In this document: positions 1 through 64,000 of the stretch, piece after piece
Layout: each line of letters opens with the position of its first letter
How positions within the stretch are numbered: the first letter of the stretch is position 1
IMG/VR virus record: IMGVR_UViG_2875713109_000001
Origin: a virus
Taxonomy: Duplodnaviria > Heunggongvirae > Uroviricota > Caudoviricetes
Length of the DNA stretch: 64,000 nucleotides
Reading direction: 5' to 3' (one strand)
Notes under the pieces: generated by a model
The model's database searches: none
What the model saw: only the letters and a program-made list of their open reading frames with translations
What the model was told of the DNA's origin: nothing
Program-made: the position numbers and the translations under genes

Positions 1-440
1 GATACTGGGTCAACCGTTGCAACGCGTTCCCCTTTCAAATCACGAGCGAGTTTAACCGTTTCTAACCGCTGTGCTTTAACATCCTCTGTTATTGCCTCTC
101 TTCGTCTATTTGGGGGATTGTGCGCTGTTGGTGCAGCCTGCTGTGCACGGTTAGTGACTTTGTCCTCCCGTATACGAGAAACGTCCCCTAAATTAAGCCG
201 TTTTATTGCGTCAACAATAGGGTCCACTGATGGCGCATTGGTCACAAAGTCAGGACGTGAATTTTCGATTGTGCGATTTAATGCCGACACACTGCGAGAG
301 ACAGGATCAACAGTTGCAACTCGTTCCCCTTTCAAATCTTCAACAGCTTCCCGAATACCTGCAAGCTCTTCCAGCTCTTTCGCGCTGGCGGTTTCAACTG
401 TCCTTATAACATCGTCAATATTGGCGTTTTTTCTTTCCAT
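1..440 (-). CDS. hypothetical repeat-containing protein, N-terminal part (gene runs off the window start)
   Basis: Minus-strand reading frame from ATG at 438-440 with no stop before position 1; translation MERKNANIDDVIRTVE... carries two copies of DLKGERVATVDPV encoded by DNA repeats near 10-50 and 305-345. Confidence 0.4.
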   Translation of the reverse strand, partial: MERKNANIDDVIRTVETASAKELEELAGIREAVEDLKGERVATVDPVSRSVSALNRTIENSRPDFVTNAPSVDPIVDAIKRLNLGDVSRIREDKVTNRAQQAAPTAHNPPNRRREAITEDVKAQRLETVKLARDLKGERVATVDPV

Positions 441-521
441 GATCTTATCGCCTACCGTTTCGGTTTAAGTTTTTCTTCCAGTTTCTCCAACAGGAAAAAC
501 GCATAGGATTCAGTAAGCCTT

Positions 522-1403
522 TCAGCGTCCTGAATCGGTATACCCCCATACAAAACCAGGTTGGACACTAAGGTCTGATAGCTTTTCAATCCCCACCTGT
601 GGAATGAAGTCGGTAGCCCGAAAGGGCACCCACAGACGGGTATATGCACCCTCTGTGGACTCCTTTTTATCCTGATTTGGGCATTTATGCGGCGGGAGAC
701 GAAGACGCATTTCACCTTTATCGATGTAGCACGGTAAACCATGTTCGAGCTTTTCATGAGCCAGTCGGATGTGTGCCGCCAGCTTCATAAATTCAGTATC
801 AATGGCCATCCGTTTAATCGTTTCATAACGACGCTCAGCCTGATCTTCACGAGTACCGCTAACATCGTTATAAAGCTCACACTGATAAGCGAATTCCCAA
901 AAACGCAAATCAACGATCGCTTCTTTGAATTCCGCGTCGTCTTCAGGTGGCAATGCTGCACGGCGCATCTCCAGCATTTCCATTGCCCAACCATCAAGCG
1001 GCACGATACGCCATTGATAAGGTACTCCCTCTACAGACACCTCAATATCGTCAATGAAAGGTTCCACTTCCAGGACCTGGATATCTTCAGCCAGAGCATT
1101 CATATCGCAATCGTAATAATGCTCTTTACCGCAATGTTTACAGGTGTAGGTGAATGTCTCGACCGGTGTTTCACGGGAGCCGGTAAATATCCACCATAAC
1201 GCGGTAATCCGGTCCTGCGCCGTCCATGTCAGGGGATCATGTTTCGCGGGTTCAGCCAGCAAGGCTTTTAAATACGCCGTTGTCTGTTGTTCTTGTTCCT
1301 CCGGTGTTATCGAGTTGAAACGCATCGCATCAGCAATATTTGGCTGACGGAACTGGATCAATTCAGTTGGCCGCGATGGTAGCGGGAAAAGGGGTAAAAG
1401 CAT
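522..1403 (-). CDS. hypothetical phage protein (late operon)
   Basis: 293-aa ORF with ATG start; Cys/His cluster CKHCGKEHYYDCD; tightly packed with neighbouring minus-strand genes. Confidence 0.5.
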   Translation of the reverse strand: MLLPLFPLPSRPTELIQFRQPNIADAMRFNSITPEEQEQQTTAYLKALLAEPAKHDPLTWTAQDRITALWWIFTGSRETPVETFTYTCKHCGKEHYYDCDMNALAEDIQVLEVEPFIDDIEVSVEGVPYQWRIVPLDGWAMEMLEMRRAALPPEDDAEFKEAIVDLRFWEFAYQCELYNDVSGTREDQAERRYETIKRMAIDTEFMKLAAHIRLAHEKLEHGLPCYIDKGEMRLRLPPHKCPNQDKKESTEGAYTRLWVPFRATDFIPQVGIEKLSDLSVQPGFVWGYTDSGR

Positions 1404-1417
1404 CCTTGCTCCTTAAT

Positions 1418-2029
1418 TCAAAGAGAAAAACTAAAGCCCAGAAGGGAAGCCAAAGAACTTGAGGATTGGTTAAACGTGCTGTGCAATGCGAAGGTCATTG
1501 GGAATGACTTAAATTCCGTAACCTGATCCCGCGCATAGGTGACATCGCCGGTAGTGACCGGGAATACCGTCATCTCATTTTCCAGTTTGGTTAAGCCGGA
1601 AGACAGCAACCGATAAATACGCACATTGAGCAAATATTTAGACGGTATATTCCCGGTACCGTCCGGATTGATCACCCGACTTTTTGCCGTCTTAAACCAG
1701 TCTAAAACGAGGCCATCAACGGTATCCCTGACCATCATTGTTATCTGCCCAGGCGAACGCTCCGTTGGTTGAAGGATATTCCCTCCGCCGATTTTAATCG
1801 TTTCATATTCGATGCTGTAATCGTGGTAGGTAATGTCTTTGGCAAAGAAGTCTGCCCCCTCCAGTCCATCAACTTCGACAGAGAACTGCCATCCTTGCGC
1901 GAACAGCATTTTGTTCATGATGATTGACGTCAGCTTACCAACTTCCCGCTCACCAACGCCGGAGCCAAATAATGTCGTCGTTAATGCCGAAGATACATAA
2001 GACTTTACTGAAGCAACATTAAGCCCCAT
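1418..2029 (-). CDS. hypothetical phage protein (late operon)
   Basis: 203-aa ORF with ATG start, 11 bp after upstream gene stop. Confidence 0.5.
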   Translation of the reverse strand: MGLNVASVKSYVSSALTTTLFGSGVGEREVGKLTSIIMNKMLFAQGWQFSVEVDGLEGADFFAKDITYHDYSIEYETIKIGGGNILQPTERSPGQITMMVRDTVDGLVLDWFKTAKSRVINPDGTGNIPSKYLLNVRIYRLLSSGLTKLENEMTVFPVTTGDVTYARDQVTEFKSFPMTFALHSTFNQSSSSLASLLGFSFSL

Positions 2030-2039
2030 ATCAGCCCCC

Positions 2040-2637
<598 letters not shown>

Positions 2638-2647
<10 letters not shown>

Positions 2648-2662
2648 TTGTCATTTGTGACA
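2638..2662 (-). promoter_or_regulatory. candidate Lpa-dependent late promoter
   Basis: Minus-strand read TGTCACAAATGACA-aactcg-TAGAAT; same core/spacing as other late-operon upstream regions in this window. Confidence 0.4.
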
Positions 2663-2686
2663 GTATGCTCGCAATCGTAGTGATTA

Positions 2687-3226
2687 CTACCACCAACTGC
2701 TAGCTTTCTTCTCTCTAGCTTTTCCTTCGCTTTGCAGTAAATCTTTACTTCCTGTAGAAATATTTCTATTTGCATCAGCCTCAGACTGAATTACATCTGT
2801 CTTAGCTGCTCTCTCCTTCAACTCCTGCTCTATAAAATCGTTTTCTCGCTGGACACGAGCCGCTTTTGCTTGCAGTTCGAGTTTCATGCTTTCGAGTTGC
2901 AGCTTGCGAAGCTCATCCTCATAAGCTTGATCTCGCTTCTTGTCATTTGCTAGCTCGGCTTCTCGTTTCGCTCTACGTTCATTTTCTGCAGCAACACGCT
3001 GTTTTTCGCGTGCAGCAGCGGCAGATGCTGCTTTTTCTCTTCTAATACGTTCAGCTTGTGCTTGTTGGCGAATAAGTTCTTTTCTGGCATCCTCAGCTTG
3101 CTGCTCTTTAGCTCGCCCTTCATTTTCCGCTTGAGCAATAGCAGCAATTTGACTTTGCAACGAGTTAGCCAAGGCAGTGCCTACACTAAACGTAGAAAAG
3201 ATTAGAAATAAAATAATTTTATTCAT
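2687..3226 (-). CDS. secreted coiled-coil protein
   Basis: Signal-peptide-like N-terminus MNKIILFLIFSTFSVGTALA followed by Ala/Glu/Arg/Lys-rich heptad-like sequence; visibly AT-rich DNA. Confidence 0.5.
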   Translation of the reverse strand: MNKIILFLIFSTFSVGTALANSLQSQIAAIAQAENEGRAKEQQAEDARKELIRQQAQAERIRREKAASAAAAREKQRVAAENERRAKREAELANDKKRDQAYEDELRKLQLESMKLELQAKAARVQRENDFIEQELKERAAKTDVIQSEADANRNISTGSKDLLQSEGKAREKKASSWW

Positions 3227-3229
3227 AAA

Positions 3230-3751
3230 TTATTTCTTTTCTGGACAAGTAGCATTTGGCTGAATTCGAGTTTCATTATCTTTAGTTGAAATAAGCACAG
3301 CAAGCCCCGTTGTAAACTGGCATGCTTTACCAACTTGAGTTGAAGTGAACACCTTAGTTCCTTCTTTATAAGTCAGTGAAACACCTTCAACAATTGTTTT
3401 ATCACTAACCAAAGAACCAGCCGCTGCACCAAGAGCCGCACCACCAGTACCGCCAGCTACAGCACCCAGTGTCGATGTGCCTTTAACATTATAACCGGCA
3501 ACGCCCCCAGCAACAGCTCCCAGTACCGCACCAAATGTCTGTGCCGCTTCTTTATTAGCTTTATTATCAACTTTCACTTTAGCTGGAAGCACAGAGATAA
3601 TATTGACTGTCTTTGTTTCCTGCTTCGAATTCAATTGAGCGGTATCATAAACATCGGCAGCATAATCAGCACCGCTAGATTGACACCCAGAAAGAAGAAT
3701 TGCAGATACAACAAGAGCGCATAAAGTATACTTTTTAGACATAAGAATCAT
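3230..3751 (-). CDS. lipoprotein with glycine-zipper segment
   Basis: Lipobox LLSGC after hydrophobic N-terminus; Gly/Ala-rich stretch GAVLGAVAGGVAGY...GAVAGGTGGAALGAAAG; alternative start at 3742. Confidence 0.55.
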   Translation of the reverse strand: MILMSKKYTLCALVVSAILLSGCQSSGADYAADVYDTAQLNSKQETKTVNIISVLPAKVKVDNKANKEAAQTFGAVLGAVAGGVAGYNVKGTSTLGAVAGGTGGAALGAAAGSLVSDKTIVEGVSLTYKEGTKVFTSTQVGKACQFTTGLAVLISTKDNETRIQPNATCPEKK

Positions 3752-4032
3752 CCCAGAAAAACAAAAACCGGCGAGAAGTTACCACGAGAACGGAAAGTAA
3801 ACAAGAATACTCCCATTGACTTATATCAAATAATCAACTTTTTATAAGCTATCCCTAACTTATTGTGTATAGCTGAAAAGTCAGAGATAAGTTCACCATC
3901 TGCATTATTTCTTAAGTTAATAGTTTATTGCTAACTTAATTTATGTATCGACTATTGATATCCATCTTAAAGTAACAATATCCCTCTGCATTATTTTTCA
4001 TCACAAATAATACATCTATTGCACTACGCTCA

Positions 4033-4049
4033 CCTGCTCTAATAAATTT
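4033..4049 (+). promoter_or_regulatory. C1 repressor operator-like site upstream of immI
   Basis: cctgctctaataaattt, 15/17 match to P1 C1 operator consensus ATTGCTCTAATAAATTT. Confidence 0.55.
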
Positions 4050-4199
4050 GTATTTTTAAGTCGCGAATGCTATCTTTTCGCATCATATTGACCTTTTAAT
4101 CGTTCAGGCTTATAGTTTCGCCGTCGTAGCAAATTCTGCGACCAGGTTTGACAGCCTGAATGATTGTGCGGACAACCGCAGATTTCCGATATTGCGGTA

Positions 4200-4295
4200 T
4201 TTTTGTGTCCGTTAAACCGCGTTACGCCCAAATTATGGTGGGGCGTGATGGGGAGGCTTCGGCCTGCTGGTTTCACAATCGCCAGTCTGTCAACC
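4200..4295 (+). ncRNA. c4: candidate c4-type antisense RNA (boundaries approximate)
   Basis: Between operator and icd; contains cacaatc complementary to gattgtg repeated at 4162-4168 and at 4346-4352 overlapping the icd Shine-Dalgarno; GC hairpin ggcttcggcc. Confidence 0.35.
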
Positions 4296-4363
4296 CTGTC
4301 ACGTCCTGCCACCTGTTTGACAGCGGGTAGCAGGTTGTTAAACCTGATTGTGAGGCCGTAACT

Positions 4364-4585
4364 ATGGTTAATGCCAATCCTTGCGCACGCCCAGAATTCA
4401 TCTGGCGTTTCTATTCCTGTAAAAAACACCACTATCACTTCGTTATCGCAGCAACTGAAGACGAAGCACGCTCTCAATTGCCTGATGGCCCCTGCATTTT
4501 TACTGCCCGTTTTTCAACTAACTCGCGCAATTCACTTAGTTACTGGAGCCTCCCCTTCTCTGCCGACGTTCAGGGGGGTTTATGA
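4364..4585 (+). CDS. icd: Icd-like cell-division interference protein
   Basis: 73-aa ORF, ATG with SD tgagg 8 nt upstream; stop overlaps ant start (ATGA); position between c4-like region and ant as in P1 immI. Confidence 0.65.
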   Translation: MVNANPCARPEFIWRFYSCKKHHYHFVIAATEDEARSQLPDGPCIFTARFSTNSRNSLSYWSLPFSADVQGGL

Positions 4586-5616
4586 AAACACCTCTCGTCA
4601 CCCGTAATGAAATAGCCGAAGCGATCGCCTTGCATACTGCCTGTATGCCGACACGGGAGATCCCCGGCGCAATTGCTAACTATTTCATGATAACCAGACG
4701 TTTTTATACCCGAACAGATAAGGCTGTGATCAACAGGCTACTGATAGCCGAGATCAGGGATTATTTGATTGAACAAGGACGTCTACGTTACGCAACAGTG
4801 GCAGCAGAAATGAGAAAGGAGGCACATAGAATGACCGGTAATAATTTAAATGTTGAAAAACCAGCACCTGTTGCTTCAGCTACGCCAGCACCAGCCCTGA
4901 ATGTCATCCCCAACACCGGAGACACAATCGACAGCCAAACATTGTTGAAGATGGTCAATGAGGCACGGAAATTATGTAGCGAAAAACCAGTTCGCAACAA
5001 TGATTTCATTGCCAGAGTTAAGGATGAGCTTGAAGGAGAAACCTACGAAATTTTCGTAGGTCAAAAAAACGGCGCAGAAATAGATATTATAACCATGACC
5101 TACAAACAAGCCCTGCGAGTTGCCGCGCGCGAGTCAAAAGCGGTCCGCCGTTCGCTGATCGACAAACTGGAAGAATTGCAGCAGGCAAACTCCCCTACCC
5201 CATCGATCCCCCAAACATTACCAGAAGCTCTACGCCTGGCTGCCGAGTTGGCAGAACAGAAAATGCAGTTGGAACAACAGCTGGTGGCCGCAGCCCCTAA
5301 AGTCGATTTTGCCGACCGGGTATCAGTGGCCAATGGAATCCTGATCGGGAACTTTGCAAAGGTCGTTGGACTTAAGCAAAACGCCCTTTTCTCATGGTTG
5401 CGCCAGAACGGCATTCTCATGGCTTTTGGTGCGCGCAAAAACGTACCGCGCCAACAGTACATCAACGCCGGGTATTTCACAGTGAAAGAAGTGGTGCTGG
5501 ATGATGAAAATGGCTACCAGATACGGCTGACGCCCCAATTAACGGGTAAAGGCCAGCAGTGGTTAACTCGCAAGCTACTTGATGCTGGTTTGTTAAAACC
5601 AGTAGCAATAGGTTAA
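4582..5616 (+). CDS. ant: antirepressor Ant (in-frame internal Met could give an Ant2-like form)
   Basis: 344 aa; C-terminal domain near-identical to the 51376..52491 product and similar to KilA C-terminus; immI position upstream of kilA-repL. Confidence 0.7.
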   Translation: MKTPLVTRNEIAEAIALHTACMPTREIPGAIANYFMITRRFYTRTDKAVINRLLIAEIRDYLIEQGRLRYATVAAEMRKEAHRMTGNNLNVEKPAPVASATPAPALNVIPNTGDTIDSQTLLKMVNEARKLCSEKPVRNNDFIARVKDELEGETYEIFVGQKNGAEIDIITMTYKQALRVAARESKAVRRSLIDKLEELQQANSPTPSIPQTLPEALRLAAELAEQKMQLEQQLVAAAPKVDFADRVSVANGILIGNFAKVVGLKQNALFSWLRQNGILMAFGARKNVPRQQYINAGYFTVKEVVLDDENGYQIRLTPQLTGKGQQWLTRKLLDAGLLKPVAIG

Positions 5617-5628
5617 CAAAAGAAAAAA

Positions 5629-5650
5629 ACCTGCCAGCAAACTGGCAGGT
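5629..5650 (+). terminator. hairpin after ant, weak terminator
   Basis: acctgccag-caaa-ctggcaggt followed by ttct; A-run on 5-prime side. Confidence 0.4.
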
Positions 5651-5694
5651 TTCTGAGCAGATCGTCCAACCCGATCTGGATCGAGTCAGAAAAA

Positions 5695-5711
5695 TTTGCT
5701 CTAATAAATTT
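5695..5711 (+). promoter_or_regulatory. C1 operator-like site upstream of kilA
   Basis: tttgctctaataaattt, 16/17 match to C1 operator consensus. Confidence 0.6.
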
Positions 5712-5780
5712 CGTTTTCTAAGTGCAAAGAATCACCATTTCGAGCTGGTGATTGAAGGTTGATGCAAATTTGGAGAAAAA

Positions 5781-6581
5781 ATGCAACAAACATTCAATGC
5801 GGATATGAATATATCAAACCTTCATCAAAATGTCGATCCTTCAACCACTCTGCCTGTTATTTGTGGTGTTGAAATTACGACCGACCGCGCTGGCCGTTAC
5901 AACCTTAATGCTCTACACAGAGCGAGCGGACTCGGTGCCCATAAAGCGCCAGCTCAATGGCTAAGAACGCTGTCAGCCAAACAGCTCATTGAAGAGCTTG
6001 AAAAAGAAACTATGCAGAATTGCATAGTTTCGTTCGAAGGCCGTGGCGGCGGCACTTTTGCACATGAATTGCTCGCAGTGGAGTACGCAGGTTGGATTTC
6101 TCCCGCGTTTCGGCTGAAGGTAAACCAGACATTTATCGACTATCGAGCTGGAAGATTACAACCTGCTATTCCGCAGAGCCTCCCAGAAGCTCTCCGTTTG
6201 GCTGCTGACCTGGCAGAGCAAAAGCAACGGCTGGAGCAAAAAATGCTGATGGATGCACCTAAAGTCGAATTCGCCGAACGCGTTGCTACCGCCAGCGGGG
6301 TTCTAATCGGCAACTATGCCAAAGTGCTCGGCCTGGGCCAAAACTATCTCTTCACCTGGTTGCGTGATAACGGAATTCTGATCGCAACCGGTGAACGCAG
6401 GAACGTCCCCAAACAAGAATACATATCCCGTGGGTATTTCACCCTTAAAGAAACCGTGATCGATACAAGCAATGGAAGCAGGATTTCTTTCACGACTCGT
6501 ATAACCGGCAAAGGTCAGCAGTGGCTGATGAAGCGATTGCTTGATGCTGGTGTGCTGGTACCTGTCGCGGCAACGCGCTAA
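5781..6581 (+). CDS. kilA: KilA-like protein
   Basis: 266 aa; ATG with SD tggagaaaaa; C-terminal domain homologous to Ant C-terminus; directly precedes repL. Confidence 0.7.
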   Translation: MQQTFNADMNISNLHQNVDPSTTLPVICGVEITTDRAGRYNLNALHRASGLGAHKAPAQWLRTLSAKQLIEELEKETMQNCIVSFEGRGGGTFAHELLAVEYAGWISPAFRLKVNQTFIDYRAGRLQPAIPQSLPEALRLAADLAEQKQRLEQKMLMDAPKVEFAERVATASGVLIGNYAKVLGLGQNYLFTWLRDNGILIATGERRNVPKQEYISRGYFTLKETVIDTSNGSRISFTTRITGKGQQWLMKRLLDAGVLVPVAATR

Positions 6582-6610
6582 CAGACGTAGTAAGAACCAC
6601 CAGCATTGTA

Positions 6611-7456
6611 ATGCTGGCTAAAGTCACTTTCCTGAGCTGTATAACGATGAGCGATTTTACTTTTTCTGGCTATGAATTGGCTTGCTTTGTAACACACTCC
6701 GGTCTATCCCGTAGCGCCGGGCATATCCTGTCGCAATGTGCAAATCTCGCGGCAACAACCAGTGAATACTTCATTCACAAGCCTCACCGCTTGATCGCGG
6801 CAGAAACTGGTTATAGCCAATCAACCGTCGTTCGTGCATTCCGTGAAGCTGTAAACAAAGGAATCCTGTCTGTAGAGATTGTTATCGGCGATCACCGTGA
6901 ACGTCGCGCTAACCTGTACCGGTTTACACCATCCTTTTTGGCCTACGCACAACAAGCCAAAAATGCGCTGATTGAAAGCAAATTAAAGATCTCTTCAGCC
7001 GCAACCAAGGTTAAAGCTGTTCTCGCTAAGACATTGGCTTTATTTAATTTTTTATCCACACCCCCATGTCAAAATGATACCCCCTCCCCCTGTCAGGATG
7101 ACGTGGCAATAAAGAATAAGAAGTCACAAGTTAAAAAAACAAAAAGATCAGTTTCCGGCGGTGCCGGAACGACCAGACTCAAAAAATTGACTTCATGGAT
7201 CGCTGAGGCAAAAGCAAAGGCTGACAATCTGCGGTTATCCAAAAAACGCGCTCAAAAACATGAGTTCAAGCAGAAAGTAGAGGCGGCAGCGCGGAAATAT
7301 GCTTACCTGAAGAACAAGCGTTCTCCTGATATTGACGGGGTATCAAACTTCGATAATTTGCCGCATTGCATGACGGTAAACGAAGCTCTTAATGCGGTTT
7401 TAGCCAAAAATAAAGATAACGAACAATGGGGTATACCGGCAGGATTCAGAGGGTAA
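6611..7456 (+). CDS. repL: lytic replication protein RepL
   Basis: 281-aa ORF immediately downstream of kilA, matching the P1 kilA-repL lytic replicon arrangement. Confidence 0.7.
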   Translation: MLAKVTFLSCITMSDFTFSGYELACFVTHSGLSRSAGHILSQCANLAATTSEYFIHKPHRLIAAETGYSQSTVVRAFREAVNKGILSVEIVIGDHRERRANLYRFTPSFLAYAQQAKNALIESKLKISSAATKVKAVLAKTLALFNFLSTPPCQNDTPSPCQDDVAIKNKKSQVKKTKRSVSGGAGTTRLKKLTSWIAEAKAKADNLRLSKKRAQKHEFKQKVEAAARKYAYLKNKRSPDIDGVSNFDNLPHCMTVNEALNAVLAKNKDNEQWGIPAGFRG

Positions 7457-7624
7457 TGAATTGTTCTAATTATAACCATGCATACTTTCAACGCCTCTAG
7501 TTTGCCATGAGGCAAACTCATAGGCGTCCTGGTAAGAGGGCACTGTTGCCAAAACTGGACGTCCCATTATTGCAATTAATAAACAACTAACGGACAATTC
7601 TACCTAACAATAAGTGGAGTTAAC

Positions 7625-8329
7625 ATGTTGAACCGAAGAACATTTAATGTATTCTGCGATGAATCCTGTCACCTACTAAATGATCATAATAAAGTCATGG
7701 TATTGGGTGCGCTTTGGTGCCCTGGCACTATCACAAAAAAAATTGCTAGAGACATCAAGGAATTAAAATTAAAACACAATCTAAAACCTGATTTCGAAAT
7801 CAAGTGGACTAAAGTATCTGCGTCCAAGGTTGAATTTTACTTAGATGTCGTAGATTACTTCTTCAGCAACCCAGCATTGCGCTTTAGAGGTGTTGTTGTT
7901 CCTGATAAAGAGCAACTGGACCATGCTCGATTCCATCAAGATCATAATACTTTCTATTATAAGATGTTTTTTTATGTCTTAAAAAACATAATAGAAAGTA
8001 ACAACACATACAATATCTACCTAGATATAAAAGATACTTTAGGTATTGAAAAAATTGAGAAATTAAGAGGAGTTCTTCACAATGATCGCTATGATTACAA
8101 TCATGAGTCGATAAACAGAATTCAACATATACGATCTCATGAAGTGCAACAATTGCAGCTAACGGATCTTTTCATTGGTGCGTTAGGCTACGTTCATCGA
8201 GGAATGAATAGCAACGCGGGAAAAATCCAAGTCATAAACAGGATAAAATCACATACAAACAGGGATTTACTAAAAAGCACTCTTCCAACAGAAAGTAAAT
8301 TTAATATTTTCGTGTGGGAGGCTCGCTGA
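7625..8329 (+). CDS. DUF3800-like protein, accessory
   Basis: 234 aa; N-terminal FCDES and C-terminal LQLTDLFIGAL resemble DUF3800 signature; ATG with SD ggag; AT-rich coding DNA. Confidence 0.5.
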   Translation: MLNRRTFNVFCDESCHLLNDHNKVMVLGALWCPGTITKKIARDIKELKLKHNLKPDFEIKWTKVSASKVEFYLDVVDYFFSNPALRFRGVVVPDKEQLDHARFHQDHNTFYYKMFFYVLKNIIESNNTYNIYLDIKDTLGIEKIEKLRGVLHNDRYDYNHESINRIQHIRSHEVQQLQLTDLFIGALGYVHRGMNSNAGKIQVINRIKSHTNRDLLKSTLPTESKFNIFVWEAR

Positions 8330-8793
8330 TGCTTCAAATGCCAGATTTATTGTACTTCAATGGAAGTTGGCAAGAGTATATAGACGATGTATATTATGTT
8401 GTCAGAGAAGACATTTTAATCTCTAATATAACGTTTAAGGGTCTCCCTGTTCGGTTACGTTATTCACCGGAATATGATGGGAAAGAGTTCGGATTTTGGC
8501 ATTTAGTATCAGAGGGAAAAATAGAAGAAGAACGAATACCTGATCTTGAACGGTGTAAGCGGATCCGCTGGATCGCGCATATGATAAGGAATTATAACCA
8601 TTCCGATATATCATGTTGGTCTGAAAGACGAGGACCAACTGAAGAATGGGTAATCTGGAACGAGTGTGAAAACTACGTTGTTGTGCTATCCGCACGTAGA
8701 GACTATTGGCTTCTTAAAACAGCCTATGTTGTAACCTATAACAGTAAAATCAGAACACTCAAACAAAGCAGAAAAAGAGCGCTTGGGACATAA
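8329..8793 (+). CDS. hypothetical protein, translationally coupled partner of the DUF3800-like gene
   Basis: ATG overlaps upstream stop (TGATG), SD gggagg 7 nt upstream; contains RIRWIAH (R-x5-H) motif; alternative GTG start at 8314. Confidence 0.45.
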   Translation: MLQMPDLLYFNGSWQEYIDDVYYVVREDILISNITFKGLPVRLRYSPEYDGKEFGFWHLVSEGKIEEERIPDLERCKRIRWIAHMIRNYNHSDISCWSERRGPTEEWVIWNECENYVVVLSARRDYWLLKTAYVVTYNSKIRTLKQSRKRALGT

Positions 8794-8800
8794 AAAAGCT

Positions 8801-8832
8801 GAACCCGACACATATTGCTATGTATCGGGTTC
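8801..8832. terminator. hairpin closing the 7625..8793 module
   Basis: aacccga / tcgggtt stem read directly; weak T tract. Confidence 0.35.
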
Positions 8833-8959
8833 GATCGCTCTTTCTACACATGGTAGATGAGTAAGGCAAATCTAACCGATCTACTTTAGCTTTTCAATAG
8901 CTAGCTATAACTTTCCGCACATATTCTTCTGATAATTCCAGTATGGCTGTTGGGTTTTC

Positions 8960-9256
8960 TTATGCTTTTCTGCGCAGAGGTGCACATTTATTCAGCAACA
9001 ATAAATGTAATTCTTTGTTATTCCTAAGTATTTCGACACACCAATATCGTAACGTGTTCACTTCAAGTGTAGCCAGCACCTTATGTCGAAGTCCTCCCTC
9101 CCCTGCACATAACGATGACTGACATTCTGCTAAGGCACATAACCATGTATTGGCATCATAGAGAATCCAATAATGCTCCTCTGAAATAGTTTTGCATCCA
9201 ATTATTTCGAATCTTCGTTCTATCGTTTCAGGAGAGTATGAAAAATCAATTTCCAT
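8960..9256 (-). CDS. hypothetical protein, last gene of tail operon
   Basis: 98-aa ORF, ATG start, AT-rich. Confidence 0.35.
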   Translation of the reverse strand: MEIDFSYSPETIERRFEIIGCKTISEEHYWILYDANTWLCALAECQSSLCAGEGGLRHKVLATLEVNTLRYWCVEILRNNKELHLLLLNKCAPLRRKA

Positions 9257-9340
9257 AATATGCTCAAAATTTCGCTATACCAGCATAATTTAAGCACAAA
9301 AAAAGCTCCCGCAGGAGCTTTAAAATACAAGGGATGACTC

Positions 9341-9850
9341 TTAATCCCACTCAATCCAGTTGTAAACGATACGAAGTGACGGGCGCACAGCGGCAGTCAC
9401 ATCTTCGGTACTAAAGTCGATTGCATCACTGTAGATTTTGCAGTCCAACATTTCAATTGTTGTAGCAGCTTTTGTCACAGCGTTAACCCCGGAAGATTTG
9501 GATTCAGGGGTCGCAGCCATCGTGATATCAACATAGTCCTTCGCCGCAATGCGATCTTTAATGAACTGAAGAATATCGCCTTCGATAGTCTCCACGCACT
9601 GGACCTGGATTTCCCCGGAGTTACGGATTGGACCGTGCTGGTTGAACTTCACACCATTCGGACCATAGTCCTCCACATCCTCGCGGGTCATTTCAGGAAT
9701 TTGCGACGTGCGAACCAGTACGCTGATATCTTCATGGCCTGCAAAAGTGAGCTGGAATTCAGAAGATACCAGTCGTTCGCCTTTGGCCGCGTTGGCAGTA
9801 TAGCGGCCCTTAATAAATTTACGGTTTCCCTTAGTGTTATTGTGCCCCAT
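9341..9850 (-). CDS. putative tail tube-like protein
   Basis: 169 aa, size and C-terminal YNWIEWD reminiscent of T4 gp19-type tube proteins; sits in tail gene block. Confidence 0.4.
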   Translation of the reverse strand: MGHNNTKGNRKFIKGRYTANAAKGERLVSSEFQLTFAGHEDISVLVRTSQIPEMTREDVEDYGPNGVKFNQHGPIRNSGEIQVQCVETIEGDILQFIKDRIAAKDYVDITMAATPESKSSGVNAVTKAATTIEMLDCKIYSDAIDFSTEDVTAAVRPSLRIVYNWIEWD

Positions 9851-9861
9851 ATAAAATCCTT

Positions 9862-10443
9862 TTACTGGAACGCCCGAACAATATCGGAGCTGTTATATAT
9901 CGAAGAACCGGTCAACTGGAGGTTGACGGTGTTTTTCAGGAAATGCCCATTGCTGTCCCTGGGCGCATCGAGATCGAAACTTATGTCCTGGATAGCGACA
10001 TCAATGATGTTGATCCGGCGACCAATGTTTAGCGTCACACGCTCCGGGATTCGACCACCAATACTGGCATCTTTAAGTTCCGGGCTAATCATCGCTGACA
10101 ATGCGGCGATAGCTCCTGAAACCTCCGTGAATGGGTCAAACAAAGCGATGAAAGTTACTGGCAGCGTGAAAGTCGGCGGTGTTCCCCCTTCCCAAACCAT
10201 TAAGCTGTTCCAACGGGCAACCGACGTTGTTTCAGTACCAACCTGCGCAAAACCACTGAAGGCACCAGCAACAGATCCCATGGACATACCGGTAAACGGC
10301 GCTTCCCAATTCTGGGCCATGTTCATTGCCGCTCCCTGGCTGATATATCCGGTAACCTGGTACTGAGAGTTCGTTAAAGTAACTTTCAGATATGGCGATA
10401 CACCGTCAGCCTGGCTGTAAACCCCATAAGGTATAGGTGCCAT
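9862..10443 (-). CDS. putative tail protein
   Basis: 193-aa ORF with ATG start, 12 bp from next gene in tail block. Confidence 0.45.
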   Translation of the reverse strand: MAPIPYGVYSQADGVSPYLKVTLTNSQYQVTGYISQGAAMNMAQNWEAPFTGMSMGSVAGAFSGFAQVGTETTSVARWNSLMVWEGGTPPTFTLPVTFIALFDPFTEVSGAIAALSAMISPELKDASIGGRIPERVTLNIGRRINIIDVAIQDISFDLDAPRDSNGHFLKNTVNLQLTGSSIYNSSDIVRAFQ

Positions 10444-10478
10444 TCAAGTTAAAGGCCGGAGTTCTCCGGCCTCCTCCT

Positions 10479-11294
10479 TTAGCCAAGGCGCTTACGGCGC
10501 AGTTTCATTGACTTTTTGCGGGCAAGTTTTGCCGCGCCGGTCTGGGCTTTTCGACGCGCTTTTTTCAGCGCCGATTTTTGAGCCGCAGTCAGACGTTTTT
10601 TACGCAGGCGTTTACGGATGAGTTTGATCTCACCGTTACGAACAACCTTCTTAAATGCTTCAGTCAGCATTTCATCAGAAGTGCCAGCAACAACAAACGC
10701 CGCTTCCAGTTCGTCGCGGTCGTCGCTATCTAAACCAGCGATAGAGGCACCAACATCAGCAGCAGCGTCGTCGTCTTCATCGTCAGCCAGTGCTTCGATC
10801 AGGTCATCATCTACACCGCATGCTGCGAGGAAGTCAGCAACATTTGCCCATGCTTCGTTATAGGCATCGTCCTGTTCTTCTGTAACTTCGGAGTCGTCGT
10901 CATCAGAGATACCAGCGATAGCCTGAACGAAACCATCAAGGGAGTCGAAAGTCAGATCACCGCTATCAGCCCAGGCGAAAACGGCGTCGGCCGCATCACT
11001 CAACGCATTCTGCATAGCACTTCGATTTGCAGCTTCCAGAATCATCTGGTGCGCCTGTTCGACGGTCCATTCTTTACCGTCTTTCCCTTCCAGGATTTGC
11101 TCAGGAGCCGGGGCAGATGGAACGTTATCGTTAGTCTGTGCCGCCGGTTCCGGATTATTATTAATAACCGGATCTGTTGGCGGTTCGGCGCTTGCTCGGG
11201 CAGACTCCATCAGCTGCACAGGATCAGAGTTCAAAGCGAAACGGGACAGTCCATTCCCCAAAAATGCCCCGGATTGAAAAAAGTTTTTGCTCAT
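10479..11294 (-). CDS. hypothetical virion-associated protein (acidic body, basic C-terminal tail)
   Basis: 271 aa; Asp/Glu-rich middle and Lys/Arg-rich C-terminus KKRLTAAQKSALKKARRKAQ...; follows sheath gene. Confidence 0.45.
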   Translation of the reverse strand: MSKNFFQSGAFLGNGLSRFALNSDPVQLMESARASAEPPTDPVINNNPEPAAQTNDNVPSAPAPEQILEGKDGKEWTVEQAHQMILEAANRSAMQNALSDAADAVFAWADSGDLTFDSLDGFVQAIAGISDDDDSEVTEEQDDAYNEAWANVADFLAACGVDDDLIEALADDEDDDAAADVGASIAGLDSDDRDELEAAFVVAGTSDEMLTEAFKKVVRNGEIKLIRKRLRKKRLTAAQKSALKKARRKAQTGAAKLARKKSMKLRRKRLG

Positions 11295-11303
11295 TGTATT
11301 CCC

Positions 11304-12893
11304 TTACTTAATAAGCAGCGGTACGCCCTGGATACGACGGGCTACGCCAGTCGGGCAGCAGGCCCAGACTACTTCCCATTTATCGAATTCCGCCTGCGTA
11401 ACTTTCAGCACATACGGTTCTGTACCGTCAGCATCAGGATCACGAGGAGCCACCAGAGCGCCGGAGGCGACAAAGCGATCCAAAAGTTTGGTCATCCCTT
11501 TAGTCAGACCAGCGGCAGTAATACCGTCAGGGCTATGCTTCATCTGGCGGGCTAACTGGACAAAGAAACGGCTGATTGCATTCATCAGGGATGGGACGTG
11601 CTGGAAGTGCAGATAGTTATCCTGCGTGCAGCAAGTTAAAGCATCGTCGATGATCATCTGGCCAGAGGTGCCAACAGATACTTTATTGAGGCGGCCCTTA
11701 ACCATTGCTTCTTCGTCCGGGGTATCTTCCGGATACAGCGGTTGAATTGACGCACGAGCAATGACGGCACGTTCTTCACCAGCCGGTGAGTAATGCCAAC
11801 CGCCGACATCAGAGTTTTTCTTGACGCCACGAGCTTTCGCCGCATACGCCGCGCCAGACAGACCGAAGACCACACGGGATTGGGTCCATTTGTCTTTGCA
11901 GGAGAACGGGAAGTGATAGACAGAACAGCTTACATAATCGGTACCAAGTAAACCGGTGCCCTCAACAGCTGTTAGTGCTTCTGCGTACCTTAATGTCGGT
12001 TTGACATCAAAGAAGCCATCAATCAGGCGATCTGCACAGATTTTACCTAATGCGGTGATAGCCGCATTGTCATAGCAGCCCAGGCCAAGAACAGCGGTGT
12101 ACATGTACGGCGCATTGTTCAGCACCTTAACCGCACGCAGGTACGCAGCGGTTGAGATTTTCGACTGATCACCGTTGGTACCACCAGTGAACGCCAACGA
12201 TTTTTTGTTTGTTACTTTCGCTGTAGAAATCAGATCTTCATTAACAACCGCGCGCAGATATTTAGAACGAGCTTCCAGAGCCGTAGGCAGATAACACAAG
12301 CGGCCCATGTCATCTTTCGCTTCTTCCGCCAAAGACACAGTGTGTGTCTCCAGGGTCGTTACCACACCAAGCGAAGTCGTCTGGGTCAGTTTTAAGATGA
12401 AGCGTTCATTACTCGCGCTGTCCGCTGTTGCCGTTTCGATGGTTAACTCACGGGTAGGTGAAATACACGGATCACCATCATCAACGTAGATAGCAAAGGC
12501 TTCGCCGCTATCAAGTTCAATTTCAGAACCGTATGGCAACGCACTGTAAGCCGGTTCGCCTGATTCATCGAACATAATAATCGGGAACTTCGCATCATCC
12601 GGAACAGCACGGACAACATAACCAGACGTTTGCTGAATAGCTTCGTACACATGGCGAATTGGTTCGAACTGTGAGCCGGTAGACGGCTTCAGCGGTTCGC
12701 CGAGAACATCTTCGTAATTGGATTCAGTAACCGCAAGAACAGTAAACGGCTTGCCACGCGCAAATACGCCAATACCAGCCCATAAGCTGCTATTTAATGC
12801 AACACCGGTAGATAACGTCGCATCGGCATTGATCGGGCTAACCGCGACGCCGGATGCATTACCTAATGACTGTTGAATTGAATATTGAGACAT
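11304..12893 (-). CDS. tail sheath protein (P1 gene 22-like)
   Basis: 529 aa; ATG with SD agggaaag; position between capsid gene and tail genes as in P1. Confidence 0.6.
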   Translation of the reverse strand: MSQYSIQQSLGNASGVAVSPINADATLSTGVALNSSLWAGIGVFARGKPFTVLAVTESNYEDVLGEPLKPSTGSQFEPIRHVYEAIQQTSGYVVRAVPDDAKFPIIMFDESGEPAYSALPYGSEIELDSGEAFAIYVDDGDPCISPTRELTIETATADSASNERFILKLTQTTSLGVVTTLETHTVSLAEEAKDDMGRLCYLPTALEARSKYLRAVVNEDLISTAKVTNKKSLAFTGGTNGDQSKISTAAYLRAVKVLNNAPYMYTAVLGLGCYDNAAITALGKICADRLIDGFFDVKPTLRYAEALTAVEGTGLLGTDYVSCSVYHFPFSCKDKWTQSRVVFGLSGAAYAAKARGVKKNSDVGGWHYSPAGEERAVIARASIQPLYPEDTPDEEAMVKGRLNKVSVGTSGQMIIDDALTCCTQDNYLHFQHVPSLMNAISRFFVQLARQMKHSPDGITAAGLTKGMTKLLDRFVASGALVAPRDPDADGTEPYVLKVTQAEFDKWEVVWACCPTGVARRIQGVPLLIK

Positions 12894-12953
12894 AACTTTC
12901 CCTGTTATGCGCCCCGCACGGGGGCGCTATGTTAAACGGAGAACTTCCCGTGA

Positions 12954-14660
12954 TTACTCAGAGTCACCGGCATCAATCATGTTACCGGTCAGGAAGTTAA
13001 TTCCGCCATTTTTGGCCATAGTCAGAGTTACACGCGTGAAGTAGTCAGCGCCGTTACGTGGGTGCATATCGTTGATAGCCGAACCCCACAGAGTGGTTCG
13101 GTTAACTAGTGCCGGGGTGGTCGGATGCTGGAATGGGACAGCCGGGACTGCATCACCAGTTACGAAGCCCGCTTTGCCCGGATTTTCATCACGGACGTAG
13201 CACAGCACATCCATTGGGCTGAACTGGATACCGTCGGCGGTCAGGTTCGTACAAATACCTTCTGGTACTTCGAACACTTTGACGTTGCCGAACAGATTGC
13301 CAATGTAGTGGACGTATGGGGTCTGGATGTAATCTTCTGCTGGCTGGAAGAAATCCTTCGGCAATTGTTTGAAGAAAGATGCCGCATCAGCACCGGCATA
13401 CATCCCCATCGCACCAGAAGATTTAATACGCTCAATAATACCGCGATATACCGTCTGGAATTTGCCTCGAATGATGGTTGCCCACACATCAAAGGACTGG
13501 TTAGCTGGCAGTGCAATATCAAAGGAGTCGGTCGCAAGAGTTCGCCAAATCATGATACGAAGACGAAGCATATCTTGCTCATGGGACAGGTATTCCTTCA
13601 GGGTGCGGAACTGTAGGGAGCCAAGATCCAGACCAAATTCACGCTGTGCTTCATACGCCGCCTGTACCGTGTGCTCAGCCGCGATGACGAACTGGTTTGG
13701 GAACAGGGTGTAACTCTTCATTTCGTGGTTGATAAGTGGGATCAGCTCAGGAGCTGCTTCTATATTGATCTCCGCCTCAATGGCGATCTCTGTACCTTTA
13801 TCTGGCGCTTTGGAGAACGACAGGACAATCTGACCAACGTTGTAATTCAAAGAGCAAGTAACAGTGATTTGTTCGCCTGCTTTGTTATTGAATGTGTGAA
13901 GCAGAGTGCCGGAGCCGTTATCAACAACAGACTTAATACGGTTAACGTAGATGTTTGTGCGACCTTTGCGAATCGGGACATTCTGACCTTCGACATCTTC
14001 CATCTTGAAGGTTGCAGTTTTGCTGGTGCCGTCGGAGCTTGCAACCAGCACATAGCGGCGGCGCAACTGGCTGTACACGCCAACGGATTGCATGTCCAGA
14101 ACATCACCAATAGCATAAGAGCCAAAAGAAGAACCCGCTACGTTAAAGATTTCATAGATTTCGGACTTGTCACGCGTAACCGGAATGAATGTACACGCAT
14201 CAGCGGTAGCTGCCCCCAACTGAACAGGCAGGATCATCGCCAGGAATAAAGGCAGACGCATAACCCCGTCAGAAACACTCATCATCTCTGCCGCGACTGA
14301 TTCCAGCATCGCTTTATTGGTGGCATCCATGCTATTGCGGGTGGACTCAATCAGGCAGTTTTCCAGCGTCTGGTGGCAGGAGGCCAGAATTTCCGGACGT
14401 GGCATAGATTTATGTGTTGCGGCGTAGTCAGCCAGTGCACTTGCCCACGCTGTAGCGATTTGAGCGGTGGCATTATCAGAGATACCCGCAAAAATTGGGT
14501 CTTTACGTGCAGCTTCAAGGATAGATGCGGCACGCGCGGCATCATCTTTAATGAATTGGTTATCAGTACCGAACTGCGCAGTGCTTGCCCAGCCAAGCAC
14601 AGCTTTAGAGCGTTTTGCGATATCTGCAATACGATTCTGGTATTCGCGTAAGTTACTCAA
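12954..14660 (-). CDS. major head protein (P1 gene 23-like)
   Basis: Large ORF adjacent to parS as P1 gene 23; no ATG near 5-prime end, TTG at 14660 has SD aaggaag; ORF-track start 14681 is also TTG. Confidence 0.55.
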   Translation of the reverse strand: MSNLREYQNRIADIAKRSKAVLGWASTAQFGTDNQFIKDDAARAASILEAARKDPIFAGISDNATAQIATAWASALADYAATHKSMPRPEILASCHQTLENCLIESTRNSMDATNKAMLESVAAEMMSVSDGVMRLPLFLAMILPVQLGAATADACTFIPVTRDKSEIYEIFNVAGSSFGSYAIGDVLDMQSVGVYSQLRRRYVLVASSDGTSKTATFKMEDVEGQNVPIRKGRTNIYVNRIKSVVDNGSGTLLHTFNNKAGEQITVTCSLNYNVGQIVLSFSKAPDKGTEIAIEAEINIEAAPELIPLINHEMKSYTLFPNQFVIAAEHTVQAAYEAQREFGLDLGSLQFRTLKEYLSHEQDMLRLRIMIWRTLATDSFDIALPANQSFDVWATIIRGKFQTVYRGIIERIKSSGAMGMYAGADAASFFKQLPKDFFQPAEDYIQTPYVHYIGNLFGNVKVFEVPEGICTNLTADGIQFSPMDVLCYVRDENPGKAGFVTGDAVPAVPFQHPTTPALVNRTTLWGSAINDMHPRNGADYFTRVTLTMAKNGGINFLTGNMIDAGDSE

Positions 14661-14711
14661 TTTACTCTTCCTTAAACACAAGGCACTTGTGTGAATCCCT
14701 TTTCGGAAGAG

Positions 14712-14740
14712 ATTTTATTGAAAGTCACTTGTTGACTTTC
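14712..14740 (-). promoter_or_regulatory. candidate Lpa-dependent late promoter of capsid operon
   Basis: Minus-strand read GAAAGTCAACAAGTGACTTTC-aa-TAAAAT: 9-bp inverted repeat plus -10 hexamer. Confidence 0.45.
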
Positions 14741-14799
14741 TCGCGAAAAGTAATTTTTTAAATTTTTTTGTGCGGGGAGGAGAACGAGTAATACAGGCG

Positions 14800-14890
14800 T
14801 TAAATTGTGGGAATTTCAGCCTGAAATCTTTTATGAATATTTATATATATCATGCACTTATACATGAAATCGGCGCGGGACATTTTAGGC
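14800..14890. other. parS: parS-like partition site
   Basis: Downstream of parB; inverted heptamers aatttcag/ctgaaat, AT-rich spacer, second tgaaatcggcgc copy; resembles P1 parS box architecture with different sequence. Confidence 0.5.
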
Positions 14891-14926
14891 AGAGGAGGAG
14901 GCTAAAACCACCTCCCACCAGCTGGA

Positions 14927-15892
14927 TTATTCCCCAGCAGACATTTTCCCAATGATTTTTTTTATTGCTTCGTCAATTTCAGTTTGCACTTCAGACGGGA
15001 GTCTGGAGAACTCGTAGGCGACTACCCGTTTTTTCGGATCAGACTTCTTTCTGGCGTATTGACGACGGTCAGAGAAGTCTCGCAGCTTCTCAACCACCAC
15101 AGATTTAACCGGCGCGGGCTTCAGGCTTTTGCTTTCCGCTTTGAAGATAGCCAGTATCTTCGCTTTATCCTCTTTCGCGCCCTCAGTCTCTGCAATTCGT
15201 TCGCGCACCGTATCAACCAGCTCTTCAATAGGTACGCTTTTAGCGTTGGCATCCTCGGAGATCTGGAGCAGTAACTGGTAATCTGGCAGGGCGAGATCGC
15301 TGGCAACAGGGAAGACAGCAATCATCTCATCCGGCACCGCTGCCGCCTGGAACGCGCGCGTAACTTTAGCCTTTGAAATGTTCTCAGCGCGGGCGATCTC
15401 TTCTTTGGTCATGCTCTTACCATACATAACCTCGAAGCGTTTACCCAGTTCGCGCAGGGTGTGTTCGCGGGCTGTCTGGATATCAATGGCCAGCTGGCGT
15501 GCATCCGCCAGGCTGATCTCATCTTTCGTCACCAGAATCTCAAATTTCGTTTCATTAAAGATACACGCAGCGCGGCGACGTGATCCGTCCAATACCTCAA
15601 TGCGCTCCCCAACCATACGACCGATAGCCGGGAAGAACTGTTGCAATTTAATGGTGCGGGAAATATCGCTTACCGACTCAGGGGTGAGCAGAGACTGATC
15701 GCGGCCGTTAACTGCCGGGTCAACGAACGTGCGCGACTCAATCTCACCACTCAGCACAACGGTAAGCAAAAATTTAGCCTGGCGGCCAGATTTTAGGGTA
15801 AAGGTTTTGGTGCCTTCACTGCCTTCAAGCATGCGAGCAAACTCGGAGCTATTCTTGCCCAGCACTCGTCCACGGGAAACTATTTTTTTCAT
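14927..15892 (-). CDS. parB: partition protein ParB
   Basis: 321 aa; conserved ParB-like block FVDPAVNGRDQSLLTPESV...QQFFPAIG; start overlaps parA stop. Confidence 0.8.
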   Translation of the reverse strand: MKKIVSRGRVLGKNSSEFARMLEGSEGTKTFTLKSGRQAKFLLTVVLSGEIESRTFVDPAVNGRDQSLLTPESVSDISRTIKLQQFFPAIGRMVGERIEVLDGSRRRAACIFNETKFEILVTKDEISLADARQLAIDIQTAREHTLRELGKRFEVMYGKSMTKEEIARAENISKAKVTRAFQAAAVPDEMIAVFPVASDLALPDYQLLLQISEDANAKSVPIEELVDTVRERIAETEGAKEDKAKILAIFKAESKSLKPAPVKSVVVEKLRDFSDRRQYARKKSDPKKRVVAYEFSRLPSEVQTEIDEAIKKIIGKMSAGE

Positions 15893-17100
15893 GCCGCCTC
15901 ACCCCTAACAAACTCAATTCGATCAAACACAGCCTTAGTGAAACGCTCGGCCTCGGTTCGTGCCTTCTTCAGCGCCTCTGCGCTGCCTGGATACGATTGC
16001 GGGTTGGCACTGATTACGGTGTCGAAAGACTCGCCGCATCGCTCAAATCCATCCAGACGAGGCAGAGAAGAGTCCAGAATGTTGCTGGCGTAAACCTCAC
16101 GCGCAAGGCTGTGTGATGTCTCGTGATCGCGCTTGCCGGTCATCTTCGACATAAAACCAATGCTGGCGCTTAAACGCGGTTCTACGCCTTCCTCCTCCAG
16201 TTGCTCCAGCATTTCTGGCAGACGGGTGAGATATTTCAGTGTTGAGTGGAAGTCAACCTGGGCTGGTGGGGTAGGGGTAAGCAGCAAATCGCTGGCCGCC
16301 AGACCGTTGAGCAGGAACGGATCCAGGTGTGGACCGGTATCAATAAAGATAAAGTCATAATCATCCGCAACACGATCAATGATATTGCGTCGAAGGATTT
16401 CGTACTGATTTTGTCCGGGAAGATGCTCTTCAACCAGCTCTTTCCATTGGCTGGCAACAAAGCCATCGTCGATAGAGGCTGGAATCACGTCTACGCCAGG
16501 AACGATGGTCGGACGAATCACCTCTTTGCGTAGCGTCTCCGCGTCCAGGTCGTTCAGCATCGCCTGCGCAGCGGTTTCCAGGATGGAACCAATACTGTGA
16601 GTATGGTCGAGGAACATTGTGCTGGATGCCTGAGGGTCAAGGTCAATTACCAGAATACGCAGATCGTGACGCAGTAAATCCTGATGCACACGCAGAGCGT
16701 GCGCCAACGTGACTGTGGAAACCGTTTTGGATACGCCACCCTTCAGGTTTACGACAAAAATAACGTAAGGCGATTTGTGAATGTCGCGATATTTTGGGAT
16801 CTTACGGTGGGCATAGATATCAATGACGTTCTGGATGGTCAGCGCGTACTGTTCAACGTTACCGACCTGTTTCTTGTTGAACTGGTACCCATTATCTTCC
16901 ATCTCTTTGATGGCCTGCTCCACAATGCGGCGGCTCAGCTTCGGCAACTTTGCCACAGCGTTACGAGTGAACGTCTGATAATACTCGGTCTGATTGAACT
17001 CTTTGCGCTGATCTTCAATATCCTGACTCATGGCCTTAAGTAATGCGCTTGCACGAAGAGCTATGGTGCCGACACCGCCGTAATCGCGTTTCATCATCAT
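15889..17100 (-). CDS. parA: partition ATPase ParA
   Basis: 403 aa; deviant Walker A KGGVSKT and ParA blocks VIDLDPQ, LPRLDGFERCGESFDTVISANP; divergent from P1 ParA as I recall it. Confidence 0.9.
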   Translation of the reverse strand: MMMKRDYGGVGTIALRASALLKAMSQDIEDQRKEFNQTEYYQTFTRNAVAKLPKLSRRIVEQAIKEMEDNGYQFNKKQVGNVEQYALTIQNVIDIYAHRKIPKYRDIHKSPYVIFVVNLKGGVSKTVSTVTLAHALRVHQDLLRHDLRILVIDLDPQASSTMFLDHTHSIGSILETAAQAMLNDLDAETLRKEVIRPTIVPGVDVIPASIDDGFVASQWKELVEEHLPGQNQYEILRRNIIDRVADDYDFIFIDTGPHLDPFLLNGLAASDLLLTPTPPAQVDFHSTLKYLTRLPEMLEQLEEEGVEPRLSASIGFMSKMTGKRDHETSHSLAREVYASNILDSSLPRLDGFERCGESFDTVISANPQSYPGSAEALKKARTEAERFTKAVFDRIEFVRGEAA

Positions 17101-17208
17101 CTCCTTATCATTTCGTATGAGTGAATTGTACGTTTGATTCTGCTACGTGCAACTTATTTTGATTTGTGCGTAAATTATTGCACGTAAAAAATGGCGATGA
17201 GGCTATTA

Positions 17209-17492
17209 GATGTGTGCTGGAGGGATGATGCAGGACCAGAATGTGCGATAGAGGGAAGTCGCATTGAATTATGTGTTGTGGAGGGATCGCTGGTATCAAA
17301 TATGTGCGCTGAAGGGAAAGATAGAAGATTAGATGTGCGCTGGAGGGAAACTTGGATGGTTAGATGTGTGCTGGAGGGAATGTCTGGGCAAACTGCGTGG
17401 CGCAACCCTCCAGCGCACACCAAAAACAGGAAAATGGGCAGGCATTCCCGGCAGCGCACATTTTTCAAATGCAGCTGCCCTCCAGCACACAC
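17209..17492. repeat. incA: incA iteron array (nine RepA-binding 19-bp repeats)
   Basis: Six copies of gatgtg(t/c)gctggaggga-like repeats in one orientation and three in the other, immediately downstream of repA. Confidence 0.8.
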
Positions 17493-18353
17493 TTATTCGG
17501 GAAGTTTCAGCTTTGGATTGCGAGAATGGACGATTACAAAACTTTCCCGGCCTTTCTTCTCAATTGAACAGTCGAGATAGCCGATTGTTTTAAGCTGTTC
17601 TATCGCTTTCTTAATGATACGGTTTTGCTCGCCAACAGCTGACTGCAAAGCCAGGCGCTCACGGATTCGCGCGAACGATAGCGGCAACGGGTTCTGCGGA
17701 AGGCTTTCGATGAAAGTGTAAATGGCTTGTGCAGCTTCTTTCTTCGGAAGGGCACGCAAGGCGTGGTGTTGCAACAGAACGCGATAATCAAGCTGGAACA
17801 GCTCCCAGAGCTTCGAATCGGCCTCCAGCTCTATCAGATCAAGGTCAGCATCAAAACGCCCGACCTTCAGCAGACCAGTCTGATAGCCGCCTTTAGCATC
17901 TTTTCCGCGCTTAAAAGCGATACCCTTGTTACGCAAGCGTCCAAGTGATTCATGAATGGTTAAACGCAGTTTCGCATCCAGACGTTTTGAGGGGAAACCA
18001 CAGGCTTTAGCGAACTCCTGAAACGATAACTGGATGGTGTTTGAAGACAAGCCGTATTTGCTGAACGCGTAGATGACACCGATCCACGTTTTGAAATCAG
18101 TATCCATATCGAGTCGAGGACCGGTGATTTTAATATCATCGTAACCCTCGGCTTTAGCTATCTCCAGCTGGGAAAACGCTTTGGTGGCATCAATCTCTTT
18201 ACTTTCTCCTTTGCTCTTTGATGGCTTCGGCACGAATACCCCCAAGCGCATCAACGCTACAGGCTGCACAGTGTTGTTTGAATTAACTGTTAGTTCTTTT
18301 GCCTTACTTTCAATGTCTGCGTAAAGAATATCGGAGATAAATGATTGATTCAT
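17493..18353 (-). CDS. repA: plasmid replication initiator RepA
   Basis: 286-aa ORF flanked by iteron arrays on both sides, as in the P1 R replicon. Confidence 0.85.
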   Translation of the reverse strand: MNQSFISDILYADIESKAKELTVNSNNTVQPVALMRLGVFVPKPSKSKGESKEIDATKAFSQLEIAKAEGYDDIKITGPRLDMDTDFKTWIGVIYAFSKYGLSSNTIQLSFQEFAKACGFPSKRLDAKLRLTIHESLGRLRNKGIAFKRGKDAKGGYQTGLLKVGRFDADLDLIELEADSKLWELFQLDYRVLLQHHALRALPKKEAAQAIYTFIESLPQNPLPLSFARIRERLALQSAVGEQNRIIKKAIEQLKTIGYLDCSIEKKGRESFVIVHSRNPKLKLPE

Positions 18354-18410
18354 ATTACTTTTTCCGAATTATGTGGATAGTTTTTATAAGTGGTGATAAC
18401 TACCCAGGCT

Positions 18411-18513
18411 TTCCCGTCAGCACACATCCTATATCCCGCCAGCACACATTAGCAACCCGTCAGCACACATTTTTATCCCTCCAGCACACATCGTTTTCCC
18501 TCCAGCACACATC
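18411..18513. repeat. incC: incC iterons (five copies) within oriR
   Basis: Five cc(c/g)(t/g)(c/g)cagcacacat repeats upstream of repA. Confidence 0.8.
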
Positions 18514-18640
18514 GCGATACACTTCTAAGCCAGACGTGGCGCGGCCTGCAACGATCAGGGATCTATATGGATCTAATTGGGATCTGTATGGACCTAATTA
18601 TTGGATCTACCCAGTGGATAATGTGGATAAGTGAAAAACC
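18514..18640. other. oriR: oriR GATC cluster and DnaA boxes
   Basis: Five GATC within about 60 bp (18551-18610) and tgtggataa DnaA-box matches at 18613-18630. Confidence 0.6.
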
Positions 18641-18660
18641 GGCCAACATAGCCGGTTGGA
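18636..18660 (-). terminator. rho-independent terminator
   Basis: aaccggc-caacata-gccggtt hairpin followed on minus strand by tttttcac. Confidence 0.5.
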
Positions 18661-18670
18661 AGGAAGGGTA

Positions 18671-19063
18671 TTATTCTACGCTTTCGATAAGAAGACCATG
18701 TTCATAACATTTAAGCTCATCGCCTTCGTACAGGAATTGGTATCCAATACCACCATTTTCATGGACATTAGGGAATAACTCATAACTCACTGAAGAGCAA
18801 ATCACACCAATGCAGCGATCAACGCCTTCTCGTCCTTCAGTGCTGAAAAAATCCTCTTCGGTAAGAACATGAGTACATTGCTCATCAGCATAGGTCGGAA
18901 ATACATGCTCGATGCAATCCGGGTGTTTTAAACCAAGCTGATCGGCAAGCTCGAAAGCATGACGGTATTGTTCAGATCCTGGCTTGCCAACAGTGATGTG
19001 CTCAATTTTGTAGATTGAAGTCGCTTTGTTGATAGTTTTCTTTACTGTTACTTTATCAGACAT
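18671..19063 (-). CDS. hypothetical Cys-rich protein
   Basis: 130-aa ORF, ATG start. Confidence 0.4.
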   Translation of the reverse strand: MSDKVTVKKTINKATSIYKIEHITVGKPGSEQYRHAFELADQLGLKHPDCIEHVFPTYADEQCTHVLTEEDFFSTEGREGVDRCIGVICSSVSYELFPNVHENGGIGYQFLYEGDELKCYEHGLLIESVE

Positions 19064-19074
19064 AAAAATCCCTT

Positions 19075-19407
19075 TTAGTTACCTCTGATAGCGCGGTTGT
19101 AATCATTAACGTTGCGATTCTTCCTGTTAATCCCCATCAGCATCGTTTCTGTATCGAGGATATACGCTGGCAGATCATCAAAATATTCACTGCTAAACTC
19201 TGGCATCCTGCACATAAATGCACTTTTGGGGGCAGGGTGGTTAACCTTTGTCGGCGTCGGCGTTAAATTCGGTGATCGACTGCCGGAGCAACCGCTGAGT
19301 GTCAGCAGGAATGCGCTGGCGAACATTACCCGCCGCAACCAGTTGTTTCTGAACTTCAGCTTTTCGTTCCATTTGCCTGTCAGCATATTTGGCTTGTTCT
19401 GATTCAT
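19075..19407 (-). CDS. o-spanin-like lipoprotein (Rz1-like), overlaps the i-spanin-like gene
   Basis: Lipobox LTLSGC followed by Pro-rich PNLTPTPTKVNHPAPK; reading frame overlaps 3-prime end of 19241..19663 in another frame. Confidence 0.45.
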   Translation of the reverse strand: MNQNKPNMLTGKWNEKLKFRNNWLRRVMFASAFLLTLSGCSGSRSPNLTPTPTKVNHPAPKSAFMCRMPEFSSEYFDDLPAYILDTETMLMGINRKNRNVNDYNRAIRGN

Positions 19408-19663
19408 TTTTCACTTCCTGGCTGTGAAAATGTTGCTCTGCTTTGTTCATCGTCTCAATGGTCTGGTTAAGATCCATTATTGACTTATCACGTTCCTTAA
19501 CAGCCTGATCAAGACTGCCAATTTTCTCCATGGCTTGCTTTAGCTGATGACGTTCCCATGCAAACCCAGCACCAACAAGTGTGCAAATCAGAACAAGAAC
19601 ACCAGTAGCAGCAAGTTTCTCCTTCAAAGACAAAGCTGTTTTTAACGTAGAAAAGAATGACAT
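19241..19663 (-). CDS. i-spanin-like protein (Rz-like)
   Basis: ATG at 19663 with SD aggagga; N-terminal TM helix LAATGVLVLICTLVGAGFAW then coiled-coil periplasmic domain; ORF-track start 19690 is TTG. Confidence 0.5.
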   Translation of the reverse strand: MSFFSTLKTALSLKEKLAATGVLVLICTLVGAGFAWERHQLKQAMEKIGSLDQAVKERDKSIMDLNQTIETMNKAEQHFHSQEVKNESEQAKYADRQMERKAEVQKQLVAAGNVRQRIPADTQRLLRQSITEFNADADKG

Positions 19664-19702
19664 GTCTTCCTCCTGAAGAAAAATTATCAATGAAGTCCTT
19701 TG

Positions 19703-42211: not shown

Positions 42212-42421
42212 ATGGCTATCGCTGCAAGTTACACCATGCATCTCTATTGTGATTGCCTCCAGTGTACAGATGGCAAATATAAGTCGCCAGACTTCGGTGA
42301 GTATATAGGTACGTCATGGGCTGGCTGTGCAAAAGAGGCGCGCAAGGATGGCTGGCGAATAAGCAAAGACAAAACGCGTGCTTTTGCGCCCGGGCATAAA
42401 GTTTTGAGGATTAACAAATGA
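42212..42421 (+). CDS. hypothetical Cys-rich small protein
   Basis: 69 aa with CDCLQC; ATG with strong SD aaaggagag. Confidence 0.35.
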   Translation: MAIAASYTMHLYCDCLQCTDGKYKSPDFGEYIGTSWAGCAKEARKDGWRISKDKTRAFAPGHKVLRINK

Positions 42422-43134
42422 CCACTATAACCAAAGAGCGACTGCTGACAATCAAGCAGTGGCGCGAAACATACGGACCTGGTAGCAACGTTGTACTGCC
42501 AGCAGAAGAAGCGGAAGAACTGGCACGAATTGCGCTGGCATCGCTGGAAGCAGATCCAGTTGCTTATATTTTCAAACATCCGGCCGGGAAATTATTCTGG
42601 GCTTTAACGGATGAAAGCAATAAAGAGCAAGCGGACGTTATTCCTGTTTATGCTGCCGCGCCTGCGTCGGTTGTGCCGGATAATGCATCAGAGCCTCTTG
42701 CTTATGCTTACAAAGAGCTTACGCCTGAGATTATGCGCAACCATTTAGCTGTATTCGAGCGATATGGAATAGCCCCAAACGATAGCTCTACCACAATTCA
42801 GGCACTGCGAATCGCGCTGGATGGCATAGAGCGGAGCGACGCCATGCTTCATGGTGCCGAACCTGTAAGCCAAACTTACAAGTTGAACCAGCTATCGGGC
42901 AACTCTCCGGCAACTCCGGATGGTTGGATAAGCTGTAGTGAGCGAATGCCGAATACCAAAACAGCCGTTCTTGTTGCCGTGGAGTTTGACAGGAAAGGTG
43001 ACTGGCGAATGAAATGGGCTACTTACATCCCCGGGCATCCTGACGCTAATGATGGGTGGATAATTCCTGGTGCGTCGTGGAAACCGTCACACTGGATGCC
43101 GCTACCAGAACCGCCGCAGGAGGTGAATCAATGA
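42418..43134 (+). CDS. DUF551-like protein
   Basis: C-terminal SHWMPLPEPP resembles DUF551 signature seen in prophage ea-type genes. Confidence 0.45.
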   Translation: MTTITKERLLTIKQWRETYGPGSNVVLPAEEAEELARIALASLEADPVAYIFKHPAGKLFWALTDESNKEQADVIPVYAAAPASVVPDNASEPLAYAYKELTPEIMRNHLAVFERYGIAPNDSSTTIQALRIALDGIERSDAMLHGAEPVSQTYKLNQLSGNSPATPDGWISCSERMPNTKTAVLVAVEFDRKGDWRMKWATYIPGHPDANDGWIIPGASWKPSHWMPLPEPPQEVNQ

Positions 43135-43216
43135 GCTGGCCTGAAGCATTCACCACGGTAGGAATTGTGATGGCGGCAGCACTGGGTTTGTATTCAATTT
43201 GTCGCTGGTGGTAACG

Positions 43217-43450
43217 ATGGGAAAAATAACTTTTGTAGTCGAATTTGAGGATGGCAAAGAGCCACCTGTTAGCGCCAATCTTGATGTTGCTGGTGGCAGG
43301 CTGGTTTCGGTTCTATTTGGTGATTACCGCGACGACTTCTTTCAGCCTGAAGAAGTTGATGTAGTGCGAGAAGCATTAAACGAGCTAAGTGTTGATAACG
43401 ATGATGCTCATGCGGAAATCATCAAAAAAATGGAACTGCTAACTCACTAA
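43217..43450 (+). CDS. hypothetical protein
   Basis: ATG at 43217 with SD ggtgg; ORF-track start 43199 is TTG. Confidence 0.35.
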   Translation: MGKITFVVEFEDGKEPPVSANLDVAGGRLVSVLFGDYRDDFFQPEEVDVVREALNELSVDNDDAHAEIIKKMELLTH

Positions 43451-43628
43451 ATTATCAATTATGGTGCTATCACCTACGACACCGAGAGAAAATTTATAAT
43501 GTCAAAAGTAAATGTTTTGATTTTTTCAGCAATTGTTGGCTTTGGTTTTACTGCCGGAGTGCAGATTTATATTGCGTGGGAAAAAATCATCAACTACGCA
43601 TGGAGTTGTTTTATTAAGTGAGGTAAGT

Positions 43629-43922
43629 ATGTGGAGAGGTAATAGTCATGGCAAAAGCCAGATGATACTTACCGAATATCAGTTTGACCATAAAACCAAT
43701 AAATCACGTTCAGTATATTTGCTTCGGCACAATAGCCGCGTAAGGAATACCGTGCTGGAGCAAAATCTGACTGTTGAAATGGATAATTACGGGGGCTTCA
43801 AGCCAACAATTTCGCTTGATGATTTTCCTCGTGGTTTAAGCGAAAGAGAAGCAATGCTGAAATTAGCAGAATGGCTACAAAGATTAAGCATTGCTATTGA
43901 AGATAACTGGTCTGAACCTTAA
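43629..43922 (+). CDS. hypothetical protein
   Basis: ATG at 43629 with SD gaggt; upstream part of track ORF lacks RBS. Confidence 0.35.
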   Translation: MWRGNSHGKSQMILTEYQFDHKTNKSRSVYLLRHNSRVRNTVLEQNLTVEMDNYGGFKPTISLDDFPRGLSEREAMLKLAEWLQRLSIAIEDNWSEP

Positions 43923-43928
43923 ATTTAT

Positions 43929-44303
43929 ATGATGACACTAAAACATTTTCTTGACCGCCCATTATGGGCGGCAGCCGCAGGCTATGACTTTAATTATATG
44001 GATTGCATGTCTTATACCGCCAATGCATACGACCATTCCTTCAGTCTGCTGTTTAATTCTTTAAGAATATTGCCGCAAACAGAAGTTGGAGAGCTTCATT
44101 TATGGCTATTGGGCTTTATCGCGGCTGGAGTTGGTATTGCTGTATGGCCTTTTATTTTCTGGCTGGTGGCTGTTGTAGTGTGGTTTAAGTGCAAGACGTA
44201 CCGGAAAAAGTATTTCTTAGGTGATGGAATGACTGATATTGCCAAAATGAACATTGAAAAATGGACTAAGGAATGTGAAAAGAAATGGCGCAAAAAGAAA
44301 TGA
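43929..44303 (+). CDS. membrane protein
   Basis: 124 aa; hydrophobic helix pair LWLLGFIAAGVGIAVWPFIFWLVAVVVWF then Lys-rich tail. Confidence 0.4.
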   Translation: MMTLKHFLDRPLWAAAAGYDFNYMDCMSYTANAYDHSFSLLFNSLRILPQTEVGELHLWLLGFIAAGVGIAVWPFIFWLVAVVVWFKCKTYRKKYFLGDGMTDIAKMNIEKWTKECEKKWRKKK

Positions 44304-44944
44304 CTACTCTAACGACAGCATACTTACAGCAATTGGTATTTTTTGCAGGCGAGGCTACTTGTCATCCTGACGCAAACTATTTATTGGAATTTGAGAGGTT
44401 AGCGTCACCCGGTATCGTTCTGGAACTGGCCCAACAGGTGCTGGCCTTAAGACAAAAAGAGCAACATGAAAGTAATACGTGTAGATTGAACTTTGAGCAG
44501 TGGCTGGAACAGCAACGCGGAAAAATCGATGTGGACTGTGGTTGTGTGTCTACTGAAACATTCATGCACTGGCTGCGGGTAGCTTACGAGGCTGGCAACT
44601 ATCCGGATATTCCGGATAGTTCGGTGCCAGGGCCAGGAAAGGGCGTCACCGGTGAACGTATCCGCATTAAGCCGCATGTTTATCGCGAACTGGTTAACCG
44701 TCTCCACGATACAGCGATCAAGTGTGCTGGCACCCAGCAATTACGAGAAAGAATTAGCCGTGTTTTGGGCGACGTTATTAAGCCAGACCATCATAAACAA
44801 GCCGAGAAAAGTGGCCTGGAAAGGTGTCACCTTGAGGCGGCATTAAACATTAACCCGGGGCATACGCTTGGCATTATTGATGCACTATTGGTTCATAAGA
44901 TGGCCAGGGCTTTATTGCCGCTGGTAGGGGGCAATGACAACTAG
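44285..44944 (+). CDS. hypothetical protein (prophage ea-type)
   Basis: 219-aa ORF with ATG start. Confidence 0.4.
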   Translation: MAQKEMTTLTTAYLQQLVFFAGEATCHPDANYLLEFERLASPGIVLELAQQVLALRQKEQHESNTCRLNFEQWLEQQRGKIDVDCGCVSTETFMHWLRVAYEAGNYPDIPDSSVPGPGKGVTGERIRIKPHVYRELVNRLHDTAIKCAGTQQLRERISRVLGDVIKPDHHKQAEKSGLERCHLEAALNINPGHTLGIIDALLVHKMARALLPLVGGNDN

Positions 44945-45028
44945 GAAAAAATCGCATTACTGGTGGCAAAGCCATAACTACTGATACAATATTTCTAGGT
45001 TAAAGATCTGGCATTAGGTAGAGATAGC

Positions 45029-45493
45029 ATGTTTCTTCATATCAATCCCGATTGGGCATCAGCTATTGCGGCATTTGGGTCAGCAATAGCTGCTTTTATT
45101 AGTTTGCGCACAAGTAAAAATCTTGGATTATTCGATAAGGAAAAATTTTATAGTGAAGCATTGATAAACTTTGCTGATAGGGCAAATAAAATAGCAACAG
45201 GAAAAGCTGGATCAGACTGGGATGTTAATGACGCAAGTAATATAATTCTTTCACTAAATGCCGCAAAAGAAACTATTGAAAGTGCGCCAAAACCTATTCG
45301 AGAGAAACTAAAACAATATTACAAACATAATCTTTGCCATGAGATCATAACTGAATTAGAGGCTCACTCTCCCCCAGATTCAGTAATTGTAAGAGAACCA
45401 TCAGAGTATGAAGGCAAGATCATGGGATTGTGGGATGAGATTAAAATATTTCTGGGTTATACAGTGGTATCAGAAGCAGACCTTGAAGATTAA
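45029..45493 (+). CDS. hypothetical membrane-anchored protein, AT-rich accessory gene
   Basis: 154 aa; N-terminal hydrophobic helix WASAIAAFGSAIAAFISL; SD aggtagaga; visibly AT-rich relative to flanks. Confidence 0.45.
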   Translation: MFLHINPDWASAIAAFGSAIAAFISLRTSKNLGLFDKEKFYSEALINFADRANKIATGKAGSDWDVNDASNIILSLNAAKETIESAPKPIREKLKQYYKHNLCHEIITELEAHSPPDSVIVREPSEYEGKIMGLWDEIKIFLGYTVVSEADLED

Positions 45494-45600
45494 AGTTTGG
45501 TGTGACCACATCATTTCATCAATGATGCCCGAAGTGGGGAGTTTGACGATTGTCCGGTGATTTAAGCTGCAAAGTGCTGGTGCTTTATGCTTGTGAAGTT

Positions 45601-45630
45601 TATAATTGTGTACACATAACGAGTACACGA
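45601..45630 (+). promoter_or_regulatory. phd-doc promoter/operator
   Basis: -10 tataat followed by palindromic tgtgtacaca and gagtacac sites just upstream of phd. Confidence 0.5.
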
Positions 45631-45637
45631 GGTGTTT

Positions 45638-45859
45638 ATGCAATCCATTAACTTCCGTACCGCACGCGGCAACCTTAGCGAAGTGCTCAATAATGTTGAA
45701 GCAGGGGAAGAGGTTGAAATCACCCGCAGAGGCCGTGAGCCAGCAGTAATTGTCAGCAAGGCTACTTTTGAAACCTACAAAAAAGCGGCGCTGGATGCTG
45801 AATTTGCATCCCTGTTTGACACCCTGGACTCCACCAACAAGGAACTGGTTAACCGATAA
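45638..45859 (+). CDS. phd: antitoxin Phd
   Basis: 73 aa [39 protein letters not shown]... matches P1 Phd as recalled; ORF-track GTG start 45632 is 2 codons upstream. Confidence 0.85.
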
Positions 45860-46239
45860 TGAGGCATATATCACCGGAAGAACTTATTGCGCTTCATGAT
45901 GCGAATATAAACCGCTACGGCGGCCTGCCGGGAATGTCAGATCCGGGTAGGGCTGAGGCCATTATCGGGAGAGTTCAGGCCAGAGTTGCCTACGAAGAGA
46001 TCACCGACCTTTTCGAAGTCTCCGCCACCTACCTGGTGGCTACAGCGAGAGGGCATATATTCAATGATGCCAATAAGCGTACCGCGCTAAACAGTGCGCT
46101 GCTATTTCTACGCCGTAACGGGGTGCAGGTATTTGATTCACCAGAACTGGCAGACCTTACCGTAGGGGCTGCGACCGGAGAGATATCTGTATCTACTGTC
46201 GCCGCCACGTTACGTAGATTGTATGGTTCTGCGGAGTAG
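45859..46239 (+). CDS. doc: toxin Doc
   Basis: 126 aa, Fic-type core ([11 protein letters not shown]); ATG overlaps phd stop. Confidence 0.85.
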
Positions 46240-46243
46240 ATTA

Positions 46244-46423
46244 ATGGCACGTAAATACAACAAATTGTCCCGTAGAGCGTTAAAGATGCTTCTTGATGGC
46301 GTGAGTCGCCGCGAGGTAAAGCAATACCTGGTTGGTAAGCAAATTGGTGCCAGGACCGCTATTGCTGTGTTATGCCGTCAGGAAATGGTTGTGCTTAAAC
46401 AGAAAATGCCGGGCAGCAGATAA
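46244..46423 (+). CDS. hypothetical small basic protein
   Basis: ATG at 46244 with SD ggag; 59 aa. Confidence 0.35.
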   Translation: MARKYNKLSRRALKMLLDGVSRREVKQYLVGKQIGARTAIAVLCRQEMVVLKQKMPGSR

Positions 46424-46450
46424 AGCCAAATCAGTGATGAAAGGTGTGAT

Positions 46451-47494
46451 GTGAAAGCCGTAATTACTCCCTTTGTACAAAAAGAGCTTGGCGTCGCCAC
46501 ATTCAAAGTGGATCAGGAAGTCAGAAAGCTGGTGGAGGCTGGCCGTAAATTTATTATGGAGCCGGTGCCGCGTGAGTTAATCGAGCACATGGACGACGGC
46601 CTCGTTGTTTCCGAGCAAACTATGGCAACAAATGAGGCGTTGCAGCCGTTTTTTAACAGCGATGAACTGTTTCGCCGTATTGGTGGAATTGACGCGCTGG
46701 TGGCGTGGTTGCGCAGGAAAGAGGGGCAATGCCAGGCCGCAGATCGTAGCTGGTGTGACAACCATATTGTCCACGCTGAACGAGACAACAGCGCGGTGTT
46801 GTTGTGCTGGCATCACGATAATCATTACCGGATGCGTGGTTTTAATGAGCTGAAAGAAACGCTGCATAATAATCGCGTTAACTGGATACTGGATGTCGCT
46901 CGTCAGGAAATGGGCCTTTCTGATGGTCATGATTTAAGTATTCAGGAGCTGTGCTGGTGGGCTTTCATGCGCAACATGATCCACCTCATGCCGGAAGAAG
47001 TCTGCCGTATATCAATAAATAAGGTGAGGGCTGCAACGCAGGATAGCGGACCTCTGAAAGAGGCGGATATTCGCCCGTATGACGATCGCGCTACAGCATA
47101 TGTTCAGATGATGGAAGAACGCGCCGCGCCGATGCGTGCAAAAGTATGCCCTGTGGATGTTGACTCCGACCCTGGCATGGCGCATTTCAAAATACCAAAA
47201 CTGCAATCGCTAAAATTACCTGAGTACATGGACTTTGTTGCTTCCCGTCCATGCTGTGGGTGTGGAGCTGCGGGAGCTGGCGCTCACATTACGCCTTATA
47301 TCGTTCGTCATAGTCGATTATGCGCGCATGACATTTACGCAATTCCTCTGTGCCAGTCATGCCAGCGTGATATTGAGCGTGACCGCGATAATTGGGAGAA
47401 GACGCACGGCAGGCTGGCGATGCATCAACGATTGTTCTTTGATTACGCGCTTGGAGTCGGCGTTATCACAAGTCACTCGTCGAGCGTTAGATAA
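46451..47494 (+). CDS. hypothetical Cys/His-rich protein
   Basis: 347 aa, GTG start; CCGCG and C..C..C clusters near C-terminus. Confidence 0.45.
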
Positions 47495-47495
47495 A

Positions 47496-47512
47496 ATTGC
47501 TCTAATGTATTG
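47496..47512 (+). promoter_or_regulatory. C1 operator-like site upstream of lpa
   Basis: attgctctaatgtattg, 14/17. Confidence 0.5.
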
Positions 47513-47582
47513 CTATTTCTTTAATCGAGGGTATTATATTCGTCGTTGATTAGTTGACATGGGCTAATCAGTAGGTGACAGG

Positions 47583-48035
47583 ATGTTACTTAACTGGCAG
47601 GGACGCCACTTCATGGAAATAAATCACTCACGAATTACATCGTATGAGATTGCGGATTACATGATCCGCACTAAATCTCTTCTATCAGCGAAAGAACTCG
47701 CAGCAATCCTTGAAAAGGAATACCCGCATCTGGATGTCGATAAGCGCGATGTTTATCTGCGCTTAAAGGCTATCGCTGTGTCTAAGTATTCGTCTGTTTT
47801 GATTGATGACAGTACACGCCCACGTAGATTTCAGATCCACTCTCTGAATCCTGAATTCTTTCGCCGCAGCCGCGCTCCGCGCCGGTTTGATGAAAAACTC
47901 CAGAACGAACTCTATATGACGCAGGACGAAAAGGAACGCCGGGAGCACCAGCCTTGGGTAATGGCGCGTCAACTTTTCAATAAGGTGGCCCGTCAGCACC
48001 GTCATTACGGTAATGCCACATCCGCACGTATCTGA
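47583..48035 (+). CDS. lpa: late promoter activator Lpa-like
   Basis: 150-aa ORF preceded by C1 operator and directly upstream of pacA, as P1 lpa; SD aggtga. Confidence 0.5.
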   Translation: MLLNWQGRHFMEINHSRITSYEIADYMIRTKSLLSAKELAAILEKEYPHLDVDKRDVYLRLKAIAVSKYSSVLIDDSTRPRRFQIHSLNPEFFRRSRAPRRFDEKLQNELYMTQDEKERREHQPWVMARQLFNKVARQHRHYGNATSARI

Positions 48036-48064
48036 TTGATTGCTTGCCCGTTCCGGGCCTTTTG

Positions 48065-48085
48065 ACATGTGACTTTCGTTACCCT
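48065..48085 (+). promoter_or_regulatory. candidate late promoter upstream of pacA (weak -10)
   Basis: ACATGTGAC-tttcgt-TACCCT: core matches other late-promoter candidates, -10 poor. Confidence 0.35.
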
Positions 48086-48120
48086 CGCGTCAAAAAGAGT
48101 TTTTACGAAAGGAAGCATAA

Positions 48121-49314
48121 GTGACCTGGGACGATCACAAGAAGAATTTTGCTCGCCTGGCGCGAGATGGTGGTTACACCATCGCACAGTATGCCGCCGA
48201 GTTTAATCTTAACCCTAATACCGCACGTCGTTATCTCCGTGCCTTCAAAGAAGACACCAGGACAGCGGACAGCCGCAAGCCAAATAAGCCAGTCAGGAAG
48301 CCACTAAAAAGCATGATCATTGATCACTCTAATGATCAACATTCCGGTGATCACATTGCGGCTGAAATAGCAGAAAAACAAAGGGTTAATGCCATTGTCA
48401 GTGTCGCAGTCGAGAATGCGAAGCGCCAAAATAAGCGCATAAATGATCGTTCAGATGATCATGACGTGATCACCCGCGCCCACCGGACCTTACGTGATCG
48501 CCTGGAACGCGACACCCTGGATGATGATGGTGAACGCTTTGAATTCGAAGCTGGCGATTACCTGATAGATAACGTTGAAGCGCGGAAGGCCGCGCGCGCT
48601 ATGTTGCGTCGGTCCGGGGCCGATGTTCTGGAAACCACTCTTCTTGAAAAGTCTCTTTCTCATCTCCTTATGCTGGAGAACGCCAGGGATACGTGTATTC
48701 GCCTGGTGCAGGAAATGCGCGATCAGCAAAAAGCCGATGATGAAGGTACTCCGCCTGAATACCGTATCGCGAGCATGCTAAACAGCTGTTCCGCGCAGAT
48801 AAGCAGTCTGATCAACACCATTTACAGCATCCGGAATAACTATCGAAAAGAAAGCCGGGAGGCGGAAAAGCACGCTTTGTCTATGGGGCAAGCTGGCATT
48901 GTTAAGCTGGCATACGAACGAAAGCGTGAAAATAACTGGTCAGTGCTGGAAGCAGCTGAATTTATCGAGGCGCATGGCGGGAAAGTGCCGCCCCTGATGC
49001 TGGAGCAAATCAAAGCCGATCTGCGTGCTCCTAAGACCAATACCGATGATGAGGAAAGGCAAACTGCCGTCGGTGGTCCTTCTCTTGAAGATCTGGACAA
49101 AGTTGCGCGAGAACGGGCCGCCAACCGCCGCGCCGATGCCGCATTGTGGATTGAGCAGCGTAGGGAAGAAATCGCCGATATCGTTGATACAGGCGGTTAT
49201 GGAGATGTTGATACTGAAGGTGTATCAAACGACCCATGGCTGGAACAAGACCTGGACGAAGACGAGGAGGAAGACGAAGAAGTTACCCGCAAGCTATACG
49301 GGGATGATGATTAA
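48121..49314 (+). CDS. pacA: terminase small subunit PacA
   Basis: 397-aa ORF containing the pac hexamer clusters; GTG start with SD aggaag; stop overlaps pacB start. Confidence 0.8.
48310..48475. other. pac: pac packaging site (4 + 3 GATC-containing hexamers)
   Basis: TGATCA/TGATCG hexamers at 48314, 48321, 48333, 48348 and 48444, 48456, 48468, matching the P1 pac layout. Confidence 0.7.
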
Positions 49315-50798
49315 TGGCCAGAAGTTGCGTAACGGATCCACGTTGGCGCGAGCTGGTGGCGCTATATCGTTATGACTGGATTGCGGCCGCTGATGTTTTG
49401 TTCGGCAAAACACCTACCTGGCAGCAGGATCTGATTATTGAGTCTGTGCAGGAACAGGGTAGCAAGACATCTGTTTCGTCTGGTCACGGTACCGGGAAAT
49501 CAGACATGACTTCTATCATGATCATGTTGTTCATAATCATGTATCCCGGTGCCCGAGCCATTATCGTTGCGAACAAAATTCAGCAGGTAATGACCGGTAT
49601 ATTCAAGTACATCAAGATAAACTGGGCTACTGCCACCAGCCGTTTTCCATGGCTTGCTGATTATTTTGTTCTGACAGAAACCGCTTTCTATGAGGTTACT
49701 GGTAAAGGTGTATGGACTGTAGTACCGAAGGGCTTTCGTCTGGGAAGTGAAGAAGCTCTCGCCGGTGAACACGCAGATCATCTTCTGTATATTATCGATG
49801 AAGCCTCCGGTGTCAGTGATAGAGCTTTCGGTATCATCACCGGTGCTCTTACCGGACAGGATAACCGCATCTTATTGCTGTCACAGCCTACACGCCCAAG
49901 CGGCTATTTCTACGATACACACCATAAACTGGCCAAGCGTCCTGGTAACCCTGATGGCGTTTATACGGCGATCACGCTTAACAGTGAGGAATCACCGCTG
50001 GTAACGCCAGCATTTATCAAAATGAAGCTGGCGGAGTACGGCGGGCGTGATAACCCTATGTACATGATTAAGGTACGCGGGCTATTCCCTAAATCACAGG
50101 ATGGCTTCCTTCTTGGACGTGATGAGGTTGAACGTGCAACGCGGCGGAAAGTCAAGATTGCCAAAGGATGGGGCTGGCTTGCATGTGTGGACGTTGCTGG
50201 TGGTACGGGAAGGGATAAGTCCGTTATCAATATCATGATGGTGTCCGGCCAGAGAAATAAACGCCGTGTAATCAACTATCGAATGCTGGAATACACAGAC
50301 GTTACAGAAACGCAGCTTGCCGCCAAAATTTTCGCAGAATGTAATCCTGAGCGATTCCCAAATATCACCATAGCGATAGACGGCGATGGTCTGGGTAAAG
50401 CAACGGCGGATCTGATGTACGAGTATTATGGTATTACCGTACAGCGTATACGCTGGGGTAAAAAGATGCATAGCCGTGAAGATAAGAGCCTGTACTTTGA
50501 TAAACGTGCTTATGCCAACGTTCAAGCCGCAGAGGCCGTAAAATCTGGTCGTATGAGACTGGATAAGGGTAATGAAACTATTGAGGAAGCGTCGAAAATC
50601 CCTGTAGGGATTAACTCCGCAGGTCAATGGAAGGTGATGAGTAAGGAAGATATGAAGAAAAAACTCAACCTGCACTCACCGGACCATTGGGATACATATT
50701 GTTTCGCTATGTTGGCGAACTATGTTCCCCAAGATGAAGTGCTTAGCGTCGAAGACGAAGCGCAGGTTGATGAAGCTCTGGCATGGCTTAATGAGTAA
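49314..50798 (+). CDS. pacB: terminase large subunit PacB
   Basis: 494 aa; Walker A-like SGHGTGKSD; ATG overlaps pacA stop (TAATG). Confidence 0.85.
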
Positions 50799-50801
50799 AA
50801 A

Positions 50802-50818
50802 CTTGCTCTAATAAATTG
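50802..50818 (+). promoter_or_regulatory. C1 operator-like site heading the second immI-like module
   Basis: cttgctctaataaattg, 15/17, 4 bp after pacB stop. Confidence 0.5.
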
Positions 50819-50950
50819 TGTTTTTTGACTGCCGATGTTACATTGAACCTGACCTCTTGCGCCTTGAGGCATTTTCGGTTTATGCTTATCAGGCACCTCA
50901 TTAAAACGGGTGCCGGGATTGGAACCCCGGATAATGCAAAAGGCGACACA

Positions 50951-50972
50951 GACGCCAAAAGCGTCTTTTTTT
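50951..50972 (+). terminator. terminator-like hairpin inside the module 2 leader
   Basis: gacgc-caaaa-gcgtc followed by ttttttt. Confidence 0.45.
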
Positions 50973-50989
50973 GTGTCATGCCATCGCAC

Positions 50990-51100
50990 AGCCATACGTA
51001 GCACATAGCTCCGAGATCAATGGTAGTGCTGGCTGGGCTGCCGAAAGGCAGGCCGGTTCCCTTTTGCGCCGGTAGTTCCAACCCAGTCAGTGCTACCGCC
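50990..51100 (+). ncRNA. candidate c4-type antisense RNA of second module (boundaries approximate)
   Basis: Contains gttccaa and cccttttg complementary to ttggaac and caaaagg, which occur both upstream (50912-50943) and overlapping the icd-like SD (51108-51149). Confidence 0.3.
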
Positions 51101-51157
51101 ATTGAGATTGGAACCTCACGCGGTAGCTCCTTAAGTTAGCAAAAGGAGGCTGCCATT

Positions 51158-51379
51158 GTGGCTACTATCCCTACCCCTGCTCATCCTGAATTTATCTGGC
51201 GCTTTTACTCCTGCCAAAAACGTCACTATCACTTCGTTATTGCACCGACAGAAGATGAGGCACGTTCTCAGCTTCCTGACGCCCCATGTATTTTCTCTGC
51301 CCGTTTTTCCACTGATTCACGCAATTCTCTCAGTTACTGGTGCCTCCCTGTTAACGCTTCTGCTCTGGAGGGGCTATGA
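51158..51379 (+). CDS. Icd-like protein (second copy)
   Basis: 73 aa; PEFIWRFYSC(Q/K)K(R/H)HYHFVIA shared with 4364..4585 product; GTG start with SD aaaaggagg. Confidence 0.6.
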   Translation: MATIPTPAHPEFIWRFYSCQKRHYHFVIAPTEDEARSQLPDAPCIFSARFSTDSRNSLSYWCLPVNASALEGL

Positions 51380-52491
51380 GAACATCATTAGTCACCCGTA
51401 AAGAAATGATCGAGGCAATTGAACAGCACACTGCCTGTATCAGTACCAGGGATATACCTGGCGTTATTGCCAACTACTTCATGATCACCAAACAACTTTA
51501 CCGGAGAAAGGACAAAAACGCGGTTCACCGCATTCTGCTAACCGATATCCGTGAATACCTGCTCGAACAGGGTCATCTGAATTACGCAACCGTCGCAGCC
51601 GAAGCACGCAAGGAGGCACACAGAATGAAAGCAACTAACGTTAAATCAGAAAAAACTCATGCACCTTCAGTTCAGGAATCGGAGCTGGTGGTTGTTCAGA
51701 ATCAGTCTGATGAAATTCCCGTTCTGGAATGGCTGGGAGTGCGTGTAGTGACAACTAAGATCCTTGCTAAGGGGTATGGGACAGATGCGGATAACATCAA
51801 GAAGAACTTTTCCCGTAATGCTGAACGTTTTTGTGAAGGCAAGCATTTCTATAAAGTTATTGGAGATGATTTGAACAATTTGCGGGTGACTTTAAGTAAC
51901 TCACAAAATCCTATCTCTCCTAAAGCCCGCTCACTCATCCTCTGGACGGAACGCGGCGCAGCCCGCCACGCTAAAATGATCGAAACCGATCAGGCATGGG
52001 CATTCTTTGAAAAACTGGAAGACAGCTACTTCCGACAAAAAGAACAGCAACCGATCGCAATCCCCCAGACGCTTCCAGAAGCTCTGCGCCTTGCTGCCGA
52101 ACTGGCTGAACAAAAGCAACTTCTGGAACAGAAAGCCCATCAGCTAAATCAGCAGCTGGTGGCCGCAGCCCCCAAAGTCGATTTTGCCGACCGGGTATCA
52201 GTGGCTAAGGGGATCCTGATTGGGAATTTTGCAAAGGTCGTTGGACTTAAACAAAATGCGCTGTTTGCCTGGTTACGGGAGAACGGCATTCTGATAGCGT
52301 CCGGCGGCCGTAAAAATGTACCGTTCCAGCAGTACATAAACGCCGGATATTTCACAGTGAAAGAAGTGGTGCTGGATGATGAAGAGGGCTACCAGATACG
52401 GCTGACGCCCCAATTAACGGGGAAAGGCCAACAGTGGTTGACGCGTAAACTGCTCGATGCTGGCTTGTTAAAACCGGTGGCGGCTGAATAA
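51376..52491 (+). CDS. antirepressor-like protein (Bro-N-like middle region plus Ant/KilA C-terminal domain)
   Basis: 371 aa; N-terminal about 80 aa and C-terminal about 140 aa homologous to Ant at 4582..5616, middle differs; ATG overlaps icd-like stop. Confidence 0.65.
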   Translation: MRTSLVTRKEMIEAIEQHTACISTRDIPGVIANYFMITKQLYRRKDKNAVHRILLTDIREYLLEQGHLNYATVAAEARKEAHRMKATNVKSEKTHAPSVQESELVVVQNQSDEIPVLEWLGVRVVTTKILAKGYGTDADNIKKNFSRNAERFCEGKHFYKVIGDDLNNLRVTLSNSQNPISPKARSLILWTERGAARHAKMIETDQAWAFFEKLEDSYFRQKEQQPIAIPQTLPEALRLAAELAEQKQLLEQKAHQLNQQLVAAAPKVDFADRVSVAKGILIGNFAKVVGLKQNALFAWLRENGILIASGGRKNVPFQQYINAGYFTVKEVVLDDEEGYQIRLTPQLTGKGQQWLTRKLLDAGLLKPVAAE

Positions 52492-52498
52492 TGGAAGA

Positions 52499-52520
52499 AT
52501 GCCCGGTTGATGCCGGGCAT
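52499..52520. terminator. bidirectional hairpin between ant-like gene and c1
   Basis: atgcccgg-ttgatg-ccgggcat perfect stem between convergent stops. Confidence 0.45.
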
Positions 52521-52523
52521 AAT

Positions 52524-53375
52524 TTATTGCGCGCTTTCGGGGTTGTCGTTTACTGGCTGCCCCTTCTTGGTTTTACGGCTGCGCGTAACTGATGCGGCTG
52601 ACTTAACCTTTTTCTCTTCGCGAGTGATGGCAATTTGTTTTTTTACATTTTCAATATCTGCCAGGCGATATATTTTTGCTTGTGGCCAGCGGTCGCAGAT
52701 GATCGGTTCTATGGAGTCATAAAGGCTAAATTTTGCTTTTTCGAATTCACCGTTGATGATGATTCCATCACGGAGAGTTTCATCGCAGATAAACACGCCA
52801 CACAGCGGTACATGGTAACTAACTGATTTACCATCATTGTAGTTAGGGCTACTGGAGATGTAGTGGACGCGCAGCATTGTTTCGCTAAAGCCGTGTACAC
52901 GCATACGGAATTTTTCATCCTCCGGGTACTGCCTCATTAGCTCTTTTGTTGCTTCCAGGTTCTCTATGTATTTCGCACTGTGCTCATTGATCCCCGCGCT
53001 TTTTTGGATGCGAATGTCCTTATCAATCAGATGAATAATGCGGCCAGCGGTCATGTTGACGCTGTTCACAGCTTCTGTCTGATAAGTTGTAACCTTGCGC
53101 ACACCGCGAAGGATGTTAGGCACTGGATATAAAATAGTCTTTGGGATATTGAGGTCTGGGTACTGTTCCAGTTCCCGCGCCATTAAAGTCCATTTATCAA
53201 TTTCAGCCTGAATGCTGTCAGTTTCTTTGAACGGTAGAACGACAACCGGGCGTACAGGACGACCGTCGCTGGCTGTATCAACGTGTTGGGCGCGTGCAAC
53301 AGCTTTTTTTAGAAAGAGATCCCTGAAGCTGACGAACTCCTGGTACAGTTGTTCGCCGTAGACATAATTTATCAT
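52524..53375 (-). CDS. c1: C1 repressor of lysis
   Basis: 283-aa ORF; strong SD ggaggag; position next to coi and loxP and surrounded by operator copies, as P1 immC. Confidence 0.8.
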   Translation of the reverse strand: MINYVYGEQLYQEFVSFRDLFLKKAVARAQHVDTASDGRPVRPVVVLPFKETDSIQAEIDKWTLMARELEQYPDLNIPKTILYPVPNILRGVRKVTTYQTEAVNSVNMTAGRIIHLIDKDIRIQKSAGINEHSAKYIENLEATKELMRQYPEDEKFRMRVHGFSETMLRVHYISSSPNYNDGKSVSYHVPLCGVFICDETLRDGIIINGEFEKAKFSLYDSIEPIICDRWPQAKIYRLADIENVKKQIAITREEKKVKSAASVTRSRKTKKGQPVNDNPESAQ

Positions 53376-53469
53376 TGATCCTCCTCCAGAATTGACATGG
53401 TCAATAACGCCCGGCTGAGAAAACCGGTCATTACTGACCTATATTATAGAGGGATCAAACAAAAATAAT

Positions 53470-53486
53470 AGATTTATTAGTGCATT
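53470..53486 (-). promoter_or_regulatory. C1 operator-like site between coi and c1
   Basis: agatttattagtgcatt, 14/17 to reverse-complement consensus. Confidence 0.5.
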
Positions 53487-53695
53487 TATTGTGAGTCTAA
53501 CTGGTTAGTTGCCATGAGATATTCGATTGTGTCAGTGAGGTCATCCAGGTCGTCTTGGGTGATGCGGTACTCCTGATTGGATATCTTTGAGTAGTGTTCA
53601 GCAATGGCGCGGGCAGCGTCGGTTTCGGCAGGGTCTACAGATAAAGCGTTAGAGCAATGTCTAACGTCGTCGATGGTTGGTTGAATGAAAGCCAT
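53486..53695 (-). CDS. coi: C1 inactivator Coi
   Basis: 69-aa ORF immediately upstream of c1 on same strand. Confidence 0.7.
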   Translation of the reverse strand: MAFIQPTIDDVRHCSNALSVDPAETDAARAIAEHYSKISNQEYRITQDDLDDLTDTIEYLMATNQLDSQ

Positions 53696-53933
53696 AATTA
53701 TGCCTCACTGTATTGACAACACAGAGCCTGAAGCTCTGACCTACTGTTTCACCCATGATCCATGCTGGGGTAATCTAACAACATTGCGCTGTGTGTAAGA
53801 TGAGCAATGCATAGCTGTAATGCCGTTGTATAAGGTTTCCCTGTTTGCTCATTTCCTTCTGAGCCGCTCTACAACGCTGAAGACACATTAAATAGTGAAT
53901 CCAAAGTCGTATTACGTAACGGCGGCAAAACTA

Positions 53934-53950
53934 TAATTTATTAGAGCAAT
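53934..53950 (-). promoter_or_regulatory. C1 operator-like site
   Basis: taatttattagagcaat, 16/17 reverse orientation. Confidence 0.55.
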
Positions 53951-54016
53951 TGTCAAACAACTATGAAAAACAATCCAGTTTTTAGCTGGTGGAGTGGGAT
54001 TTTTCTCTCTAAATTT

Positions 54017-54033
54017 ATTGCTCTAATAATTAT
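54017..54033 (+). promoter_or_regulatory. C1 operator-like site
   Basis: attgctctaataattat, 15/17. Confidence 0.55.
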
Positions 54034-54076
54034 TGATTTTTGTGCACAGCTGGACGTAAACTCCTCTTCGGACCTG

Positions 54077-54110
54077 ATAACTTCGTATAGCATACATTAT
54101 ACGAAGTTAT
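54077..54110. other. loxP: loxP site-specific recombination site
   Basis: Exact ATAACTTCGTATA-GCATACAT-TATACGAAGTTAT, 34 bp. Confidence 0.95.
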
Positions 54111-54129
54111 CTTAAGGGTTATTGAACAT

Positions 54130-54202
54130 GATCAATTTACCTGTAAATCCATACAGTTCAATACCTTATCAGGTCAAATAGTGATCACTTGATCATTTGA
54201 TC
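54130..54202 (+). promoter_or_regulatory. GATC cluster in cre upstream region (Dam-sensitive promoter candidate)
   Basis: GATC at 54130, 54183, 54191, 54199 read directly. Confidence 0.4.
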
Positions 54203-54299
54203 AAGGTTGCGCTACGTAAAATCTGCGAAATGTTGGCAGTGTTAGTGCTCCAGATTTCGCGTAGCGCACTTAGCACCACCAATCAATCAGAGGTGAAAA

Positions 54300-54521
54300 A
54301 TGGGATATTCAGCTGCTAAAGTGTCCACTCATCTTGAGCTTGAGAAAAACCGTGGTTACTGGCGGGCAAAAGGGTTTGATCGTGATAGTTGTCAACTGTC
54401 ATTATCGCGCGGTGAAGAGAAAATAGAACGCACGCGCGGTCGCTGGCGTTTCTATGACGAGAACCATAAACAGGTAAAGGCAGAGCCGATCCTGTACACT
54501 TTACTTAAAACCATTATCTGA
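54300..54521 (+). CDS. hypothetical small protein between loxP and cre
   Basis: 73-aa ORF with ATG and strong SD agaggtgaaaa; may be spurious. Confidence 0.3.
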   Translation: MGYSAAKVSTHLELEKNRGYWRAKGFDRDSCQLSLSRGEEKIERTRGRWRFYDENHKQVKAEPILYTLLKTII

Positions 54522-54528
54522 GTGTTAA

Positions 54529-55560
54529 ATGTCCAATTTACTGACCGTACACCAAAATTTGCCTGCATTACCGGTCGATGCAAGGAGTGATGAGGTTCGC
54601 AAGAACCTGATGGACATGTTCAGGGATCGCCAGGCGTTTTCTGAGCATACCTGGAAAATGCTTCTGTCCGTTTGCCGGTCGTGGGCGGCATGGTGCAAGT
54701 TGAATAACCGGAAATGGTTTCCCGCAGAACCTGAAGATGTTCGCGATTATCTTCTATATCTTCAGGCGCGCGGTCTGGCAGTAAAAACTATCCAGCAACA
54801 TTTGGGCCAGCTAAACATGCTTCATCGTCGGTCCGGGCTGCCACGACCAAGTGACAGCAATGCTGTTTCACTGGTTATGCGGCGGATTCGAAAAGAAAAC
54901 GTTGATGCCGGTGAACGTGCAAAACAGGCATTGGCGTTCGAACGCACTGATTTCGACCAGGTTCGTTCACTCATGGAAAATAGCGATCGCTGCCAGGATA
55001 TACGGAATCTGGCATTTCTGGGGATTGCTTATAACACCCTGTTACGTATAGCCGAAATTGCCAGGATCAGGGTTAAAGATATCTCACGTACTGACGGTGG
55101 GAGAATGTTAATCCATATTGGCAGAACGAAAACGCTGGTTAGCACCGCAGGTGTAGAGAAGGCACTTAGCCTGGGGGTAACTAAACTGGTCGAGCGATGG
55201 ATTTCTGTCTCTGGTGTGGCTGATGATCCGAATAACTACCTGTTTTGCCGTGTCAGAAAAAATGGTGTTGCCGCGCCATCTGCCACCAGCCAGCTATCAA
55301 CTCGCGCTCTGGAAGGGATTTTTGAAGCAACTCATCGATTGATTTACGGCGCTAAGGATGACTCTGGGCAGAGATACCTGGCCTGGTCTGGACACAGTGC
55401 CCGTGTCGGAGCCGCGCGAGATATGGCCCGCGCCGGAGTTTCAATACCGGAGATCATGCAAGCTGGTGGCTGGACCAACGTAAATATTGTCATGAACTAT
55501 ATCCGTAACCTGGATAGTGAAACAGGGGCAATGGTGCGCCTGCTGGAAGATGGCGATTAG
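54529..55560 (+). CDS. cre: Cre tyrosine recombinase
   Basis: 343 aa, matches Cre (MSNLLTVHQNLPALPVD...LEDGD) with one apparent difference from my recalled reference (DARSDE versus DATSDE). Confidence 0.97.
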   Translation: MSNLLTVHQNLPALPVDARSDEVRKNLMDMFRDRQAFSEHTWKMLLSVCRSWAAWCKLNNRKWFPAEPEDVRDYLLYLQARGLAVKTIQQHLGQLNMLHRRSGLPRPSDSNAVSLVMRRIRKENVDAGERAKQALAFERTDFDQVRSLMENSDRCQDIRNLAFLGIAYNTLLRIAEIARIRVKDISRTDGGRMLIHIGRTKTLVSTAGVEKALSLGVTKLVERWISVSGVADDPNNYLFCRVRKNGVAAPSATSQLSTRALEGIFEATHRLIYGAKDDSGQRYLAWSGHSARVGAARDMARAGVSIPEIMQAGGWTNVNIVMNYIRNLDSETGAMVRLLEDGD

Positions 55561-55577
55561 CCATTAACGCGTAAATG

Positions 55578-55594
55578 ATTGCTCTAATTCTTTG
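55578..55594 (+). promoter_or_regulatory. weak C1 operator-like site after cre
   Basis: attgctctaattctttg, 13/17. Confidence 0.35.
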
Positions 55595-55610
55595 ATATTT
55601 ATGGTGACAT

Positions 55611-55922
55611 ATGAGAAAGGATTTCAACATCGACGGAAAATATGTAGTGCTGTCTGTAAGCACTAATATTCAGTCGCCAGCCGTCATTGTCACTGTAAAG
55701 CTGAGCGATAGAATGCCTGATATTGATTCAATATCCGTTGCGTTCCCTGTCAAAAGTATGCGTGGTGCTGAACATTTCGTGATGAATGCCACCGAGGAAG
55801 AAGCACGGCGCGGTTTTGCTAAAGTGATGTCTGAGTTTGGCGAATTTTTGGGGCACGTTGACAAAGCCCTCTCAATCAGTTCAGCAAGGTCCAAAGCGTT
55901 AACAGCTTCCATGATGAAATAA
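55611..55922 (+). CDS. hypothetical cre-adjacent protein (cra position)
   Basis: 103-aa ORF, ATG start, followed by hairpin gcctggc-aagg-agccaggc. Confidence 0.45.
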   Translation: MRKDFNIDGKYVVLSVSTNIQSPAVIVTVKLSDRMPDIDSISVAFPVKSMRGAEHFVMNATEEEARRGFAKVMSEFGEFLGHVDKALSISSARSKALTASMMK

Positions 55923-56053
55923 AAAAAGCCTGGCAAGGAGCCAGGCTGCACAAAAGAGCGGGTTTGTATTCCGCATCCAATCAATCAAGAAGGAGTATAG
56001 CACACAGGTACTGAAGTGAAAAAATGTGATTCGCGAGAAACAAAATATCTACC

Positions 56054-56083
56054 ATTGCTCTAATTGATTGCTATAATTGAGCC
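56054..56083 (+). promoter_or_regulatory. tandem C1 operator-like sites upstream of ref
   Basis: attgctctaattgattg (14/17) overlapping attgctataattgagcc (11/17). Confidence 0.45.
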
Positions 56084-56169
56084 GCAGTTTTTGTCAACTA
56101 CGAAGACGTTGCCATTACTTCACTCCTTGACATCATAGGCGGCCATTAGGCCGCCTTTTTTTTGACCAT

Positions 56170-56730
56170 ATGAAAACAATCGAACAAAAAATTGAACAGT
56201 GCCGCAAGTGGCAGAAGGCAGCCAGAGAACGAGCGATCGCTCGGCAACGGGAGAAGTTGGCTGATCCGGTCTGGCGAGAATCTCAATATCAGAAAATGCG
56301 GAATACTATCGATCGCCGTATCGCTAAACAGAAAGAGCGCCCACCAGCCAGCAAAACGCGGAAAAGCGCGGTAAAAATAAAATCTCGTGACTTGAAGGGA
56401 CGAACACCGACGGCGGAGGAACGGCGCATAGCCAATGCTCTTGGCGCTCTCCCCTGCATTGCCTGCTATATGCATGAAGTAATATCTGAAGAGGTGTCTC
56501 TGCACCATATCTCCGGTCGTACCGCGCCTGGTTGTCACAAAAAGCAATTGCCACTTTGTAGATGGCACCACCAGCATGCAGCACCGGCTGAAGTAAGAGA
56601 AAAATACCCCTGGCTGGTCCCTGTTCATGCCGATGGTGTGGTTGGAGGCAAGAAAGAATTCACCTTGCTGAACAAGTCAGAGATGGAGTTGCTGGCTGAC
56701 GCCTATGAAATGGCAAACATCATGCACTAA
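56170..56730 (+). CDS. ref: Ref recombination enhancement HNH endonuclease
   Basis: 186 aa; Cys/His HNH-like cluster CIACYMHEV...HHISG...CRWHHQH; position after cre as in P1. Confidence 0.85.
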   Translation: MKTIEQKIEQCRKWQKAARERAIARQREKLADPVWRESQYQKMRNTIDRRIAKQKERPPASKTRKSAVKIKSRDLKGRTPTAEERRIANALGALPCIACYMHEVISEEVSLHHISGRTAPGCHKKQLPLCRWHHQHAAPAEVREKYPWLVPVHADGVVGGKKEFTLLNKSEMELLADAYEMANIMH

Positions 56731-56768
56731 TAAATATATTATTTTTAATCTTAAATGATTGACAACTG

Positions 56769-56789
56769 ACAAGTGACTTGAGTCAGAAT
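56769..56789 (+). promoter_or_regulatory. candidate Lpa-dependent late promoter upstream of mat
   Basis: ACAAGTGAC-ttgagt-CAGAAT, 20 nt upstream of ATG 56809. Confidence 0.4.
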
Positions 56790-56808
56790 CATCACACGCC
56801 CGGTACGG

Positions 56809-57561
56809 ATGGATCCCTTTTCAAATATTCCATGGACGGCACAGTCTGAGTACCGGGCGCTACCTTCTGTTGTATTGCTAAGCCGCCGCTGGTGGCTTTT
56901 CTTTTTTGTAGGGGGCGCTATGGATAAGAAAATATGCGTTGTTTCAATGAGCGTCGGCAAACCGGCGTCAATGACTGCTGCATGGATCAACAATGAGCTG
57001 ATAATGGCTGAGCGGACCAGCTACCCTGAACGCCGCCGCGATATGGAACTCCAGCTGCTGCGCGAATTGCGAGAAAAAGAGGAAAAGGGTTTTATCGTGC
57101 TGGTGGAAGAGGAAAACAGCTTTATTACCGGTCGAGTTGGCCAGCGTGTAAGGTTGCGTGATCCCTTCATGAACGGTAGACCGGTACTGATTGAAGCAAT
57201 GCAGATTTACAAGGAATTGGAACGCCAGAAAGCGATCAAGTTACCGCGCAAGGAATCCGGCAAATACATCCTCCACCAAAGCATCTTCGATTCCGAACAT
57301 GACAAAAAAGGCGATGAATTTTTCAACATCAACTGGAGCGAAATAACGACAGAGCACGTTCTGACGTTGTTATGCTGCTTCGCAACGGAATACAACAACG
57401 TTGCAAACTCCGACTACATCAGGGCAATGGCTGGAGAAGTTGAGCCACGCCAGGAACCATCGTTACTAAGCCCACTGATTAACATAATTCGCGGCACACA
57501 GAGACTTGCGGAAAAAAGCGTTCCACATGGAATCTTAACTGGAAAGGGAAACTATTTTTAA
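56809..57561 (+). CDS. mat: Mat-like maturation control protein (start uncertain, alternative ATG 56920 with better SD)
   Basis: ORF between ref and res as P1 mat; N-terminal 37 aa hydrophobic and unusual. Confidence 0.5.
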   Translation: MDPFSNIPWTAQSEYRALPSVVLLSRRWWLFFFVGGAMDKKICVVSMSVGKPASMTAAWINNELIMAERTSYPERRRDMELQLLRELREKEEKGFIVLVEEENSFITGRVGQRVRLRDPFMNGRPVLIEAMQIYKELERQKAIKLPRKESGKYILHQSIFDSEHDKKGDEFFNINWSEITTEHVLTLLCCFATEYNNVANSDYIRAMAGEVEPRQEPSLLSPLINIIRGTQRLAEKSVPHGILTGKGNYF

Positions 57562-57603
57562 CGACCTGAGCGCCACTTCTTTCAGGTCGTGTTGGATGTC
57601 ATA

Positions 57604-57627
57604 AAAAGGAGGTTTTCACCTCCTTTT
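57604..57627. terminator. bidirectional rho-independent terminator between mat and res
   Basis: aaaaggaggt-tttc-acctcctttt perfect hairpin flanked by A and T runs. Confidence 0.55.
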
Positions 57628-57636
57628 AAACTGGAA

Positions 57637-60549
57637 TTATGGTAATGCGCTCTTGATTAACTGATAAATATCATCATTAGCAAACTGCGTTTTGAATTCA
57701 ACTTTAACAGACTGACTTATTTGATTGAAAAGCGCCTGGGCATGTTCAATTTTCTTTTTTTCTTCAAGCCGTAAACTATCCTTACTATCTACGTTTTTTG
57801 TTTCAATGATAAAGTTAAGATAATCACCTTCTGCTGTTTTTACAACATAAGCAAAATCGGGTGAGTAAGTGTATCCACCAGCTACCGGGATCTTAATAGA
57901 ATTCTTCGGTATCTTTGAAAAAACAACAACAGACTGGATCTCTCTATCTGTTATATTACGCCTTTCAAGCTCTGAATCATAAAAAACCTCTTCAAAAAGA
58001 TAAGTATCTAATGGTGCTTTTGAATTATCCTGTAATACACCAAGATCACTTGATAATACCTCGTCTAGAGGCTTACCATCAGCATTTGTGAACTTTGTGG
58101 GATGAATTGAACCCGAAATCAAATTATATCCGAGGCTGAATTTGTTAAACGAATTGTTCAACAAATACTTACTAAAACCAGATTTAATTTTTCTGATTGT
58201 TTGAATATTCAGGTATTCAGTGATATTAATAGTGTCTTTTATATCACAAAAAACTTTATGTAAAGTATCGTGTTTAACAAAAATAGTCTGTGATAAGTTA
58301 TCGAGAAACTCTCGATAACTCATTGTGTTTAGCTTAGCAAAGTCATCGTCATCACTAACAATGCTTTTCGACATTGCCATATCATTGTGGATGTAAATTT
58401 TATCAATGCGAGTATGAACGCCTGATTTGGTAAATCGTTCTGTTTCTTCGAGCATGAATGACTTGAAAATGGATAAAAACTCATTTTCACTGTTTATTTT
58501 GTACTCAATCACCGCTTTTTGATTGATTAATTCCCATAGTTCTTTCAGCTCACTGAACTTACCAACACGCATTTTAGTGCGTCTTTTTCCATCAGTAGCT
58601 TTTTTGATTTTACCTGGTTTCACTCCTATAGGGAATGCTGCTGGATATTTGGATTTTAAGCGGCTGTAGGCATCTGAATCTTTGAAATTATCATTTTCAT
58701 CAATGATTTCATCATTGAAAAGTTCATTCATTAGTGCTCTGGATGAAAGCTCAGGATACTGAGCCCTGATTTGTTCCTTAAGCTCTTGAGTAAACTTACT
58801 TGGAACCCTTTCTTTGAAAGAACTCTCATTGACCTCTTTAACAAGTGAGTCAACAAAATCCTTTTCTGTAAAATCGACATAATATTTAAGGGTAAAATTG
58901 CGGTCTTTCACTCGACACATGTATTCATTCACAGGAAGACGCAAACCGCGCCCTACCTCTTGAAGCTTGGATGTGGTACTACCGCTCGAACGGAGCTTAC
59001 AGATCTGAAAGACATTAGGATTATCCCATCCCTCACGCAACGTCCATTTGGAGAAAATGAAACGACGTGGATTATCTAAAGACAGCAAAAGCTCTTTGTC
59101 ATGAAGGATTTCGTTGATTTCCTTCTCGATTTTATCATCCTTATCACTGTTATCTTTTGAAAAATAACCGCCATGAACGGAAGATATATCTTTAACTGTT
59201 TTTTCAAGATAGTTACTATAAAACTCATCTTTTTCTATTTTTAACAGTTCATTAGCTTCTGCCAAAACATATTCTTCGAACTTAGCTTTCAAACTTCCGG
59301 CAATATTATTACCGTCACGATAACCTTCAATATCATCAATAAAGAAAAGAGTAAGAGGCTTTATGCGTGGCCTTTGTGTCAGAAACTCTTTTTCTAACTT
59401 AAAGTGTTCTTTGATAGCTTTCCTCATCATGCTGTCAGCAAGTGTCTGATCGTAAGAATAGGGGTTTATTGAGCAACCAATTTTTAGCTCAATACCATTA
59501 CTCAACACTACTGTATTCTTGCCTAAGGCATCAAGAGTTAAATCGTGAATAGCACTATGTGTCTTAGATAGAGATTCACCTTTTGTTAACTTAAATAAAG
59601 TTTTCTTGTTATTTTCATTTAGCTCAAATGTAACTTCTTCCCCATCAGATTTAATGAACTTTAGGTTGGCGTCACCATCACCAACAATATCCTCAATGTA
59701 CGCATCAATACCTTTAACAAGGTCTTCATTAAATGCATCCACAGCTGTAAGTCGATAAACTAAATTCTTATAGCCTTCACTAAAGGTCGCACCGTAGCGG
59801 ATAATATATTGAGCATTAAACTTCTCTATATTTTCCCATGTCTTTTTACCAGTAGGAAATTTATGTGGTTCATCAATGATAATGAATGGTTTTACCGCAC
59901 CAAGAGCTGAAAAGGGAGAATCAAAATGATTGTCAAGCAAGCCAACATCATAAGTGGAATTTAAATTCTTAGAGTGAATCATTCCCGTGTTAATAACAAG
60001 AACGTGTATATATTTCTTATTGAAATTACTAGCTTCAACAAAATCATGTATAGCTTGAGGCATATACGATTTTGTGCTTTTACCGGCATTTTTCTGACTT
60101 TCAACAACGTAAGTCTTTATTTCACGCTCATAATCATCTCTAAAGTGTTCTTTTAACGCATCGCTTTTCAAAAAGTTCACTGTTCCAGCTTTGATCGATA
60201 GAGTAGGAACAATAATGATAAACTTATTAATGCCAAATGATTTGTTCAGATCAAAAATTGTTTTAGTGTAGGTATACGTTTTACCTGTACCTGTCTCCAT
60301 AGAAACATCGATTACGTTGCTTCCAGCATCGTAATTATTTTTTACATGTTCAATACCATTGAGTTCCTGAACTTTTTTTATATTTTTATAGTATTGCTGT
60401 TCAGTAAGCCGTAATTCTGGATTAACTAACAGGCGAATAGAAACATTATCCTCCTGATGAGATGTCGCGGAAACAAAAACGTTCATCACCGCATCGACAC
60501 CTGCTTTCTGATGCGGTAAGTTCTTTTCGAATGTGAACCCTTTTGACAT
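57637..60549 (-). CDS. res: type III restriction enzyme Res subunit
   Basis: 970 aa; helicase Walker A GTGKT and DEPH-box IIDEPHKF; AT-rich. Confidence 0.9.
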   Translation of the reverse strand: MSKGFTFEKNLPHQKAGVDAVMNVFVSATSHQEDNVSIRLLVNPELRLTEQQYYKNIKKVQELNGIEHVKNNYDAGSNVIDVSMETGTGKTYTYTKTIFDLNKSFGINKFIIIVPTLSIKAGTVNFLKSDALKEHFRDDYEREIKTYVVESQKNAGKSTKSYMPQAIHDFVEASNFNKKYIHVLVINTGMIHSKNLNSTYDVGLLDNHFDSPFSALGAVKPFIIIDEPHKFPTGKKTWENIEKFNAQYIIRYGATFSEGYKNLVYRLTAVDAFNEDLVKGIDAYIEDIVGDGDANLKFIKSDGEEVTFELNENNKKTLFKLTKGESLSKTHSAIHDLTLDALGKNTVVLSNGIELKIGCSINPYSYDQTLADSMMRKAIKEHFKLEKEFLTQRPRIKPLTLFFIDDIEGYRDGNNIAGSLKAKFEEYVLAEANELLKIEKDEFYSNYLEKTVKDISSVHGGYFSKDNSDKDDKIEKEINEILHDKELLLSLDNPRRFIFSKWTLREGWDNPNVFQICKLRSSGSTTSKLQEVGRGLRLPVNEYMCRVKDRNFTLKYYVDFTEKDFVDSLVKEVNESSFKERVPSKFTQELKEQIRAQYPELSSRALMNELFNDEIIDENDNFKDSDAYSRLKSKYPAAFPIGVKPGKIKKATDGKRRTKMRVGKFSELKELWELINQKAVIEYKINSENEFLSIFKSFMLEETERFTKSGVHTRIDKIYIHNDMAMSKSIVSDDDDFAKLNTMSYREFLDNLSQTIFVKHDTLHKVFCDIKDTINITEYLNIQTIRKIKSGFSKYLLNNSFNKFSLGYNLISGSIHPTKFTNADGKPLDEVLSSDLGVLQDNSKAPLDTYLFEEVFYDSELERRNITDREIQSVVVFSKIPKNSIKIPVAGGYTYSPDFAYVVKTAEGDYLNFIIETKNVDSKDSLRLEEKKKIEHAQALFNQISQSVKVEFKTQFANDDIYQLIKSALP

Positions 60550-60551
60550 GA

Positions 60552-62492
60552 TTAGTTCCTTACCACTAAATCTAACTCAATAGATTTTTTGTTAGCATAA
60601 CTTTTTAGCGCCTCATTAAGCTCCCTTTGTTTTGCACTTTCAAAGTTACAACCATAAAACACGACTTTGTTTGGGGCAAAATCTTCATCTGAATCCAGCT
60701 TTTGGAGCAACGCTTTCAATGCTTCGCTAGTAAAATTAGGTGCAATCAAATACAGACGGCCATTGCAAAAGTGTGCTGTATAGCCACTAAGATCAACATC
60801 TTCAATAGGTGTTGTTAACAAGCTACCATCATATACACACCATGTAGTCAATAGGGCATCATACTGTTCAGGCGTTAATACCGCATCATCAAAGAATGTA
60901 TGATTAGTGAGCGTAAGTTCAGACTCAACTTTTGCTCTAAAGTCATCAATAGTATGAATCACTTTGAAACCTATTTTAGCCGCATTATCACTTGTGGTTG
61001 TGCTTTTTTTAAATACCTCCTGTATCCTTTTTTTTGTTATTTCAAAAATAGATCTATAGCCAAGAGAATAGGCATTCTTTGTTTTATTTATAACTTCATC
61101 TTTTTGTATGCATATAAAATTCCTACAGCCTGAATCTTTTTCATTTAAATATGCAACAGCTTCTGCTGTCGTACCAGAGCCAGCAAAAAAGTCAAGAACT
61201 AATGAATCCTTTTTTGTTCCTATTTTTACAAGATCGGTTATAAGAGGAACAGGTTTTGGTCCTTCAAATAATTTTGCACCTAAAAGATTTTTAAGCTCAG
61301 TTGTCGCCGTGCTTGTACTATATTCAGGTTTATACCAAATTGATTTTGGCTTTTTAGTTGGTAGCTCTCCAAGAGCAGGCCGCTGTTTTTTATAGATATT
61401 TTTACCATCTTTTATATCTATTACTATTAGATTATAAAACTCATCATTTATTTTTTTCTTTCCCCACGACCATGAAAGCTCTTCACCCGTAGGGCTTACT
61501 GGGTAAAGTACATAGTCATCTTCGTTAAGAGGTTTATCATCATCTGTTACATAAACCTTATTTTCTGAATTGATGAATACCGGAAACCAACCTTTTGGTC
61601 TTGATTTTCTAGAAGCATCTTGGCCAGTACGCTTTAATGTATCAGCTCTTTTAAATAGCCCATATTCATCTTCATCCCACTCTTTTTCAACTTCACTTTC
61701 ATCAATATCGAATTGCCCCAAACTACAAACATCTTTGTTTTTAGCGTATACATATATATATTCATGCGTATCTGAAAAGCCAAAGTTATCATGATTGCCT
61801 TTGAGATTCATGATTGTAGGGAGTTTTGCAACAAAATTACCTTGCCCAAATACTTCGTCGCATAATAATCCCAACTGTTTATCTTCGTTATCGTCTATGG
61901 AGATGAATATTACTCCATCCTCTTTTAAAAGTTCACGTGCAATATAAAGACGAGGATAAATGAATGTCAGCCATGCACTATGACTGCTTGAACCCTTGGT
62001 GGTAAATTCAAGTATGCGGTTAGCCTCATCAAGCTCGATACCTGCCAGTTCAGAAAGCTGTTCTGGTGTAAACTTGCGATCATCGTTATAGACGAATCCA
62101 TCTTTACCCGTATTGTATGGTGGGTCAATGTAAATCATATTCACCTTTTCAGCATAAGCATTAACCATATGCTTCAATACTTCGAGGTTATCCCCTTTGA
62201 TTAACAGGTTTTGACTGTTCTTGTTCTCTTCTTGTTGGTTATGTGTTTTATCTTCTGCCAACAACGTTTTCGGTGGTAGATTGGCCAACAAACGGGCATA
62301 AGATTTACCCAGCCAGTTTAAACTGTATGATTCTTTAGAGAGTTCAACCTCCGATGCTCTAATAATCTCAAGCAATTTTTCTTGAATGAAGGCTCCGTTT
62401 TTATCAAAACACTGTGGGAAATTAGCTTTCAACACAGCCAGTTGCTTGCTGTTAGCCGTTTCTACTTCGGAAAAAATCGTTTCTTTTTTCAT
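60552..62492 (-). CDS. mod: type III modification methyltransferase Mod
   Basis: N6-adenine MTase motifs IYIDPPYNTG and FFAGSGTT; start set at MKKETIF to give 646 aa as recalled for EcoP1I Mod; ORF-track start 62513. Confidence 0.9.
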   Translation of the reverse strand: MKKETIFSEVETANSKQLAVLKANFPQCFDKNGAFIQEKLLEIIRASEVELSKESYSLNWLGKSYARLLANLPPKTLLAEDKTHNQQEENKNSQNLLIKGDNLEVLKHMVNAYAEKVNMIYIDPPYNTGKDGFVYNDDRKFTPEQLSELAGIELDEANRILEFTTKGSSSHSAWLTFIYPRLYIARELLKEDGVIFISIDDNEDKQLGLLCDEVFGQGNFVAKLPTIMNLKGNHDNFGFSDTHEYIYVYAKNKDVCSLGQFDIDESEVEKEWDEDEYGLFKRADTLKRTGQDASRKSRPKGWFPVFINSENKVYVTDDDKPLNEDDYVLYPVSPTGEELSWSWGKKKINDEFYNLIVIDIKDGKNIYKKQRPALGELPTKKPKSIWYKPEYSTSTATTELKNLLGAKLFEGPKPVPLITDLVKIGTKKDSLVLDFFAGSGTTAEAVAYLNEKDSGCRNFICIQKDEVINKTKNAYSLGYRSIFEITKKRIQEVFKKSTTTSDNAAKIGFKVIHTIDDFRAKVESELTLTNHTFFDDAVLTPEQYDALLTTWCVYDGSLLTTPIEDVDLSGYTAHFCNGRLYLIAPNFTSEALKALLQKLDSDEDFAPNKVVFYGCNFESAKQRELNEALKSYANKKSIELDLVVRN

Positions 62493-62643
62493 ATCCATTT
62501 TAAACCAGATCATTTAGCAACAAAGCGCCGCCTCCCCAGCCCGTTAGAGCCAGAAGTTGTGGCACTATCACTATCTATATGTTTGAAGAATCGTGCTTCT
62601 TTGAGCGATGCTCGGTGAGCAAACAGCCATAATTTGGGGAAGT

Positions 62644-62892
62644 TTAATCCGCATTGAGAAGCAATGCATTATCTATGATGATCTGCTCCCATTCTTCGAA
62701 TGCCCGGTCACGGACGCCCTGGGGAACGCTGTTAGTTTTGAAATCGACGACCGTACGCCATTTCCCGTCCGGACGGTACATGCGCAGAGCTTTACTTCCC
62801 CCTTCCCTGCGCACCTCAACGTTATGCTTATCAGCAAACTCTTGTAATGCTCGTAGCGTCCCATGCTTTACTGTGTAGTATCGCTTTTTCAA
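62644..62892 (-). CDS. lxc: Lxc-like small basic protein
   Basis: 82-aa ORF directly downstream of mod as P1 lxc; TTG start with SD ggagag. Confidence 0.5.
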   Translation of the reverse strand: MKKRYYTVKHGTLRALQEFADKHNVEVRREGGSKALRMYRPDGKWRTVVDFKTNSVPQGVRDRAFEEWEQIIIDNALLLNAD

Positions 62893-63329
62893 GTTTTCTC
62901 TCCAGCCTGTGCCAAGGCTTCAACTTCCAAATCGTAAGACTCAAACTCATAGTCCTGGTCGTCAACTTCTTCAGGCACTGGCAGTAAATGCCAGGCTGAG
63001 TATATCTGACCATTATCAAAACGCTCCTGGCTGTAGAGCGTCGCGGCTATGAGTGTTAGCGCCGGGCGGTCATAACGGTAAATTTTGCGAACGTCACGGT
63101 CAACGAGACGACCGAAATTACCATAACCGCGCTCCAGTAATAATTTTTTAATTTCCGGCCAGTATGGACCATAGCTGCGGTACAGGCGGGGATTTTTCAG
63201 TAATCGCCCGCGTAGCCCTGACAGGAAGAAATCAACGTATTCGTCTTCTGTCTTTCCTAACAACGCTGTACGGAGTACCGCCTCAAGATATGTTTTATTC
63301 GGTTTTATTGTATCAGATAGTGTGGCCAT
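62889..63329 (-). CDS. hypothetical protein
   Basis: 146-aa ORF, ATG start; stop overlaps lxc start. Confidence 0.4.
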   Translation of the reverse strand: MATLSDTIKPNKTYLEAVLRTALLGKTEDEYVDFFLSGLRGRLLKNPRLYRSYGPYWPEIKKLLLERGYGNFGRLVDRDVRKIYRYDRPALTLIAATLYSQERFDNGQIYSAWHLLPVPEEVDDQDYEFESYDLEVEALAQAGEKT

Positions 63330-63362
63330 ATTATGCGACGCCCGGCGAACCGGGCGCTCCTG

Positions 63363-63974
63363 TTATGCGTATTGTTGGATGACGGCCAGAACGTCCGCCA
63401 CGTTGTGTTTTGTCTCGATAATCCACCAGTTACCTGGGAAGTCGCTGTTCTTCGCCTTCGCTGGCAACCAGCGAGCGCCGAATTTCGCCTTGATTGCGTC
63501 TTTCGCACGGAAAAGAACCCCTTTCATGCCGGAGGCTTCCTGAAGCCCAAATACCTCGCCAGCGGCGAATTTTGGTGCGTACATCATCTTCAGGTCGGCG
63601 GTGGATACGCGATAATTCAGACCAAGAGACTGAGCTATGCTGGTGGCATCACCCTGTATTGATGATAACTCTTCTTGTTTCTCGTTTCTGGCGGCAATTT
63701 CTTCCTCCGTGATGTTGCCAAGGGCCAGGTTTATCCGATCAGCATCTGCCTGTTTCTCTTCATCGGTGCGCCCGGCAAGTACCGTGTTAATTCTGTGCAA
63801 TATCTCCACATGATTCTTGCGCATGCTGAGCAATTCCGGCGTAACCTCGTTAAGGTCCACCAGCCCAAGGATGGCAAGGTCGGTAAACATTGATACCAGG
63901 TTGTAGGTCATGCGATAGCTGAGTTGCCCATAGGCTGATGGCAACTGCACCGCATCCATTTGATAGGCATCCAT
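63363..63974 (-). CDS. hypothetical protein
   Basis: 203-aa ORF, ATG start. Confidence 0.4.
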   Translation of the reverse strand: MDAYQMDAVQLPSAYGQLSYRMTYNLVSMFTDLAILGLVDLNEVTPELLSMRKNHVEILHRINTVLAGRTDEEKQADADRINLALGNITEEEIAARNEKQEELSSIQGDATSIAQSLGLNYRVSTADLKMMYAPKFAAGEVFGLQEASGMKGVLFRAKDAIKAKFGARWLPAKAKNSDFPGNWWIIETKHNVADVLAVIQQYA

Positions 63975-64000
63975 AAATTTAGAGCCGTCGTTTACGACAT

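What the first reader, a model, noticed from the sequence alone, without database searches (positions are those of the whole stretch)
57637..62513. Low-GC type III restriction-modification operon (res-mod)
Canonical Mod and Res motifs and P1-like lengths, with convergent placement against mat and a shared bidirectional terminator. The system is a known type, but the Mod target-recognition region between the catalytic motifs is the variable part and the specificity cannot be read from sequence.
Basis: partly seen in the sequence, partly recalled or inferred. Interest (0 to 1): 0.3.

Follow-up and report, generated by a model that had tools for sequence, protein, structure and literature searches.

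The report
Phage P1's EcoP1I restriction-modification operon
This is the textbook EcoP1I type III restriction-modification operon of bacteriophage P1, sitting intact in a P1-like phage-plasmid with a methyltransferase identical to the published one, so it is ordinary and its DNA target (AGACC) is already known.

Summary
Window 57637-62513 (minus strand) holds mod followed by res, in the P1 backbone context cre-c8-ref-mat / lxc-ulx-darB. The 646-aa Mod is 100% identical to M.EcoP1I (GenBank X06287). The 970-aa Res differs from P1 Res at two residues, and P7 Res carries both of those variants. The whole 5,082-bp module occurs at 100% identity in several public P1-like plasmids.

Confirmed:
- GC is low: 35-36% against 47.7% for the rest of the window.
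- All Mod and Res motifs are present.
- The 2-bp mod-res gap is present.
- res converges on mat across a 75-bp spacer that holds an A-tract/hairpin/T-tract element (57604-57627), which could terminate transcription in both directions. This is inferred, not shown.

One correction: the accepted mod start is 62492 (MKKETIF), not the longest-ORF ATG at 62513.

Side observation: the mat-lxc interval is a swappable cargo slot in P1-family phages. It holds EcoP1I, CapRel(SJ46), a PIN protein, a DUF2971 protein, or nothing.

The parts
57637..60549 (-). res: the EcoP1I restriction subunit, 970 aa. It combines an SF2 helicase-like ATPase with a C-terminal PD-(D/E)xK nuclease.
   Evidence: ORF. Pfam ResIII, DEAD and RE_endonuc. 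PADLOC REase_III over the full length, 1680 bits. Full-length match to EcoP15I Res, PDB 4ZCF_C, 2004 bits. It differs from P1 Res only at G76 (R in P1) and E618 (D in P1), and from P7 Res only at L590 (F) and Q593 (L).
60552..62492 (-). mod: the EcoP1I modification and recognition subunit, 646 aa from the accepted start MKKETIF. An in-frame upstream ATG at 62513 would add 7 aa.
   Evidence: 100% identical to CAA29614 (X06287) and one residue different from P7 Mod (T560I). Pfam N6_N4_Mtase plus T3RM_EcoP15I_C. PADLOC MTase_III, 839 bits. DPPY lies at aa 123-126 and FAGSG at aa 436-440.
61311..61727 (-). Target-recognition region of Mod, roughly aa 256-394. This is the stretch with no detectable similarity to EcoP15I Mod.
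   Evidence: phmmer against 4ZCF_A aligns only residues 8-262 and 402-653 of the 653-aa ORF, which correspond to 1-255 and 395-646 of the 646-aa protein. The N-terminal 253 aa are 85% identical to EcoP15I. The literature reports that the central third is non-homologous and determines specificity (PMC3874151).
60550..60551 (-). The 2-bp gap between the mod stop codon and the res start codon (TAA-TC-ATG).
   Evidence: Sequence. It matches the published 2-bp gap described in PMC3874151 section 13.
57604..57627 (.). Candidate bidirectional intrinsic terminator between the convergent genes mat and res: A-tract, GGAGGT, 4-nt loop, ACCTCC, T-tract.
   Evidence: Perfect 10-nt inverted repeat. The hairpin folds at -13.1 kcal/mol on the plus strand and -14.6 on the minus strand, z = -3.8 and -4.7, and 0 of 200 shuffles fold as well. 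The T-run is better on the res strand (UUUUUAUG) than on the mat strand (UUUUAAAC). Function is inferred, not shown.
57561..57590 (.). A second hairpin that abuts the mat stop codon (9-bp stem, 12-nt loop). It has no T-run on either strand, so it is not a canonical terminator.
60984..61012 (-). P2res (formerly PR1), a sigma-70 promoter for res that lies inside mod. P1res maps to 60651-60679 and P3res to 61019-61045.
   Evidence: Mapped from the P1 annotation (AF234172) by coordinate offset. No base in these intervals differs from P1 (the SNP list). The scanner independently found TTAAAA-17-GATAAT at 61012..60984. The literature reports that res is transcribed from a promoter within mod.
62543..62669 (-). 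The tandem mod promoters P1mod (62543-62571) and P2mod (62641-62669). P2mod overlaps the 3' end of lxc.
   Evidence: Mapped from the P1 annotation. The DNA is identical to P1 here. The literature reports two tandem mod promoters.
57562..62636 (.). Extent of the low-GC res-mod cassette within the P1 backbone, i.e. the mat-lxc slot.
   Evidence: Homology to RCS47 (empty slot) and SJ46 (CapRel in the slot) ends at about 57516-57561 and resumes at 62637-62643. GC drops across these limits.
61741..61744 (.). TTAG, the site where the P1 reference strain (mod749::IS5) carries IS5. It is uninterrupted here, so mod is intact.

Best explanation
The locus is the EcoP1I type III restriction-modification system of a P1-family phage-plasmid, intact and essentially the reference allele.

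How it works (established knowledge of EcoP1I, not tested here): Mod forms a dimer, recognises the asymmetric site 5'-AGACC-3' through its central recognition domain, and uses SAM to methylate the central adenine on one strand. Res is an SF2 helicase-like ATPase fused to a PD-(D/E)xK nuclease. It binds Mod2 to form the endonuclease. ATP hydrolysis switches the site-bound complex into a state that slides along DNA in one dimension. Cleavage occurs about 25-27 bp from a site when two unmethylated sites lie in inverted orientation.

Expression: mod is transcribed from two tandem promoters next to lxc. res is transcribed from promoters inside mod, its ATG lies 2 bp after the mod stop codon, and Res needs Mod for stability, so modification comes before restriction after infection. 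Transcription of res, and of the convergent mat gene, probably stops at the hairpin at 57604-57627.

Shown here: the identity to EcoP1I, the motifs, the gene layout, and the conservation of the annotated promoters. Taken from the literature: the enzymology and regulation. Inferred: the terminator.
For: - The DNA is 99.9% identical over 5.3 kb to P1, P7 and the original EcoP1 record X06287.
- Mod is 646/646 identical to X06287 Mod. Res differs from P1 Res at 2 of 970 residues, and both variants occur in P7 Res.
- The 5,082-bp module occurs at 100% identity in at least 5 public plasmids. Fifty plasmid records match at 99% identity or more. Among 5,426 complete E. coli genomes, 41 match at 99% or more.
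- Domain architecture and motifs are complete.
- Both subunits match the EcoP15I crystal structure 4ZCF, and the Mod match breaks only in the central recognition region.
- The gene neighbourhood is the P1 one: cre, c8, ref, mat, then res, mod, lxc, ulx, darB.
- The 2-bp mod-res gap matches the published description.
- AGACC specificity and methylation of the internal adenine are reported in PMC2962900 and PMC3874151.
- There are no frameshifts, IS elements or phase-variation tracts.
Against: Nothing argues against the identification. Three caveats remain. Activity in this particular element is not demonstrated. The Res allele is a P1/P7 mosaic (G76, L590, Q593, E618) that has not itself been assayed here. 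The terminator and the choice between the ATGs at 62492, 62498 and 62513 rest on annotation and sequence alone, because none of the three has a well-placed Shine-Dalgarno sequence.
Confidence: 0.97

Rival explanations
1. A P1-like type III system with a new recognition specificity, caused by a divergent Mod target-recognition domain.
For: In general, type III Mod proteins differ mainly in the central region. EcoP1I and EcoP15I do so. Related operons at 80-95% identity exist in other Enterobacteriaceae plasmids.
Against: Mod here is 646/646 identical to M.EcoP1I, including the whole central region.
Confidence: 0.01
2. A silent or crippled copy that is modification-proficient but restriction-deficient, because of the Res substitutions or altered expression.
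For: Res differs from P1 Res at G76 and E618, and residue 76 lies 11 residues before the Walker A motif. Laboratory P1 strains often carry R-M defects, for example mod749::IS5 in the reference.
Against: Both substitutions are the residues found in P7 Res, and L590 and Q593 are the P1 residues. The identical allele is conserved at 100% in several independent plasmids. All catalytic motifs are intact and all annotated promoters are unchanged. There is no IS5.
Confidence: 0.03
3. A phase-variable type III mod (a 'phasevarion'), as in Haemophilus, Neisseria and Helicobacter, that switches expression through simple-sequence repeats.
For: Many type III mod genes in host-adapted pathogens are phase-variable (general knowledge).
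Against: There is no repeat tract. Tandem Repeats Finder finds only 2-copy chance repeats, and the longest simple runs are T8 at 61028 and (AT)5 at 61752.
Confidence: 0.005

Closest known systems
EcoP1I (bacteriophage P1 res/mod; GenBank X06287, AF234172/NC_005856)
   Same: The Mod protein is identical. Res is 968/970 identical. The DNA has 5 mismatches in 5,119 bp. The position (mat-lxc), orientation, 2-bp mod-res gap and annotated promoters are all the same.
   Different: Res has G76 where P1 has R, and E618 where P1 has D. The sequenced P1 reference strain has IS5 inserted in mod, whereas mod is intact here.
EcoP7 R-M of phage P7 (AF503408)
   Same: The operon and slot are the same, with 5 DNA mismatches in 5,301 bp. 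Res residues G76 and E618 are shared. The 856 bp on the mat side of the cassette are 100% identical.
   Different: Res is L590/Q593 here and F/L in P7. Mod is T560 here and I in P7.
EcoP15I (plasmid p15B; PDB 4ZCF)
   Same: The architecture is the same. Res matches over its full length at 2004 bits. The N-terminal 253 aa of Mod are 85% identical, and the C-terminal ~250 aa are also highly similar.
   Different: The central Mod region (about aa 256-394) is unrelated. EcoP15I recognises CAGCAG and EcoP1I recognises AGACC.

Membership tests
Type III restriction-modification systems | Mod subunit: an N6-adenine (amino) methyltransferase with the beta-class motif order, catalytic DPPY upstream of the SAM-binding FxGxG, and a recognition domain between them | tested here: met
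   DPPY at aa 123-126 and FAGSG at aa 436-440. Pfam N6_N4_Mtase 1.1e-42 and T3RM_EcoP15I_C 3.8e-34. PADLOC MTase_III 6e-253.
Type III restriction-modification systems | Res subunit: SF2 helicase-like ATPase motifs plus a C-terminal PD-(D/E)xK endonuclease domain | tested here: met
   TGTGKT at 87-91, DEPH at 226-229, QEVGRGLR at 530-537 and PD...ExK at 897-923. Pfam ResIII and RE_endonuc. PADLOC REase_III E = 0.
Type III restriction-modification systems | Two-gene mod-then-res arrangement on one strand, closely juxtaposed | tested here: met
   The mod stop codon and the res ATG are separated by 2 bp on the minus strand.
Type III restriction-modification systems | ATP-dependent cleavage about 25-27 bp from the site, requiring two inversely oriented unmethylated sites, with hemimethylation of an asymmetric site | not testable with these tools
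   This is biochemistry. It is known for EcoP1I from the literature (abstracts) and is inferred here from protein identity.
EcoP1I specifically (specificity AGACC) | Mod target-recognition region identical to M.EcoP1I | tested here: met
   646/646 identity to CAA29614 of X06287.
EcoP1I specifically (specificity AGACC) | Location in a P1-family genome between mat and lxc | tested here: met
   Collinear with P1 positions 1-11106 and with P7. The rest of the window is 92-98% identical to the P1/P7 backbone.
EcoP1I specifically (specificity AGACC) | m6A at the central A of AGACC in DNA of a strain carrying the element | not testable with these tools
   This needs methylome sequencing.

The most novel reading that the evidence does not exclude
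The operon itself is not new. The most novel reading left open concerns its location. The mat-lxc interval of P1-family phage-plasmids appears to be a dedicated, precisely bounded slot for swappable anti-phage cargo. It holds EcoP1I here and in P1 and P7, CapRel(SJ46) in SJ46 and 673R5, a PIN-domain protein in JL22, an unannotated DUF2971 protein in MH422554, and nothing in RCS47. The EcoP1I cassette also seems to have spread recently between diverged backbones, because it is 99.9-100% identical where the flanks are only about 98%. If no one has yet described this as a hotspot, the uncharacterised occupants are candidate defence genes.
Probability: 0.3. Interest if true: 0.3.

Novelty: already known. 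Interest (0 to 1): 0.05.

Why it matters
It matters little as a discovery, because EcoP1I has been sequenced since 1988 and is one of the two model type III enzymes. The result is still useful in three ways:
- The finding can be closed. The specificity is AGACC, and no methylome experiment is needed to rule out a new recognition domain.
- It identifies the window as a P1-family phage-plasmid that carries an intact EcoP1I, unlike the IS5-disrupted reference strain.
- It gives exact cassette boundaries. Together with the alternative occupants in related phages, these mark mat-lxc as a cargo slot that could be mined for defence genes.

Tried and rejected
- New specificity: rejected, because Mod is identical to EcoP1I.
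- Phase variation: rejected, because there are no repeat tracts.
- IS disruption as in the P1 reference: rejected, because a single TTAG is intact at 61741-61744.
- Consensus promoter scan: uninformative, with 17 sites against 18.3 expected. The terminator scan did not call the mat-res hairpin because its stem extends into the T-run, so I folded the region directly instead.
- Rfam scan of 56500-63500 at E <= 0.1: no RNA family found.
- P1 genome paper (tried as PMC523184): not held in the library. I therefore could not check whether its authors annotated a mat/res terminator or commented on the low GC. The GenBank records list no terminator there.
- Choice of mod start from a Shine-Dalgarno sequence: inconclusive. 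GGAGG lies 17 nt upstream of the ATG at 62513, and there is no good Shine-Dalgarno before 62498 or 62492. I followed the deposited annotations and the EcoP15I crystal construct.
- OP279344 looked like another occupant of the slot, but it is an engineered P1 res/mod deletion, so I ignored it.

Full report
**What is there.** Window 57637-62513 contains two long minus-strand ORFs. The first is 57637..60549 (970 aa). The second is 60552..62513 (653 aa as the longest ORF). The neighbouring ORFs identify the context. A Cre-type recombinase gene lies at 54529..55560, followed by ref-like and mat-like ORFs on the plus strand, and lxc, ulx and the 3' end of darB lie on the minus strand after 62644. GC falls from about 0.45-0.51 in the flanks to 0.32-0.39 across the two ORFs. 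The values are 0.348 for res and 0.360 for mod, against 0.477 for the rest of the window.

**Identity.** Megablast of 57400-62700 against the phage collection gives 100% coverage at 99.8-99.9% identity to phage P7 (AF503408), phage P1 (AF234172/NC_005856/AF234173), phi456 and vB_EcoM-813R1. The original 1988 EcoP1 record X06287 matches at 97% coverage and 99.9% identity. Those records annotate the two genes as res and mod of the type III system EcoPI/EcoP7.

A base-by-base comparison shows:
- 5 mismatches to X06287 in 5,119 bp.
- 5 mismatches to P7 in 5,301 bp.
- Mod, taken from the accepted start MKKETIF (646 aa), is 100% identical to X06287 Mod and differs from P7 Mod at one residue (T560I).
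- Res differs from P1 Res at G76 (R in P1) and E618 (D in P1), and from P7 Res at L590 (F) and Q593 (L). It is therefore a mosaic of residues that all occur in natural alleles.

The P1 reference strain is mod749::IS5. The window has a single uninterrupted TTAG at the IS5 target (61741-61744), so mod is intact here.

The 5,082-bp module from the mat stop to the lxc stop occurs at 100% identity in several public plasmids of E. coli and Salmonella. In the plasmid collection, 50 records match at 99% identity or more. Among 5,426 complete E. coli genomes, 41 match at 99% or more.

**Family features.**
- Pfam finds ResIII, DEAD and a C-terminal RE_endonuc domain in Res, and N6_N4_Mtase plus T3RM_EcoP15I_C in Mod.
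- PADLOC finds full-length REase_III and MTase_III.
- Motifs: Mod has DPPY at 123-126 upstream of FAGSG at 436-440. Res has TGTGKT at 87-91, DEPH at 226-229, QEVGRGLR at 530-537 and PD...ExK at 897-923.
- Both proteins match the EcoP15I crystal structure 4ZCF. Res matches over its full length (2004 bits).
- Mod matches in two blocks only, residues 1-255 and 395-646 of the 646-aa protein. The N-terminal 253 residues are 85% identical.
- The unmatched centre is the recognition region. The literature describes it as the 'totally non-homologous' central third that sets specificity (PMC3874151).

**Specificity.** The whole Mod, including that centre, is identical to M.EcoP1I. The specificity is therefore not open.

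**Expression signals.**
- The mod stop codon and the res ATG are separated by 2 bp (TAA-TC-ATG), as published.
- The sigma-70 promoters annotated in P1 map onto the window by coordinate offset. P1res, P2res and P3res lie inside mod at 60651-60679, 60984-61012 and 61019-61045. P1mod and P2mod lie at 62543-62571 and 62641-62669.
- None of these intervals contains any of the few SNPs relative to P1. P2res was also picked up independently by the scanner.
- The review reports separate transcription of mod (two tandem promoters) and res (a promoter within mod), and reports that Mod stabilises Res. This explains why modification precedes restriction after infection.

**Terminator claim.** mat ends at 57561 and res ends at 57637, so the two genes converge across 75 bp.
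- The spacer contains a hairpin at 57561-57590 with no T-run on either strand.
- It also contains a perfect 10-bp inverted repeat at 57604-57627: an A-tract, GGAGGT, a 4-nt loop, ACCTCC and a T-tract.
- That second element folds at -13.1 kcal/mol on the plus strand and -14.6 on the minus strand. None of 200 shuffles folds as well.
- The T-run after the GC core is better for res (UUUUUAUG) than for mat (UUUUAAAC).
- The consensus scanner missed it because the stem extends into the T-run. The GenBank records annotate no terminator there.
- A shared bidirectional terminator is therefore a reasonable inference, not a demonstrated fact.
- Comparison with phages whose slot is empty (RCS47) or holds other cargo (SJ46) shows that these hairpins belong to the res-mod cassette, not to the backbone. 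Each variant has its own hairpin.

**Start codon.** All deposited annotations and the EcoP15I crystal construct start at MKKETIF, which is window 62492. No candidate ATG has a well-placed Shine-Dalgarno sequence, so I follow the accepted start.

**Rivals.**
- New specificity is excluded by identity.
- Phase variation is excluded, because there is no repeat tract.
- A restriction-deficient allele is unlikely. Every variant residue occurs in P1 or P7 Res, and the identical allele is conserved in independent plasmids.
- No Rfam family matches in or around the operon.

**Context and side observations.** The window is a P1-family phage-plasmid. Its backbone is 92-98% identical to P1, P7 and related records, with several replaced segments.
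- The res-mod cassette (57562-62636) is 99.90% identical to P1 (5 mismatches in 5,075 bp). The flanks are 97.9% and 98.2% identical (97 differences in 4,832 bp; Fisher p about 1e-24). This suggests recent exchange of the cassette between diverged backbones.
- Backbone homology to RCS47 and SJ46 breaks at about 57516-57561 and resumes at 62637-62643.
- In related phages the same mat-lxc slot is empty (RCS47, 39 bp) or carries other cargo. SJ46 carries the anti-phage toxin-antitoxin CapRel(SJ46), a 373-aa protein with a full-length match to PDB 7ZTB, the structure deposited with PMC9712102.
- JL22 carries a PIN-domain protein with a weak PADLOC PDC-S34 match. MH422554 carries an unannotated 346-aa DUF2971 ORF.
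- The slot therefore behaves as a defence-cargo hotspot. A general statement that phage-plasmids exchange defence systems, especially R-M systems, is already in the literature (PMC10879196).
- The EcoP1I site AGACC occurs 56 times in the window, against 82 +/- 9 in dinucleotide-preserving shuffles. This is a modest depletion, and I did not test it against codon-aware models.

**Verdict.** The system is the already-known EcoP1I with known specificity. Interest is low.

Noticed in passing
window 57562-62636; L004:1775-2896; L005:1662-1702; L008:1987-2937; L010:1408-2448: The mat-lxc interval of P1-family phages is a precisely bounded, swappable cargo slot. It holds EcoP1I res-mod (this window, P1, P7), CapRel(SJ46) (SJ46; full-length match to PDB 7ZTB), a 316-aa PIN_12 protein with a weak PADLOC PDC-S34 match (JL22), an unannotated 346-aa DUF2971 ORF (MH422554), or nothing, with a 39-bp gap (RCS47)..
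   Followed up: partly
window 54094-64000: The res-mod cassette is 99.90% identical to P1 (5 mismatches in 5,075 bp). The flanking backbone is only 97.9% (left) and 98.2% (right) identical (Fisher p about 1e-24). The cassette is also 100% identical to several plasmids whose backbones differ by 2-3%. This suggests recent horizontal exchange of the cassette among P1-like elements.
   Followed up: partly
whole window: The EcoP1I target AGACC is modestly depleted. There are 56 occurrences on both strands, against 82 +/- 9 in dinucleotide-preserving shuffles, and all 100 shuffles have at least 56. The count is at the 7th percentile of all 5-mers. The operon itself has only 3 sites, all in one orientation. 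I did not test this against codon-aware models.
   Followed up: partly
window 61741-61744: The sequenced P1 reference (mod749::IS5) has IS5 inserted at this TTAG inside mod. The window has the uninterrupted site, so it carries a wild-type mod, as P7 does.
   Followed up: yes
window 50806-52524 (ORF 51376-52491, +): An extra 371-aa antirepressor-like gene (ORF6N plus KilAC/ANT domains) lies between pacB and c1, where P1 and P7 have nothing. The DNA is 71-81% similar to the P1 icd/ant region, so it may be a second, diverged ant-type module next to the immunity repressor.
   Followed up: partly
window 2659-4034 (ORFs 2687-3226 and 3230-3751, -): The P1 superimmunity region (simABC) is replaced by two unrelated genes: a DUF5384 protein and a protein with a sub-threshold TraT-like match (23.1 bits against a cutoff of 31).
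   Followed up: partly
window 25564-27018 (ORF 26173-27000, +): A 275-aa SPFH/Band 7 protein lies in a segment with no counterpart in P1 or P7.
   Followed up: no
window 41166-45495: This variable region is largely unrelated to P1 and P7. It holds an Ead/Ea22-like ORF, a DUF551 ORF and four ORFs without any Pfam match (43629-43922, 43929-44303, 44285-44944, 45029-45493).
   Followed up: no
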